This document shows positions 1-63,344 of a stretch of 63,344 nt of DNA, in pieces. Within the stretch, counting starts at the first letter, position 1, and the number at the start of each line of letters is the position of its first letter. The stretch covers positions 1 to 63,344 of IMG/VR virus record IMGVR_UViG_3300037200_000212. One strand, given 5' to 3'. The DNA comes from a virus. Lineage: Duplodnaviria; Caudoviricetes. The notes beneath the pieces are model-generated. The model saw only the letters and a list, made by a program, of their open reading frames with translations. It made no database searches and was not told the DNA's origin. The position numbers were made by a program, and so were the translations under genes.

Positions 1-89
1 CATCTGTTCAAGTTACGACTTTGAATAGCACTATTTCTGTTTCAACAGATGGTGGAAAATCACTCCAAGAAACATACAATCACTTGTAA
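1..89 (+). CDS. 3' end of an upstream virion-module gene (partial)
   Basis: Open frame from nt 3 (SVQVTTLNSTISVSTDGGKSLQETYNHL) ending TAA at 87-89, followed by GAGGA RBS of the next gene. Confidence 0.45.
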   Translation, partial: SVQVTTLNSTISVSTDGGKSLQETYNHL

Positions 90-107
90 GATTAGAGGAT
101 TAATAAA

Positions 108-749
108 ATGCACGAGAAGTTAATGAAAATGATGGCTAAAAAGAGAGATCTTTCCCCATCAGAGAAAAAAGCTAAAATGGATGCCGTTCACGAAATGCGC
201 GGTGCTGCTTCTGAAATGATGGGCGATAAAATGGATGGCCTGAAAAAGGTATCTGTTATGTCCAATAGTAAACAAGGTTTAGCTGCTGGTTTAGACAAAG
301 CTAAAGGAATTGTTTCTCAAGATCAAGAAGGTCAGATGCAAACAAATGCTGAAGCACCTTATAGTGATTATAAATCGGCTCTTGATGAACATAATGGAGA
401 AGATCAATCTGATGAATTAGGTAGAGAATTGCCTGGTATGGCTGATGGTGGACAAGTCCCCATGGATCCAAATCAAGCACAATCTGCTCAAGATTCCATG
501 AGACAAGCTTTTCATTTTAATGAAGGCGGAGAAGTTGAATCTCCTGATATGGATCAATCTGATGAAGGTTATTCTGCAAGAGAAGAATCTGATGATTCTG
601 AAGATATGAGTCCTGCTTCTGATTCAGATAGTAGTGATTTAGATCATAATGAAGATTCATCTGAAGATGAAATGAGTTCAGAAGAACTTGATGCTCAACT
701 TGCAAAACTCATGAAAATGAAACAAAAGATGGAATCTAAAAGATCCTAA
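108..749 (+). CDS. Acidic, low-complexity virion-associated protein
   Basis: 213 aa, D/E/S-rich C-half; carries MADGGQV and FNEGGEV motifs shared with ejection proteins; RBS GAGGA. Confidence 0.55.
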   Translation: MHEKLMKMMAKKRDLSPSEKKAKMDAVHEMRGAASEMMGDKMDGLKKVSVMSNSKQGLAAGLDKAKGIVSQDQEGQMQTNAEAPYSDYKSALDEHNGEDQSDELGRELPGMADGGQVPMDPNQAQSAQDSMRQAFHFNEGGEVESPDMDQSDEGYSAREESDDSEDMSPASDSDSSDLDHNEDSSEDEMSSEELDAQLAKLMKMKQKMESKRS

Positions 750-783
750 TAAAGTTAACTATAAATTTTTATAATTAACTTTA
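750..783. repeat. AT-rich imperfect palindrome (possible terminator or protein-binding site)
   Basis: TAAAGTTAACTATAAA (750-765) / TTTATAATTAACTTTA (768-783), one mismatch, in the intergenic gap. Confidence 0.45.
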
Positions 784-805
784 AACTTTTAAGAGGATTT
801 TATAG

Positions 806-2458
806 ATGGGAACCCCCTGGTATACATCTGATGATTTAATAGCTGCTGTAAAGAGAAAGATCTCTTTTCCAGTTAGTCAAGTTACATTTACAAATAATGA
901 TATTTTATCGTTTGCGAACGAAGAGATGTTTATTGCTCAAGTTCCAAGTGTACTTCTTTATCATGAAGAGTATTTTGTAACCTATAAAGTCATGCCATTA
1001 CAAACCAATTTAAATATTTATCCCATACCCAATCGTGCAACGGGTATGAAATTACGTGATTTATTTTGGCAAGATCAAAATGGGAATCTTTTTGAAATGA
1101 CTCGTATTGAAGAGCATGACAAAGCATTCTATCAAATGAATGGTGGATCTAATCAAGCAATTCATACATTTTATGTTCAAGGTAATGATGTTGTATTGAC
1201 TCCAGGCGTGGTTAATAGTCCTACTGGAAGTCTTGTATTCGTATTCTTTTTAAGACCAAATCAATTAGTTAAAAATGATCGAGCTGCTATTATTCAATCA
1301 TTTGGACAAAATATCCAAATAAACAATAGTTTAATTAATCCACTAGATACTTTGACTATTAATCTGAATCCCTCATATGTTGACACTTTTCCATTTAATA
1401 GTGTTCCCAACGAATTAATATTAAATCCTAGATTTCTCAATGCTCCTATTTACACTGCAGTAAATACATTGGGTGGAACTATCACTGCGATAACTTCTTA
1501 TTCTCAAGATCAAACTCAAGTAACATCTGCTGGACATCAACTTACTTCTGGTCAAGCAGTAGTAATAAGTGGTAGTAATTCCAATCCAATAATCGATGGA
1601 ACTTATCAAATTCAGGTTATAGATGCTAATAATTTCATAATTCCATATTCTATATTAGTTCCTGGAACAGCTGGAACTTTTACTTCGCCTAATCAATTTA
1701 TGATTGGTGTGGACAATACTACAACAGCTGCTAGTTTATCAGCAGCAATTAATGCAACTTCCACTCTTTCTTTTTACACAAATCAATCTGGATCCATAAT
1801 ATCTGCTGCGGCAAGTACAAATTTAATTACTTTGCAATTTAGTAATATTTTTACAATGATAACAACATCAAATATTTATGGATTTATAATACCTTCAAAA
1901 TCCATGCAAATAAACTTTCAATCTCTTCCATCAACTTATACTGATAGTGAAACCAATATTAGTGGTCCATTATTTGTTAATAATACACTTATTGATTTTC
2001 TTCAAACAGAACCTGGTCATAAAATCTATCTTTATGATATTATAATTCCGAACACTGGAATAAGTGGAACTACTATAACATTTCCAATACATTCATTACT
2101 TGTTCCGACTGGAACTGTTAATAATGTTGGAATAAATCCGGCTATTAATATTGGTTCAACGGTACAACTTACACTTGCTAATTTAAAAGTTGGGGACTAT
2201 ATTTGTCTCGCAAATGAATCAATTATACCCTATATCCCACCGGATTTGCATAATGGATTGGCTGAAAGAACATCCGCTCGAATTTTAGCGGCTCTTGGTG
2301 ATCAAGCTGGACTTCAGACTGCAAATGCAAAAATTGCTGAAATAGAACAAAGGCAAGGTAATCTTTTGGACAATAGATCTGAAGGAACTCCTCAAAAAGT
2401 CGTTAATCGTCATTCGATGATGCGCTATGGTAAAATGGGCATAACTAGGAGGGTTTAA
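806..2458 (+). CDS. Podovirus head-tail adaptor-like protein with inserted beta-rich domains
   Basis: Helical N-terminus (DLIAAVKRK...ILSFANEE) and C-terminus (IPPDLHNGLAERTSARIL) typical of adaptors, flanking T/S/N-rich beta inserts; directly upstream of nozzle-like gene. Confidence 0.55.
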   Translation: MGTPWYTSDDLIAAVKRKISFPVSQVTFTNNDILSFANEEMFIAQVPSVLLYHEEYFVTYKVMPLQTNLNIYPIPNRATGMKLRDLFWQDQNGNLFEMTRIEEHDKAFYQMNGGSNQAIHTFYVQGNDVVLTPGVVNSPTGSLVFVFFLRPNQLVKNDRAAIIQSFGQNIQINNSLINPLDTLTINLNPSYVDTFPFNSVPNELILNPRFLNAPIYTAVNTLGGTITAITSYSQDQTQVTSAGHQLTSGQAVVISGSNSNPIIDGTYQIQVIDANNFIIPYSILVPGTAGTFTSPNQFMIGVDNTTTAASLSAAINATSTLSFYTNQSGSIISAAASTNLITLQFSNIFTMITTSNIYGFIIPSKSMQINFQSLPSTYTDSETNISGPLFVNNTLIDFLQTEPGHKIYLYDIIIPNTGISGTTITFPIHSLLVPTGTVNNVGINPAINIGSTVQLTLANLKVGDYICLANESIIPYIPPDLHNGLAERTSARILAALGDQAGLQTANAKIAEIEQRQGNLLDNRSEGTPQKVVNRHSMMRYGKMGITRRV

Positions 2459-5400
2459 ATGTCTGCAGATATAACCCTTAAAGCTATAGGCCTAAATACT
2501 CAACCAAATCAATTAGATCCTCAAAGTGTTCCTCCTGGAAGTCTTTTAGAAGCTTCCAATGTCATAATTCGTCGAGATAATGTAATAGAATCTCGTAGGG
2601 GATATAAATTATACGGAACTCCTTTTGGCACATCAACTGATCGTGCTAAACAATTAATGACATATAAAGATAGAATTATTAGACATTTTTCTGATGAATT
2701 GCAATATGATACTCTGCAATTAAATAGTCTTGGTCAATCTATTTTTGATACTTTTTGTGGAACCTATTTGGAACCACAAGTTGGTAGAAGAATTAGATAT
2801 ATCGAATCCAATGGTAATTTGTATTTTACAACTTCAGCTGGTGTTCAAGTAATATCTGCTAAAACAGCTGCTGATTTTACGACTGCATGTCCTTTTATTC
2901 AACAAGCTGGTGGAATAGCTGCTCTTGATTTATCCGCAAGACTTGATATTATTTTAGGAAATGAAAGTGGATTTTTACCCCAAGATAGTGCGGTTTCATA
3001 TAGACAAGTTTGGGGATTTAATGATGCAAATGGTAATGAAGTCTTAGGCGCTCCAAGTCAAAGTGTTACAATATTTAATCCCTTAATTAATTTGGAATTA
3101 TTAGATTTTAATAATTTACTCATTCAATTAGATAATGTTTCTAATGCAACTCCAGTCAGTTTAATAAATGATGCTAATTATTATGCATTGCTAAATTTAC
3201 CTCAAAATGCTTCTCCACAAGAACTATTGACAAATCTTATTTCATTATCAGCTAAAATTGATAATGACATATTATATGCAGATCAAGTAGCAGTAGCTCC
3301 ATTACAAATTGATGGAGCGGCTATAAATGGTACTGTAGCTACAATGAATTTTAGTTCTGGAGATCCATCACAATATTTCATCAGTGGTGATGATATAAAT
3401 TTAGCTGGATTTACAACAAGTGTGGGAACAATAAATGGTGAACAAACTATTTCAACATTATTTCCTGCTTTTGCAACAACTGGAACTACTACGACTGGTG
3501 CTTTTCAAACTACCCAAGTAACTACTGTTGCTGATGTTAGTAATAGTCTTGCTGGTACATATTTTACTATCAATAGTGCAAATAATGTAACACAATATTA
3601 CGTTTGGTATAGTGTTAGTGGTAATGGATTTGCTCCACCTTTATCTGGTTTTACTGGAATACAAGTTAACATAGCTACCAATGATACAGCAGCCACTGTT
3701 GCATTAAATACTGGAGTTGCAATAACTGCAATAGCTGGTAGTGATTTTACAACTGGTGTATTATCTAATGTATTAACCATAACGAATTCGGCACAAGGAG
3801 CAGCAACTCCTGCTACTCCAGCTACATCTGGTTTTGCAATAGTTACAACTCTTGGTGGTGTGGCTGGTAATGTTATTACTGCTATTGCAAACATCAATGG
3901 AATAAATGTTGGTGCTTTCATTTATGGCGGAGGAATACCAATAGGTTCATATGTAACTAATATTGGTATTGGAACTATTACCATAAGTAATGACGTCACT
4001 TCTAATAATGTTAATGAACCTTTAACTTTTGATGCTGGTTTTAATTTTAATATTTCAGCAACACCTGCTACAACTACAAGTCCGGCAGTTCCTTTGGCTG
4101 TTGGTCCTGTCATAACATTAAATGCAACTATAAATAGCTTTAATTATGAATCTATAACTCAACCTGCTGTTCCAGGAACCCCCGCTGCAGATCAAGAATT
4201 AGTTGCCCTTCAAACATATTTACAAGCAATTATAACTCAATTACAATCAGAACCTTCTACTGGAACTCCACCAGTTATTTCAACAGCATCTCAAGCAGCC
4301 TTCATAACTCCTTTACAACTTACAACTACTGCAAATGTATTTTTAACATTTACAATTCCTGCTGGAGTCACTACTTCTGATTTTTATCAAATTTATAGAT
4401 CACAAATAGTATCAGCCACGGGTGCATCTTCAATTCAAGATATAGCTCCAAATGATGAATTACAACTTGTATTTGAAGGATTTCCAACAGCAGCACAAAT
4501 AGCTGCTGGAACAATCACTGTATTAGATATTACCCCTCAAAGTTTTGCTGGAGCCTTTTTATACACAAATGCAACAACTGGAGAAGGAATTTTACAAGCA
4601 AATGATACTCCTCCTTTTGCACTAGATATTAATAAATTTAAAAACGTATTATTTTATGCCAATACAGCAACAAAATTTCAACAGTTAATAAATCTTCTTG
4701 GTCTTAGCAATATTATCTCAGATTTTAATAATTTAATCGTTTCTACTATTACAAATATTAGTGTGGGAAATCCAACAACAATTACAACTTCTACTCCTCA
4801 TGGTCTTGTTACTGGAGATATAGTATCAATATTAGAAAGTAACTCAACTCCAAGTGTTAATGGTTCGTGGACTGTTACAGTCACTGGAGCGAATACATTT
4901 ACCATTCCAGTAGACGTTACTGTTGCAGGTAATACTGGAACAGTATATAGTGGATTTCCTTCTATTACAATCACTAATGGTATAACTTCTAGTACTTATA
5001 CATTCGTTTTAGGAGTCAATCAAGTAATAAATGTAGCAACAGTTGCTGATGTGGCTGGAAGTTTAGCCGGAAAATATTTCACTCTTTGGGATGCAAATAA
5101 TGCAGTAGAATATTATGTTTGGTATATTGTAAGTGGAGTTGGAACTGATCCTGCTCCAGCTGGTATGACTGGAATTCCTGTAAATATCAATACAAACGAT
5201 AGTGCAAATACTGTAGCATTAAAAACTTCAAATACTCTTAATGTTTATAGTTTTGATTTTGTTGCAACTTCTTCTACAAATAATGTAATGATAACAAATG
5301 CAAATGAAGGTATAGCTAATGATCCAACTCCCGGAACTTCTGGATTTACTACAACTGTTGTAACTCCTGGAAATGGTGCAAATCCTGCTCTAAATCAAAT

Positions 5401-8149
5401 ATTATTATCCAATTTAGTAAGTCCAGCACAAGCTGTTGATCAAGCAGCTCGAAGTTTAGTTAATATCATTAATAGTAATCCGAATGAAAGCGTTTATGCA
5501 TTTTATATTACCGGTGTAAATGGTGTTCCGGGACAAATAGAACTTCAATCTAGAGATTTAAGTACACTTCCATTTTATATTTTAGCAAATGATGCTAATG
5601 TTGGTTCTTCATTTAGTCCAAGTATAAGTCCACAAGGATTTATAACTAATATTTCTGTTGCAACTCAAGCTGTAGTAACAACTGCAACTATTAACGGATT
5701 AATAAGTGGCGAACAAGTAGTAATATCTGGAAGTAATTCAACACCAAGTATTGATGGATTATATACCATAACGGTTTTAAGTCCTACAACATTTTCTATT
5801 CCTGTTACAACAACTATTGCAGGAAATTCAGGAGCTTATAGTCCGGCACTAGATACTCTAACTGCAACACAAAATGGTCAAGAAAATAGAATATATTATT
5901 CTAAATTATTACAACCAGAAGCAGTTCCGGCTGTTAATTTTATTGATGTAGGCGCACAGGACAAAGCTATATTAAGAATATTCCCAATGATTGATAGCTT
6001 ATTCGTTTATAAAGAAGATGGATTATATAGGATATCTGGCGAAGTTGCGCCATTTAATTTAGCATTATTTGATACGAGTTGCATTCTTTTAGCCCCAGAT
6101 TCATTAGACATTTCTAATAATCTAATTTATGGATGGACTAGACAAGGAGTGCAAACTACTTCTGAATCGGGTGTAATAACTATTTCTCGCCCAATAGATG
6201 TTGATATATTGCCTCTTGCAACAACTCAATATGCGAATTTTAAAGCCGCTACTTGGGGTATTGGTTATGAATCTGATAATTCATATACTGTTTATACTGT
6301 TCAAGCAACGGATGATTTATACGCAACCATTGCTTATAGATACTCTACTTTAACTAATACCTGGACTACTTTTGCAAAAACTGATAATTGCGGTGTTATT
6401 AATTTTATTGATGATACTCAATATTTAGGCGCTGGTGATGTTAATTTTCTTGAAATGGAAAGAAAGAATTTTAATAGAACTGATTATGCAGATAGAGAAT
6501 TTGCGGAACAATTGACAATAAATAGTTATTTTGGAACTCAAATTCAATTATCTGATATTAGTAATATCGCAATCGGTGATGTTATAACTCAAGATCAGCA
6601 AGTTTCAATATATACATTCAACAACTTGTTAGAAAAACTTGACACTGATGTATTTTTAAGTCCTCATACGTACGTATTAAATAATACTTTTCTTCCGGGT
6701 GCAGATCCTAGATTACAACTCGATCAACTTATAACTCAAATTGCAAATGATCCTGGTAGACTTTCACAAGGTGGTCATTTACCCCCATCTTCTTATACAC
6801 AATGGGAAACCATATCAGGTAGTTTTGATATAATTAATATTGCAGCTGGAGATCCTACGGTTATAACTACTGGAAGTCCAAATGGCTTAGAAACCGGAAG
6901 AATAATAACAATAACTGGAAGTAATTCTTTACCAATTATTGATGGTACTTATCCAGTAACAGTTTTAAGTCCCACCACTTTTACAATACCATTTGCTGTT
7001 ACACAAGCTGGAATTCCATTACTAGCTCAAAATAGTGGTGCACAAACTACCCATAATTTATTGACTAATTCCGTTGGAAGTAATCTAATAGCTCAAAATT
7101 TTATTCCTGCTGATACTGATATCGTAGATCAAGCGACATTTAGTCTTTCCTATGATACAAATCCTTTAACAGGAACTGCTGTTGCCGTATTATATTCTGA
7201 TGTTGCTGGAAGTCCTGGTGTTATTTTAGATACAAGTACCCCTTTAAATTTATCAACGCTTACAGCTTCTCCAGCCAATTATATGTTTACTTTTACTGGT
7301 GGAGTTGTTGTAGATGCTGAAACTGTTTATCATATCGCATTAAATACTTCTTCTGCAGTATTAGGAAGTAGTAATGGTGTTGACATTTATGAATCAGCTC
7401 CAAACGGAATTTATACTTCAGTTCAAATTTACAATGGAACTAATTGGATTACAACTTCTGGAAAAGCTATAATATTTAGTTTAAATTCTAATAGTGTTGG
7501 AAGTTTTTCTGTAAATAATGAAGATTTTGAAGATATTTTAGCTTCATATAATGGATTAATTAATACATTGAATGATGATAATGGAATTCAATTTGCAAAT
7601 TATAATACGATAACAAATGATACATTGCAAGAAGCATTGGTAACAGCTACTAATAGTCTAAATCATCGAATTACTTTAAATAATGCTTTGCCTTTTATGA
7701 TTGGTCCTTTGACTTTGTATAAAGCTATAGATAGTGAAGTTACTTGGTCTCCTGTTACATTTAATGATCCATTGATGATTAAACATGTTAGGGAAGCTCA
7801 GCTGTTATTTGAAAATCGTGCATTTACAAATGCAACATTAAGTTTTTCAACTGATCTATTGCCTGGATTTATTAACATTCCTTTCTTGGGAACTGGTAAT
7901 GGAATATTCGGTTACACTGGAATACCAGCATCAGTTAATGGAATTCCTGGTCCGACTGGATTTGGATATGGATATTTTGGAGGAGCATCAGATTCTACTC
8001 CATTTAGAACATATATTCCATCTCAAGCTCAAAGATGCAGATTCTTAAATGTTAAATTTAATCATACAGCAGCTAGAGAACAATATGCAATATTTGGTTT
8101 AACATTGACTCAAAATGATGGTGCTCAATCTAGTAGAGGTTATAGATAA
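2459..8149 (+). CDS. Large tail nozzle / tail tubular B (P22 gp10-like) protein with repeated inserted domains
   Basis: 1896 aa; N-terminal GLNTQ...A.NV..RD...SRRG and internal NRIYYSK...LFVYKEDGLYRI beta-propeller-like segments of nozzle proteins; internal repeats. Confidence 0.6.
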   Translation: MSADITLKAIGLNTQPNQLDPQSVPPGSLLEASNVIIRRDNVIESRRGYKLYGTPFGTSTDRAKQLMTYKDRIIRHFSDELQYDTLQLNSLGQSIFDTFCGTYLEPQVGRRIRYIESNGNLYFTTSAGVQVISAKTAADFTTACPFIQQAGGIAALDLSARLDIILGNESGFLPQDSAVSYRQVWGFNDANGNEVLGAPSQSVTIFNPLINLELLDFNNLLIQLDNVSNATPVSLINDANYYALLNLPQNASPQELLTNLISLSAKIDNDILYADQVAVAPLQIDGAAINGTVATMNFSSGDPSQYFISGDDINLAGFTTSVGTINGEQTISTLFPAFATTGTTTTGAFQTTQVTTVADVSNSLAGTYFTINSANNVTQYYVWYSVSGNGFAPPLSGFTGIQVNIATNDTAATVALNTGVAITAIAGSDFTTGVLSNVLTITNSAQGAATPATPATSGFAIVTTLGGVAGNVITAIANINGINVGAFIYGGGIPIGSYVTNIGIGTITISNDVTSNNVNEPLTFDAGFNFNISATPATTTSPAVPLAVGPVITLNATINSFNYESITQPAVPGTPAADQELVALQTYLQAIITQLQSEPSTGTPPVISTASQAAFITPLQLTTTANVFLTFTIPAGVTTSDFYQIYRSQIVSATGASSIQDIAPNDELQLVFEGFPTAAQIAAGTITVLDITPQSFAGAFLYTNATTGEGILQANDTPPFALDINKFKNVLFYANTATKFQQLINLLGLSNIISDFNNLIVSTITNISVGNPTTITTSTPHGLVTGDIVSILESNSTPSVNGSWTVTVTGANTFTIPVDVTVAGNTGTVYSGFPSITITNGITSSTYTFVLGVNQVINVATVADVAGSLAGKYFTLWDANNAVEYYVWYIVSGVGTDPAPAGMTGIPVNINTNDSANTVALKTSNTLNVYSFDFVATSSTNNVMITNANEGIANDPTPGTSGFTTTVVTPGNGANPALNQILLSNLVSPAQAVDQAARSLVNIINSNPNESVYAFYITGVNGVPGQIELQSRDLSTLPFYILANDANVGSSFSPSISPQGFITNISVATQAVVTTATINGLISGEQVVISGSNSTPSIDGLYTITVLSPTTFSIPVTTTIAGNSGAYSPALDTLTATQNGQENRIYYSKLLQPEAVPAVNFIDVGAQDKAILRIFPMIDSLFVYKEDGLYRISGEVAPFNLALFDTSCILLAPDSLDISNNLIYGWTRQGVQTTSESGVITISRPIDVDILPLATTQYANFKAATWGIGYESDNSYTVYTVQATDDLYATIAYRYSTLTNTWTTFAKTDNCGVINFIDDTQYLGAGDVNFLEMERKNFNRTDYADREFAEQLTINSYFGTQIQLSDISNIAIGDVITQDQQVSIYTFNNLLEKLDTDVFLSPHTYVLNNTFLPGADPRLQLDQLITQIANDPGRLSQGGHLPPSSYTQWETISGSFDIINIAAGDPTVITTGSPNGLETGRIITITGSNSLPIIDGTYPVTVLSPTTFTIPFAVTQAGIPLLAQNSGAQTTHNLLTNSVGSNLIAQNFIPADTDIVDQATFSLSYDTNPLTGTAVAVLYSDVAGSPGVILDTSTPLNLSTLTASPANYMFTFTGGVVVDAETVYHIALNTSSAVLGSSNGVDIYESAPNGIYTSVQIYNGTNWITTSGKAIIFSLNSNSVGSFSVNNEDFEDILASYNGLINTLNDDNGIQFANYNTITNDTLQEALVTATNSLNHRITLNNALPFMIGPLTLYKAIDSEVTWSPVTFNDPLMIKHVREAQLLFENRAFTNATLSFSTDLLPGFINIPFLGTGNGIFGYTGIPASVNGIPGPTGFGYGYFGGASDSTPFRTYIPSQAQRCRFLNVKFNHTAAREQYAIFGLTLTQNDGAQSSRGYR

Positions 8150-8565
8150 TGGCTCTTTTACCTTCATTTAGAAGATTAATGTCCCAGAATTTTGAGAAGC
8201 AATATCAAAATCTTATCAATACTCTTTCATTATCTTTAAATAATGGAATTCAAGTATTATATGATGCTTTGAATAATGGACTAACATTCCAAGATAATTT
8301 TGAGGCAACAATTGCCGATGTTACTTTGCAGGTAGATTCTACTGGAAAGCCAATACAAGGTGGAACTTTTACTTTGACTTTCACTTCCAATGTAGAAGGT
8401 GTATTTGTAATTATGGTTACAAATGTAAACAATCCAACTACTTATCCAACAGGCGCAGTGCAAGTATTTGGTCAACAAAGTAGTCAAACATATATCATCA
8501 ATAATGTCACGGGGTTACAGCCTAATACTTCATATAAGATTCGAATAGTAGCATTAGGATCATAA
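8149..8565 (+). CDS. Virion-associated hypothetical protein
   Basis: 138 aa, TAATG-coupled to the nozzle gene, beta-rich C-half. Confidence 0.5.
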   Translation: MALLPSFRRLMSQNFEKQYQNLINTLSLSLNNGIQVLYDALNNGLTFQDNFEATIADVTLQVDSTGKPIQGGTFTLTFTSNVEGVFVIMVTNVNNPTTYPTGAVQVFGQQSSQTYIINNVTGLQPNTSYKIRIVALGS

Positions 8566-8567
8566 AT

Positions 8568-8577
8568 TAACAACTAT
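8568..8577 (+). promoter_or_regulatory. Putative phage late-promoter motif TAACAACTAT
   Basis: Exact 10-mer in the gap before the ejection-protein operon; recurs at 55028, 60175 and (reverse) 60134. Confidence 0.55.
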
Positions 8578-8601
8578 ATAGTGAGAATATAAAGGTTTTT
8601 A

Positions 8602-10191
8602 ATGGCACAAACGATTCAAAGTTCTGATTTAGGTAATGATCAGCAGAACCAATTAAATCAACAAAGCCAAGGAAATCAGCAACAAGCTGGTCAGGGCGGA
8701 GCTACACCCACTTCTGGATCTACCGGATCAACCGGTAATGGTACTTCTGGTGGTAATAAATCAGCTTCTGGTGCAGAAAATCAAGCCCCAGGTGGTTATC
8801 AACAACAAACCGGTCAACCTCAACAACAATCAACTGTTACCAGTTATAATCCAAATACTCAACAAGGTTCTGGATATACAAATATTCAAAGTGTATTAAA
8901 TGCTAATAAGAATAATCAACTAGGTCAAACTGTTGGTAGTGGTATTCAGGGACAAACCAATCAGGCCCAACAAAATTTAAATCAATCTCAACAACAATTT
9001 AATCAACAAACAGCTGCAAATCAGGCTAATACTCAAGGTAATAGTCAACTCGTTCAAAATGTATTGGGTAACACTGCTCAGTATGCACCAGGTGGTGCTA
9101 ATCAATCTCAAGGACAACAGTTCCAACAATTGATGAGTGGACAATATGCGGGTCCAACACAATTAACTAATGCGCAACAAATTCAAAATCAAGCACAAAA
9201 TGTTAAACAACTTGGACAAGCTACTGGTAGTCAAGCTGGACAAATAGGTTTATTGCAACAATTTGTCGGAAGTCCTCAATACACTCAAGGTCAACAAAGT
9301 TTAGATCAATTATTATTAGGACAAACTGGTCAGCCCCAATTAGCTAATGCTAGACGAAGTGCTTTGCAATTACAAGGTCAAGTTGGTGGTGCTCTTGCTG
9401 GTGCTCAAGCTACGGGTCAACAACAACAAGCACAAGCTGCTAATTTTGGACAAAACGTTCAACAACAATTTGGTAATACTGTTGCAGGAATTAATACTGG
9501 TTTGCAACAACAAGCTCAACAACAACAAGCTGGAGCCAATGCTGCTTATCAACAAGCTGTAAGTGGAATTCAATCTGGGAATATTACTCCCCAACAAGCA
9601 GCGCTATTAGGTTTAACTCAAGGTGAACAAGTAACTGGAAATGCATTACAAAATGTTGGACAATATCTAACGCAAAATCCTAATCAAGCAACTGCACAAA
9701 ATGTTGCTTCTGCACAAAATTATGCACAACTTGATGCTTTAAGACAACTTGGTGGTACTTATACTCCTTCTGCAGCTCAAAACGTATTACAACAATATTC
9801 TGGTCAAGATCAAAATGCTAACCAGTTTCAAAATCAACAACAAATTACTGGCAATACTACTGGGTTTAATACAGCTAATCAAGGACAAATTGCAAATTAT
9901 AATTCATTAGTAAATCCTGCACAAGCTACTTTATCAGCTGCACAATCTAATTTAGCACAATTACAAGCTGCTGGAGCTTCTGCAAATGGTGGTGGTTCTG
10001 GTCCAAATATTGGTAATTTGATAAGACAAGCTGAAATTGGTGGATACCAACAACAAGTTGGTAACGATCAAACTGCTTATAATAATGCATTAGCTGCTGC
10101 AAATGCTGCAACAGGTGGATTACAAACAATTAATATTACTCCACAACAAGCTGCTCTTCAACAAATTGCTCAAAACCAGGGGAATTCATAA
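8602..10191 (+). CDS. Q/N/G-rich internal virion (ejection) protein
   Basis: 529 aa, extreme Gln/Gly/Ala bias with very few charged residues; lies after tail genes. Confidence 0.55.
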   Translation: MAQTIQSSDLGNDQQNQLNQQSQGNQQQAGQGGATPTSGSTGSTGNGTSGGNKSASGAENQAPGGYQQQTGQPQQQSTVTSYNPNTQQGSGYTNIQSVLNANKNNQLGQTVGSGIQGQTNQAQQNLNQSQQQFNQQTAANQANTQGNSQLVQNVLGNTAQYAPGGANQSQGQQFQQLMSGQYAGPTQLTNAQQIQNQAQNVKQLGQATGSQAGQIGLLQQFVGSPQYTQGQQSLDQLLLGQTGQPQLANARRSALQLQGQVGGALAGAQATGQQQQAQAANFGQNVQQQFGNTVAGINTGLQQQAQQQQAGANAAYQQAVSGIQSGNITPQQAALLGLTQGEQVTGNALQNVGQYLTQNPNQATAQNVASAQNYAQLDALRQLGGTYTPSAAQNVLQQYSGQDQNANQFQNQQQITGNTTGFNTANQGQIANYNSLVNPAQATLSAAQSNLAQLQAAGASANGGGSGPNIGNLIRQAEIGGYQQQVGNDQTAYNNALAAANAATGGLQTINITPQQAALQQIAQNQGNS

Positions 10192-10517
10192 TGTCTCTTT
10201 ATGGTCAATTTATTAAAGAAAGACTTAATAAAGAAATCATTGAAACTGAAAAGGGTTTTGTTACATATTATTTTATTGATGAAGGTTGTTATGCAGATGA
10301 TGTATATGTTTTGCCAGAATATAGAAGATCTAAAGAATCTTTTAATCTTGGTAAACAGGTAGAAGACATTGCAAGACAAAAAGGTTGTAAGAAATTATAT
10401 AGTTCCGTAGTACCTTCTACACCTAATTCAACGTTAAATCTTATGGGTTTAATTAAATTTGGATTTCGTTTAGATAGTACAGCTAATAATTTTATTTTAG
10501 TAGTTAAAGATTTATAA
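10191..10517 (+). CDS. GNAT-family acetyltransferase
   Basis: DVYVLPEYRRSK..F.LG acetyl-CoA-binding motif, C-terminal KFGF; sits among ejection genes as is common in podoviruses. Confidence 0.7.
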   Translation: MSLYGQFIKERLNKEIIETEKGFVTYYFIDEGCYADDVYVLPEYRRSKESFNLGKQVEDIARQKGCKKLYSSVVPSTPNSTLNLMGLIKFGFRLDSTANNFILVVKDL

Positions 10518-10531
10518 GAAGGAAATATATC

Positions 10532-11806
10532 ATGGGTAGTGCAGTTCAAGGAGTTAGTGGTTCAATAGGAGGAGTACTTGGAGGTATTGTAGGACAATCT
10601 CAAGTTGCTGGTGCCGAAGGAAATGCCGCTAATCAACAAGCAATCGCTAATCAGATAATGCAACAAATCGGTGCAGCGCCGGATGTATCAGCTCCTTTAA
10701 TATTACAACAATACAAACAAGCTGGTGTTTTGACTCCCGAAATGGAAGCTAACATTACAGCTCAAATGCCTCAGGCAATAGGTAGTGATCAAACAGCTGT
10801 AAATGCTCAAACTCAAGCTTTACAACAAATGCAACAAAGAGCTGCTGGTGGATTAAGTGCTGGGGATAGAGCCGCTTTAACTCAAGCCGGTTTACAAGCA
10901 CAAGGTGACGTTCAAGGACGCTTAGGATCTATTGCTCAAAATATGCAACAACAGGGTCTAAGTGATAGTGGATCAAAACTTGCCATGCAATTATCTGCTG
11001 CTCAAGGTGGACAAAATGCAGAAGCACAAAGTGCTGGTCAAATTGCACAACAAGCTCAGCAAGCAGCAATTCAAGCTACTGGTCAGGCAGCAGGTCTTGG
11101 TGGTCAAATTGAAAATCAACAATTTGGTCAAGGATTGGCTAATCAACAAGCTCAAACTCAAATGCAAAGATTTAATGTTCAAAATCAACTTGGTGTTCAA
11201 CAACAAAATACTCAAGCTACTAATCAAGCTCAAGCAGCTAATCTGGCAAATCAACAACAAATTGGTAATGCAAATGTTAGTGCTGGTAATCAACAGCTTT
11301 ATAATCAACAGCAACAAGCTATGAATCAGTATAATGCTAATAAGAACACTGCAGAAGCTCAATCAGGTGCAGCATCTCAATATGGTAATGCATTGAATAA
11401 CCAAGCACAACAAACCGCTCAAGGATATATGAATATGTTCGGAGGTGGTGGTCAAGCAGTAGGTGGAGCAGCTGCTGCGGCTAATGCTGCGGGTAGTTCT
11501 GGTTCTGGTGGGCAATCAGGTGGTGTAAATCAACAAGCTTTCAATGGAGCAGAAAATTACGACGAATCTACGTTCTGGTCTGGTGGAAATGTTGGTAATT
11601 ATAAAGCCGGTGGACACGTTCCGGGTCAAGCAAGAATGCCCGGAGATCATCCTGCCAATGATACTGTACATGCAAAATTAAGTCCAGGAGAAATAGTACT
11701 TCCTCGCACAATAGCTAAATCTGATCTTGGTAAAAAATTATTGAAACTGTTATCTGATCACCATGCAGTTCAAAATGAATTAGATAAACACGAAACAAAC
11801 GGATAA
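10532..11806 (+). CDS. Internal virion / DNA-ejection (pilot-like) protein
   Basis: Gly-rich hydrophobic N-terminus, Q/A-rich coiled coil, C-terminal YKAGGHVPG...NDTVHAKLSPGEIVLP motif. Confidence 0.6.
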   Translation: MGSAVQGVSGSIGGVLGGIVGQSQVAGAEGNAANQQAIANQIMQQIGAAPDVSAPLILQQYKQAGVLTPEMEANITAQMPQAIGSDQTAVNAQTQALQQMQQRAAGGLSAGDRAALTQAGLQAQGDVQGRLGSIAQNMQQQGLSDSGSKLAMQLSAAQGGQNAEAQSAGQIAQQAQQAAIQATGQAAGLGGQIENQQFGQGLANQQAQTQMQRFNVQNQLGVQQQNTQATNQAQAANLANQQQIGNANVSAGNQQLYNQQQQAMNQYNANKNTAEAQSGAASQYGNALNNQAQQTAQGYMNMFGGGGQAVGGAAAAANAAGSSGSGGQSGGVNQQAFNGAENYDESTFWSGGNVGNYKAGGHVPGQARMPGDHPANDTVHAKLSPGEIVLPRTIAKSDLGKKLLKLLSDHHAVQNELDKHETNG

Positions 11807-11809
11807 TTT

Positions 11810-13705
11810 ATGGACATCAAAAAACTTAAAAAATTATACGAAGAATATAAAAAGATCGGCCAACCAAAAGGTTATGATGAAGGCGGAAAAGTGCCAGAAC
11901 ATAACAAAAAGAATTTGAAAAAATTAAATGATTCTTTTGGAAAATTTCTTGAAGAAGAAAGTTCTGAAAAAGGTTATGATGAAGGTGGACCAGTTAGAGC
12001 TCCTTCTCCTCAAGAATTTTCTTCTGCAACTATGGAAGGATTTGAATCACCATCACAATCAACTTCAACATTCATACCTAGTGATGAAAAAACTCCTCCA
12101 AGTAGTAGTGCCAAAAACTTAGACAAAAATTCATCATCAGATGAAGCGGCAAAAAGAGCTGCTATAAGAAAAAGTTATGGTTATGATGATTCTGGAAATC
12201 AAGTTTCTGGTTATTCAAAAGGTGGTAAAGTTAAAGGATATGCTGATGGGACTGATGAAGGAGTTCCCGTTCAAGCCGAAGATTCTCAAAAGATGGATCT
12301 TGGTGATATTCCAATTAATGCTGCTCCTGCTGATGAATTACCTGATTACACAGCCGAAGAAGCTGATGCTAAGAAAGTTGTCGATCAAAAACAAGCCTTA
12401 AATGATGAAGCTGGTCAAGATGAGGAAGAACAACCAAAAGAAGAATCAAAAGCATCTGATAAAGAAGATCGAAAACCTGCTTCTCAAGATGAAGAAAAAG
12501 ATGAAACTGAAATAGAAGAACCAACAGATAAAGAACAAGCTGATATAGATCAAAGTGGATTTTCAGGAAAAGCTGAAGGCATAACTCCACCTCCTTCTCA
12601 ACAAGACCAATTAGCTGATGCAATGAGACAAAGAGATGAAAATATTGCTTTGCAAAATATGCAAAAAGGTGCTGCTAGAATTGGTGCTGGTTTATTGAAA
12701 ACAAATCCTGCTCAATCATTAGCAAGTATTGGTGAAAATGACAAATATGTTAATTTACCAGTTGAAGACTATGCAGCTAAAGTTGCAAATCAACAAAATG
12801 ATCCTACTAGTCCTATGAGTAAAGTTGTTTCTCAGTATTTAACTCAAAAAGGATTCAATCTTCCTCCTGGAACTTCTGCTGCAGATGCTTTCAAAGTAAT
12901 GCCTTTTCTTCAAAAGGATAATGCATTAAAAGTTCAATTACAAAAAGTAATGATGCAACAAGGCGGTGCTCAACAAAGGACAGAACTTACTAACAAAACT
13001 AAATCTGATATTGCAGAAGCTAATAGACAGGCTGAAAATCAAAGAGCACAAGCTAAGAATGCAATAGAACAACAAAAAGCAAATGCTCAAACAAGTTCTG
13101 CTGAAAGTAATAAAGAACTGAAATCTCAAGCATCTCAAGATAGAGCTTTGGCTCAATCAAAAACTATGTTAGAATCGGCAAGGGGCAATCCCGCTGCAGC
13201 TCAAGCTGAAAAAGATTTATATGCTACAAGTAAAATTGATAGTTTATTTAAACTTTATCCAGATCCTAATAAAATTCCTCAAGCTCAAGTCAATTTAGCA
13301 TTACAAGAAATTGCAAAAGTTGCTACCGGTGGAGTTCCAACGGGTCATGAAATGGATGCTTTACAACCCGGAACACCTGAAAGTAAATTACAACAACTTT
13401 ATGGTAAATTGCAAAATCAACCAACACCTGCAAATCTTGGTGATTATTTGAACGAATTTAAAAAATATACTGGGGCTTTAAAAGGTGATGCTCAAAAAGT
13501 CATTCAAGACAAATATGGTCGTATTATAGAATCTAGTAAAAAACAATTGGGTGATGACAATTATAATTCTCTTAAAGATCAGTACTTGAATCGTTTTAAT
13601 AGTCCAGAAGTTCATCCACAAGATTCTCAAGCACTTGATTGGGCGAAGAAAAATCCAAATGATCCAAGATCTGCTCAAATATTAAAGATTAATGGAATCC
13701 AATAA
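11810..13705 (+). CDS. Internal virion / ejection protein
   Basis: 631 aa; repeated GYDEGG/GYSKGG/GYADG motifs, acidic linker, helical C-half. Confidence 0.55.
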   Translation: MDIKKLKKLYEEYKKIGQPKGYDEGGKVPEHNKKNLKKLNDSFGKFLEEESSEKGYDEGGPVRAPSPQEFSSATMEGFESPSQSTSTFIPSDEKTPPSSSAKNLDKNSSSDEAAKRAAIRKSYGYDDSGNQVSGYSKGGKVKGYADGTDEGVPVQAEDSQKMDLGDIPINAAPADELPDYTAEEADAKKVVDQKQALNDEAGQDEEEQPKEESKASDKEDRKPASQDEEKDETEIEEPTDKEQADIDQSGFSGKAEGITPPPSQQDQLADAMRQRDENIALQNMQKGAARIGAGLLKTNPAQSLASIGENDKYVNLPVEDYAAKVANQQNDPTSPMSKVVSQYLTQKGFNLPPGTSAADAFKVMPFLQKDNALKVQLQKVMMQQGGAQQRTELTNKTKSDIAEANRQAENQRAQAKNAIEQQKANAQTSSAESNKELKSQASQDRALAQSKTMLESARGNPAAAQAEKDLYATSKIDSLFKLYPDPNKIPQAQVNLALQEIAKVATGGVPTGHEMDALQPGTPESKLQQLYGKLQNQPTPANLGDYLNEFKKYTGALKGDAQKVIQDKYGRIIESSKKQLGDDNYNSLKDQYLNRFNSPEVHPQDSQALDWAKKNPNDPRSAQILKINGIQ

Positions 13706-15512
13706 AATGGCTGATGATAGCTTCGATCCAGATAAATATTTAGCTGATAAAACTCAAAGTGGTAGTTTTGACCCAGATGCATATCTAAATGCAAAAGCTG
13801 CTGCTATTGCTCCTCCTACAGAAGATAAATCCAAAGACTGGTCCAAACTTCAATCTGCTGGTCAAGGTGCTCTTCAAGGAGCTACCGCTGGATTCTCTGA
13901 TGAATTAGGCGGAGTTGAAGGTGCTATTCAAGATAAGCTATTGGGTAATCCTAGTAAAAAGTCATTAAAAGATCTATATACCGAATATCGTGATTTGCAA
14001 AGAAATAGGAATAAGGAAGCTGAAACAGCCAATCCTGGTAGTTATCTAGCAGGTAACGTTGCTGGTGGAGTTGGAGCTGGAATAGCTGCTCCTGGTCTAT
14101 TAGCTCCTAAAACGGTCGCAGGAGCTGCAGGTCTTGGGGCTGCTGCTGGACTAGGAACTAGCGATGCAGACCTTACTAACCCTTCATTACAAAGCGTAGG
14201 ACAAGCTGCAAAAGATACTGCATTAGGTGCTGGATTAGGCGCTGCTGCTGGTGCTGTTGGTCAAAAAATTGGAAATGCTTTAAATCCTGAAAATTTAGAG
14301 ACCGCTAGTTCAAAATTAGCTTCAAGTGCTGTAGGACTAAAACCTTCAAAAGAATTAACTAGTGTTTATAATCCTTCGACTGGTCAGATGCAAAAGGGTT
14401 CAAATATCATAAAAGGTATAGGAACTACTGCTTTAGAAAATAATGCATTGCCAATGACTGGTGGAGCATCTGGAATATATGATAGTTCTTTGCAAGCTAT
14501 TGATAATAAATATAAACAGTTAAGCCCAGTTTTAGATCAAACTCAAAAAGTATTAGATCAAAATTTACCAGAATATACAGAAGCTGCTGGTCACTTAGGC
14601 GATAAAGCCGCTGATTTCTTGTATCAATTTAGGGATAGTTTATCTTCAGATCCGGACCAAGATAAAATAATGCAAAATATTGAACAAAAATATATGCCTT
14701 ACATTCAGAAGTTATCTGATAGCGATGGTAATCTTCAAGCTTTAAATACATTAAAACGAGGACTTCAAAGTAAAGCTACAGATCTTTCAGCAGCTGCTTA
14801 TGCCCAACCTACAAGTGATTTGAAGCCCGAAGCTGAATTTGTTAAACGTTTAGGTGGTGTTGTTAGACAACATATAGAAGATCTTGCAACGGCTGCAAAT
14901 CCAGGAGCTGGAGATCAAATTGGTTCTATTAATAAAGATCTAAGCAATCTATATACTTATAATGATGCAGCTAAAAAATTAATGGATAAAACTCCAAATG
15001 CATTAGCAAATAATGTAACAACTGGTGCTGGTGTAGGACTTGGATTCTTGGCTGGTGGACCCATTGGTGCAGCAGCAACTGGTATTGGAAAATTGGCTGT
15101 AGAAGCTGGTACTGGAAATCCTGTTAGTCGTTTGGCTAAAATCGGTGGAGCAAAAGCTTTAAATGCTGCTTCAAAAGCAATTGATACTCCTTCAGGACAA
15201 TTAGTTCAAAAAGCTGTACAACAAGTCCCACAACAAATTGTGGCAAATCCATTTGCACAAGAGAAATTACAAGGTAGTAGAAATTCTGCTCCAACTCAAG
15301 AAGCAACTAATCTTTCATCTTCACTTTATAATGCAACAGATGAATCATTAAAAGGAGTAGCTGATAAATTTAAAGATACTCCTGGTCTAGAATTTTATTC
15401 AGATCATTTAAATAAAGCTATTGATACTAATGATCAAGGTGAAAAGAATAGGGCAATTTTTTTAATAATGCAAAACCCAAAGACAAGGGCTTTAGTTTCG
15501 CCACAACAATAA
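13692..15512 (+). CDS. Internal virion / ejection protein (likely start ATG 13707)
   Basis: N-terminal FDPDxYL repeats, QGATAGFSDELGG motif, Gly/Ala-rich hydrophobic segments. Confidence 0.6.
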   Translation: MESNKMADDSFDPDKYLADKTQSGSFDPDAYLNAKAAAIAPPTEDKSKDWSKLQSAGQGALQGATAGFSDELGGVEGAIQDKLLGNPSKKSLKDLYTEYRDLQRNRNKEAETANPGSYLAGNVAGGVGAGIAAPGLLAPKTVAGAAGLGAAAGLGTSDADLTNPSLQSVGQAAKDTALGAGLGAAAGAVGQKIGNALNPENLETASSKLASSAVGLKPSKELTSVYNPSTGQMQKGSNIIKGIGTTALENNALPMTGGASGIYDSSLQAIDNKYKQLSPVLDQTQKVLDQNLPEYTEAAGHLGDKAADFLYQFRDSLSSDPDQDKIMQNIEQKYMPYIQKLSDSDGNLQALNTLKRGLQSKATDLSAAAYAQPTSDLKPEAEFVKRLGGVVRQHIEDLATAANPGAGDQIGSINKDLSNLYTYNDAAKKLMDKTPNALANNVTTGAGVGLGFLAGGPIGAAATGIGKLAVEAGTGNPVSRLAKIGGAKALNAASKAIDTPSGQLVQKAVQQVPQQIVANPFAQEKLQGSRNSAPTQEATNLSSSLYNATDESLKGVADKFKDTPGLEFYSDHLNKAIDTNDQGEKNRAIFLIMQNPKTRALVSPQQ

Positions 15513-15516
15513 CAAG

Positions 15517-15825
15517 GTGATAAAAATGTCCGATGACATCTTAAGACTCATTCATGAAAAAGTAGAAAAACTTGATAGTAAAATTGATACTATCAGTAGT
15601 GATATAGTAGAAATCAAAATAACTTCTGCTAGACATGATGAAAATTTGAAACTTCACATGAAACGAAGTGATCTTGCAGAACAAGGTATCAACATTTTAA
15701 AAGAAGAATTAGTACCTATTAAAAAACATGTTCATGGTATAGATAGTATCATTAAGTTTATAATGATTGGTTCAAGTTTCATCGGAGCTATCGCTGGGAT
15801 CTTGAAGCTTTTCAAGAAAATCTAA
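15517..15825 (+). CDS. Holin-like coiled-coil protein with C-terminal TM helix (XhlA-like)
   Basis: Coiled coil, then hydrophobic IIKFIMIGSSFIGAIAGIL and basic tail; last gene of the virion operon. Confidence 0.45.
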   Translation: MIKMSDDILRLIHEKVEKLDSKIDTISSDIVEIKITSARHDENLKLHMKRSDLAEQGINILKEELVPIKKHVHGIDSIIKFIMIGSSFIGAIAGILKLFKKI

Positions 15826-16563
15826 TTCTCTTTCTCGATCAATTTTTTCAATAATTTCATCTTCCAAATCATTAGAAACCATTAGAAGTTCTGATAGATC
15901 ATCTATTCCCAATGCTTTGCCTTGGGCTTTAGCTCTTGTTAATATACATCTATTTCTAGAATTATTCTTATCTTCAGCTTCTTTTTTATAAAAGTCTTCC
16001 ACGAAACTCATAGATTCTTTAATCTGTTGTTTAAATTTATTTTTTAATTCGACTTGGATTTCTTTAAATTGAATTTTAAATGAGTCTTTAATTTGCTGTT
16101 TGAATTTGTTTTTTAATTTATTTAATACATTATCAAGTTTCATTTTGGAAGTAGTTGATATCTGGGAATTTTTTATCGACAGGCCATATTTTTTAAATTT
16201 TTCATTTAATTGAAATACTAGATTCAGTTCAGTTTCATTCAGCAACACTATGATTTCTTTAAAGTCTTTATTTAATTTTTTTGATATGGATTGTAGATGT
16301 TTATTATTTTTGCTTTCTACTTTTTTCTTTTTATGAATTCTTTTTTTATTGGTTTTAAAATCGGCATGAATAGATTCATTTGCAAAATCATTCAGGAATT
16401 GTTTTGGATTATATTTCTTTCCAGTTTTAGGATCTACCCATACATCTGGCAAAGTATTTACATAATCGAAATCTAATTCTTCAAACCGGGTTTTGAGATT
16501 TAATTGAGGATCAAGGGCCGGGTATTTGGAACTAGATCTTCTGCTTCGTTTTTTTGGGATCAC
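15772..16563 (-). CDS. Basic hypothetical protein
   Basis: 263 aa ORF; internal duplication LKNKFKQQIKDS / LKNKFKQQIKES. Confidence 0.55.
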   Translation of the reverse strand: MIPKKRSRRSSSKYPALDPQLNLKTRFEELDFDYVNTLPDVWVDPKTGKKYNPKQFLNDFANESIHADFKTNKKRIHKKKKVESKNNKHLQSISKKLNKDFKEIIVLLNETELNLVFQLNEKFKKYGLSIKNSQISTTSKMKLDNVLNKLKNKFKQQIKDSFKIQFKEIQVELKNKFKQQIKESMSFVEDFYKKEAEDKNNSRNRCILTRAKAQGKALGIDDLSELLMVSNDLEDEIIEKIDRERELDFLEKLQDPSDSSDET

Positions 16564-17155
16564 TGGGTTTTCTCATTTCATTTATTAATTCCTCTGTTAA
16601 ATAATCATTAATAGATTTATCAACACCAAACCAATAATGCTTGTCTATAAGTTTTTCATCAAAATACATCTTACAGAACATCTTGAATTGTCTGATACTT
16701 AGAGGTCGTTTTTTACACCATTTAAGATACAGATCATATAATACAGTATCTTTTATAAAAAGTCCACCTCTTTTTATGCAATAATCGTTCCTAAATCTAT
16801 TATAGGTATCAATGTGGCCTTTATATTTGGTTTTATCATCTTGTTTTAAATACTTAAAGACTTCTTCTTTAACGTTCAAAGCTTTTCGATTTAATAATAT
16901 ATAACTACTATGAGAAGGTAATATATCTCTCAATGAACTTATGAATGGCTCAAATTTTATGGGATTTTTAGACCATTTCTTATAGAGTTTATATAATAAT
17001 CTGAAAGTGACTAATTCTTTTCCACCTTTTATATTGTAAATAGATATAAATTCCATGATGTCATCTGGCCACTCATAGATTTTAACTGAGGAGGGTTCAT
17101 TTCGAATCAGATCTAATAGTTCGTTTTCGGAAAGATCGGTCAGAGCTTTTTTCAT
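16532..17155 (-). CDS. Putative DNA-binding protein with two winged-helix-like repeats
   Basis: Two copies of I.GG.......LY.LY.KW, resembling D5-primase C-terminal wHTH. Confidence 0.4.
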   Translation of the reverse strand: MKKALTDLSENELLDLIRNEPSSVKIYEWPDDIMEFISIYNIKGGKELVTFRLLYKLYKKWSKNPIKFEPFISSLRDILPSHSSYILLNRKALNVKEEVFKYLKQDDKTKYKGHIDTYNRFRNDYCIKRGGLFIKDTVLYDLYLKWCKKRPLSIRQFKMFCKMYFDEKLIDKHYWFGVDKSINDYLTEELINEMRKPSDPKKTKQKI

Positions 17156-17699
17156 ATATTTGCTTAATTTTATTTAAAAATTCATCCTCTGTTCTATCCA
17201 TCTTCATTTCATTGCATACTTTGCAACAGCTTACACAATTATCTATTATATATCCTATTTTATTATCTTTTCTATCGATTCCATTATAAATGTAATTTCC
17301 TTTTTGATTGGTTCCACTAGTTTTTTGTATAAAATTAGGTTCTATTCCACAATAATAACAATTTCCTTTAAAAAGAATACTCAATTGTTCATCATTTAGA
17401 GTAAATTCATGATTTCTTTTTTTAGCATTTTTCTTGTAATTACATTTTAATCTATTAAACCCTGAAACTCCTATTCCTTTAAATATTTTTTTAAAGGAAT
17501 TATCTTTAGTTAAACATCCACAAGATTTAGATAAGTTATAAAATAATGAATGTTTTAAAACATTTCTAATCGTTCCACACTTACATATACATTCAAAGGT
17601 TTTTACATTATATCCATTTGCATTTTTAAATGGAAAACCTTCTTTAATTATAGTCCATCTTCCAAATTTTTTACCTACTAATCCTTCATATTTATTCAT
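17097..17699 (-). CDS. HNH homing endonuclease
   Basis: GKKFGRWT N-terminus, CxCG / SCGC, CYYCG...GIDRKDN.IGY...NCVSCC..CN.MK. Confidence 0.8.
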   Translation of the reverse strand: MNKYEGLVGKKFGRWTIIKEGFPFKNANGYNVKTFECICKCGTIRNVLKHSLFYNLSKSCGCLTKDNSFKKIFKGIGVSGFNRLKCNYKKNAKKRNHEFTLNDEQLSILFKGNCYYCGIEPNFIQKTSGTNQKGNYIYNGIDRKDNKIGYIIDNCVSCCKVCNEMKMDRTEDEFLNKIKQIYEKSSDRSFRKRTIRSDSK

Positions 17700-18037
17700 T
17701 GATAAATAGTATGAGCTGCTGAAATTGCTAAACCAGTTAAAAGCACTCCAGCTGCAAAATAGCCTACTTTCTCCCAGGTACTAAGACTTGAAGTAGATTC
17801 TAGAGTTTTACTCAGATTATTATTTTGATCACTTAGAAGCTTAATCTGTTGGTCTTTAAGATCATTAGTGGTTTTATACATATCTCTTTCTAATGTATTA
17901 TCTCTTAGAGTCTTAACTTCTTCTTCTGGCAATAGATATCCAGCAAAAGGCGCTGGATCTTTTAAATTCAAATAAACACTATCTGTTGCATAAGAAATGT
18001 TTGATACCAATAATATAGAAATAATTAATTTATACAT
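17696..18037 (-). CDS. Exported coiled-coil protein with C-terminal TM (spanin-like)
   Basis: Signal peptide, APFAGYLL motif, coiled coil, C-terminal hydrophobic helix. Confidence 0.4.
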   Translation of the reverse strand: MYKLIISILLVSNISYATDSVYLNLKDPAPFAGYLLPEEEVKTLRDNTLERDMYKTTNDLKDQQIKLLSDQNNNLSKTLESTSSLSTWEKVGYFAAGVLLTGLAISAAHTIYQ

Positions 18038-18518
18038 CTTTTCGATCCAATCCTTTTAAACCTTTGGAATGATTAATATTATCTTTATCTAAAATAAAAT
18101 CATTTCCAACTGATTCGGGAAGTTTACCATTTTTCCAATATTGAAAAGTCATAAAGCTACTAGCGCTATTAACTAATAGGCCATGAATATCTCCTGCTGG
18201 AACAAATGCTATAGAATCGTTACTTAATAACTTATGATTAAATGATTTAATTTCAGAAGAACTTTTATATTGAAACCCATTCGATTCGAATATAAAATCA
18301 CCAAACACATGCATTTGATAAACGTCAACATTTGGATGTGAATGATATTCGATTAATTTAATATCTTCTGGAATAATGAATAGTTCCGTTTGAAAATAAT
18401 CTTGACGGTCTAATACAAGTCCAAGCATTGGCCCATATTGAGTAATAGCTCTTGGACAAATGGAACCAAAATTTCTTGACATCATACTTGTAAAATAATG
18501 GTCCAAAGGTTTAAACAT
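18030..18518 (-). CDS. Cupin-domain protein
   Basis: HSHPNVD..MHVFG motif 1 and VPAGDIHG motif 2. Confidence 0.6.
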   Translation of the reverse strand: MFKPLDHYFTSMMSRNFGSICPRAITQYGPMLGLVLDRQDYFQTELFIIPEDIKLIEYHSHPNVDVYQMHVFGDFIFESNGFQYKSSSEIKSFNHKLLSNDSIAFVPAGDIHGLLVNSASSFMTFQYWKNGKLPESVGNDFILDKDNINHSKGLKGLDRKDV

Positions 18519-18847
18519 TATTTATCCAAAGACAATTGTGATTCTGGGACTCCAACAAATCTAAACATGTCATGACCATTGCAACTTTGAAGTTGAACTT
18601 CATATTGTTTATGTTGTTCATTAAAAGAATCAACTGTTCCATGACAAGTTCCATAAAAATCAGTAGTGAACTTTACTTTGTCACCATAATGAAATTTAGT
18701 ATCTGCCAGACTATTTCTTGCTATCAGAATTAAGAAAAGCCAAGGCATCTTTTTCAGAAAGCGGATCATTCTCTTCTTCCTTTGTTTTTTGTTCCACATT
18801 AGTAATTTGAGTATTAATAGTCGCGACTTCAGAATCTGTTTTAGCAT
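18518..18847 (-). CDS. Small hypothetical protein (true start probably downstream of 18847)
   Basis: C-terminal SH3/KOW-like segment FHYGDKVKF...GTV....YEV. Confidence 0.35.
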   Translation of the reverse strand: MLKQILKSRLLILKLLMWNKKQRKKRMIRFLKKMPWLFLILIARNSLADTKFHYGDKVKFTTDFYGTCHGTVDSFNEQHKQYEVQLQSCNGHDMFRFVGVPESQLSLDK

Positions 18848-18983
18848 TTAGTTTTAATGCTTGTTGCACTTCTACTTCTTTCTTTTCGAAAACAAATAAA
18901 CCAATAAATATTGCAGATATGAAACTCAATACAATTATTAGTCCATTCTTAATTTTATTAAAGAAAGCGATTATCGATGCCAT
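18711..18983 (-). CDS. N-terminal TM + coiled-coil protein (i-spanin-like)
   Basis: Single N-terminal TM followed by a coiled coil. Confidence 0.4.
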   Translation of the reverse strand: MASIIAFFNKIKNGLIIVLSFISAIFIGLFVFEKKEVEVQQALKLNAKTDSEVATINTQITNVEQKTKEEENDPLSEKDALAFLNSDSKK

Positions 18984-19837
18984 ACCACGTCTCTTTGAAG
19001 TATTGCACAGATATCTTTAATCTTCTTATCAGTTTTACTATCAAGTTTGGAACATTTTACTAGAACATCTTCAATATTAATCAAAGACTTGGTTTGTGCA
19101 GTAAGTTCAAGTTCTTGCTTAATAAGTGTTTCTGGAATCTTGGGGCTTTCATTTTGAACAAAATTCACAAGTTGTTCATAGGGAACGGTCCAACCGTATC
19201 CGAAATCTCCTTGACCAGCAAATACAACTCCAATAAGTTGCTTTGAACTATTATAAACTCCTGAACCAGAAGATCCAGGCATAATAGTTGCTGAAACTAG
19301 TCTTGATTGATATGATTTAACGATAGGCATTCCACCAACAAATGCACAGATCAATGGGTTATCATCTGCAGTGCATGGTCTGAGGCCTGTCATGACTTGT
19401 ATAATAGATTGACCAGAAAGATGTCCTTTGGATATTATATTAGGCATTAATGCTGGATGACCGCTTACTAGGACATCATCATACATTTCAGGACCTTTAG
19501 CTGCAATAAAAGCATTATATTTCAAATTATTAAGTACTGATAGAATGCAAAGATCGGACACTTCTGAAATCTTTACAGAATTTGCTTGGAAAACTCCTCC
19601 ACCATTTGTAACAACTACTCCTCCACCAGTTACTACTTTGCAAACGTGAGCATTTGTAAGCACGTAACTCTTTTCAGGACTAGAAGCAATAATGATTCCG
19701 GTTCCTCCATGATTTTGATCACGATTAGTAATCATAACACTTGTATTATGAAGATCTGTTTTACCGGTTGGGTGGGTAAATTTAAAAGCCGCTAGAACGA
19801 CTACAAGACCCACTAGTACCAAAATTCTTTTAGACAT
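18971..19837 (-). CDS. Secreted/membrane-anchored trypsin-like (S1) serine protease
   Basis: N-terminal hydrophobic segment; triad LTNAHVC (His), SDLC (Asp), PGSSGSG (Ser); no PDZ. Confidence 0.8.
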   Translation of the reverse strand: MSKRILVLVGLVVVLAAFKFTHPTGKTDLHNTSVMITNRDQNHGGTGIIIASSPEKSYVLTNAHVCKVVTGGGVVVTNGGGVFQANSVKISEVSDLCILSVLNNLKYNAFIAAKGPEMYDDVLVSGHPALMPNIISKGHLSGQSIIQVMTGLRPCTADDNPLICAFVGGMPIVKSYQSRLVSATIMPGSSGSGVYNSSKQLIGVVFAGQGDFGYGWTVPYEQLVNFVQNESPKIPETLIKQELELTAQTKSLINIEDVLVKCSKLDSKTDKKIKDICAILQRDVVWHR

Positions 19838-20111
19838 TATTACTCCCTGATTGATTGTTAATTAATTGACGTTTATGACCATAGTTAAGTAATGAGAACA
19901 TAACGGGTAGCGTATCAGCTATATTTATCGTTTGAACATTCCATGCAAATGATGAGACATTAAATGTTGAACCACCGAATAACATTCTGAAAGCAGCTAT
20001 TAAAACAAATAATGCTACTGTGATATTAGTAAGTGAAACTTTTCCTTCATGATCCAGGAAATTAAGTTTATCTAGTGAATTCTTAATGAGATTTTTAAGC
20101 TGATCTATCAT
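19830..20111 (-). CDS. Two-TM membrane protein (holin candidate)
   Basis: Two hydrophobic helices and a polar tail. Confidence 0.35.
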   Translation of the reverse strand: MIDQLKNLIKNSLDKLNFLDHEGKVSLTNITVALFVLIAAFRMLFGGSTFNVSSFAWNVQTINIADTLPVMFSLLNYGHKRQLINNQSGSNNV

Positions 20112-20548
20112 TTACTCATTCTACCTTTCTTTTTAAAACTTTTCAAGGGTTTTTTTGTAAGTCTTACTGGTTTTTGTCCATTCTTTACGCGCATTTGATT
20201 CTCAACAAGAGTTTTTGCATCATGACAAGTTAGACATAATATTTGATAACCACTTGATTTAACAAGCATTCTTTCAATAGTTTCATCCCAAGACTTTTTT
20301 CCAGTGACGGGTATTACTGGTTCTATATGATCTTTATTAATTTCTTTCGGACCAAAAGCTTGCTTGCAAGATTCGCAAGTATAAAGTCCTCTTTCGATGC
20401 GTTGTCGTGCTAAAGCCATGTGACCATATGGCCATCGGTATGTCGCACGTCTTAAAGCCTGCATAGTGAAATTGTCCCGGAACTTATTAAATGCTTCCTG
20501 GTCTCTTTCTATTACACTATAATCTTTTTTCTTTTTAGGAGTTTTCAT
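20108..20548 (-). CDS. HNH endonuclease
   Basis: CESC...DHIEPV...QILCLTCHDAKT. Confidence 0.75.
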   Translation of the reverse strand: MKTPKKKKDYSVIERDQEAFNKFRDNFTMQALRRATYRWPYGHMALARQRIERGLYTCESCKQAFGPKEINKDHIEPVIPVTGKKSWDETIERMLVKSSGYQILCLTCHDAKTLVENQMRVKNGQKPVRLTKKPLKSFKKKGRMSK

Positions 20549-20832
20549 TAAACTTTTACAGCTCTTGTTCTAAATTTACAACTTGTACAGATTTTTAATT
20601 TGCGACCTAATATAATTAATTCTTTCAAATAACCGACTTTACATTCAGTACAATCCGGTTCTTCGTATTCAAATGTTTTTAGATCTTCTATTTTATTTTG
20701 CCTATAACCCAGTAGTTTTTCTAGTCTTTTTATTTCTTGTTGAAGTCTTTTGATTTGCTTTTTTTGACCTCTTATTATTCCCAATTGATCTTCGTCGTAC
20801 TTGTGCGTTGATCTCTTCTTCTTTTTGAGCAT
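20548..20832 (-). CDS. Coiled-coil protein with C-terminal Zn ribbon
   Basis: CTEC...CTSC. Confidence 0.45.
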   Translation of the reverse strand: MLKKKKRSTHKYDEDQLGIIRGQKKQIKRLQQEIKRLEKLLGYRQNKIEDLKTFEYEEPDCTECKVGYLKELIILGRKLKICTSCKFRTRAVKV

Positions 20833-20912
20833 CTTTAATAATTCCTGTTAAAAAATAAACTGCTACTCCATAGGCAATTATAAATGCTACTACGAACATT
20901 ATGCCTACTAGA

Positions 20913-21350
20913 TCAAACACCTGTACTACCAAATCCTTTATCACCACGTTCGGTTTCAGTAAGATCAGTTACTTCTTCAAATTCAACTTGATCTACTTTA
21001 CGAATGATTCCTTGTCCAAGTCTTTGACCAATCATTATGGTATAGGGATTAGGAAATTTTGTCATAAGATTATCAAGAATGAAATGAACTTCGCCGCGAT
21101 AATCACTATCAATAGTTCCTGGACTATTACTTAAACGAATTTTACTATTGTAAGACAAACCAGAACGAGGACGAATTTCTAATTCATATCCTTCTGGAAT
21201 TTCAAAGGAAAGACCAGTTCGAACTTTAACAGTTATACCGGGCAATATAGTAACTTGTTCGCAAGATGCGATATCAAACGCAGCTGAGCCAGAAGTTGCA
21301 TATGAAGGAATAGTTGCTTCTTCAGTTAGTTTTTTTACTTTGAGCTTCAT
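20913..21350 (-). CDS. dut: dUTPase (trimeric)
   Basis: All five motifs: A.FDI, RPRSG, GTIDSDYRGE, RLGQ, RGDKGFGSTG. Confidence 0.95.
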   Translation of the reverse strand: MKLKVKKLTEEATIPSYATSGSAAFDIASCEQVTILPGITVKVRTGLSFEIPEGYELEIRPRSGLSYNSKIRLSNSPGTIDSDYRGEVHFILDNLMTKFPNPYTIMIGQRLGQGIIRKVDQVEFEEVTDLTETERGDKGFGSTGV

Positions 21351-21534
21351 TTAAATCCTTTACTAAATTTTTATAATTTTCTTTTGTTGAGTTAATATAT
21401 CTAAATAATACATCATATGCTACGAATTCCGAAGGAGTTCCATCTATTTCATCTGCAACTTGATATTGCTGTAATGCATGTTCCAAGCTATTTAAAGCTT
21501 GAACATATCCTTGAATGAAATCATTCGTCACCAT
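21322..21534 (-). CDS. Hypothetical protein
   Basis: 70 aa ORF overlapping its neighbours in the operon. Confidence 0.45.
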   Translation of the reverse strand: MVTNDFIQGYVQALNSLEHALQQYQVADEIDGTPSEFVAYDVLFRYINSTKENYKNLVKDLNEAQSKKTN

Positions 21535-21958
21535 TGATATCTCCTGTTATGTAGTCAGAATTAATAACACATGCATCTCCTGAATTTATTGCATCTGTTA
21601 GATTCATTCCTTCTGGAATGAAAAAACTAAGTTTATTTTCTTTAGGTTTATCATAACCCTTAAACAGATCATCATTTCCTATTTTATTCAGTTCATATTC
21701 TAATAAAGCCATTATGTTCCAAGCAACATGTGCTAAGTGCGATAAATTGGATTCCTTATCAATTCTATCACCTTTATTGTAGGATAGTAAATGTCTTTCC
21801 GCTGCATCCATTAATCTGGACCATTTCATTCCTTTTCGCCAATTATTATCATCATATTTTTCGGCACCCATAGTAGCTACTTTTGCTACTTCTATAATTG
21901 CATCTGAAGATAATAGACTGACCCTAGGTTTTCCGTTGTCGAATTTTTTGCCTTCCAT
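21521..21958 (-). CDS. dATP/dGTP diphosphohydrolase-like (DUF5664) protein
   Basis: GKKFDNGKPR..LL...GAEKY..NNWRKG...A.RH...DKES.L.HLAHVAWN. Confidence 0.85.
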   Translation of the reverse strand: MEGKKFDNGKPRVSLLSSDAIIEVAKVATMGAEKYDDNNWRKGMKWSRLMDAAERHLLSYNKGDRIDKESNLSHLAHVAWNIMALLEYELNKIGNDDLFKGYDKPKENKLSFFIPEGMNLTDAINSGDACVINSDYITGDINGDE

Positions 21959-21968
21959 TGAAGACCTC

Positions 21969-22190
21969 TTAAAGTGGAAGTGAATTTAGATCCGTAGTTG
22001 GAACCGTGGCATCTTGTGTAACTGTTGAAGCAACATCAGTTGGAAGTTCAACAGGCTTTTGATTTTCATCAACAACCAATCGGGCTTTTGTAATATCAAA
22101 AAGAACTTGACTAACCATTCGATAAGGCAATTCTTGAAGAGTATCAACTACATTTTTTAAAACATTTTCGGGCAAAGCATATAATTTCAT
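21969..22190 (-). CDS. Hypothetical protein
   Basis: 73 aa ORF in operon context. Confidence 0.45.
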   Translation of the reverse strand: MKLYALPENVLKNVVDTLQELPYRMVSQVLFDITKARLVVDENQKPVELPTDVASTVTQDATVPTTDLNSLPL

Positions 22191-22380
22191 AATGTTCCTT
22201 CTAGTTTAATTATTTTATAATCTTTAGTTAATTGTTTTTTGCAATCTTCTTTAGAACCAGAGTATACCACTCTTTCATCTTTGTCAATTAAAATATATAT
22301 CTCAAACGTTTTAATTTTATAATCGGTCTTTGATTCGAAAAGTGCAATAAAGAACACTCCTATGATAAAAAATGCAATTA

Positions 22381-23277
22381 TCATTTTTGATCCTTAAATC
22401 GTTCTTTTAGTTCTTTAATATTTTTATCAGTATTTTCAAGCATTTCTGAACCAGCTAGAAAAACTTCCCCTTCAGTATATATACCATTAATATGATTTTT
22501 TTCAACAACTAATTTACTAACAAGTCCTATTTTATAGTCTCTACCATTTACAGTAGTTTTAATACGCTTACCTTCTTTTATTAATATTGAAAGACTCAAA
22601 GGAAACCATATCTTATTTCCTCCGTTGGCAATTATTGATGGTGGTAATCCTGGAAATGCTGGAGGTGATGTATATGCTTGATTTAACATTAATAACCCCA
22701 AACTATAATCACAACCCATTTCTCTAGTTCCAGTAATTCGTTCCATTACAATTGAATTATATTGACCACCAACTTGTGCATTTTTCATTACACTATGTTT
22801 TTTAACTATTCTACCTTCTTTATCTATTTCTACAGTATCTTTTGCATGTGTTCCAGCCCAACTATCCCACATAATAAAAGCATTTTGTTTCAATCTTCCG
22901 GTTTTAATATCTTCTACTTTCATGGAAATATAATCATAAACATCTTCTAATGTTTTTAATGATTCTTCTAATATACAATTTTCTCCATGTATTAAACCAT
23001 ATTCATCGAGTCTTGCTTTATCTAACTTATTTTCCGTTATAACAATGAATGGTACGATTTCTTGTTGTACTGCTTCTTTAGCTGCTTTTAGTAATATATC
23101 AGTTTTGCCAGAGTCGCTCAATCCGAAAATCATACTTGAATGACCTAAAGGAAGTCCAGGAAGTCCTATTGAATCTTGAAAAGGTTTTGGCATAACAATA
23201 TATTGTAGTGGTTTGTACACAGTTTGTTCAGTTTCATCTTCTTTTATATAATTTTTTAAATTAAATTCTTTTGACAT
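22381..23277 (-). CDS. RecA/UvsX-like recombinase
   Basis: GLPLG..., Walker A GLSDSGKT, Walker B MWDS, LNQ, GG.K.WF..SL, VEKNH. Confidence 0.8.
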   Translation of the reverse strand: MSKEFNLKNYIKEDETEQTVYKPLQYIVMPKPFQDSIGLPGLPLGHSSMIFGLSDSGKTDILLKAAKEAVQQEIVPFIVITENKLDKARLDEYGLIHGENCILEESLKTLEDVYDYISMKVEDIKTGRLKQNAFIMWDSWAGTHAKDTVEIDKEGRIVKKHSVMKNAQVGGQYNSIVMERITGTREMGCDYSLGLLMLNQAYTSPPAFPGLPPSIIANGGNKIWFPLSLSILIKEGKRIKTTVNGRDYKIGLVSKLVVEKNHINGIYTEGEVFLAGSEMLENTDKNIKELKERFKDQK

Positions 23278-23278
23278 A

Positions 23279-23683
23279 TTATTCCTCTATATTATTATAT
23301 CTTGCGAATTCTTTATGATATATTTCAGCTGCTTTATTATAAGCTATTGCTGCGTCTTTTTCATTATTAAAATATCCCAAGAATTTTCTTCCATTATCAG
23401 TTGCTATTCTAGCAGTCCATTTATTAGATTTTAAGTTCCAATTAACTCCTTTATATTTGGAAGTATAATTTCCTTTAATATGGTCGATAAATATTTTGGG
23501 ATCAGTTATATTAAGTAATAATCTTGACATTCTAACTATTCTACCAAAATGTGTAGATTGTAAATCTTTATAAACTTTCATCTTTTTTATGACTTTCCAC
23601 CAAAATTGATTAAGAAATTCATAATCTTCTTCGTCTATTAAAATTTCATAATTATTTCTAGTAACTAATATTTTAGATTTCAT
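23279..23683 (-). CDS. Degenerate HNH-AP2 endonuclease (HNH core deleted, AP2 domain intact)
   Basis: IDEEDY...M.RLL...IDHI fused directly to KGNYTSKYKGV..KWTARI...LGYF.NEKDAAIAYNKAA. Confidence 0.7.
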   Translation of the reverse strand: MKSKILVTRNNYEILIDEEDYEFLNQFWWKVIKKMKVYKDLQSTHFGRIVRMSRLLLNITDPKIFIDHIKGNYTSKYKGVNWNLKSNKWTARIATDNGRKFLGYFNNEKDAAIAYNKAAEIYHKEFARYNNIEE

Positions 23684-23738
23684 CTACTGTTTCAGTAGCT
23701 TCTGCATATGAACCTAGATCAAATTTCTTTTCACTCAT
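23673..23738 (-). pseudogene. Orphan 21-codon remnant resembling the RecA N-terminus
   Basis: MSEKKFDLGSYAEATETVDEI, ATGA-coupled to the exonuclease stop; similar to RecA start MSKEFNLKNYIKEDETEQT. Confidence 0.45.
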
Positions 23739-24769
23739 CGTTTCGTTCCAACTCTAAATAGTTTTGATTGCTTTGTAGTAAATAAATTTTGACGATCACG
23801 GGTTTCTGATCCACAACTATTACATCGATACTTTTGAAATTTACCTGTTGGAGTGTAAGAAAATCCGTTAAGACTAAATTCAGTACTTCCACAAGTACAT
23901 TTAGTTTCATTACTTTCTCTATAAATATCAAGATTAATAGTATTATCCCATGGAATTATCTTGGTATAAAGTTCTTCTAAAGAAAGAACATCATATTTAT
24001 TATATTTTTCCATTTCCTTCCATGCGGCCATATTTCTGGCCAAGCATTGCTTCCACATTTCAAAGCCTGAAAACTTACCATGTTTAAGCTTTTTGTATTT
24101 GGTACAAAGTTTATCTGTCATATATTCTAATTTGTTACTAGTAAATCCAAAATGTCTTTTTGCAAGTACTAACGTGTCGATGTGTTGATAACTACTTGGT
24201 GGTTGCATTTTATTAAGAATAAATCGAGCATTAAGCTTCTTATGATCGAATTTCTTACCATTTTGAGTGATAACAACATCTGCTTCGTCTAATAGTTTCC
24301 AAATGCCTTCTAATAGTTTTTTATCATTTTCAATATTCTTTTCATGTCTTTGATCCATGTACATGATCTTTTTAGGATTTTCACCTAACCATTTTGCAGA
24401 CCAGCTCAATACGTACCAATCACTATTAACTTGATTAAGACTTAAGTTATTATCCCATAAACCCCAAACATATCCTAAGATAGGAGCGGTTTCAATGTCA
24501 AATAGTAATACTTTTGGTTCTTTGCTAATAACTTTTTGCTGAACCATATCTTGAATTTCGGGTGTGTTTTTAATAGCTACGTTTTTAAGATTAGTAATAT
24601 TTTCAAAATGCTTTCTAATTTGTCGTTCACTGCTAATTTTTGATTCAATTTCGGTTCGGGTGGGAAATTTACCAGATTCAAGTACTAAATTAACGTACTT
24701 TTCTAGTATTTCTCCACTTAGTTTTGTTGCTCGCACTAATACCTTCTTTCTCTTTGAACATATTACCAT
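23735..24769 (-). CDS. DnaQ/RNase H-like 3'-5' exonuclease with C-terminal Zn ribbon
   Basis: LFDIET (ExoI), QNGKKFD (ExoII), YNKYDV (ExoIII), CTCG...CNSCG. Confidence 0.85.
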   Translation of the reverse strand: MVICSKRKKVLVRATKLSGEILEKYVNLVLESGKFPTRTEIESKISSERQIRKHFENITNLKNVAIKNTPEIQDMVQQKVISKEPKVLLFDIETAPILGYVWGLWDNNLSLNQVNSDWYVLSWSAKWLGENPKKIMYMDQRHEKNIENDKKLLEGIWKLLDEADVVITQNGKKFDHKKLNARFILNKMQPPSSYQHIDTLVLAKRHFGFTSNKLEYMTDKLCTKYKKLKHGKFSGFEMWKQCLARNMAAWKEMEKYNKYDVLSLEELYTKIIPWDNTINLDIYRESNETKCTCGSTEFSLNGFSYTPTGKFQKYRCNSCGSETRDRQNLFTTKQSKLFRVGTKR

Positions 24770-25058
24770 TTTCTACAAACACCTTCAAGCTTTTTTCAAA
24801 GGCTCGAACTTGTTTTTCAGTCATATTAACTTCGTATTCAACGCTTATAGCGTGAATCATTTCATGGAAATATGTATGAACTGCTTCTTTAATTGGTTGA
24901 TTGAGATTTATAACTATTTGTTTTACTTCACCAAAACGACTTTCACCAAGTTGATCATGATCTTTTGGGAAATCATTTGTCCAAAGAACTTCATATGTAG
25001 CTTTGTTAATTTTAATTGAAGAAGGTATATTTTTATAATATTTCTTCCAATTAATCAT
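24690..25058 (-). CDS. HExxH zinc metallopeptidase-like protein
   Basis: TYFHEMIHAI...TEKQV. Confidence 0.6.
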   Translation of the reverse strand: MINWKKYYKNIPSSIKINKATYEVLWTNDFPKDHDQLGESRFGEVKQIVINLNQPIKEAVHTYFHEMIHAISVEYEVNMTEKQVRAFEKSLKVFVENGNMFKEKEGISASNKTKWRNTRKVR

Positions 25059-25272
25059 TTGCTTTTTCTAATGCTTTCCTAAATTTGTTAATATTAATTT
25101 CAATGATCGTTCTACTATTGTGTAATACTGAAACACTTTCCATTACTTGAATGTATTTTGTGTAGTCTTTTAAAAGATCTAGAGAAGTGGTGAGTCTTTT
25201 TTGAATTTCAAGAAGATCTTTATGAACCAATTCTAATTTCTTTAAATTTTTGTAATCGGTTATATTAATCAT
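25051..25272 (-). CDS. Hypothetical protein
   Basis: 73 aa coiled-coil ORF. Confidence 0.4.
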   Translation of the reverse strand: MINITDYKNLKKLELVHKDLLEIQKRLTTSLDLLKDYTKYIQVMESVSVLHNSRTIIEININKFRKALEKAND

Positions 25273-25500
25273 CTCTATGTTTTCTCATTATTTCATCCAT
25301 TGCATCATCTTCTTCTCTATATGATTTTACAGTATTTTCAGGACAAATACATCCTCTTTTTCTATTTAATGCATAATGATTTAATAATATTTCTGTCGTG
25401 TTACATTGTAAAAATGGATTACTAGGATTCATTATACTATATATCCAAAATTTGAGATGATCATTAGCATCCCAGGTTTCATCATAAACTGTTTTTAAAA

Positions 25501-26460
25501 TCAAAAGCCCATGCTTCCTTTCTTTTCAAAAAGGTCCTTATAGGTTTGAATCTCTTCAATCATTTCTTTTATTACTTGTTCCAGAGTTTTATCATATAAT
25601 TTTGATCTAATGACTACTTCACGAATATGAGCAGGTGAAAATTCCTTTGAACTTGATTTTGATATTAGTTCCAAACTTTCTACTGATGCAGTTCCTTTTG
25701 CAAAGAAATCTAATAACTTTGAACGTTGTTCACTTGTTGGATATCCTACTTCTATTTTATCATCAAAACGATTAGGCCTATTAGTGAGATTTCCCATAAA
25801 ACTAGCTGGATAATTAGTAGTGGCCAATATAAAGGTTGGAATCGTGAAGGTTTTTTCTTGATTATCCAAAAGGCTAAGAAGACTACTATCAGACTTAATA
25901 CGAGCTTGTTCAATTTCAACTCCTCCAATATCTTCGGCGACCAGAATGATCTTTTCAACTCCAATATATTCAAATGATTTAATAAAGTCTTTAACTTGAT
26001 ATGCTTCAAATTTATCCGTATGCCAAATTATAATAGCTGTTTTTCCATCTGAAGAATATTTGTTGGCTACTTTTGTAATGGCTGTTGATTTTCCGGTTCC
26101 GGCTGGACCGTAAAGAAGTGCAGCTCGTTTTGCAACTTCAAATCCCATTTCATAATACACTGGAATTTTATTAAAGAAACAATCAATTTTATCGGTAATA
26201 TGAGTAGTACTTGTAAAACTATCTAAGATTTTATCAGAAACAAAGGATGTTTCGAATAGTTTCAAACTACCGGTAGTTTTTTGAATGGCCCAAATACCTG
26301 GTTTTACTTTATAAGGCTCAATTTTATCATCATCTTCAATATATTCGAGTTGAAAGAAATTGCCTTTAGGAGTTAATGATGCGAAATCACTTTCACTTAT
26401 AATCTGACCGATCGTCAAATCGTCTACGTTAGTTATAGCTTTCACTTTAAAGTGACCCAT
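25501..26460 (-). CDS. AAA+ ATPase
   Basis: GPAGTGKS, VAEDIG, ATTN, RPNRFD (classic AAA clade). Confidence 0.85.
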   Translation of the reverse strand: MGHFKVKAITNVDDLTIGQIISESDFASLTPKGNFFQLEYIEDDDKIEPYKVKPGIWAIQKTTGSLKLFETSFVSDKILDSFTSTTHITDKIDCFFNKIPVYYEMGFEVAKRAALLYGPAGTGKSTAITKVANKYSSDGKTAIIIWHTDKFEAYQVKDFIKSFEYIGVEKIILVAEDIGGVEIEQARIKSDSSLLSLLDNQEKTFTIPTFILATTNYPASFMGNLTNRPNRFDDKIEVGYPTSEQRSKLLDFFAKGTASVESLELISKSSSKEFSPAHIREVVIRSKLYDKTLEQVIKEMIEEIQTYKDLFEKKGSMGF

Positions 26461-26538
26461 TTAATGCCTCATATTCTATAATTTTATTATATGCTAATTC
26501 TTCCGTTTATATTTGACATTTAGGTATTATTTCCCCAA

Positions 26539-27660
26539 CTAATGAAAGGCAGTTTGTTCTGATTCCAAGTATTTCTCACTTATTAACTTTAACACTTTCC
26601 GACCGATAATGCTATTAGTTTCTTTTAATGATTTTACAACCACTCCTTCTCTTACTTTTTGAGCGGGGACTAATACGCTATCTCCAGAAGTCAAGGCTTT
26701 TGCAGTATAGATATTAAATGGGCCACGATATAATTCGGGAACGGTTTCAAATCCTCTGGCTTTTGCTAAATTAAGAAAGTATTCTGCATCCATATATTTA
26801 GCATCTATTCCATCTTGAAGCTTTAAATCAAATACTACTAATTTATGCTCGCCATTTGTGCATCCATATGAATAGTTCTTTTGAATTCCATCACCATAAA
26901 GCTCACCATACCAAATTTCACCAGGTTTGACTTTATCTTTAGCATTATATTTCTTTAAGACATTTCCATACACATTTTCGCCATACCATCCTTTATAACT
27001 ACGTCTTTGTTGCAATTGTACTCGATTTGACCCATAAACCCATTCAAACTCAGGAACAAGCTTTAGAAACTTTAAAAGTTTTCTCCATGGATTATTAGCA
27101 ACATATGGAACAAGTCCAAATCTTATATTACTTCCATGAATTTTTTCAGTTATACTTACTTCTTCTCCTTCTGCGAAAAGATCAGGGTACCATTTAAAAT
27201 TATCTATTCCACCGTATGTGTGAAAATATGGATTTTCTTTTGGTTTATCTCTTTTATTTGCACCAAGATTGGCTCCTTGATATCTTGCAGCTGGTGGTTC
27301 ATATTTTGTTATATTTAAAAATGTTGAACAATCAGTTTCAAGTTCAGTTCCAAATAAAATGCCGCCAACGTGTTTAGTATCTATCAAAAGACCTTGGGAA
27401 TAAGCTCCTCTAATTCTTATTTGTTTGATTCTTCCTTTATTGAGTTTAATCTTACTATCCGGACCGCTGAATAATTTGGTCTCAAGATCCATAGGTAAAA
27501 TACTATCGATTGGCACATAAATGCACATATTTCCTGCAACATATTGTCCTTTTCCTACTACTACATTAAATCCATAAACAACTGCAATTTCAAGCCGATC
27601 TGCATTTGGATGTGGTAATATTTCTTTAATAGTTGTAAGAGGGACTTTATACTCTGACAC
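26539..27660 (-). CDS. ATP-dependent RNA ligase (DRB0094/Rnl2-like)
   Basis: N-terminal HPNADRLE...IRG.YSQGL domain; motif I TEKIHGSN, GELYG, VFD, REGVVVK, LKLISEKY. Confidence 0.9.
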   Translation of the reverse strand: MSEYKVPLTTIKEILPHPNADRLEIAVVYGFNVVVGKGQYVAGNMCIYVPIDSILPMDLETKLFSGPDSKIKLNKGRIKQIRIRGAYSQGLLIDTKHVGGILFGTELETDCSTFLNITKYEPPAARYQGANLGANKRDKPKENPYFHTYGGIDNFKWYPDLFAEGEEVSITEKIHGSNIRFGLVPYVANNPWRKLLKFLKLVPEFEWVYGSNRVQLQQRRSYKGWYGENVYGNVLKKYNAKDKVKPGEIWYGELYGDGIQKNYSYGCTNGEHKLVVFDLKLQDGIDAKYMDAEYFLNLAKARGFETVPELYRGPFNIYTAKALTSGDSVLVPAQKVREGVVVKSLKETNSIIGRKVLKLISEKYLESEQTAFH

Positions 27661-28369
27661 GCAATAATCTCCTAATTTTCCAAATTCTATATTTAATAGA
27701 ACGTTTTAAATCTTGAAAGAACCATATGGGATGTTTGATAGTACTGGTAATTTTATATAATTTCCAGTCAATGAATCTAATTATGGAATCTTTAATATCA
27801 GTTAAGGTCATTTTTTCTTTCTCATCTTCAGGATGAAATATTTCTTTTAGATCAATGACCATTCCTTTTATGTTTTCTTGTTTATTATCAATAGTATTTT
27901 TTAAAGCCTTTTTACCATCATATCTTTCATATTCGACTTGTTTTACTTCATGAACAATTCCATCAACGCATCTTGATAAATAACTTTCTAAATAACAATC
28001 ATCACATCTAACAGTTATCCATCCATCTGCTCTAATACTACCTTTTTTTCCACATAATTCGCAAGTAATACTAGATTTATGTTCAGCTTCAGATATAAGC
28101 CAATCCATTTCATCTGTTTGAGAATGCATGTAAAATCGCAATGTTCCATATTTTTCTTTAACTTGTGATGCACAACAATATTGTCTGCTTTCTTCTGGAA
28201 GCTTTAATATTTCAGCTTCTAATTCTCTTGAAAGATCTTTAAGTAATAAAGCCCAGCCGTCTCCAATTTCAAAACCCCAGCACATTGCGGTAGATCTCTT
28301 ATCTGCATATCTTTGTCTGTAAAGATTAGGAAAACTTTTAACTAATTCTTCGTCCATTTCTTTATTCAT
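27647..28369 (-). CDS. Phage hypothetical protein
   Basis: GDGW..L...QVKEKYGTLRFY...CELCG motif pattern. Confidence 0.6.
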   Translation of the reverse strand: MNKEMDEELVKSFPNLYRQRYADKRSTAMCWGFEIGDGWALLLKDLSRELEAEILKLPEESRQYCCASQVKEKYGTLRFYMHSQTDEMDWLISEAEHKSSITCELCGKKGSIRADGWITVRCDDCYLESYLSRCVDGIVHEVKQVEYERYDGKKALKNTIDNKQENIKGMVIDLKEIFHPEDEKEKMTLTDIKDSIIRFIDWKLYKITSTIKHPIWFFQDLKRSIKYRIWKIRRLLRVRV

Positions 28370-28959
28370 ATTTTCCAGTCTATAGGATCAAATCCATTTA
28401 ATGTTAATAATTTATTAATGCTACTAAAATGTTTGCAACCAAAAAAGGGATTGGAGGTATTAATAGGCGATGGATGGCCAGCATGTATTACATAATGACT
28501 ATTTTCACTAATTAAATCAAATTTCTCTTGAGCTTTTTCTCCCCAAAGTGCAAATATTACTTTTTCTCTTTGATCATTAACTTGTTTAATAATTGTATCC
28601 GTATATCCTTCCCATCCTTTATTAAAATGAGCCTTAGGATCACCTTTTAAAGTAGTTAAAACCACATTTAAAAGTAACACTCCCTGTTTTGCCCATGAAG
28701 TAAGATCTCCATTAGTATTTTCAATGCCAAGATCATCTTTTAATTCTTTAAAGATATTTTTAAGACTGGGAGGTAATTGTATATTTTCATTAACAGAAAA
28801 AGCCAAGCCATTTGCTTGATTTTCTCCATGATAAGGACTTTGACCAACTATTACGACTTTTACTTTTTCAAGAGGGGTAATTTCTAATGCTTTGAACATT
28901 AAATCTTTTGAAGGGCATAAATCTGGGTTATTAGGATTAATATCTACACTAAAATTCAT
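28366..28959 (-). CDS. ung: Family 1 uracil-DNA glycosylase with atypical GQSPY motif
   Basis: KVVIVGQSPYHG, GLAFSV, PPSLKNIFKEL, WAKQGVLLLN, LWG, HPSP. Confidence 0.85.
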   Translation of the reverse strand: MNFSVDINPNNPDLCPSKDLMFKALEITPLEKVKVVIVGQSPYHGENQANGLAFSVNENIQLPPSLKNIFKELKDDLGIENTNGDLTSWAKQGVLLLNVVLTTLKGDPKAHFNKGWEGYTDTIIKQVNDQREKVIFALWGEKAQEKFDLISENSHYVIHAGHPSPINTSNPFFGCKHFSSINKLLTLNGFDPIDWKI

Positions 28960-29146
28960 ATTTTATTCTTACTTAAATGAGTTTCTCTAACCCATTTTTC
29001 ATACAAAGGCCATTCTGTTCTTATTAAATATTCAAATTCCGGTCCATCGTAATCTTCTGCAAATGATAGATATAATCTTTTATCTAAAATTCTAGCCTCT
29101 ATATTGTGAAAGAAGTCATTATTTATATATACAGTATAGTTAAATT

Positions 29147-29827
29147 TCATCTCAATTCCTGTAATAATTCTTGAACTTTCTTATTTTTTAATGAAAAATT
29201 GGTAAATGTTCCTTTAGGAATGATATTATCAAAAGTTTTAGACGCTGTAAAGACTTTTTTCAATAAAGTAGGAATATCATGATCATTATTATACTTTTCT
29301 ACTAGTTTTAAATTTTGATTAATATCAAAATAAACCCAAACACGGTCTCCTTCTTTATATTCGGTACCTGCTATGGCATCTTTAACTTTCGTCTCATTTG
29401 TTCTTTCACTTGAGAAAGTCTTTTCGGATATAGTTTTCTTTGATGACCATCGTTTTATATCTTTTACGTATAAAGCTTCTTTTATATACTTTACGTATAT
29501 TTCTTCATAATTGTACTTTTCTTTTAATATGGCATCTATAATTTCATATTTGAATTCTTTTAATGATATTTCAGTTTTTTGGTCTTTTAAAGAAGAACCT
29601 TTATAAGTAACTTTTCCATCTTCTTTTTGCAAAATGTAATTTTTAGCTTTTAATATTATGACTTTATTATAGTAACCATCGTCTGCCCACTTCATAAGTT
29701 GGGGACTAATATCGTTTATCTCTGTAACTAATAGTTTACGTTCTTCTAAAGAAAATAGAGTGCCATCTGATTTAGAAAAGCTAATAGAATCTGTATCAGC
29801 ATTAACTATCTTAAAGTTATGATTCAT
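29147..29827 (-). CDS. Family B DNA polymerase, C-terminal subunit (motif C + thumb)
   Basis: NADTDS, KAKNY, KGSS; ATG 29827 overlaps TGA of the inserted ORF. Confidence 0.85.
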   Translation of the reverse strand: MNHNFKIVNADTDSISFSKSDGTLFSLEERKLLVTEINDISPQLMKWADDGYYNKVIILKAKNYILQKEDGKVTYKGSSLKDQKTEISLKEFKYEIIDAILKEKYNYEEIYVKYIKEALYVKDIKRWSSKKTISEKTFSSERTNETKVKDAIAGTEYKEGDRVWVYFDINQNLKLVEKYNNDHDIPTLLKKVFTASKTFDNIIPKGTFTNFSLKNKKVQELLQELR

Positions 29828-30165
29828 TGTAATTTCGCATATTTTAAGCAAAATTCATTGTGCATAATTTCTGCTTTTTTGTCACATTCGTATGGGTCAT
29901 CTTTTTTCTTTTTTTTAATTCCATCACCATCAATTTCACTAAAGTCCAATATATTTCCAGTGTTATCAAGTTTGAATACATATGTTTCATAATGTCTATC
30001 TAATCCAATTTCAGACATTTCTTTGGAACTATCATTATCGTACATTGCACCTACGGTAGAAATTCTATATTCTCCAATATCAGTGCATAATCTAAATCTA
30101 CAACGACCAACTGCGCAAAAATGTCCAGGAAGTCCTTTATATTTCCATTTAGAACGTGGAATCAT
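29824..30165 (-). CDS. Hypothetical protein inserted between the polymerase halves
   Basis: 113 aa (GHFC..RCRF.L.T.IG.Y.ISTVG...YETYVF), overlaps both pol ORFs. Confidence 0.6.
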   Translation of the reverse strand: MIPRSKWKYKGLPGHFCAVGRCRFRLCTDIGEYRISTVGAMYDNDSSKEMSEIGLDRHYETYVFKLDNTGNILDFSEIDGDGIKKKKKDDPYECDKKAEIMHNEFCLKYAKLQ

Positions 30166-31687
30166 TTTCTTCCTCTTCTTTCATATATTGCTTATAAAAG
30201 GTCATATCTTTATCAGAAGCCCATATTAAAGAAGATTCTATCATATCTCTAGTCTCTTTAGTAATCTTATTTGCAATGGTGCTATTATTAAAATTAAGAC
30301 CAGGAGTATTCATAAGACCATATGCTGAGTTAATAACTATTTTACCAGCTTGTTCACGTGCAAGATAGTATGGGTCTTTGGTTTTTTCGTATTGTTCTTT
30401 AAGATCAAATCGTTCATAGGTAAAATGATGAACCATTTTATAGAAATTAGCTTCTGGATCTTTAATTGGGTCATAAAGCTTAAATCTTAAGACTTGTGAT
30501 GGATATGCGGACTTCAAATCGATTTTAATGACATTTGAATAGATTCCAGGAATTCCAAAGCTAATACCTCCCTTTACTTTTTCTAATGCAGAAGCTTTTG
30601 GAATACTATGACCAAATTGAATATAACTTCTTAAAAGGAATGAATTTAGTTGCGAACCAGTGGCCGATTCTGTTAATGCTTGAAAAGACTTGGGAATACT
30701 ATTTGCAAGATAGAATTGAGCGGGAACCATTAAATCAAATAGAGCTAATGCATCATCAGAGTCATCTTTGCAGTATTCTTTGATTTTTTCCCATTCTATT
30801 GGATCTTTATAATTGAAACGTATTTTAGAAGCATCATAGAACACCCTATTAGCCTTTTCTAGCCCTTCTTGCTTGATAATCTGTTTGAGACCATAGCTTA
30901 TATACTTTTTAGTCGCCATGTCATGATTAATGCTTAAAAACATGGTATCTACAATCTCTCGGCCATAAATATGAGATTTAAAGTAATGAATATCTCTTGA
31001 ACCATCTACTCGTTTCTTCGATTCTTTATGTTTAACAGTCATTATAGATTCATTTCGGCCAAGTTTTAAATCAACAAAATACTTATCTGCAATGAATTTT
31101 ATATAATGAAGATCAAATCCATTAATATTGTGCCCTATTAAAATAGAAGGGTCCATTTTACAAACCCATTTGCACCAATTTGATAACATATCAGCTTCAT
31201 CTGCATAATCATCATATGCAAAAAGTTTTTTAGTAATAATTCCATTTTTTCTAAAAGTATTAGATATTAAAAGAATTTTTGCATTTTGATCATGAAATAA
31301 ACCAATGGTTTCAATGTCAAAACTTAATATTGAAATGTCTTTTGGTTTTAATCCTTTGTAATAAGTTAGACCTTTTAAAACCATTGAGGACTCTTTATTA
31401 TCATAAATTACGAATATATCCTTTTGGATATAATGGTTTTTAAATGCGTATAGATCTCTTTTATTAGTGAATTGCTTTCCCCATTTGTAATGAGATTCAC
31501 CTTTTAATCTTTTAAAACCACCAAGATCTTCATTACAAACAAGCCAGAATCTATTAGGAATTTCTTTACTAATGACTTCTCCGTTTTCATCTTGGATAAA
31601 AAGTTCCATACAATCATTATTTGATTCGAGACTAACTATTCGTTCTGTTGGATTTTTACCAAATATTAAAGAATTATCTATTTGCAT
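30149..31687 (-). CDS. Family B DNA polymerase, N-terminal subunit (exonuclease, motifs A and B)
   Basis: FDIET, GHNINGFD, YCKDD, DLKSAYPS, KIVINSAYG; ends before motif C. Confidence 0.9.
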   Translation of the reverse strand: MQIDNSLIFGKNPTERIVSLESNNDCMELFIQDENGEVISKEIPNRFWLVCNEDLGGFKRLKGESHYKWGKQFTNKRDLYAFKNHYIQKDIFVIYDNKESSMVLKGLTYYKGLKPKDISILSFDIETIGLFHDQNAKILLISNTFRKNGIITKKLFAYDDYADEADMLSNWCKWVCKMDPSILIGHNINGFDLHYIKFIADKYFVDLKLGRNESIMTVKHKESKKRVDGSRDIHYFKSHIYGREIVDTMFLSINHDMATKKYISYGLKQIIKQEGLEKANRVFYDASKIRFNYKDPIEWEKIKEYCKDDSDDALALFDLMVPAQFYLANSIPKSFQALTESATGSQLNSFLLRSYIQFGHSIPKASALEKVKGGISFGIPGIYSNVIKIDLKSAYPSQVLRFKLYDPIKDPEANFYKMVHHFTYERFDLKEQYEKTKDPYYLAREQAGKIVINSAYGLMNTPGLNFNNSTIANKITKETRDMIESSLIWASDKDMTFYKQYMKEEEENDSTF

Positions 31688-32129
31688 ATTTGACCAAGGC
31701 TTTTATTTGATCTTCATTTAATAAACGAAATAATTCGGGAATATCTGGATGCAATTCATCTTCCAAATCAATAACTTCTTCTGATTCCAATGATTGTTTA
31801 TAAAGTTCGTATTCAGCTTTTAAAAACTCGTAATTATAATATTTTAAAGGTTTGGCCCAAGAATTTATAAATAGAAGACAAATAGCCATTGGTAAATAAC
31901 CATCTGATGCTTCATAATCTTTATTATAAGTATTTAGCGTCACTTTACAAAATTGAAAATTTAATTGTTTTTTGAAATCAATGTTAAATCCGCAAGGGTT
32001 TTGATCCACGAATTTTGATAATAATATAAAAGCGCTAGAGGCATTAGTAGAATATTTCTTTCTACTAAGATTTAAATATTTTGCAATTAATTTATCGACG
32101 AATGGTCCTGGTTTGATTTCATTCTTCAT
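31674..32129 (-). CDS. Phage ABA-sandwich-like domain protein
   Basis: D.LIA...YSTN.S.AF.L...PMAICL pattern. Confidence 0.4.
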   Translation of the reverse strand: MKNEIKPGPFVDKLIAKYLNLSRKKYSTNASSAFILLSKFVDQNPCGFNIDFKKQLNFQFCKVTLNTYNKDYEASDGYLPMAICLLFINSWAKPLKYYNYEFLKAEYELYKQSLESEEVIDLEDELHPDIPELFRLLNEDQIKALVKYANR

Positions 32130-32299
32130 CTTTAAAATCCGTTTTGATATGATCTATTGCATGACCAAACTTTTCCATGAGTATTTTAAAAGATGCTAAA
32201 AGAAAATCGCGATGTTCTTTTCCTAATTGTTTTTCAATAGAATCATATTGAACACCAATTTCATTATGGATATATTTAAATAAATGATCTAAAGAATCA

Positions 32300-32581
32300 T
32301 TAATATTTTTTTCCATATAGGTCAAAAAGTCCTTTCAATTCTTCTGGATCTAAACATTCAACAATTATAGCATAATCTTCTAATAATTCGCTATGATCAA
32401 ATTGAATTAATGCATAAACTCCTTGAATTCTTTCATAAATAGGAATATTTTTGTAAGATTCTTTTGACAATAGGACATAAATGTGGTCGCTTTGATATGA
32501 CACTTCTAAATAATCGGGGACTTCATGTTCAATGAGAGAACATTCGATAAGAGTTAATAAAGAATTAATTTCAGGAGTCAA
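32300..32581 (-). CDS. BolA-like protein
   Basis: HIYVLLSKESYKNIPIYERIQGVYALI...IVECLDPEE aligns by eye to the BolA pattern H..V...S..F......R...VY..L...TPEE. Confidence 0.45.
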   Translation of the reverse strand: MTPEINSLLTLIECSLIEHEVPDYLEVSYQSDHIYVLLSKESYKNIPIYERIQGVYALIQFDHSELLEDYAIIVECLDPEELKGLFDLYGKKY

Positions 32582-32892
32582 TTTATATCCTCTTTTTTTG
32601 GATCTGGCATAGATTGTAATATTTCTTCTAATACATTTGTTTCTTGTTTTACTGAAATATGTACAACATGTGATTTTCTAACGGCACTATTGATTTCGTT
32701 AATAGAATGACCTAAATATAAATAATCATTGTCAATATCTAATAATATTCCTTCGTAAAGAATTGGCATGGATTCAACTTGATTTCCTTGATCATCTTGA
32801 AATCCAACATTGGCATTCAAAGAAGTGGTTATGGTAACTAATTGACCACCAAATGCTAATAGAAATGTGCTAAGTATCTCTTCTTTTACCAT
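32578..32892 (-). CDS. Possible Sm/Hfq-like fold protein
   Basis: G..VTI...YEGILLDIDNDYLYL...AVRKSHVVHI. Confidence 0.3.
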   Translation of the reverse strand: MVKEEILSTFLLAFGGQLVTITTSLNANVGFQDDQGNQVESMPILYEGILLDIDNDYLYLGHSINEINSAVRKSHVVHISVKQETNVLEEILQSMPDPKKEDIN

Positions 32893-34826
32893 TCTTGTAA
32901 TCCATTATCTTTACCATTCTTTTCATCTAAGATGCGTTGCCTTAAAGAAATGAGATCTGAACGCTCAGTGGGAGTCAAGGTTCGTACTTCTCCTTTGTAA
33001 CCGTACCAAGCAAGATCTATTGAAAAAATGCTGCCCATGCGGTTTTTAACACAATTCATGGATACATATTTATCATCTTCTGGTTTTCGAGGATTAAAAC
33101 CAGGACGACTTACACCAAACATTAAACTCACCGATTGTTCAATTCCTGATCCACCTTTTGCTGCTCTATATGACGTAATTTCTGTAGAGGGATCTCCTGT
33201 TAGTTTTGAAGGCTGAAAAAGACTTAATATACAAATTTGTTCATTTGAAGCAAGAGCACGGATATTTTGAGCGGTTTTATTGGAAGATTGAGTTGGATCT
33301 GCAACATCTGTTATTACTAGTTCATTATAATCTATTACAACAAATTTACATTTTTTTCCACGAGCTTGTTCAACTTCACGAATTGTATCTCTAATATCAT
33401 CAATTGTTTGACCACTTTCTGCACAAAATTCAACGTTGGGATATTCTTTTGTAATTAGTTCTTCAACTTTTTGAACATATTCATGATCATTATTTTTATA
33501 TTTAGTAAAAACTTCTTCAATATCATCTGACCAATGTTTTTGAATGATTTTTTGAACGACATGTGGAAGATACATATCGTATGAGAAATAGATGCAAAGT
33601 TCTCCGTTTAAAGACATGCTATGAAGCATTTGAAGGGCTAAACTAGTTTTTCCAACACCCGGAGCTGCAATAATTCCCCAAGACATTCCAACTGTAATAC
33701 GTTGTCTTTTATCCAATTCTTCTATTCCAGTTTTTAAAGTAAGTTTATCTATGTTTTGTGCATATCCTCTTAGGACTTTAAGACCACCTCTAATTCCCAC
33801 CGTATTACTTGTTGTGAGTTCTTTAATTCCAAGTTCATCGGATTTTTTCTGAAGAAATGCGTCCTCTTTTTCTGAATATTGTCCACCCTTCCATGAATCG
33901 CTATATACTTGTTCAATTTTTCTCCATAAATCTTCTTTCGTAAAAGAACCTTCTCCATAACGCTCCCAGGATTTTTTAAGTGCTGATTTGCACATGTAAT
34001 AGGTTGTGATTTTATCATAGCCATTAGCTTTACAAGTCGCGGCTAGAATCATCATTGAATTATCTCTTTCGCCTCCTTTGAAGAATCCTTGCATCAATGC
34101 CCATTTAGAAGCTTTCCATCCTCGAGGTTTATTATTAAGATCAAATTCGGCCTCAGCATTTGTTTTGAATTCTTGTTTAACTTCTTTTACTTCAAAAAGA
34201 TCTTCATTAAGATTAACTTGAGTAATTTCTTTTAAAGGAAATCTAACATCTAATAATAGAGGATTTTTTGCAATTTGGAATAGATCAACAAATTTAATAG
34301 TTTTTAATTCTTCAAAGCTTATTTCGGTTTTATAATAATCTGATGATTGATGTTTTGTTCCGGGAACTCTTAATATTTGGCTTTCATCATAAAGAGTAGT
34401 ATCAAATGTTTGCAAATCTCTTGCAAATTTTAAAGCAACGGCTTCAACTTGTTTTCGATTGATTTCTTTATTTACATGCAAAATAACATTAAAACCCTTA
34501 TTTCCACTGAAAAATATATCTAATGAACTGGGATTTATATTTTCAGCTTTTAAACGTTCTACAAGTGTTATAGCATCTTTTCTGGCAAGCTTTAGATCAT
34601 CTTTTGAATCAAAATCCCACCAAATTTTTTGAGTCAGAACATCTTTAATTCCTTTAATGGAACCAGTTGTTTGAAAAGTATTGAAATGTTCTTGATTGTA
34701 AAAATAGGTAGAAACATAGTGATCAATTGTTCGGTCTTTTATATTTTGATAAACATCTTCTGGTTTTACTAAAATTCCTTTATTATTCAGAGTTTTTGTT
34801 AGACGAACGAATTTAGACATTTGCAT
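32886..34826 (-). CDS. AEP primase - SF4 (DnaB-like) helicase fusion
   Basis: WWDFDS, FSGNKGF, YD..QILRVPGTKH; Walker A AAPGVGKT, VVIDY, KNRMG. Confidence 0.85.
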   Translation of the reverse strand: MQMSKFVRLTKTLNNKGILVKPEDVYQNIKDRTIDHYVSTYFYNQEHFNTFQTTGSIKGIKDVLTQKIWWDFDSKDDLKLARKDAITLVERLKAENINPSSLDIFFSGNKGFNVILHVNKEINRKQVEAVALKFARDLQTFDTTLYDESQILRVPGTKHQSSDYYKTEISFEELKTIKFVDLFQIAKNPLLLDVRFPLKEITQVNLNEDLFEVKEVKQEFKTNAEAEFDLNNKPRGWKASKWALMQGFFKGGERDNSMMILAATCKANGYDKITTYYMCKSALKKSWERYGEGSFTKEDLWRKIEQVYSDSWKGGQYSEKEDAFLQKKSDELGIKELTTSNTVGIRGGLKVLRGYAQNIDKLTLKTGIEELDKRQRITVGMSWGIIAAPGVGKTSLALQMLHSMSLNGELCIYFSYDMYLPHVVQKIIQKHWSDDIEEVFTKYKNNDHEYVQKVEELITKEYPNVEFCAESGQTIDDIRDTIREVEQARGKKCKFVVIDYNELVITDVADPTQSSNKTAQNIRALASNEQICILSLFQPSKLTGDPSTEITSYRAAKGGSGIEQSVSLMFGVSRPGFNPRKPEDDKYVSMNCVKNRMGSIFSIDLAWYGYKGEVRTLTPTERSDLISLRQRILDEKNGKDNGLQEW

Positions 34827-34913
34827 TAGGTCCTCTTTTTGTTAAAGAGATATAAAATAAGGATCTACCCCTCTACAGTCTCAGCGGACTTTTTATATCA
34901 GCGAAGATTTATT

Positions 34914-35201
34914 CTAGTAGTTATCGTCTAAAATTTCAACGTTAAAAAGAAGTTTTCCACCAAATTTATCGGCAATGTTTAATTCTTCGCCTTCTTTATT
35001 TTTTGGAACGGAAAGGAATAGTTTGCCATTTTCAACTTGTTTCGTGGTTCCATCTGCATTTGTTACTTTGAGTTTTGTTGTAAAACGATATTTTTCATCA
35101 CCAAATGTTTTACCAAGCTCAAGACAATAATATTCATTGCCTTTCTTACTCTTTTTTTTCCAAATAGTTCCTACTTTTGTATTAGTCTTTTTTTGTTCCA
35201 T
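34914..35201 (-). CDS. Small putative ssDNA-binding (DUF736-like) protein
   Basis: VGTIWKKKSKKGNEY..L motif; located between ERF and primase-helicase. Confidence 0.35.
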   Translation of the reverse strand: MEQKKTNTKVGTIWKKKSKKGNEYYCLELGKTFGDEKYRFTTKLKVTNADGTTKQVENGKLFLSVPKNKEGEELNIADKFGGKLLFNVEILDDNY

Positions 35202-35796
35202 TTTCTTTCCCTTCTAAATCATTATTTTGCATATATTCAACAACCGTATAATTTACCATCATTGCTTTTGTATATAATAGCATATTTGCTGTTGCATATG
35301 CATCTTTTTCTACTTTTTTTCTTTTATTAAATTCTTTCATTTCATGTGGTGGTTTTAAAACGTCGTCAATGGTTTTGGGAGGAACATTATGATCTACATT
35401 TTGAATAGCTTTAATGTATTTATTAGAATATAATGCATTGAAAAGATTAAAAAATGCTTCTTCATCTTTGCTAAATTGCTTGATTTCTTCCTTTGTTCTT
35501 TCTAGTCCTTCTTCAAAAACATTAGTTAATGATCTTAAAATGGAGTTTAGATTCAATTTATTTGCAAGACCTAATACTTTTGAAACATCTTTTGAATCAT
35601 TATATTCGGAACGAACAAGACTTCCTAATAGTCTTATTAAATCCTTTTTACTCATGAATTTAATCTGATTATTAAATCTATGAATATATAGATGAAAGAA
35701 TTCAGCATAAATTCCCAATGATTTTTGAGCTGCTAATTCTCGATCTATTAGTTCTTTTTCAACTTGTTCGGGAGTGGGAAGTATTTCTTCAGACAT
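35182..35796 (-). CDS. Hypothetical protein
   Basis: 204 aa helical ORF in operon. Confidence 0.5.
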   Translation of the reverse strand: MSEEILPTPEQVEKELIDRELAAQKSLGIYAEFFHLYIHRFNNQIKFMSKKDLIRLLGSLVRSEYNDSKDVSKVLGLANKLNLNSILRSLTNVFEEGLERTKEEIKQFSKDEEAFFNLFNALYSNKYIKAIQNVDHNVPPKTIDDVLKPPHEMKEFNKRKKVEKDAYATANMLLYTKAMMVNYTVVEYMQNNDLEGKENGTKKD

Positions 35797-36131
35797 TATT
35801 CGTATGTTCCTTCTCGTCGAGTTTCATCTAATGTCAAACCAGTTTGAGGATCTACTGATTTTACATTAGGATCTGCTAAAATCTCATTTAATTCTTTGGC
35901 TTTCTTTTCAGCTTCTTCTTGTTCTTTTTTAGCAATTAATTCATGCATTACAGTTTCAATTTCTGCAAGAGTTTGGTATTTAACTCCTTTATATTTTCTT
36001 TCGGTTCCATCTTTTAATTTTTCAGTCATTTCTGCCGGATAACCTCTTTTATAAAGCTTATTATAAGCATGTGGTTTTCCAAAAGCTTTTACTGATAGCA
36101 TTTCCAACTGTTTTCGATCTTCGAATTTCAT
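35796..36131 (-). CDS. Hypothetical protein
   Basis: 111 aa ORF, TAATG-coupled. Confidence 0.5.
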   Translation of the reverse strand: MKFEDRKQLEMLSVKAFGKPHAYNKLYKRGYPAEMTEKLKDGTERKYKGVKYQTLAEIETVMHELIAKKEQEEAEKKAKELNEILADPNVKSVDPQTGLTLDETRREGTYE

Positions 36132-36706
36132 TACCAGTCATCTCCTGCTTCTACTTCTGATACAGGACTTGTTGGTGTTACTTTAGCTTTTGTTCCATTT
36201 GTTGTAGTTTGTTGAGCGGCTGAATTATTAGCCGCGTTATCATTTATTGCTTGTTGAAGTTGAGTATTTTTGTTAAAAGAGGACTTTGTAACAGTTGGTT
36301 TTGCAGGTTCTGTTCGTTTCATTGTTGATTCTGCATCATCATCTACTGCACCAATATTTGCAAACGATTGAAGACCGTAACGTCTTGCATAACTAATTCC
36401 TGAACCTTCGGATTGTGCATCACCTTTTGTATTCTTAATTTCGGTCAAAGAAGCGAGATATTCTCCTGATACATGCAAGAGAAGTGTTTGAACGTAATTT
36501 TTACCGTCTAAAGTAACTGTTGGTTGTAATACACTAATACCATATTTATTAAAAGCTGGAATAGCTACTTCTCTTACTGCATTAAGATCTGCATAAGAAC
36601 TCTTAAAGAATGGATTCTTTGAATCCTTTTTCGCATCTCCCATATCTTTTTGAGCTGCAAGTAATGAAGGGGCAATAATTGCAATACTTTCTGACATACT
36701 TTTCAT
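36131..36706 (-). CDS. ERF-family ssDNA-annealing protein
   Basis: KDSKNPFFKSSYADL, LHVSGEY, Q..GSGISYARRY.L, DDD. Confidence 0.9.
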   Translation of the reverse strand: MKSMSESIAIIAPSLLAAQKDMGDAKKDSKNPFFKSSYADLNAVREVAIPAFNKYGISVLQPTVTLDGKNYVQTLLLHVSGEYLASLTEIKNTKGDAQSEGSGISYARRYGLQSFANIGAVDDDAESTMKRTEPAKPTVTKSSFNKNTQLQQAINDNAANNSAAQQTTTNGTKAKVTPTSPVSEVEAGDDW

Positions 36707-36866
36707 TTTTTAACTCCTAATTCAATAATCTTTTTACTAACTAAATTAACAAATAATAAACTAAAAACAATTAAAGCATCCATTGGATTAACTCTGAATG
36801 CTAAATCGCCTAAAAAGAACCAAACAAATGTTCCGGTTATAATCTGAAGTACTAATGCAAAAGCTA

Positions 36867-37262
36867 TCAAACTGGACTCATTAATTTTACGCCAGCAACC
36901 ATTTTGAAACGTTCAACAATTTCAATACGATCTGTATGTTCTTCTACAATTTCAATGGGACCAATGGTTTTTGTTTTATAATCAAATGGAAATTGAATTA
37001 AAATCCATCTTTGATTTTCTGGATTACGAACGATACTAAGTGCTAAATTATTAAGTTCAAGTGGAACTTCTTTTGGTTCAGCTGTAAAAGCTAGTGGTTC
37101 TCGATCAGGTGAAGAATAAAGATCGAGTGCTTCGCCTTCAGAAACCAAAGTATCCAAAGCTTGTGTTTGTTCTTCTGTAGGTTCTGTTGTTAAAGTAGTA
37201 AGGGTTTGATTTTTTCGTGGGCGACCCATTATTTTCTCCTTAATATAATTAAATAATTTCAT
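36867..37262 (-). CDS. Hypothetical protein
   Basis: ORF with MGRPRK start downstream of a GGAG RBS. Confidence 0.5.
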   Translation of the reverse strand: MKLFNYIKEKIMGRPRKNQTLTTLTTEPTEEQTQALDTLVSEGEALDLYSSPDREPLAFTAEPKEVPLELNNLALSIVRNPENQRWILIQFPFDYKTKTIGPIEIVEEHTDRIEIVERFKMVAGVKLMSPV

Positions 37263-37599
37263 ATATGATAACTTTTAATATTCTACCTTCATTTTTACTT
37301 AAATACAATCTTTTATTTTCAGCATCTTCATATGATTCATAAAAGTTGTATGGATAATGTTTTATCTCTTTATCGTATTGAATTATGTATTTAGTTACCT
37401 TTTGCTTTGACGATTTGTTCAATTTTGTCTTTAATGAATTTATCCAATATAACAAGTTCTTCATCGCTTAAATCAACTCCTGTGGAAATTTGACGGCCAA
37501 TAATGTAATACATATTATCACGGAATTGAGGATCTGCCCATAATTCTTCTTGATAATCATCCATCATCAATTGTATTTGATTTAATATTTCTAAAGAAG

Positions 37600-38271
37600 T
37601 CATTTCTTTTCACACATTTGTTTTAACATGCGGTTTGTTCTAAAAGCTGCGGCTTGACTGGTCCCAGTCATTACACCATATCTCCCTCCTGGAAAAAAAG
37701 AAGATATTCGAGTTCCTTCTTCCCAAACCATATTTGGCAATCCAAAACTGCTAGATTCATTTCGCTTATAACCATCGAGATTTCCTACGATTATTATATT
37801 TGAAAGTCCATAAGATGCTGGATAATAGTGCTGGATGTTTAAGTCTGAATTATTATTTCCAGCCGCGACTACAATAGTCGTTTTAATTTGTTTTAAAACA
37901 TCAAGTTCTAATGGACTAGGATCTGGACCTCCAGAAGAATAGTTAATAATATCAAAATGATCCGTAATGGCTCTTTTAAAGCATTTAATGGTATTATCTA
38001 TATTCTGTTTATTATTATTGTCAACATCATAATATTTGCAAGAAGTAAGTTCAACTTGTTTGCATGTATCTTTTAGAATGATTCCTGCGATATGAGTTCC
38101 ATGACCTTGTTGGTCTAGATAATCCGGATTTCCATTCCAATTTGACATATTAACGTGCTCACGGACCTCTGGATGCGTTAAATCGACACCTGAATCGATC
38201 TCTAGAACGCGTATTTGATCAGAAGCTAAAGTTATATGGGTAAAAAACAGTATAGCTAGTATAATCTTCAT
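37600..38271 (-). CDS. Secreted subtilisin-like (S8) serine protease
   Basis: Signal peptide MKIILAILFF; IDSGVD (Asp), GHGTHIAG (His), AAGN, GTSQAA (Ser). Confidence 0.85.
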   Translation of the reverse strand: MKIILAILFFTHITLASDQIRVLEIDSGVDLTHPEVREHVNMSNWNGNPDYLDQQGHGTHIAGIILKDTCKQVELTSCKYYDVDNNNKQNIDNTIKCFKRAITDHFDIINYSSGGPDPSPLELDVLKQIKTTIVVAAGNNNSDLNIQHYYPASYGLSNIIIVGNLDGYKRNESSSFGLPNMVWEEGTRISSFFPGGRYGVMTGTSQAAAFRTNRMLKQMCEKK

Positions 38272-38671
38272 TTGCATGAGGCTCTTCATATTCAGTAACA
38301 AATCTCCCAATAATCTCTCTAATCTTTTCATCTGAAGTACCATCTTTTATTGATGGATGGTTTTTTCTTTGTTTAATTCGTTTAAAAGCCAATTCAGGTT
38401 CTATTCTAAGTTCAACAAAACAAATATCAACAACTCCATGTTCTTTTGCAATATTAGTCCATATAGCTCTTTGTTTTCTATTAATATTAGTTCTATCTAT
38501 TATAACATTCTTTCCTTCAGAAAGTAATTCTTTTGTCTTTTTAATACATTTTTGTCTATTACCTAATAGATCTTGATTGACTACTTCATAATCTTTAAAA
38601 TCGCTTGCATAAGTACTTTTACCGGCTCCTGGAAGACCAATTAGTATCATCATATTCATTCTTTTTCCCAT
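38219..38671 (-). CDS. Polynucleotide kinase-like P-loop kinase (AAA_33)
   Basis: IGLPGAGKST, VNQD, IIDRTN...R, R..QR..HP. Confidence 0.8.
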   Translation of the reverse strand: MGKRMNMMILIGLPGAGKSTYASDFKDYEVVNQDLLGNRQKCIKKTKELLSEGKNVIIDRTNINRKQRAIWTNIAKEHGVVDICFVELRIEPELAFKRIKQRKNHPSIKDGTSDEKIREIIGRFVTEYEEPHANEDYTSYTVFYPYNFSF

Positions 38672-38883
38672 TCTGTTTTAGGTCCAAGAGTTAGGCCACC
38701 AGTTTCAGTTTCAAAAAAAGCAACGCCACCATGGTTTTTCTGTTTTGGTGGAAGCATACCTTCTGTTTCAATTCGTTTTAAAATCGCTTCAGCTATTTCT
38801 TGAGCAATACTCCAATTTGGCATACCTAAATCAGGATCAATTAATTCAGATGCTATAATTTGAATCATATCACTTCTTTTCAC
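38656..38883 (-). CDS. Small hypothetical protein (MKR..M...GMLPP family)
   Basis: GTG start at 38883; paralog of 45924-46148. Confidence 0.5.
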   Translation of the reverse strand: MKRSDMIQIIASELIDPDLGMPNWSIAQEIAEAILKRIETEGMLPPKQKNHGGVAFFETETGGLTLGPKTEWEKE

Positions 38884-39242
38884 AAAACATTCCATAAATG
38901 AAAAAACCAAAAGAATGCTAACATATTGAAAACCGAAACCACTACTGAAAACATTGCCGCCCATTTTGCAAATAATGATTCTTGTATTAGATCTTTTATT
39001 AAATCATTTTCCATATAATTCTCTTTTTAAAGTCTCTACAGCACATTTAAAACCTCGGTATTGATCTCCAGTAGCTAATGGTAACTCAGTTTCCAATGCT
39101 TTATTAACTCTTTCTACAAATTTAATTAGTTCCGGAATATCTTCTAAAAAAACCATATTAATAAGATCTTCATGCTTTGTATGGAATTTATCTCTCATTA
39201 ATAGTTCCAAATCAGTTTTAAGATTTTCTAGAATTTCTTGAG

Positions 39243-40229
39243 TCATTTCTTTTCCTTTATATAAAAATCAGGCGATCCTTCGTAGTAATCTTTATAAGGA
39301 CAATAGCCATATTTTCCTCTAACAGGATTATGCTCAGTTGCAAATTGTTCACTGCTTATTGCATTATTGGTTTTATCAAATAGTTCTAGCACTCTATTTT
39401 CATCTGATTCTTCGACTTTATTAAAAACGTATTGAATATCAACTGTTGGATTGATGGTTGTTTTAAATTCTCCATTGCATCTTTTTTCGGTTCTTTTGTC
39501 AATTTTTCCATCTGTTCCTGTAAAATATTCAATTATTTCCGGACATTTTTTATGAGAGCTATTATTAACTGTACCGCATTCGGTACACTTTTTTATCCTA
39601 TTTTTGTTAATTTTTTTAATAAGAACTATATAACCAATTCCTTCAAGTTTATATTCATGTTTTACTGCATAATGATATAATGGTAATTGTTGACCATCTT
39701 TTGCACTAAGAACATCATAGGGATTTGCAGATGATTTATTATCCATCAAATATGCTTTATCGTCTTCCCATTTAACTATTAGGTCTAAAAAGCCAGTAAT
39801 TTCGTCCCCATCATTGTTTTTGATACTAATTGGTTCTTGAACTGCAAATACTTTCTTAATCTTTGGCATAACTTCTTTATGATAAGCTTGTATAAACATT
39901 AGTCCTTTAAATAAAAGAGAACTCCAATTGTCGTCTTCATCAAAAATAGCAACTCCTCCTTTAAAATCGATTAGTTCTTGATCTAAATCACTTTTGAAAT
40001 AAACTATATTAGGATCTTTATAGTAACCATACCAACAGTTTTCAAATTCTTGCAATGCTTTTTCTAAATCTTTTGTAATAAGAAGTTTATTTAATGCAAG
40101 ATCCAATGCGCTTCCAAATACTAATGCGCTAGAAGTTTTAATTGGGCGAACGTTTTGTTTATAATGCAAAAAATAGCAATATGAACATTGGTTATAAAGA
40201 TTGACTGCAGTATTAGAAAGCTTTGTCAT
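39243..40229 (-). CDS. PD-(D/E)XK exonuclease (Cas4/RecB-like)
   Basis: LS.T...Y.QC, FGSA.D, E, GFLDL, DNKSS, QL.LY, CPY. Confidence 0.8.
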   Translation of the reverse strand: MTKLSNTAVNLYNQCSYCYFLHYKQNVRPIKTSSALVFGSALDLALNKLLITKDLEKALQEFENCWYGYYKDPNIVYFKSDLDQELIDFKGGVAIFDEDDNWSSLLFKGLMFIQAYHKEVMPKIKKVFAVQEPISIKNNDGDEITGFLDLIVKWEDDKAYLMDNKSSANPYDVLSAKDGQQLPLYHYAVKHEYKLEGIGYIVLIKKINKNRIKKCTECGTVNNSSHKKCPEIIEYFTGTDGKIDKRTEKRCNGEFKTTINPTVDIQYVFNKVEESDENRVLELFDKTNNAISSEQFATEHNPVRGKYGYCPYKDYYEGSPDFYIKEKK

Positions 40230-40496
40230 TTAATATGGCCAAGTATCTACATATTTTACAACAGGATATTTTCCATCAATTTTTTCATTCCATTCAATAA
40301 GAGAAGGCCTTTTATGACCACCACATCTAATGTATTCTCTTCCACCATCTATCATGGTTTCATTTGGACAACCACATGTTTTATAATCATGAACGTGAAA
40401 GCTGAACATTCGTTTTTTGCAATCTGGACATTCGACTCCTGAAATGATTACTTTTGCTTTGGAAGCTTTTTTCTTGGTGGTTTTCTTTTTGGTCAT
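40230..40496 (-). CDS. Small Zn-binding protein
   Basis: CPDC...S.H.HDY.TCGC....DGGREY. Confidence 0.55.
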   Translation of the reverse strand: MTKKKTTKKKASKAKVIISGVECPDCKKRMFSFHVHDYKTCGCPNETMIDGGREYIRCGGHKRPSLIEWNEKIDGKYPVVKYVDTWPY

Positions 40497-41027
40497 TTCA
40501 TTTTTCTCCCATAATACGTATTTCCGACGTGTTTTAATGGAATGTCGATACTTAAAAACCATATGATTAGTTTCATATGAATTCTAAGTCTAAGTTTTCG
40601 TTTTGCATTATGTTGTTCTTTATTATCGGAATAACAAAAATAGAAATCCTCGGATTGAAATACATGGATCCAAAAACCAAATCCATTTCTTTCATCTTCT
40701 GGAATTCTATAAAAATTAATCATTTAAATAAGTTTCCCTTAAAATTTTCCACATTAATTCTTCTTGATAATTAATTGTCATGTAAGAGTTTGGTTTTTGC
40801 CCCATAAAAACATCAATACATCTTGTTCTCCAGAATGGTTCTTGCATAGCGTTAGTATCTATTTCTTCTATCACTAATTGTTTTTGCCATCCAATTTGAA
40901 TATTTTCGCTGTTAGTTAGTGGAATTTCTTGAACTACAATCCTATTAGTTTTTAGGACTTTTAAAATTTCAGGTTCTTTTTTAACCGGAACTTTAATTTC
41001 TTTTTTCTTCTTTTTAAACATATATAC

Positions 41028-41456
41028 TCATTTCTTCACATCACATTTTTTGCAGTAATCAAATGTTTCTTTCAAACCAAAATATGGAACGAATTCGTGG
41101 TCGCATTTATTCGATTGAAAAGGAATTCCTATCGGATCTTGTTTGAATGGATTACCGAATAAAGTCATTTGATCATCTGATTCTTTATCTTTTGACATTT
41201 CTTTTACTAATTCATCGATTTCTTCTTGCGAAAGATTGAATATTTTATCAGAGAAAATGAATTTAATATCTGTCATACTAGTTCCTTCAAAATACCCGGC
41301 TCTATCAATTTTCACAAAATCATAAATCCCACTTTGTATCAACTGAGATCTATTATAAGTGGTTTTAGTTAGTATTATTTGATTTCCGATCCATGATAAT
41401 AAATAAAGACCGGGACCAACTATAATACTTTGGGGAATAATATCTGAATTACTCAT
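41028..41456 (-). CDS. Hypothetical protein with C-terminal Zn finger
   Basis: CDHE...YCKKCD. Confidence 0.5.
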   Translation of the reverse strand: MSNSDIIPQSIIVGPGLYLLSWIGNQIILTKTTYNRSQLIQSGIYDFVKIDRAGYFEGTSMTDIKFIFSDKIFNLSQEEIDELVKEMSKDKESDDQMTLFGNPFKQDPIGIPFQSNKCDHEFVPYFGLKETFDYCKKCDVKK

Positions 41457-41696
41457 TGCTTTTCATCTCCTCTAGCATTTCTTCCATAGTTTTTATGTAG
41501 GTTTTAATGGCAAAAATGCGTTCGCCCATCATTGGATATTGTTCCATTTTAGTCATTTTTTTGTTTAATTCTTCGCCCATAATTTTAAAAGCTGCTTCAA
41601 AACCATCGATATATGAATCATAAACATAATCTTCTGCTTCTTTATCATAACATTTGTTTCTAACATGATCTTTTGCAAGTGATGATAATTTAGACA

Positions 41697-41726
41697 TTGC
41701 TTTTAAACCTCCAGGCATATTATAAT
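41697..41726 (+). promoter_or_regulatory. sigma70-type promoter for the lone + strand gene (leaderless)
   Basis: TTGCTT-N18-TATAAT, with ATG 7 nt downstream of the -10 box. Confidence 0.5.
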
Positions 41727-41732
41727 ACAATT

Positions 41733-42083
41733 ATGGACGGATTAATATCACAATTTTGCGTTTATTTCGCATTATTAAATACTAATATGAATACCGGTGC
41801 TTGTCAAGCTGCTTTAAATGCAACTTATTCGCAGACAGGCGCTAAGTCTGGTTATGATTTGATTCAAAATACTTATACTAAAAAGGGCCAGGATTTCATT
41901 AAAGATAATCTTAATGATCAATTGGTTTATGGAGCGGTTGGTTTATATGCATTAGACGATGCTTATAAAAAGAAGGAAATAAAGTTAAGCACCAAATGTA
42001 ATGTATTTTTATGTGATAGTTTGAGTATGGATTTAACTCAAACTAATCAATCTTATTCTTTAGGCTGGAAATGGAACTTTTAA
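41733..42083 (+). CDS. Lone antisense-oriented protein ending in an OMP-type beta-signal
   Basis: 116 aa; fills the gap between - strand genes; C-terminus SYSLGWKWNF. Confidence 0.6.
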   Translation: MDGLISQFCVYFALLNTNMNTGACQAALNATYSQTGAKSGYDLIQNTYTKKGQDFIKDNLNDQLVYGAVGLYALDDAYKKKEIKLSTKCNVFLCDSLSMDLTQTNQSYSLGWKWNF

Positions 42084-42385
42084 TCTTCCCAACTAATTAT
42101 TCCATATTTATGATAGTAGTATTCTTGTTTATCTGATAATTTCGAATAAGTTCTATATTCTTCACGAAAAACAGTATATCCGAGTTTCTCAAAGAAATTA
42201 TAATCTTCTTCATTTAATTTTATATAGGGGTCATCTAAAACTATATTTGTATTACCCATTGAAGATGCTCCCTTGATTCTTTCCATTATTTTTACTCTTT
42301 GATAATTTAAATCATCTGTAAAGAATTTTCTAACCAATTCTTTTGCTGTTGAAGCTTTAAACACTTTATCTAGAATACTACCCAC
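42080..42385 (-). CDS. Hypothetical protein
   Basis: GTG start with AGGAG RBS; GY.V...ISW pattern. Confidence 0.5.
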   Translation of the reverse strand: MGSILDKVFKASTAKELVRKFFTDDLNYQRVKIMERIKGASSMGNTNIVLDDPYIKLNEEDYNFFEKLGYTVFREEYRTYSKLSDKQEYYYHKYGIISWED

Positions 42386-42857
42386 AGTTACTCCTTAAAT
42401 AATTAATCGCTTGTTCGAATAAAATTAAGTTATCTTTGAAGTTACCTAAACCATAATTACAATTTTTACAAAGCAAACCACGGACTTTACCTGTTGAATG
42501 ACAATGGTCTAAAAATAAATTTCTATATCTTTTATCTCCATTGTCTTTTTCTTTGCATATTGCACAACTATACTTTTGTTGTTCAAGCATTACGTTATAT
42601 TGATCTAAAGTTATTCCATATTTTATTTTTAAATGGGAGTTATATTTTACTTCGGGCTTCTTTTCTCTATATTCTTTTTTCTTTTGTCTTATTAAATCTT
42701 TATTATATTTTCTATATTCTATTCCATATAAACGAACGCAATCTTTACAATCATTTCTTATATTACCATTACCTTTATTATGATAATTATCTAATGATTT
42801 AATTTGAAAACATTTAGAACACTTCTTATCCACAAGAACCCTTACCGGTAATATCAC
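42378..42857 (-). CDS. Endonuclease VII-like (HNH) protein; likely start GTG 42833
   Basis: YGIT..QY..M...Q...CAIC...L.LDHCH.TGKVRGLLC..CN.GLG.FKD. Confidence 0.85.
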   Translation of the reverse strand: MILPVRVLVDKKCSKCFQIKSLDNYHNKGNGNIRNDCKDCVRLYGIEYRKYNKDLIRQKKKEYREKKPEVKYNSHLKIKYGITLDQYNVMLEQQKYSCAICKEKDNGDKRYRNLFLDHCHSTGKVRGLLCKNCNYGLGNFKDNLILFEQAINYLRSNCG

Positions 42858-44466
42858 ATATGTCCACTTGTTCTTCGAAAACTTCTCCTATATGCCCAAT
42901 AGCTGTTGAGTATTTTACAGGAGTGAGTGGCTGACCATTTCTGGACCCGTCAGGGTACACAGTTAAACCCCTTAATTCTGGAAGATATTTCATCATTGTA
43001 TTCCCATACTCTCGGACTTTATTTTCGTTATTAGCTTCTGAACCCCAACGTGGTAAATTAATAGTGGAACTAATTGAATGATCAACATATTTTTGAACCC
43101 ATGCTTGAAATGCAATGCGACGATCAATATCAATGGAATATGCATCTTCGATAAGATCCGGATTAACTCCTGAATCTATTAATCTTTTCGCCGTGGGATC
43201 GATAACATATTGATAATTCCATGTATTGTGTTTGAGGTATCTTCGTTTATATGCAACACAGAATATTGGTTCGATACCGGTCGTGGTTTCTGCCAAGATT
43301 GCAATGCTACCGGTTGGAGCAATTGCTCTTGTTTTGATTGGTTTTGATAGTTCCCATTCTTTTGCATATTTGTTTGCAATGGTTCCGGACGTTTGGTAAA
43401 TTTCAAGATATTTTTCAAGCTCAGAATCTTGGCCATACTTCTTTCCATTCTTTAATAAAAATTCATGGAGTCCCATTACTCCCAACCCGAGTCGCCTATT
43501 CTTTGAACGAATTTTATCCACTTGAGAATAAGGAACATCACTATAAACAGTACCAGCGAGAAGGAATACTGTACCCAAGGTAAGTATTCGTTCCATTTCT
43601 GATAAATTTGAAATGTTTGCCAAATTAATGGAACCAAGATTGCATATATCACTATCATCTCTTGAAGTGACTTCAGTACACGCATTCCTAAGGTTTTCGC
43701 CATTATTAACTCCAGTATCAATACTAAACCCTGGTTCACCAGTCTTTAGCATTTGTCTAATTACTTCCCAATAAACACTATGGGCCATTGTATGTTGGGC
43801 ATGTTTTTCGTCATTATAAGCTTTAAAAAAGTCATCGTCAAGTATTACTGAAATATTAGTTCCATCAAGTGTTGCAGGGAAGTTAAAGTCCTTCTCTTTC
43901 ATATTTCGAACATCTTGGGACCAATCCTTTAAATGTGTAAACTTTTGCACATCCTGATGGTTCCAATGAAGTCCTGCCCAAATAGCTGAACGTCTTGAAC
44001 CGCCTTGCATAATACCACGACCAGCTTCGTTAAGCATTTGCATAAGTGCTAGAGGACCAGTAGAATGCCCTCCTGTGCGTCTTATGAGCCTTCCCTCTGC
44101 TCTTATATCACTATAAACGACTCCAATGCCAGCTCCCGTCATTAAAGCCATTGTAGACTTATGTAATAGATCTGCCCATCCTTCTCTACTATCTTCAGCT
44201 TTTAATAACAAACAATTTTGAGTTTGGTGATAATTTCGTCCGGCACTATATAAATATCTACCGCCTGGTATGAATTTTCTTTCTTTAATAGCTTCGAATA
44301 TATCCTTACAAAGTTGATCTTTCATTGAATAACCAACTGATTTCATGACATGCTTTGTTACTCGATAGCTAATATTTTCCCATGTTTCTTTGGTTCCATC
44401 TTTTAATGTATGGGAATATTTTTGTTGCATTATTGTTTCGGAAAATTTGGACATTTGTTGAGACAT
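42826..44466 (-). CDS. nrdJ: Class II (AdoCbl-dependent) ribonucleotide reductase
   Basis: PGGRYL, NCLL, TGEPG, NACTE, CNLGSINL, RRLGLG, IAPTGS, C-terminal Cys pair; no beta-subunit gene seen. Confidence 0.85.
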   Translation of the reverse strand: MSQQMSKFSETIMQQKYSHTLKDGTKETWENISYRVTKHVMKSVGYSMKDQLCKDIFEAIKERKFIPGGRYLYSAGRNYHQTQNCLLLKAEDSREGWADLLHKSTMALMTGAGIGVVYSDIRAEGRLIRRTGGHSTGPLALMQMLNEAGRGIMQGGSRRSAIWAGLHWNHQDVQKFTHLKDWSQDVRNMKEKDFNFPATLDGTNISVILDDDFFKAYNDEKHAQHTMAHSVYWEVIRQMLKTGEPGFSIDTGVNNGENLRNACTEVTSRDDSDICNLGSINLANISNLSEMERILTLGTVFLLAGTVYSDVPYSQVDKIRSKNRRLGLGVMGLHEFLLKNGKKYGQDSELEKYLEIYQTSGTIANKYAKEWELSKPIKTRAIAPTGSIAILAETTTGIEPIFCVAYKRRYLKHNTWNYQYVIDPTAKRLIDSGVNPDLIEDAYSIDIDRRIAFQAWVQKYVDHSISSTINLPRWGSEANNENKVREYGNTMMKYLPELRGLTVYPDGSRNGQPLTPVKYSTAIGHIGEVFEEQVDICDITGKGSCG

Positions 44467-45231
44467 TTTATTCCTTAAGGTTTTTTGTAAAGATCACAAA
44501 AAGTTGCATGATGCTTATTATCTTTGCCTAAGAGTGTATTTGCCCCGCATTCGCATTTCTTCTCTTCCCATTGACTTTTCTTTCTGGGACTAATTTCTTC
44601 TTTTGCACAAGCGATTGATCCGCAATTTGCGCATTCCCATACATTTCCTCTATAAACTGCTATTGGATTTTTACAGGATGCCATAATGCTTTTCTAAAGT
44701 TTGTATCATTTGTTTGGGACCAATTTGGAAGATCTTTCTTCATTATTTGAATGGTTTCGAATATATTCATATTATAATAGTGAACTTGCCCTTGATTTAC
44801 CCATTGACCACTAAATATAACAGATTCTTCCCACACATCTTGATGCATGACTCCGAAACAAACGTCCATAAAGTTTATGTGTTTAATGTATTTATTTGGA
44901 AGCATTACAATTTAATCCTTGAATCTTGCATAAATTTTGTGCAATTGCTTTGGCAGCAATATTAATTGGAACCATCACAAACTCAACAAAGAGTCCCATC
45001 AGTATAATGTTTATGACTAATGAAAGCAATAAGATTTTAAAGTTTCTCATTCAACAACCAATGCATGTTTAGTTAGTTCTGTTTGAAATTCAGGAGTTGT
45101 TTTCTTCACAGCTTCAATGACTTCTTTTTCGTGTGGAGTTCCAATGATTTCTCGGAAATTTCTCCAGAAATCATTGGGTTTAATATTTTCCTTACTAACT
45201 TCCAAGCATAATAAACACATGTAAAGTACCT

Positions 45232-45462
45232 TTATAACCTAGACCCAGACCCAGACCAACACCCAGACCCAGACCAACACCCAGACAAAGACCCAGACCT
45301 AGACAAAGACCCAGACCTAGACCAAGACCCAGACCTAGACCCAGACCCAGACAAAGACCCAGACCTAGACAAAGACCCAGACCTAGACCTAGACCTAGAC
45401 AAAGACCCAGACCTAGACCTAGACCTACATTTGTTTTTTAAACTTCGTTTTCCTTTAGTCAT
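45232..45462 (-). CDS. RS/GS-dipeptide repeat protein
   Basis: 76 aa: basic leader, then (S-X)n with X = R, G, L, W. Confidence 0.65.
   Translation of the reverse strand: MTKGKRSLKNKCRSRSRSGSLSRSRSRSGSLSRSGSLSGSGSRSGSWSRSGSLSRSGSLSGCWSGSGCWSGSGSRL
45237..45426. repeat. Hexamer tandem repeat (AGACCY/AGACAA on +; TCT-NGG/TTG codon pairs on -)
   Basis: About 30 near-perfect 6-bp units. Confidence 0.9.
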
Positions 45463-45464
45463 AA

Positions 45465-45734
45465 TTATAAATCCTTAACTTTAGAAAAACTTTCAATGGA
45501 AGAAATCATAACATAAAGTTCATTCGAAACGTATTGAGCATCTTTAAATTTATTATCGGAGAAACTTCCTGTATCATAAACTATGTGACCATTTTCAAGT
45601 TTGACAAATGAATCATTAACTCCTATTAATTTTCCAGCATAAATATAATTTAGACAAAATAAAGTCACCGTTTCTCCCATGAAATTTATTAGACCTTCTC
45701 CATCAACTTCTTCAACTTTTACTAATTTTTTCAT
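45465..45734 (-). CDS. Sm/LSm-like fold protein
   Basis: G.TVTLFCLNYIYAGKLIGVNDSFVKLEN (Sm1-like) and ELYVMISSIESF (Sm2-like). Confidence 0.5.
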   Translation of the reverse strand: MKKLVKVEEVDGEGLINFMGETVTLFCLNYIYAGKLIGVNDSFVKLENGHIVYDTGSFSDNKFKDAQYVSNELYVMISSIESFSKVKDL

Positions 45735-45922
45735 TTTATCTCCTTCAATGAATCAATCTTGTTAATTATAATATGAAACAAACCTGTTTGCAAGTATTCA
45801 AGTGGGGTACAACCTATATAATTAAAGCAAGGAGTATTAAGCCACTGTTTAATCTCTTCTTTATTCATTCCAAGATCTTTGTCTAATCTTTTAATTACTA
45901 ATTCTAATTCATTTGGATTCAT
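45731..45922 (-). CDS. Stand-alone MbcA/ParS/Xre antitoxin C-terminal-like domain
   Basis: KQWLNTPCFNYIGCTPLEYL matches the WL..P....G..PL..L pattern. Confidence 0.45.
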   Translation of the reverse strand: MNPNELELVIKRLDKDLGMNKEEIKQWLNTPCFNYIGCTPLEYLQTGLFHIIINKIDSLKEIK

Positions 45923-45923
45923 T

Positions 45924-46148
45924 TCATTCTTCCCATGAATTTTCTTCACAACAAAAAGTATTACCACCTGGTAAATCTTTGTATCTGATAGTTTCTGGTG
46001 GAAGCATCCCATTATCTTCAACGCATTTTAATGCTAAAAATGCAAGATATGAAGAGGGTGGATACAAAGTTTGACCTGTTTCAGGGTCAGTTCCTAAAGC
46101 AGAATCCATCGTATTTTCTAATTTCAATAGCATTTCATTACGTTTCAT
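45924..46148 (-). CDS. Small hypothetical protein (MKR..M...GMLPP family)
   Basis: Paralog of 38656-38883. Confidence 0.5.
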   Translation of the reverse strand: MKRNEMLLKLENTMDSALGTDPETGQTLYPPSSYLAFLALKCVEDNGMLPPETIRYKDLPGGNTFCCEENSWEE

Positions 46149-46758
46149 TTGTATCTCTTTTGCAAAAGAAGTTTAGAATATGCGCTTCCGATGTATTTTG
46201 GCTCTTTAAAAAGTCCTTTAAATACTCTAAATTCATAATAACCAATATTAAAAAGAATCGCTAGAACTATTAGACCAAGCATTCCTATAATCATGATAAA
46301 TAATTCCTCACATTAATATGTTCCAGTAAAATATAAGCATCTTCAATAGTTAAATCAAATCTGTTATGTATATTTTTAGCCATAATCCATTTGCAAGTAT
46401 CTTCAAATTGATCTAATATTTCATCCTTAAATAACTTGTTTTCATTTTCTAATAAATAGTTCAAAGTTTCAATAACTGGTGCAAGTATCGTCAAATAATA
46501 TGATTTATTGACGGCTAAATCGTTAATTATTTCATCTTTCACCGCGATAATCCAAGTCATAATAATCAAGTTCTAATTCACTATTATTCAATATTTCATC
46601 TTCAATGTTTCTAATGTCTAATGTTGTTAAAGTGGATTTAACAACGGTAGTAGTGTTGTTTATCCTAGCAATGAATTCAACATCTTGACCATCCGTTCGA
46701 CCTTCAATATCTAATAGTTGACCACTAACCGTTTCATATGTGAATTCTACATATTGGT

Positions 46759-47115
46759 TCATATGAAATCTTCTCCTTCTTCATCTTCAAATAAATCATC
46801 TTTATAGTTTTTTGCATATTCTGAACCAAAATCAGCTGTTATTAGATTTAAGTCACTAAGTTTGGTTTTTTCAAAACGAGGTCTAACTTCTGGTTGAAAT
46901 AATACGCCCATTCCTATCAATGTATTTTTAACGAGTTTTTTTGCCGCTGTTAAATCTTTTTGTTTTACTGATTCAAATAGAGTTTCGTTTTTGCTATTCA
47001 ATATCTGAACTTCCAATAATTTCTCATTAATTACAACTTTAACTAATTGACTAATAGCCACAAATTCTTTTGTGACGAGCATTCCATTTGTTTTTTCGTA
47101 TCTTATACGAGTCAT
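46759..47115 (-). CDS. Hypothetical protein
   Basis: 118 aa ORF with AGGAG RBS. Confidence 0.5.
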   Translation of the reverse strand: MTRIRYEKTNGMLVTKEFVAISQLVKVVINEKLLEVQILNSKNETLFESVKQKDLTAAKKLVKNTLIGMGVLFQPEVRPRFEKTKLSDLNLITADFGSEYAKNYKDDLFEDEEGEDFI

Positions 47116-47545
47116 ATTATTTTACTCCTTGATGCGCATTAAGAACTTCTTTCCTATCAAAGCATTTGAAAGAAGTGATATCATCTGAATATTCGGCCAC
47201 TCCTGATTTGCAGGCTCGGTTTACTGAACCAGAGTTTTGATAAAAGGTCGTGCATCCTGTGCAAGCTCCGAATATTAAAACCCAAACCAATCCTAAAAAC
47301 AATTTCATTTTGAACTCCTTTTACTTTTTAATTCAACTAACTTTTGTTCTAAATCACTAAGTCTTGCATAAATTGCTGTAACAGTCGTTCCTTCTTTATG
47401 CATAAGTTTTGGTTCAATATTTTCTAATGCATTTACTCTTTCAAACAAACATCGGAAATAATATACGAGTTCCATTGATCCAAATAGAATGACTGTTGCT
47501 AAACCTACTAAAGCACCGAATCCTATAATACTTAAAATTGGCATA

Positions 47546-47929
47546 CTAAAAATTCCTTTCATTCATTGCAAGTTTAACTTTTTTAACATATGGAAACAAT
47601 TCAGGATGTTTTACTTTCTTTGTATTTTTTATTCCATAATTATAACAAACCAACCATTCATTATTATCTTTATATTTGCACTCTTTTTTCATTTTTGCAA
47701 GATATTTGATGCCCAATTCAATATTAAGCGTTGGATCTTTTAATTGTTTTATAGAATAGTTTGGGAAGCTTTTAGGATTCAATTGGAATAGACCAACATC
47801 TCCTGTAATACCTATTACATTAGGATTAAAACCGCTTTCAACTGCTACAACGCTTAAAGCTATTTTAGGATCGATATTATACGCTAAAGAGTACATTGTT
47901 ATCATCTTTATAATCATAAGTTTTACCAT
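47546..47929 (-). CDS. Lytic transglycosylase (SLT domain)
   Basis: VESGFNP, GLFQL, NIELGIKYL, YNYG. Confidence 0.85.
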   Translation of the reverse strand: MVKLMIIKMITMYSLAYNIDPKIALSVVAVESGFNPNVIGITGDVGLFQLNPKSFPNYSIKQLKDPTLNIELGIKYLAKMKKECKYKDNNEWLVCYNYGIKNTKKVKHPELFPYVKKVKLAMNERNF

Positions 47930-47947
47930 AAATCACCTCTTGCACAT

Positions 47948-48637
47948 CTATTCGGCACTTTTATTAAGAACTTTAGGTTTATATTTTTCATCTCCTCTAT
48001 TTTGATAAAATTCGGTCAAATGTGATGGAATGTATATCCTTCGATCTTTTATAATGGCTATTACTTCGTCCTCAGATATTATTTTACCATTATGAGCGTC
48101 CCAGCTTACGTCTATTTGATTGAAATACTTAATATAACGACCATGCAAATGTCCGTGCAGAAGTATTTCACCATTATCATGTGGCTTATAATCTTTATAG
48201 CGATCATCATATTTGTTATGAATATATGGCAAATGCGACAAAAGCACTTTGGTTCCATCTTTTAAAGTAATCCAATCCAAATGGTCGCAAACATGACAAA
48301 ATCCATTCTCTAAATACTTTGTAATAAACTTCGCGGACTTTTTGTTAGCTACGAAGCATCCATCGTGATTTCCGGCCACTAGATATTTAGTTCCATTGAG
48401 TCTTGAAAGAACTCTGAATGCAACGTTAGGATTCAATGAAAAATCACCTAAAATCCAAACCGTATCTTGTTCTTTAACAGTTTTATTCCATTCTTTTATA
48501 ATGGCTTCATTCATTTCGAAAATATCTTTAAAAGGTCTTTTGCAATAGTTAATAACGTTTTTATGTGAAAAGTGCAAATCGCTTGTAAAGAATGTTTTTG
48601 ATTTTATCCTAAATTTATGTTTTAACCAAGTAATCAT
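47948..48637 (-). CDS. Calcineurin-like metallophosphoesterase
   Basis: SDLHF.H, LGDF, GNHD, SH.P, HGHLH. Confidence 0.9.
   Translation of the reverse strand: MITWLKHKFRIKSKTFFTSDLHFSHKNVINYCKRPFKDIFEMNEAIIKEWNKTVKEQDTVWILGDFSLNPNVAFRVLSRLNGTKYLVAGNHDGCFVANKKSAKFITKYLENGFCHVCDHLDWITLKDGTKVLLSHLPYIHNKYDDRYKDYKPHDNGEILLHGHLHGRYIKYFNQIDVSWDAHNGKIISEDEVIAIIKDRRIYIPSHLTEFYQNRGDEKYKPKVLNKSAE
47949..47975 (-). promoter_or_regulatory. sigma28 (FliA)-type promoter upstream of SLT
   Basis: TAAA-N15-GCCGAATA on the - strand, followed by GAGGTG RBS. Confidence 0.7.
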
Positions 48638-49602
48638 TTATTCTCCAAAAGGTGAGTTTTTATGTATTCAATTGCTTTTTGTTTTTCCTCGAATTTAGGA
48701 TTTATGTCGAAATATCCTAAAAATGATTCAACAATGCATTGAGCTTTAGTGTTGATATAGTTTGGATTTTCCTTTATTCCTATTATAATTCCAGTGTGAG
48801 TTGCATTAAACCAGTCATGACTTAACCAATTACCTTTTTCATTAGTTTGACCGTAAACAACTTTACCTTCTCGTTCTAGTTTTTTATTTGCATATTTTGC
48901 GATCATTTGTCGACATTTTTCGGCATCGTTAAGATTTAATGCAAATTCTCCTGGTTCAAAAAATTTAATGAAATTTTTCATTTATAGTCCTTTTTGTATA
49001 AATTAATGTACCAAGAAAACCAAATTCTGCATAATCGTGACCGGTTCGTTCCATTTCTAATCGCGCATATTCAATGTCTTTCATTTCTAATCCAAATGCG
49101 ATGCTATATGCTATTAGACTTCGAATATTATCAACTGTAATAACTCTTTCTTTTGATCTAATAATGAATTTATCATTATCGATTTGTTGCCAAGTAGTCA
49201 TTTATCAACCCCTAACTCTTTATCTAAAAAGTAGTCAAAAGTAGCCATTGCAAAATCATAATCCAATCCGGTTACAACTTGCGAATCATTGCTTTTGACC
49301 TTTCTAATGACTTTATAAAGGTCATTTGTCATGCTAACTACCTTAATTTCTTTGTCATTTTGAATGTAACTTTTAATTGTCATACATATTCCTTTACATC
49401 TACAAGGTTTTTGATTCTTCTTCTCATAAATAACCATTCAACATTTGAAGGTTTGGGCAAAACTTCTTTGATTTCAAATACTGTTAATATTTGCAAGTTT
49501 TGTTGCGTTTTAAAATCCGCCACATAAATGAATTCACGATCTATGTCATAAACTATCCATTGAGAGTCATTATAATCTAATGCAATATCACCTAAATTCA
49601 TG

Positions 49603-49995
49603 TTAAATTCCTTCAATTAAATAAATTAAAGCTTCAATTTGACGGTCTTGCTCGGCTTTTTTAGCAGCATTAGTAGCATTAGCAGCATAAGCAGTAGCAT
49701 AAGCAGCATAATAAGCAGCATAAGCAGCAGCATCAGCAGCATCAGCAGCATAAGCAGCATAAGCAGCATCAGCAGCATCAGCAGAAAAACTGCAATCTAA
49801 TGCGAAAATCACCTTAGTATCGTTATCCGCGAGTCTTAGAACTACCCATAGTTTGTCTTTGTGCGTGATATTATCTAAAGCCAAGAATTGTCTTAGTGTA
49901 AAGTTTCTATGCTCGTAGTAATGTTTGTAGTTATCAAACCTATCTTCACACGGATCGAGTTTAGCTATTACGTCAGTATTGATCTTGAGTTTCAT
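49603..49995 (-). CDS. Protein with Ala/Tyr/Asp low-complexity repeat
   Basis: ADAADAAYAAYAA... encoded by GCT-rich 9-bp-type repeats (about 49660-49785). Confidence 0.65.
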   Translation of the reverse strand: MKLKINTDVIAKLDPCEDRFDNYKHYYEHRNFTLRQFLALDNITHKDKLWVVLRLADNDTKVIFALDCSFSADAADAAYAAYAADAADAAAYAAYYAAYATAYAANATNAAKKAEQDRQIEALIYLIEGI

Positions 49996-50166
49996 TTCAA
50001 ACCTCCAAGTGTTTTAATATGTTTTTGAAAACACATTAAAACCGCTTCTAACTTTAGAAGTATATCTTCATCGTTTTCACCTCTTTGTTGAATTTTAATA
50101 GCATTTATGAGACTTTCAGCTTTATCTAACGATTCTTCTAATGTATAGTTCATATTCACCCCTTTG

Positions 50167-50406
50167 TTACTCACAATCCATATAATCTGGTTCATAATTC
50201 ATTACATAATGTTCTATAGCCCATTCAATACGTTTATAAAGACTTGGATTACCATCTTTAAAGTCATTTAAATGAACTTCTTTATTGCCCATCCAACATG
50301 ATGCTATTTCATATGTATCCATATCAAAGTCCACATCCATCATAACTTCATCATAACATTCTTCTTGTTCATTTAGGACATAAACCATAACTTCAACTGT
50401 GTGCAT
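50167..50406 (-). CDS. Acidic hypothetical protein
   Basis: GGAGGT RBS; first gene after a sigma54 promoter. Confidence 0.55.
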   Translation of the reverse strand: MHTVEVMVYVLNEQEECYDEVMMDVDFDMDTYEIASCWMGNKEVHLNDFKDGNPSLYKRIEWAIEHYVMNYEPDYMDCE

Positions 50407-50432
50407 ATCAACCTCCGATACATATTACTAAT

Positions 50433-50447
50433 GCATTGAGTGTGCCA
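50433..50447 (-). promoter_or_regulatory. sigma54 (-24/-12) promoter
   Basis: TGGCACACTCAATGC; IHF-like GATCAAAAGATTG at 50491-50503. Confidence 0.7.
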
Positions 50448-50501
50448 AGCTGGTTACAATTATATTTGATTTGGGGTTACAATTGGGTGACAATCTTTTG
50501 A

Positions 50502-50972
50502 TCAGATTTTGGAAGTATTTGAAATTGTTTGTAACTTGTTGGACATGTAAGCTTTTTGACACTTATCTAATTCTAATAATGCGTACTGCTCATTAGCATA
50601 TGATTCGTATTTGAAATTGATTTTATAGGTTTTTAAATAGTTCACGATTAGATCTAGTCTTTCACCCCAATGAGCTTCCATATCATTATCTTTTAAAGTC
50701 GCGACTAATTTATGGTCGGGAATTCCATTATCTTTGCAAAACATGATGCCAATTAAATTGACTTTGCAGATGGTTCCAGGAACTAATGGTTCATCTGTAA
50801 TCACGAATACATCTAATGGGTCGCCATCTTCACTTAGAGTTTCAGGTATGAATCCATAATTTGCGGGTATAAACTGATTTAAAGGCCTATCAAGCACTAA
50901 TGTATTGGTTTGTTTATCCAATTCATATTTGTATTTGGAACCAGAAGCAATTTCAATGAAAGCTTTTACCAT
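50502..50972 (-). CDS. ppa: Family I soluble inorganic pyrophosphatase
   Basis: KYELDK, LDR, PANYGFIP.T, DGDPLDV, D.K. Confidence 0.9.
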   Translation of the reverse strand: MVKAFIEIASGSKYKYELDKQTNTLVLDRPLNQFIPANYGFIPETLSEDGDPLDVFVITDEPLVPGTICKVNLIGIMFCKDNGIPDHKLVATLKDNDMEAHWGERLDLIVNYLKTYKINFKYESYANEQYALLELDKCQKAYMSNKLQTISNTSKI

Positions 50973-51063
50973 TGATCTTCTCTTTCATCTGGAAAACGAA
51001 ATATTTCAATTGCAATACACCAAACTGTTATTTCAAATATGAAAAGTATTAATAATGATAAAC

Positions 51064-51447
51064 TCATTGGTTTATTATACCGCAACTAGAAGTCACTGTA
51101 AAGTTGCAATTTGAACCGACCGCATTACTATTGTAATAACCAGGTGGAACTAATGTTAAAAATCCGTTATTCAAAGAATAATTAGCATATAAGTTATTAT
51201 CGACGCATATTCCTATTTCATTAAATTCATTGGGATAATTAGTAGTTCCAGGACAAAATTGAACTATTTGTAATTGAGTTCCGTTTGGAATACTCGATGT
51301 GGTTCCATCCGGACAAGTAATGACCGTATTGGTTCCATTTTGAACCACCGTACAAGTTTGTGGTGCATAACTAACGGTTGTTCCATTATCATTGGAACAT
51401 GCAATAATTAAAAGCGCGACTAATATCAATAGCTTATTCATTTTCAT
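51064..51447 (-). CDS. Cys-rich lipoprotein
   Basis: Lipobox LIIAC after a hydrophobic leader; several paired Cys. Confidence 0.6.
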   Translation of the reverse strand: MKMNKLLILVALLIIACSNDNGTTVSYAPQTCTVVQNGTNTVITCPDGTTSSIPNGTQLQIVQFCPGTTNYPNEFNEIGICVDNNLYANYSLNNGFLTLVPPGYYNSNAVGSNCNFTVTSSCGIINQ

Positions 51448-51853
51448 TTCCTTTAAACAATTTATGATTTGGGATTATTTTACGTAATGCCGATTCAGCT
51501 TCGCACGGACAACATATTGTACATGTTTCACAGCATCCTTGCATAGATATGAATTCGAGATATTCAATTGCAGTATTCAACATTGCTTGCAGTTCTTGTT
51601 CTCTAGTCATTTTAAACTCCTATATAATTTATATATCAAATAACCTGTTAAAGCACCAGGAATAATTATCAAACCTGTTATGAATAATACGTGTTTCATC
51701 TTACACACTTTATATGAACAACTTCCATATTGTATTGTTTTGAAGCCTTTTCCCATGCTTCTTTAGGACTATTTGCACGAAAGTTATTAAGAGTCGAACC
51801 ACCAAGAAATGTTATGCGATAAATATACATTGTAATCTCCTTTGTTATTATAC

Positions 51854-51880
51854 TATTCGGCACTATTACAAAAAACTTTA
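51854..51880 (-). promoter_or_regulatory. sigma28 (FliA)-type promoter
   Basis: TAAA-N15-GCCGAATA; precedes a 44-aa ORF (51696-51830) with AGGAG RBS. Confidence 0.7.
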
Positions 51881-52072
51881 GATATATTTTCGTATTTCTT
51901 CTTTATTTAATCCCGCTTGTGTTAATAGTCTTCTAACAAGTCCTTTTGAATGTTCCATATGATTCGGGACTGCTATTGTAATAGTTCCATTACTATATAT
52001 CATATGTCCATTAGCTCTTATCAGGACGAAGTTATGATCTTTTAGTATTCTTATTAATTCTTTGTTTTTCAT
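51878..52072 (-). CDS. hicA: HicA-like mRNA interferase
   Basis: ELIRILK..F..IR..GHMIY......VPNH....KGL.R.L.QAGL. Confidence 0.75.
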   Translation of the reverse strand: MKNKELIRILKDHNFVLIRANGHMIYSNGTITIAVPNHMEHSKGLVRRLLTQAGLNKEEIRKYI

Positions 52073-52096
52073 AATCACCTCTTATATATTACTAAT

Positions 52097-52111
52097 GCAT
52101 ATGTGATGCCA
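52097..52111 (-). promoter_or_regulatory. sigma54 (-24/-12) promoter upstream of hicA
   Basis: TGGCATCACATATGC; conserved AAACTTATGATCAATA (+ strand) at 52155-52170. Confidence 0.7.
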
Positions 52112-52264
52112 AATTTTAATCCCATTCTATTTTATTTGGCGACTAATAATTGTCAAACTTATGATCAATAATTGCAACTGTTTGGATTTACCGAATAGTT
52201 CTTAAACATATCAAAGAGTTCTACAATACAAATTTAATGTATCACTAATACACATAAAATATAT

Positions 52265-52312
52265 TTATACGCTTTCGCGTATAAGACATGTTTAATACGT
52301 TATCGCGTATAA
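52265..52312. repeat. Tandem palindromic 18-bp repeats
   Basis: ATACGCTTTCGCGTATAA (52267-52284) and ATACGTTATCGCGTATAA (52295-52312). Confidence 0.7.
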
Positions 52313-52900
52313 TTTATAACAATTAACGACATTCAATACAAAAACCATCGCCTGGACTTCCATATGAATCTTCTAATCTATTTCCACATTCACAAAAGGC
52401 ATTTTCATGGCATGAATCACAAAGGTTCAACCGTAAGCCTATATTTGCTTCGCATTCTTCGCAGAACTGTTCATGACCGTACAAAACACTAATCTTGCCC
52501 CAAACTAAGTGTCTAGTTTCACGTGACCGTCTGTGCAGTCTAAAGTGTTTAAATGAATGTTTTGAACTTAACGATGGTTCAATTATATATCCAAATAGCT
52601 TCATTTTGACTCCTTTGGAATAGATACAAATCTAACCACACGATTAAAACCTGATTCTTCGTTCCCTTTATTGCAAACACGTTCTGCAATTGCTTTTGAT
52701 TTATAATATTTGGCTCCAACGGCATTTCCGTAACTATATTGACCATCTCCATTCCATGCTGAGATTATATACGCATGTGTTCCAGCTTTAACTTGCTCTT
52801 TACGTGTATTTATGGTATCTTTTTTATAATCAGGACAAATAAGTTTATCATAACCGTGAAATTCACATTGATTCATATAATCTCCTATTAGTTAATATAA

Positions 52901-53137
52901 TTAACAACCAAATAGTTTATTGAGTCTATTAGCTGAACCTTTACCTTTTGATTCAACAATACATACTACATCATGATTCTGAATATACTTTACAATCTTA
53001 TTGATTATGGTATTAGAACAGCCATCATTCATGATAACGATCTCTTCAGTGTTTAATGATTCAAGAGCTTGGTCAATATGAGCTTTAATTTCAGAGAATT
53101 TACTGATATATTCGTTTACTTCTATTGTGATACTCAT
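52901..53137 (-). CDS. Hypothetical early protein
   Basis: AGGAG RBS; first gene after a sigma54 promoter. Confidence 0.5.
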   Translation of the reverse strand: MSITIEVNEYISKFSEIKAHIDQALESLNTEEIVIMNDGCSNTIINKIVKYIQNHDVVCIVESKGKGSANRLNKLFGC

Positions 53138-53174
53138 TTTAATCTCCTTGTTAATGTTGATATATACTACTATT

Positions 53175-53189
53175 GCATGAGCAGTGCCA
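53175..53189 (-). promoter_or_regulatory. sigma54 (-24/-12) promoter
   Basis: TGGCACTGCTCATGC; AAACTTATGGTCAATA (+ strand) at 53232-53247. Confidence 0.7.
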
Positions 53190-53381
53190 AGTTTTGACGC
53201 TTTAAACAGTCAATGCCGAGTCAAAATTGCAAAACTTATGGTCAATATTCACAAAACCTTGAAACCATTAGTATTAACTTAAACATGTTAGTATTCTAAC
53301 GGTTACTATAATTATTCGCGACTAGAACCAATACAAACGATATAGTATATAATGCAGATAACAAGTCTATAGCTAATAGCA

Positions 53382-53522
53382 TTAGAAATACCTCACAATG
53401 GCTTGATCACCTAAGATAGTACGTAAGACATGCAAGGTGTTAATGACATCAAAGTAATCATTTGAATCACTGTGTTTAATCCATTGACCATTGATATCAT
53501 GTTTATACCATATTGAATACAT
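53382..53522 (-). CDS. 46-aa small protein, paralog A
   Basis: MYSIWYKHDINGQWIKHSDSNDYFDVINTLHVLRTILGDQAIVRYF; 26/46 identical to 54073-54213. Confidence 0.65.
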   Translation of the reverse strand: MYSIWYKHDINGQWIKHSDSNDYFDVINTLHVLRTILGDQAIVRYF

Positions 53523-53536
53523 ATAAACCCCTTTAG

Positions 53537-53914
53537 TTAGATAACAGAATAATAGTCAGTACCATCTAAAGTCCAGTTATCAAGTTTAGAAGCTTCTAAT
53601 GCACTAATGCTAGTAAAGTTACCTAACTTAGTGGTAAGACCTGTTTTAATGAAATAAAGACTAGCTATCCTATTTTCGTCAACTATGAGTATTGACTCTT
53701 GGTTATAGTTAACAGCTAGTTCTAATACGTCATTTAAAGCGTTATCAGTTGAAGCATCCACTACATAGGAATTCTCTTGAACTCCATTGTATGAGCCTAA
53801 TACGCTTTTAAAACCATATTGAGAGAGTTCATTCTCAACATGTTGTTTATCATATATTCCAGCTGGTGTTCCTGTTTCAATACTGAATATTACAACTCTT
53901 TTTTTAACGTTCAT
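53537..53914 (-). CDS. SAM lyase (T3 SAMase-like) anti-restriction protein
   Basis: VIFS...GSYNGVQENSYVV...LAVNYNQESILIVD...A.L...LGNF...D.WT.DG pattern. Confidence 0.6.
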   Translation of the reverse strand: MNVKKRVVIFSIETGTPAGIYDKQHVENELSQYGFKSVLGSYNGVQENSYVVDASTDNALNDVLELAVNYNQESILIVDENRIASLYFIKTGLTTKLGNFTSISALEASKLDNWTLDGTDYYSVI

Positions 53915-53943
53915 TTGATACCTCGTTTCATTGTTACTATATA

Positions 53944-53970
53944 TTATCGGCGACTAATTAGAAAACTTTA
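53944..53970 (-). promoter_or_regulatory. sigma28 (FliA) promoter, perfect consensus
   Basis: TAAA-N15-GCCGATAA upstream of the SAM lyase-like gene. Confidence 0.8.
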
Positions 53971-54072
53971 ACAAATAATCATTTATTTAATAGTTTATAG
54001 GTTGAATACCATATAAAAGCTATTAGATAAGAGAATACTAAACAATCTATTGCTAGAAGCATGTATGACTCC

Positions 54073-54213
54073 TTAAAAGTATTTAATAATGGCTTTAGAT
54101 CCTAATATTGACCGTAATTGATATATAATGTTTAATACATCATAAAAGTTATTAGAGTCTTTAAATTTGGTCCATTGAGCATTCATTTTTCGCTTATACC
54201 AAATTGAGTACAT
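54073..54213 (-). CDS. 46-aa small protein, paralog B
   Basis: MYSIWYKRKMNAQWTKFKDSNNFYDVLNIIYQLRSILGSKAIIKYF; GGAG RBS. Confidence 0.65.
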   Translation of the reverse strand: MYSIWYKRKMNAQWTKFKDSNNFYDVLNIIYQLRSILGSKAIIKYF

Positions 54214-54414
54214 ATTAGCTCCAATTGTATGATTTAAGTTTACGTGGATGTTTTACTCGAATAAAGTCTTTAATGATTTTTACTATATATTTCATAAATA
54301 CCTCAATTACTGTTAAGAGCAGTTGATAATCCGCAGAATACTAAGATAAGAGCTATGAGAGTCATGTTACTATCCTTTGTTTGAGTCATTCATTGATTAC
54401 AATTATATATCATT

Positions 54415-54429
54415 GCAATCACAATGCCA
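54415..54429 (-). promoter_or_regulatory. sigma54 (-24/-12) promoter
   Basis: TGGCATTGTGATTGC; IHF consensus TATCAATAAGTTA at 54472-54484. Confidence 0.75.
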
Positions 54430-54718
54430 ATTCTCCAAACACTATATGAGACATAGTAACCCAAAAGTGTATAACTTATTGATACAACTTCATAACTATA
54501 TAATTTAATTGATTATAACATAGACATATGCAAAAGATAGACAGTAGTTTATTTTTATAATACACTACTCCATTACAGTCATACATATGATTACAAATGC
54601 ATGTATATGATGAACAACATGCTCGCTCTCGCTTTCAGCTTCGCTTGCATGTGAATCATTACCATTGATGGTATCATACTTTTTCTTAAAAGTCAATACA
54701 GTATTTTAATAATTCTTT

Positions 54719-54868
54719 TGGTATAATATTTGCAAGTAATATTAATTAGTTGCAACAATCATGCCTGATCATGCCATTAGGACATAGCATGATATTTGCA
54801 TGTAGTATGTGTTGGTATATCTATTGCATATGCATAGAGTGTGCCATGGTCTTTGGCATGGCTATTGC
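54719..54868. promoter_or_regulatory. Array of sigma54 -24/-12 boxes in both orientations
   Basis: +54719 TGGTATAATATTTGC; -54752..54766 AGGCATGATTGTTGC; +54785 TAGCATGATATTTGC (degenerate); +54813 TGGTATATCTATTGC; -54832..54846 TGGCACACTCTATGC; +54854 TGGCATGGCTATTGC. Confidence 0.7.
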
Positions 54869-55027
54869 AGGGGATACCGGGGGGTAGGTTACTCTTGGCT
54901 GGGATGGATTTAAATTATGTTGGACAGAGAATTTTTTAAAAATACAGTATAGTAACAACACCCTCAAAATGACCTATATGATATATTAATATCATGATCA
55001 TAATATAGTAACCTATTATTCGAAGAA

Positions 55028-55037
55028 TAACAACTAT
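55028..55037 (+). promoter_or_regulatory. TAACAACTAT motif, 4 nt before ATG 55042
   Basis: Exact copy of the recurrent motif. Confidence 0.55.
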
Positions 55038-55596
55038 GTGTATGAGTAATGAAAATATAGTAACACCTTATAAACTCTATGATCCAAATTTAGTGGATAA
55101 TTTATCTCATTTACCCAAAATGTGTATCTTTGGGCTTATTGATGAAGTTAATAAAACCATATTAATTTATCGTACCAAGAATATAGTAACAGCTTTAAAT
55201 CGAATTATTAGACAATATGAATATAGTAACAAAAAGATATTAAAACTACCATTAGTTATTATTGAGGACATTAAAAGTAGTAACAATCTTTGGATTAGAT
55301 ATAGTTATTGGAATAGGTATTATAGTAACATGGGCTATAACATATTTAATAAATCCAAATATAACATAGCTTATAAGGTCCATAAAGAGGTTTATAGGGA
55401 CTTTAGATCCATAAAGAGTAGATCGATGCTTTTCTATGTTTCAATCGTTTCTAGGCGGGGTAAGGGCTTTGTAGTGGGTATCTTTGATAAGGTCAATCTA
55501 ATGGATGAATTTGTTTCTCAATCTTATCCTAATGGTGCTATAAATAATATAATATATAGTGATAATAGTCTTACTAGGGAATATTATGCAAAATAA
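55036..55596 (+). CDS. Hypothetical protein (likely start 55042)
   Basis: Long ORF, first gene after the strand switch. Confidence 0.55.
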   Translation: MCMSNENIVTPYKLYDPNLVDNLSHLPKMCIFGLIDEVNKTILIYRTKNIVTALNRIIRQYEYSNKKILKLPLVIIEDIKSSNNLWIRYSYWNRYYSNMGYNIFNKSKYNIAYKVHKEVYRDFRSIKSRSMLFYVSIVSRRGKGFVVGIFDKVNLMDEFVSQSYPNGAINNIIYSDNSLTREYYAK

Positions 55597-56336
55597 TGTT
55601 ACATTCTACTTTTGTCTTGCAGTGTATGGATCTATTACAATAGTTAGTATATTCCTTATGCTTATTATTATATGTGCTAATGCTTATAAGAGTGTTAGTA
55701 GTGCCCGGGGTAAAAAGAAACCACATTTGAGGATTGTTAAATAATGGGCTTTCTATTTGTGATAATGTTTATGTTAATAGTTTCTACATGTGTTCAGGCT
55801 TCAAAGATCAAATCAGTTCCGCCTTGTAAGAGTCATTTATGGATCATTAGAGAGAATAAGATGCTTTGTTCTACTTGTTTAAAAGTTGCAGGTGGGAGGT
55901 GAAAAGGCTTAGTGATAAGGACTTTTTATTATTAGGGAAGACGTTTCTTTATTCATTGAAGTATAGATCTGATTTCATAGTGGATTCTTCTTATCCAATG
56001 AATAATCTCTATTGGATGAAATTGACTAGGTTTGGTATTGACGATAGAGGAATTAGTATGTTAAACTTACGTTATGTGGAATACCAAGATGATTTCTTTC
56101 GTATCAAACCTTTTAAAAAAGATTAGAGGTCCTGTGGGTGAAAAGTTGTTTTGTTACATTTGTGATCAATGTAGATTAGTTATAGGTCAAGGTGGACATG
56201 GGGAATATTATCAGATTAATGGTGGATATTATTGTTCCTTGGGTTGTTATAATGAATTTACTAAAAAAGTAATGGTTCCCAAAGCGAAAAAAATTAGTAG
56301 AAAGACTAAGAAGAAGATTCCCAAAAGGAAAAAGAA

Positions 56337-56678
56337 GTGAAAAAGATTAGCTATGCAAACATAGAAACTAAAGCTCTTAATATGACCATTGGTGAATCCT
56401 ATGGTTTGGGTGATTATACATTAAAAGATGAGCTCGACAAATATGGTGAAGATATCATTGTAGCCCAATATAATTTGAGAACACATGAAGGAGCTAGTGA
56501 ACCTTATTTGGAATGGTTTAGAGCTTGGACAAAAAGTTATGCAATGTGTTTGATTTCATCAGGATTTGGTGACGAAGTAATATTAGGTTTAAAAAGAGAA
56601 ATACCAGAGGAATTAAATGGACGATCTAAAGAAAAAAGAAAAAGAGCAAACCGCAGCAATCGCAAAACTAGTAAGTGA
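56337..56678 (+). CDS. Hypothetical protein
   Basis: 113 aa ORF within a chain of overlapping small genes. Confidence 0.45.
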   Translation: MKKISYANIETKALNMTIGESYGLGDYTLKDELDKYGEDIIVAQYNLRTHEGASEPYLEWFRAWTKSYAMCLISSGFGDEVILGLKREIPEELNGRSKEKRKRANRSNRKTSK

Positions 56679-57161
56679 AAATGCTCATCACGAACAAAGT
56701 GGTTACAGTCAGCCTTATAGATGTGCAAATTGTAATGAAAGAGTAAATTATACTTTCATTCTTCCTTTTTTAAAGGCCCGAGGAATTTGTCCCGATTGCT
56801 GGCATAAAGAAGGTGAAGATGAATAATTATAATAACAAATATTATTTCATTCCACCAGAAGGTGTAGTACATGTTAAGGAATATCATCCACAAACAAGTT
56901 CGTCTATTGGATTACTTGAATTAGACGATTGGGCTGGACCTGGAGTTTATAAACTTTGTCATTATTTTTTGAATAATGGAAATATGATGGTAGAAGTTAA
57001 TGATATATATTTAAAATCATTAACGCAAGGTAATAGCTATTCGTTTAAAAATGAATTGGTTAAAGAAATGAATAACGCAATAGATGAAGTCAAAAAATTA
57101 AATTTTTATAAAAGAAATTTTAAAGATACTCCATTAAGATGGAGTATGATAAGGAAATATT

Positions 57162-57362
57162 ATGGAAAGCCCTGAACAAAATATTAGAATTTGCAAAGTT
57201 TGCCGGATTCCTAAGCAGAGAATCAGTGCTGGTAAATATAATGCAAAAGATAAAAAGTATGTAGATGAAACTGGTAAGACTTGGAACGGTTCAACCTGTT
57301 CCCAGTGTTCTTCAGCTCGTTTAAAGAATTATATGCGCAGTAAACGTAATGAAATTGCTTAG
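57162..57362 (+). CDS. Small Zn-finger protein
   Basis: CKVC...WNG.TCSQC. Confidence 0.5.
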   Translation: MESPEQNIRICKVCRIPKQRISAGKYNAKDKKYVDETGKTWNGSTCSQCSSARLKNYMRSKRNEIA

Positions 57363-57780
57363 ATATGCGCTATGTATTTTGTCTATATTTTATTTTTTTG
57401 GTCCTGTATCTTTTGATAACAAAGTTTTAGAACCATATAAACTTGAAGTCATGACTATGATACAACAACATTGTTATCCAAGTCAATATTATAATCCTAA
57501 GAAGCAGTTTTTATATTTTAAGCAGCTAACTGATGGTGCTATTGGTCAATGTGTTCTGAATCCTTTCTATTACAAAATAGAAATAGATCCTGATTATTGG
57601 AGACATTTATCAGAAGATGAAAGATATCAGTTACTTGCACATGAATTAACACATTGTGTTTTATTAATAGATCATATTGACAATAAGAATGATTACATGT
57701 ACTATTATATGGTTGATATACCAAAAGATATTGTTAAAAAACAACTATTAGAGAACATAAAATTACGATGCGGGAGATAA
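57349..57780 (+). CDS. Secreted zinc metallopeptidase (HExxH..H)
   Basis: Hydrophobic N-terminus; IGQC...LLAHELTHCVLLIDH...YM. Confidence 0.65.
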   Translation: MKLLRYALCILSIFYFFGPVSFDNKVLEPYKLEVMTMIQQHCYPSQYYNPKKQFLYFKQLTDGAIGQCVLNPFYYKIEIDPDYWRHLSEDERYQLLAHELTHCVLLIDHIDNKNDYMYYYMVDIPKDIVKKQLLENIKLRCGR

Positions 57781-58020
57781 TATGAGTAATAAATTAGATG
57801 CATTGTGCGTTATTAAAGATGAAATGCTAACAGATAAAAATGTTGACGCTAGAACAGTTCTTAATGCTGCTAAATTTGCAGAGAACGATAAGTATCTTTA
57901 TGAGCTTATGGTTGATTACATGTCTGTTTTGGATCCTGATATTAAAAAAATGCTAATGGAAGAAGTATTGAATTATACAGAAGAAGTTATTAGACAAATG
58001 CGTATGAGAAATGAAATTTA

Positions 58021-58368
58021 ATGATAGTATTTAGAACGAATCAGTTAGTTACATACGATGTTGATGACACTCTTATTATGTGGAATCTGGAAGATACTTC
58101 CAAGAATATTCCGATAGAAGATCCTTACATTATTGGTATGACTAATTTTGTAACACCAAATGAAAAGCATATTGATCTCATGAAAAAGCATAAAGCAAGG
58201 GGATACACGGTAATAGTTTGGTCCGCACAAGGTGTTGAATGGGCTGAAGCAGTAGTTAAGGCTTTAAAAATAGAACAATATGTGGATGCAGTATTTACAA
58301 AACCTTGTACATATGTAGACGATCTTCCTGTAACCGAATGGTTCGGACAAAGAGTCTATATTAAATGA
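58021..58368 (+). CDS. HAD-family phosphatase
   Basis: YDVDDTL, WSA.G, KP..YVDD. Confidence 0.8.
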   Translation: MIVFRTNQLVTYDVDDTLIMWNLEDTSKNIPIEDPYIIGMTNFVTPNEKHIDLMKKHKARGYTVIVWSAQGVEWAEAVVKALKIEQYVDAVFTKPCTYVDDLPVTEWFGQRVYIK

Positions 58369-58558
58369 AATTAGAAATCTATTATTTCAATGATACTCTT
58401 GAAAACCAATCAGTATGTGTTAATACTTTACATACTATGATTACATGTCTTAAACCAGCACAAGGTGATTATTTTGAATTAGAATTAAAAGAAGGACAAG
58501 TTCCATTCATAAAAGTTTGGAAGAATATGGTTCTTATTAGTTCTATGAAAGAAAGATT

Positions 58559-58921
58559 ATGAAGTTAATCATTGCCGGTTCAAGAACTATAAAAGCTTGT
58601 CCCGCTTTCATTTTTGGATTGTTTAATCAATTTCATATTGAACCAGAAGAAATAGTATCTGGAGGGGCAGGTGGAGTTGATAAGTCTGGAGAATATGCAG
58701 CTAAAATATCTTTAAGAAAAGTTAAAATATTTAAAGCTGATTGGGATAAATATGGCAAAAGTGCTGGACCTATCAGAAATAAACAAATGGCAGAATATGC
58801 AGATAAACTTTTATTGATTTGGGATGGACAAAGTAAAGGTTCTAAAAATATGAAAGAACAAATGCTTAAATTAAATAAACCAATTTATGAAATAATATTA
58901 CCTATGAAAGAAAAACTTTAA
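58559..58921 (+). CDS. SLOG / YspA-like (DUF2493) protein
   Basis: IIAGSR, VSGGA.GVD, ADWDKYGKSAGPIRN..M, WDGQSKGS. Confidence 0.85.
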   Translation: MKLIIAGSRTIKACPAFIFGLFNQFHIEPEEIVSGGAGGVDKSGEYAAKISLRKVKIFKADWDKYGKSAGPIRNKQMAEYADKLLLIWDGQSKGSKNMKEQMLKLNKPIYEIILPMKEKL

Positions 58922-59325
58922 GGTAGAAACACACGACTTGGTCTATCAGCTCTTGTTCCAATATCTAAATGAACCCAATATTTAGTATGATTTAGATCTT
59001 CTAACCATAAATTATATTTTTTGAGTAAATCTGGCCTTGACGCTACTAATTTTCCTAAATTTTGTTGTTCATTATCTTTTAAATCTATCGCTAAACCAAT
59101 CATATGATAACTTCGTTTAGCTGCATTTGTGGTCTTATTATTAATAGCTGGTGGACGAAAACCACTACTTACAATTGCTTCCTCTATACCTAATTCAGTT
59201 AAAAAAGTATTTATAATATCTAACAATTTTATTGCATTATTTTTTACTTCATCTGTCCAATCTAATGGATATAATTTATCTCTACCCATAGCATATTGTT
59301 CTAATGCTATTAATTTATTTTCCAT
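58918..59325 (-). CDS. Peptidase M15 endolysin
   Basis: SSGFRP..N, S.H..G.A.D, WVHLD. Confidence 0.8.
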   Translation of the reverse strand: MENKLIALEQYAMGRDKLYPLDWTDEVKNNAIKLLDIINTFLTELGIEEAIVSSGFRPPAINNKTTNAAKRSYHMIGLAIDLKDNEQQNLGKLVASRPDLLKKYNLWLEDLNHTKYWVHLDIGTRADRPSRVFLP

Positions 59326-59986
59326 AAATTCTCCAATAAAATCCTTTATATAATGCATTATTTTTTATAGCTCTATATATAGAATCTCTTTTATAATTAT
59401 TATCTTTTAATTCATTATTATTTTTATAAAAACAAGACATATTTGATTCTGGGTTTATTGCCAAATATGCAGTTTTTCTTGATTCCCAACTTTTTAATCT
59501 ACTTTCATGTTGTTTAATTCTATAAGAAGAATCATTCCAATTTTCTTTTCTTGATTTACTTATTTTTTTTCTATATTCTTCTTTAGACCAATTATTTTTG
59601 CTATATTGACTTATTAAGTTTCTTAATTCTGGATTAATATTATATATTTCTTTATGTTTTAAAATTAGTTCTTCTGAAAATTTTCCACCACTATTACCAC
59701 CTAATTGTAAATTATAACCATTTGGACTTACAGTATTTAGAGTTTTAATCCAATATCTTTCTTTTTCATTCAATTCTTCTATATTATTTGCTATATCTAA
59801 TATAGTCCATTTAAAATTTTCTTTACCATATTTCAATATTGCTTGCTTTAATAGAAATGGAACTTTGGATTTCTTTTTTAAATTATAAGGTTTAAAATGA
59901 TCTCGTATACGTTTATCTGTTTTTTGAACAGTTTGACCTATATAGTGTTTATTAGTTATAATACATGTGATTTTATAAATAGTCAT
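59315..59986 (-). CDS. GIY-YIG homing endonuclease
   Basis: IYKIT...YIGQT...R...H, E..WI...NGYN...GG. Confidence 0.85.
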   Translation of the reverse strand: MTIYKITCIITNKHYIGQTVQKTDKRIRDHFKPYNLKKKSKVPFLLKQAILKYGKENFKWTILDIANNIEELNEKERYWIKTLNTVSPNGYNLQLGGNSGGKFSEELILKHKEIYNINPELRNLISQYSKNNWSKEEYRKKISKSRKENWNDSSYRIKQHESRLKSWESRKTAYLAINPESNMSCFYKNNNELKDNNYKRDSIYRAIKNNALYKGFYWRIYGK

Positions 59987-60129
59987 TTTATCTTATTATA
60001 CTTCTTTATTATAATCTTTTCAACTTTAATCATATATCCGCAAATGGAACATTTAAACCAAGTATTTCCTTTGACTAATTCCATATAAATCGCACACTTA
60101 GGACACGTTGAGGAAGTCTTTTTTAGCAT
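59983..60129 (-). CDS. 48-aa Zn-ribbon protein (below the ORF-track cutoff)
   Basis: MLKKTSSTCPKC...FKCSICG...; ATGA-coupled to GIY-YIG; ATG 4 nt after the TAACAACTAT motif. Confidence 0.55.
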   Translation of the reverse strand: MLKKTSSTCPKCAIYMELVKGNTWFKCSICGYMIKVEKIIIKKYNKIK

Positions 60130-60133
60130 ATAG

Positions 60134-60184
60134 ATAGTTGTTAACTACCATGGATATTATCTATTTATCACTATTAACAACTAT
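60134..60184. promoter_or_regulatory. Divergent pair of TAACAACTAT motifs
   Basis: Reverse copy 60134-60143 faces the endolysin unit; forward copy 60175-60184 faces the terminase unit. Confidence 0.6.
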
Positions 60185-60303
60185 ATATTAGAGACATGAA
60201 GCGTGCTAACAGCCTTACTTAGGGCAAAAAGGTGGTCTATGTACCCCAAACAGTGGCTCAAGCTAATATAGTTTCTATTTTTAAAAAAATTTAGGAGTAT
60301 TAA

Positions 60304-60594
60304 ATGCAAAAGACTAAAAGTACCATATTTTTGGCTCTATTATGTCTCTATTTCATTAAGGTCTTAGTTCGTTCTTCTGGATATGAAGATGCCGTAATTC
60401 TATTAGTATTAGGTTCTATTGTATCATTTTTTGAATTTAAAACGAGTGATTCTAAATTAGTTGCTATTGAAAAACAATTAGCAAAACTTACAGAAGATAT
60501 CGAAATTAAAAATAAAGACGTTGATGCAGTTAAAAGTGCAATGGCCAGCATGAAAATGGCTCAAGGGATGCGTGGAATAGGTAATGTCCGATAA
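60304..60594 (+). CDS. Two-TM + coiled-coil membrane protein
   Basis: Two hydrophobic helices; AGGAG RBS. Confidence 0.5.
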   Translation: MQKTKSTIFLALLCLYFIKVLVRSSGYEDAVILLVLGSIVSFFEFKTSDSKLVAIEKQLAKLTEDIEIKNKDVDAVKSAMASMKMAQGMRGIGNVR

Positions 60595-61009
60595 TATTTC
60601 CAAAACCATATTGCAATATAAAGAAATGAGTCAATTGCAAGCATATGCTGAAGCACAAAATAGTACCATATTAAATCTGTCAAAGAAATTAAAAAAACTT
60701 GAAGAAGAACGTGATCACCTCAAACAACTTTTAGAATCATCAGTTCCAATTTTAAAAGATGATAAATCATTGGGACAAAAATTTTTAACAAGTTCTGAGG
60801 AAGCAATATGTGTAATGCAACTCGAAAAGCTCAGAGATATTAGTAGTGGAAGAGAATTAACATTAGAAGAAGCAAGACGAGTAGAAATATTTTCAAAAGT
60901 ATTGACTGCTTCGAGAAATTCTCCAAAAGTTATCGAATTAAAAACTCAAAATATGAGTAATGAAGAACTTTTAGCCCTTGTTGAAGGGACAAATGACAAT
61001 TCTAACTGA
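60584..61009 (+). CDS. Possible terminase small subunit
   Basis: Helical protein immediately upstream of and overlapping terL; ends MSNEELL. Confidence 0.4.
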   Translation: MSDNISKTILQYKEMSQLQAYAEAQNSTILNLSKKLKKLEEERDHLKQLLESSVPILKDDKSLGQKFLTSSEEAICVMQLEKLRDISSGRELTLEEARRVEIFSKVLTASRNSPKVIELKTQNMSNEELLALVEGTNDNSN

Positions 61010-62477
61010 AAAAGAAGAAATTAAAAGAGCAGCACGCGAACAATTGTGGCGTAATGGAATGCTTTCTTTTAAATTAGACAAGACTCAAAAAGAATTATAT
61101 GATCTTTATTATAATTCTAAGCATAAAATAATGACTTGGCTTTTATCTCGTCGTCAAGGAAAGACTTATACGTTATGTGTTCTAGCTTTGGAACAATGTA
61201 TAAGAAAACCAAATGCAGTAGTTAAACTTGTTTCACCAACAAAGTTACAAGTTAATAATAACGTTAGACCAATTTTACGACAACTAATAGAAGATTGTCC
61301 AAGTGATATAAAACCAGAATTCAGACAAAAAGATTATATATATTATTTCAATAATGGTTCTGAAATTCAATTAGCTGGTAGTGATAGCGGTCATGCTGAA
61401 AAACTTCGTGGTGGTGACAGTGATATCTGGATGATTGATGAAGCTGGCAGTTGCGATGATTTAAAAAATATGATTAAAAGTATTCTTTTACCAACGACTC
61501 TCATAACAAAAGGTAAAGGAATTTTAGCTTCCACTCCTCCAAAAGAATCAGATCATGAATTTTTGGATTACATTCAAGAAGCTGAACAACGTGGTTCATT
61601 AATAATGAAAACTATTGATGATAATCCACGAATTACACCAGAACAAAAAGAAGAATTAATTGCAGAATTAGGTGGAATAAATACAGATGAAGCTCGTAGA
61701 GAATTATACTGCGAAATCATAAAAGATTCCAAAACTTCTGTAATACCTGAATTTGATAGTGCCTTAGAAAAAGAAATCGTAAAAGAATGGCCAAAACCTC
61801 CATTTTTTGATGCATATGAAGGCATGGATACTGGTGGAAAAGATCTTACTGTAGTTCTTTATGGCTATTATGATTTTAGAGCTGATAAAGTTATTATAGA
61901 AGATGAAACAGTTATTAATTTTCAAGACAAAGACATGACTATTGAACATCTTGCAAAAGAAATTAATAGAAAAGAAAAAGAACTTTGGACTAATCCAATA
62001 TCTTTGGAATATCGAGCACCACACATAAGAGTAAGTGATATTAGTTATATATTGACCCAAGAAATATACATGCATAGCAGAAAATTATTCTCCAAAGAAG
62101 AAGGAGTAGATTTTCAAATAGCAAGAAAAGACGATGCAGATGCTATGATTAATAATCTTCGTATAATGATTGGAAATAAAAAAATTATTATTCATCCAAG
62201 ATGTGTAACCTTGATAAGACATTTAAAAAATGTTCGATGGGATAAACAAAGAAAAGGTTTTGCTCGCAGTACAGATGATGGACATTATGATGCAGTAGAA
62301 GCTTTAAAATATTTAGTAAGAGTTATAGAATATAAAAAAAATCCATATCCTTCTCATTATCAAATGAATATGTCTAGTTTATTTGTTAAAGACCCTGCAA
62401 AATTTGCAGAAAATGGGAATAGTCAACTAGAAAAATACAAACAAATATTTGGTATTAGAACCAAGAGGAAATTTTAA
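60978..62477 (+). CDS. terL: Terminase large subunit
   Basis: SRRQGKT, LRG, IDEAG, ASTP, nuclease GMD.G and HYDAVEALKY. Confidence 0.9.
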   Translation: MLKGQMTILTEKEEIKRAAREQLWRNGMLSFKLDKTQKELYDLYYNSKHKIMTWLLSRRQGKTYTLCVLALEQCIRKPNAVVKLVSPTKLQVNNNVRPILRQLIEDCPSDIKPEFRQKDYIYYFNNGSEIQLAGSDSGHAEKLRGGDSDIWMIDEAGSCDDLKNMIKSILLPTTLITKGKGILASTPPKESDHEFLDYIQEAEQRGSLIMKTIDDNPRITPEQKEELIAELGGINTDEARRELYCEIIKDSKTSVIPEFDSALEKEIVKEWPKPPFFDAYEGMDTGGKDLTVVLYGYYDFRADKVIIEDETVINFQDKDMTIEHLAKEINRKEKELWTNPISLEYRAPHIRVSDISYILTQEIYMHSRKLFSKEEGVDFQIARKDDADAMINNLRIMIGNKKIIIHPRCVTLIRHLKNVRWDKQRKGFARSTDDGHYDAVEALKYLVRVIEYKKNPYPSHYQMNMSSLFVKDPAKFAENGNSQLEKYKQIFGIRTKRKF

Positions 62478-62479
62478 TT

Positions 62480-63344
62480 ATGTCTAATTCAAGTCCTTTT
62501 AATGATCCATCGGACGTATACTTCGCGGCTAAACCCGCAGCTGATGCCGCAAGTATTATATTAGGAAAGTCTGAATCGTTTTTTAATATTCTTCGATCTA
62601 ATAGCTATTTAGATAAACTTCAAAATATGTGGCGTGCATACAATGGTGCCTATTTAAACGACTACATTGGATATGGACATAGAGTAAATTTTACTGGAGA
62701 ACAAGGTGAATTAGTTCAAATTCCTATAAACCATTTTAGAAATCTTGCACAACATATTTATGTAATGATAACCTCTTCAAGACCTACCATGGATTGTAGA
62801 GCAATTAATACAGACTATAAATCATATGCTCAGACTTATCTTGGTAATCAAATTCTCGATTATTACATGCGAGAAAAGAATCTTGAAAGCTGTTTAACAA
62901 GAGCAACAGAACATGCAATTGTACTAGGTCAAGGATATGTAAAACTTGCCTGGAATGCAACAGCTGGAGAAATATATGATGTTGATCCAGAAACAGATGA
63001 AGCAGTAAGAGAAGGTGAATTAGAATTCTCAACTCCATCTGTATTTGACATAGTTATTGATGGAACAAAAGATACATGGAATAATGATTGGTTAACTGTT
63101 AGAAATTGGGTTAATAGATTTGATCTTATTGCAAAATATCCTGAAATGGCTGATAAAATTCGAGCACTTCCTCCAAAGAATCAAAGCACAGTATATCGTC
63201 TAGCTGTTTGGTCGAATGACGATACAGATGACGTAGCAGTTTATGAGTTCTTCCATCGACAAACTGAATCAATGCCAGATGGTCGATATATGTTATTTCT
63301 CGATTCAGATGTTATTCTCTTAGATGCTAAAATGCCTTATCGAA
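62480..63344 (+). CDS. Portal protein (5' part, runs off the window)
   Basis: Open frame MSNSSPFNDPSDVYFAAK...NHFRNLAQH...RP...G.GYVKL.W directly after terL, P22-like portal pattern. Confidence 0.75.
   Translation, partial: MSNSSPFNDPSDVYFAAKPAADAASIILGKSESFFNILRSNSYLDKLQNMWRAYNGAYLNDYIGYGHRVNFTGEQGELVQIPINHFRNLAQHIYVMITSSRPTMDCRAINTDYKSYAQTYLGNQILDYYMREKNLESCLTRATEHAIVLGQGYVKLAWNATAGEIYDVDPETDEAVREGELEFSTPSVFDIVIDGTKDTWNNDWLTVRNWVNRFDLIAKYPEMADKIRALPPKNQSTVYRLAVWSNDDTDDVAVYEFFHRQTESMPDGRYMLFLDSDVILLDAKMPYR

Follow-up and report, generated by a model that had tools for sequence, protein, structure and literature searches.

Clustered sigma-54-type boxes where the gene arms of a phage genome diverge: a candidate set of tandem and face-to-face early promoters

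Gene arms, boxes and repeats of the locus

The window, meaning the whole stretch of DNA analysed here, is an entire IMG/VR virus record of 63,344 b (linear class, 74% complete by CheckV) with a G+C content of ~31%, and the sequencing runs containing this DNA are labelled peat or permafrost metagenome. The plus strand carries the terminase, a P22-like portal and large virion proteins from 60,978 to the end and over 1-15,512, and the minus strand, between 16 and 54.4 kb, carries a primase-helicase, a DNA polymerase, a ribonucleotide reductase and numerous small genes. E1_FCCH is the only domain of a virion protein of 1896 aa, no tRNA genes were found in the window, and no Rfam families were found in the window or in three relatives. 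The two gene arms diverge at 54,370-55,035, with minus-strand genes to the left and plus-strand genes to the right, and the cumulative GC skew reaches its minimum at the same place, at 53-54 kb. Among the minus-strand genes nearest to this switch are those for a SAM lyase (Pfam hit), a HicA-like protein and an inorganic pyrophosphatase. The DNA of the switch had been described as ORF-free in an earlier, sequence-only reading, and the setting agrees with that description, in that unconserved ORFs of 36-48 aa, and only these, overlap 54370-55035.

Both direct reading and scanning of 54719-54869 recovered what that reading had reported there, namely five exact GG-N10-GC elements and one degenerate copy in mixed orientation, beside a G-rich tract (54870-54893) at the point where transcription turns from minus to plus and the arms diverge. 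The rightward box TGGTATAATATTTGCA (54719-54734, plus strand; exact GG-N10-GC, inverted repeat I4) forms the left edge of a module conserved between strains and, together with the exact leftward box AGGCATGATTGTTGCA (54751-54766, minus strand), makes up a wide face-to-face pair with 18 nt between the GC doublets. The degenerate rightward box TAGCATGATATTTGCA (54785-54800, plus strand) is a TAG variant. It is followed by a tight face-to-face pair of exact boxes, whose left half is the rightward TGGTATATCTATTGCA (54813-54828, plus strand) and whose right half is the leftward TGGCACACTCTATGCA (54831-54846, minus strand), and then by the exact rightward box TGGCATGGCTATTGCA (54854-54869, plus strand), which matches the consensus at 11/11 and points directly into the G-tract. 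A seventh sigma-54-type box, TGGCATTGTGATTGCA (54414-54429, minus strand; 11/11), was absent from the sequence-only reading and brings the array to three leftward and four rightward boxes inside 456 nt. The mixed orientation comes from the face-to-face setting of leftward and rightward boxes, and the pairs are imperfect palindromes in which a rightward box is followed after 1-5 nt by a leftward one, at a variable centre-to-centre distance of 34-38 bp. A structured RNA at 54700-54960 was considered and dropped, as the folding score (z = -2.17) is accounted for by these palindromes.

Since the bare GG-N10-GC pattern is common, with 151 occurrences in the window, and proves nothing alone, stricter patterns were used. 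TGGYAY-N5-TTGCW occurs four times in the window, every time within 54414-54869, where shuffles would be expected to give 0.28 in the window and none of 100 shuffles reached four. Scored against TGGCAY-N5-TTGCW, with both GG and GC required, 12 sites in the window reach at least 10/11, compared with 1.83 ± 1.41 (maximum 8) in 300 Markov-1 simulations, which bears out the earlier assignment of the boxes to the sigma-54 -24/-12 consensus, and nine of the 12 fall in 50,432-54,869. The array also passed the density check that the sequence-only reading had set as a possible refutation, with six sites of at least 10/11 in the densest 500 nt against a simulated mean of 1.54 and a maximum of 3.

The conserved G-rich tract GGGGATACCGGGGGGTAGGTTACT (54870-54893, plus strand) directly follows the 54854 box and differs in length among lineages (about 6-12 G). 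Between it and the first iteron lies the AT-rich stretch AATTTTTTAAAAATA, alignable across four lineages, and six copies of the iteron-like direct repeat TATAGTAAC(A) occupy 54948-55329 on the plus strand, where 0.64 would be expected in the whole window. Two copies stand upstream of ORF186, the first rightward gene (55036-55596, plus strand), and four stand inside it in two different reading frames, which argues that they are selected at the DNA level. ORF186 adjoins the array in the relatives as well; its N-terminus is weakly GIY-YIG-like (E=0.029 against the I-TevI catalytic domain), and domain and profile searches recognised no initiator family in it. The core of the G-tract/iteron block aligns over four lineages, with the adjacent protein just 31-62% identical, and in the distant lineages L005 and L019 TCTAGAAACA-like copies take the place of the iteron TATAGTAAC. 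The block looks like an origin or another DNA-processing site.

Single boxes also occur in front of individual genes. All four of those in the window lie on the gene (minus) strand 24-48 nt before an ATG, with an SD at most of them: the 54414 box stands 48 nt upstream of the SD and ATG of the first leftward ORF, TGGCACTGCTCATGCA (53174-53189, minus strand) 37 nt before the ATG of ORF 52901-53137, TGGCATCACATATGCA (52096-52111, minus strand) 24 nt before the ATG of the HicA-like ORF, and TGGCACACTCAATGCA (50432-50447, minus strand) 26 nt before the ATG of ORF 50167-50406. These single boxes look like promoters by position and strand, and they are the predicted counterparts of the early sigma-54 promoters that the sequence-only reading had supposed. 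A start predicted 12 nt after GC would leave a short leader that retains the SD; were the boxes instead read by sigma-70 through a -10 further downstream, the SD would be lost.

A sigma-70 reading of the boxes in general, with TTGGCA as the -35, was tried and rejected, in that a good -10 at 17 nt is present for 54414 only, the remaining boxes require 15- or 18-nt spacers and inconsistent hexamers, and the conserved TTGCA is left unexplained. It is retained for 54414 alone, where the box overlaps an 11/12 sigma-70-like promoter, TTGGCA-17-TATAAT (54402-54430), with the -35 overlapping the -24 element and the predicted sigma-54 and sigma-70 starts ~9 nt apart, and where some of the signal could serve sigma-70. 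This is the sole box in the window with such an overlap; another 11/12 sigma-70-like promoter lies at 52129-52156, just upstream of the 52096 box. In addition, a sigma-28 (FliA)-type promoter, TAAAGTTT-N11-GCCGATAA (53944-53970, minus strand), stands 30 nt before the SAM-lyase ATG and agrees at 16/16 with the published consensus of that form given in Table 1 of PMC2859248, and none of 60 simulations produced even the core form TAAA-N15-GCCGATAA. Such a promoter in the early region makes the use of alternative host sigma factors plausible, and the early region seems, from its promoter motifs, to draw on more than one of them.

Conservation in relatives and recurrence in other viral contigs

Relatives were found with the neighbouring ORF186, with the terminase and with a profile of ORF186 homologues, and were supplemented with records whose terminase is 36-41% identical. 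Eleven lineages were compared, namely W (the window, with strain L052), L010, L012, L015, L005, L054, L060, L182 (G338), L183 (G336), L184 (G332) and L185 (G324), across which terminase identity is 36-100%. A box cluster beside a G-rich tract is present in all eleven, with the tract within ~30 nt of the cluster, and a box points into the tract in W, L060, L182, L184 and L185. At least one face-to-face pair is kept in ten of the eleven; the exception, L060, is a 1.8-kb fragment whose one box is aimed into the G-tract. Box by box, W and L010 are collinear, down to the TAG variant, which L010 has at the homologous position (3520). Over six homologous boxes of these two lineages, 58 of 66 box positions are identical and 11 of 30 spacer positions; selection, as read from this alignment, is on the boxes and not on the 5-nt spacers.

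Closer relatives show the same module at a finer scale. The near-identical strain L052 has three differences from W in 54,713-54,900, none of them at a box consensus position, and the 170 nt to the left (54,540-54,710) have diverged between the two. In contigs from other runs, 54,713-56,777 is ~97% identical, 54,543-54,713 is replaced and the SAM-lyase cassette is deleted. The GG/GC spacing, the loss of which in relatives the sequence-only reading had also named as a refutation, proved constant when followed through them: in the arrays of seven lineages TGC stands at offset 12 from 26 of 36 TGGYA words and at every other offset from 5 to 25 in 0-5 cases, and outside the array, in positions 1-50,000 of the window, it stands at offset 12 from 2 of 157 such words. 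Judged from these sequence comparisons, the array is clearly functional DNA.

Positions that took no part in site selection agree with the sigma-54 consensus as well. Of the 59 family boxes, 53 have a purine as their 7th base (p=1.8e-10), and in 41 of the 59 TGG is preceded by T or C. After GG, where C is canonical, 35 of the boxes have C, 23 have T and one has A; among 29 Salmonella intergenic ChIP sites tabulated in PMC3844500 (own count), C follows GG in 29/29 and the 7th base is a purine in 29/29. Single boxes with the same promoter geometry recur in L010 (1619 and 3152), L012 (2654 and 3494) and L183 (1328 and 2773), and in the relative G338 three of four further single boxes lie inside long ORFs, the fourth having no start codon close downstream. 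The box consensus is constant over the eleven lineages while the neighbouring iteron switches from TATAGTAACA to TCTAGAAACA in the distant ones, as predicted for a host factor of fixed specificity; this favours a host reader, and sigma-54 is the known factor with that specificity.

The arrangement extends well beyond this family. A scan of viral contigs for face-to-face pairs returned at least 120 stretches, against one for a mirrored control pattern of the same composition, which suggests that the arrangement is not peculiar to one contig, most of these stretches being unrelated to this phage. Those listed of the at least 120 other loci total 1.01 Mb and range from 27 to 60% G+C. Among the matches listed, 666 strict boxes were counted against 11 for the reversed pattern. 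Positions not used to select them follow the extended sigma-54 consensus: of 664 boxes, 599 have C directly behind GG, 626 a purine as their 7th base and 469 a T directly ahead of TGG. The same matches contain 171 pairs, of which 128 fall outside ORFs of at least 80 aa as called crudely by first ATG and length cut-offs. With equally crude ORF calls, 29 of the 79 listed pair clusters that could be placed between two ORFs lie at divergent junctions, against 128 of 954 junctions overall, and the 120 matches listed show no preferred distance from box to next ORF. L118 and L167 alone among the matches listed match the terminase or portal of the window, L178 is part of the L012 contig, and a further eight listed loci share one of three other window ORFs. 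Some loci have dense arrays: in the unrelated contig L106, a divergent junction carries 19 boxes within 1.8 kb, five of them ~26 nt apart. The unrelated L103 has box doublets opposed to the flanking genes, each followed by a hairpin with a T-run. Arrangements of these types imply that the boxes there cannot all be simple promoters, and some may act as a sink or platform for the polymerase.

Searches for a known counterpart or a host were negative within their scope. Blastn of the array region, and of two arrays from unrelated contigs, gave no match among cultured phages. The terminase is closest among cultured phages to that of a Silvanigrella aquatica phage (30%), which has no comparable array, and then to those of T5-like phages (~25%), and a search of 301 genomes from the phylum to which a Bdellovibrionales MAG belongs did not recover it. 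Among cellular proteins, those nearest to the pyrophosphatase are just 34-47% identical and come from a mixture of Alphaproteobacteria, Bdellovibrionales and others, and a look-up of the endolysin returned viral clusters and no cellular ones. The face-to-face pattern was absent from 401 bacterial genomes of one phylum, an amount of DNA too small for a comparison of rates.

Explanations of the array

The best explanation, which is given about an even chance of being right, is that the array is a cluster of tandem and overlapping divergent early promoters of the sigma-54 class, read by the host sigma-54 RNA polymerase. It would then be the central early control region of a lytic phage of roughly 85 kb. 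The leftward boxes at 54831, 54751 and 54414, followed by those at 53174, 52096 and 50432, would serve the minus-strand early genes, and the rightward boxes at 54719, 54785, 54813 and 54854 would direct transcription across the G-tract/iteron block into ORF186 and the small genes preceding the terminase. The face-to-face boxes, with -12 elements 1-5 nt apart, would act as overlapping divergent promoters with predicted starts ~20 nt apart, so that the transcripts of a pair would overlap by ~20 nt at their 5' ends and one polymerase could be accommodated at a time. The extra tandem copies (54719, 54785 and 54854 rightward; 54751 and 54414 leftward) would resemble the stacked early promoters of other lytic phages. 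The boxes occur at this place, keep a fixed spacing, are conserved and are oriented with the genes; the sigma-54 holoenzyme as their reader, a start ~12 nt after GC, activation by a host enhancer-binding ATPase and a transcription-activated origin formed by the G-tract and iterons would complete the scheme. The genes that the array boxes precede (SAM lyase, HicA-like protein, small ORFs) are of the sort usual in an early region, and an early timing is predicted for these. The -24/-12 promoters of phage YuA, described below, are a precedent that speaks for this explanation. So does the apparent lack of a polymerase or sigma factor of the phage's own: the sigma domains Sigma70_r2, Sigma70_r4 and Sigma54_DBD (PF04552) were not found in the window, sigma genes were not found in two near-complete relatives, and no phage RNA polymerase was detected in the window and the two near-complete relatives, where the PF00940 profile was uninformative, its control having matched nothing.

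Several observations speak against a cluster of promoters. Sigma-54 promoters are silent until an AAA+ ATPase activator remodels the polymerase, yet no activator gene was found in the phages searched: the activator ATPase domain PF00158 is absent from the window, from all four related records searched (two of them 96-100% complete) and from all 38 other box-bearing viral records searched. The T that stands behind GG in 23 of the 59 family boxes, in place of the canonical C, is a further departure, the face-to-face geometry is odd and awkward for productive initiation, with mutually exclusive polymerases each crossing the site of the other, and the G338 boxes within ORFs, the unrelated L103 doublets opposed to their flanking genes and the lack of a fixed box-ORF distance in the wider loci fit a promoter poorly. 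A lytic phage without its own activator would not be expected to place its first genes under sigma-54 promoters. If sigma-54 does read the boxes, the early programme of this phage family is tied to the signalling state of the host, and the adjacent sigma-28-type promoter suggests that the tie may extend to flagellar or stress sigma factors.

Some of these observations would be expected if the boxes were sites for another sequence-specific protein, either an early regulator of the phage or an architectural protein of the host, and worked as operators or upstream sites instead of promoters, with a convergent likeness to sigma-54 sites and each pair a palindromic operator for a dimer or tetramer. 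This is thought unlikely. The imperfect palindromes, the T for C, the TAG variant conserved between W and L010, the lack of an activator gene in any phage examined and the L103 boxes, which lie upstream of genes but reversed, in the manner of upstream activator sites, all suit such a protein. However, the centre-to-centre distance of the pairs varies over 34-38 bp, unlike that of a fixed dimer operator, and single boxes exist alone and oriented with genes. Moreover, the motif is identical in contigs of 27-60% GC from mostly unrelated phages, where drift like that of the iteron would be expected of a binder encoded by the phage, and the unselected positions (the purine at the 7th base, the T before TGG, and the C after GG at 90% in the wider set) have the profile of the extended sigma-54 consensus.

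The sequence-only reading had held that the array has more sites than one promoter needs and may thus be a decoy or loading platform for the polymerase, which does not follow, since the boxes form leftward and rightward units, single boxes point with the genes, and promoters set in tandem or in overlapping divergent pairs are enough to explain how many sites there are. A decoy or platform is therefore not needed for this window. As an explanation in its own right, and one that covers the decoy and feeder ideas of that reading, a non-productive sink or platform, whose closed complexes would rarely fire and would either starve the host sigma-54 regulons (stress or defence genes) after phage replication or park polymerase near the true promoters, is considered quite unlikely. 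It would make sense of boxes that outnumber the transcription units and are, where face to face, too close for joint occupancy, of the five tandem boxes ~26 nt apart among the 19 in 1.8 kb of the unrelated L106, and of the missing activator gene in every phage examined; secondary sigma-54 sites near a promoter, according to the Salmonella study (PMC3844500), may speed promoter search. Against it, seven array boxes are few relative to the sigma-54 pool of a cell until the DNA has been replicated, the gene-proximal copies have promoter geometry, and a pure decoy requires neither orientation nor a conserved placement by the G-tract. A main role in replication or packaging, with the boxes, G-tract, AT-rich stretch and iterons forming an origin with an R-loop primer or a region recognised by terminase or as a terminus, and with expression secondary, is likewise judged improbable. 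The GC-skew minimum coincides here with the divergence of the arms, but skew follows gene orientation in this genome and is not independent evidence for an origin. The six iterons, lying partly within the adjacent gene in two reading frames, the AT-rich AATTTTTTAAAAATA before the first of them, alignable in four lineages, and the box aimed into the G-rich tract in five lineages (W, L060, L182, L184 and L185) fit such a role, as do the short contigs L011, L019 and L055, which begin at or just past the poly-G, and one 82-kb contig that ends inside the array. Homopolymers and repeats are ordinary places for assembly breaks, however, which explain these contig ends equally well, and a genome terminus at the G-tract was rejected; G002 is a closed circle continuous through the region, and in G336 and G338, records of the direct-terminal-repeat class, 6-15 kb separate the array from the record ends. 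This explanation would also leave aside the gene-proximal boxes 1-4 kb away, and no initiator family is recognised in ORF186.

The array of early promoters preferred here appears to belong to a broader class for which no description was found in print. The sequence-only reading had known of no phage RpoN-box array, and a full-text literature search likewise turned up no account of such arrays or of face-to-face pairs in phages, only the single -24/-12 promoters of phage YuA. A more far-reaching proposal, regarded as doubtful, is that face-to-face pairs and arrays are a widespread viral module of which the array of the window is the first recognised example. Unrelated phages without an activator would use it to hold host sigma-54 polymerase in closed complexes, and either a host enhancer-binding ATPase, switched on for example by envelope or RNA damage at infection, would gate early transcription and the firing of the G-tract/iteron origin, or the captured pool would disarm sigma-54-dependent host responses. 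The question raised by these loci is whether phages commonly recruit or sequester sigma-54 polymerase.

Comparison with known systems

The boxes resemble bacterial sigma-54 (RpoN) promoters, such as those of the Salmonella regulon described in PMC3844500, in the TGGCAY-N5-TTGCW consensus with GG and GC exactly 10 nt apart, in the purine at the 7th base and in their placement upstream of genes on the gene strand. They differ in that the phage has no gene for an enhancer-binding ATPase and no recognisable upstream activator sites, and in that the phage boxes are packed face to face or in tandem, whereas bacteria have one per operon. Among phages, Pseudomonas phage YuA is described in PMC10914365 as having single -24/-12 promoters, and its GenBank record AM749441 annotates three '-24/-12 consensus' promoters as active in a promoter trap. 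Going by that annotation, YuA is alike in being a phage without its own RNA polymerase and with promoters of the sigma-54 class, and differs in that its three promoters are separate and single and lie in the structural-gene region, neither clustered nor paired face to face, and with none of them at the point of early divergence.

Other comparisons concern parts of the locus. Origins that are activated by transcription or primed by an R-loop are known from ColE1 RNA II, T7 phi1.1A/B, T4 oriF/oriG and mitochondrial CSB II. The present locus is similar in that, where the arms diverge, putative promoters point into a tract that is G-rich on the non-template strand and adjoins an AT-rich stretch and iterons, and it is different in that its promoters would need a sigma-54 activator, that the G-tract varies in length among lineages and that a replication start is here only inferred. 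Overlapping sigma-54 and sigma-70 promoters are known as well, for example at glmY, and the glmY sigma-54 site is listed in the Salmonella table of PMC3844500. The 54414 box is of this kind in being both an 11/11 sigma-54 box and an 11/12 sigma-70 promoter, with the differences that its two starts are ~9 nt apart and that the overlap occurs at one box only in the window.

A further analogy is with the strong tandem early promoters of lytic phages such as T7 (A1-A3) and T5, which are sigma-70 promoters stacked in one direction ahead of the first-expressed genes. The likeness lies in several putative host-polymerase promoters stacked within a few hundred bp, down to the presence of an anti-restriction gene, which the SAM lyase of the window presumably is, like that of T3. 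The difference is that the boxes here are of the sigma-54 class, face both directions and are interdigitated.

Sigma-54-type boxes in other viruses

Canonical sigma-54-type boxes, arranged as face-to-face pairs (a rightward box followed within 1–5 nt by a leftward one) and as tandem arrays, were found in at least 120 viral stretches, versus 1 for the mirrored control pattern of the same composition. The GC content of these stretches (L061–L180) ranged from 27 to 60%, and the majority of them showed no kinship to the phage of the window. A search for an activator gene among 38 box-bearing viral records found none.

In L103, a box-bearing viral stretch unrelated to the window phage, each gap between the minus-strand genes of 2055–4560 contains two plus-strand sigma-54-type boxes spaced 26 nt apart, and downstream of these doublets come CTGCCATTTTGGCAG hairpins that carry a T-run. 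The genes themselves are without SD. Together, doublet and hairpin would constitute tiny units directed against the flanking genes.

Variable surroundings of the array

Contigs from other runs differ from the window at mosaic junctions located at 54369/54423 and 54543–54713. Between 54369 and 54423, 1,572 different letters were inserted in one run's contig, while 54543–54713 was swapped for 183 different letters in two runs, and the conserved side of this second junction is the exact start of the array. Further to the left, the SAM-lyase gene (53537–53914) lies between two paralogous 46-aa ORFs on the minus strand (53382–53522 and 54073–54213). The segment 53526–54221 is absent from the contigs of three other runs, and the cassette therefore appears to have been lost via recombination between the flanking paralogues.

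Several contigs also end in this region. The array interior is the end point of one 82-kb contig (G001), and three independent contigs (L011, L019, and L055) have their position 1 at or just past the poly-G tract. For L008 and L009, two contigs in which the terminase is identical, the break lies at their start, 3,154 nt upstream of this gene (approximately window 57824). The contig ends near the poly-G tract, in the array and around 57824 could be either assembly breaks or real DNA ends.

In the distant relative L005, the stretch to the left of the array (2350–2600) is GC-rich and ORF-poor and looks like a structured RNA; no Rfam match was obtained for it at the gathering threshold.

Repeats, genes and sigma-28-type promoter candidates

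The iteron-like word TATAGTAAC occurs in 11 copies in the window versus 0.64 expected. Six direct plus-strand copies (54948–55329) are situated upstream of and within ORF186, the first rightward gene (55036–55596, +), where they fall in two reading frames. Other copies, on the minus strand at 53302 and 53933, precede two early genes and are themselves preceded by TAGTCGCS-type motifs. In distant lineages, TATAGTAAC is replaced by TCTAGAAACA.

A free-standing GIY-YIG gene (59315–59986, −), whose motif is clear in a translation read by eye, probably encodes a homing endonuclease; it runs opposite to its neighbours, which are the small plus-strand genes on one side and the terminase genes on the other, and comes with a sigma-70-like promoter match of its own, at 11/12 positions (59995–60023). 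An early minus-strand gene (51064–51447) with a lipoprotein-type signal (…LLIIAC, then S) could encode a superinfection-exclusion protein. The minus-strand ORF at 49603–49995 includes an Ala/Asp/Tyr repeat of low complexity (ADAADAAYAAY...), and the remaining two frames are also open throughout, as Leu/Met and Ser/Ile repeats.

The SAM-lyase ATG lies 30 nt downstream of a candidate minus-strand promoter of the sigma-28/FliA type, TAAAGTTT-N11-GCCGATAA (53944–53970), which matches the published consensus at 16/16 positions. Weaker minus-strand copies, each with a gene bearing SD and ATG downstream, reach 14/16 against this consensus at window 51854–51880 and 15/16, scored by eye, at 2591–2617 of the collinear relative L010.
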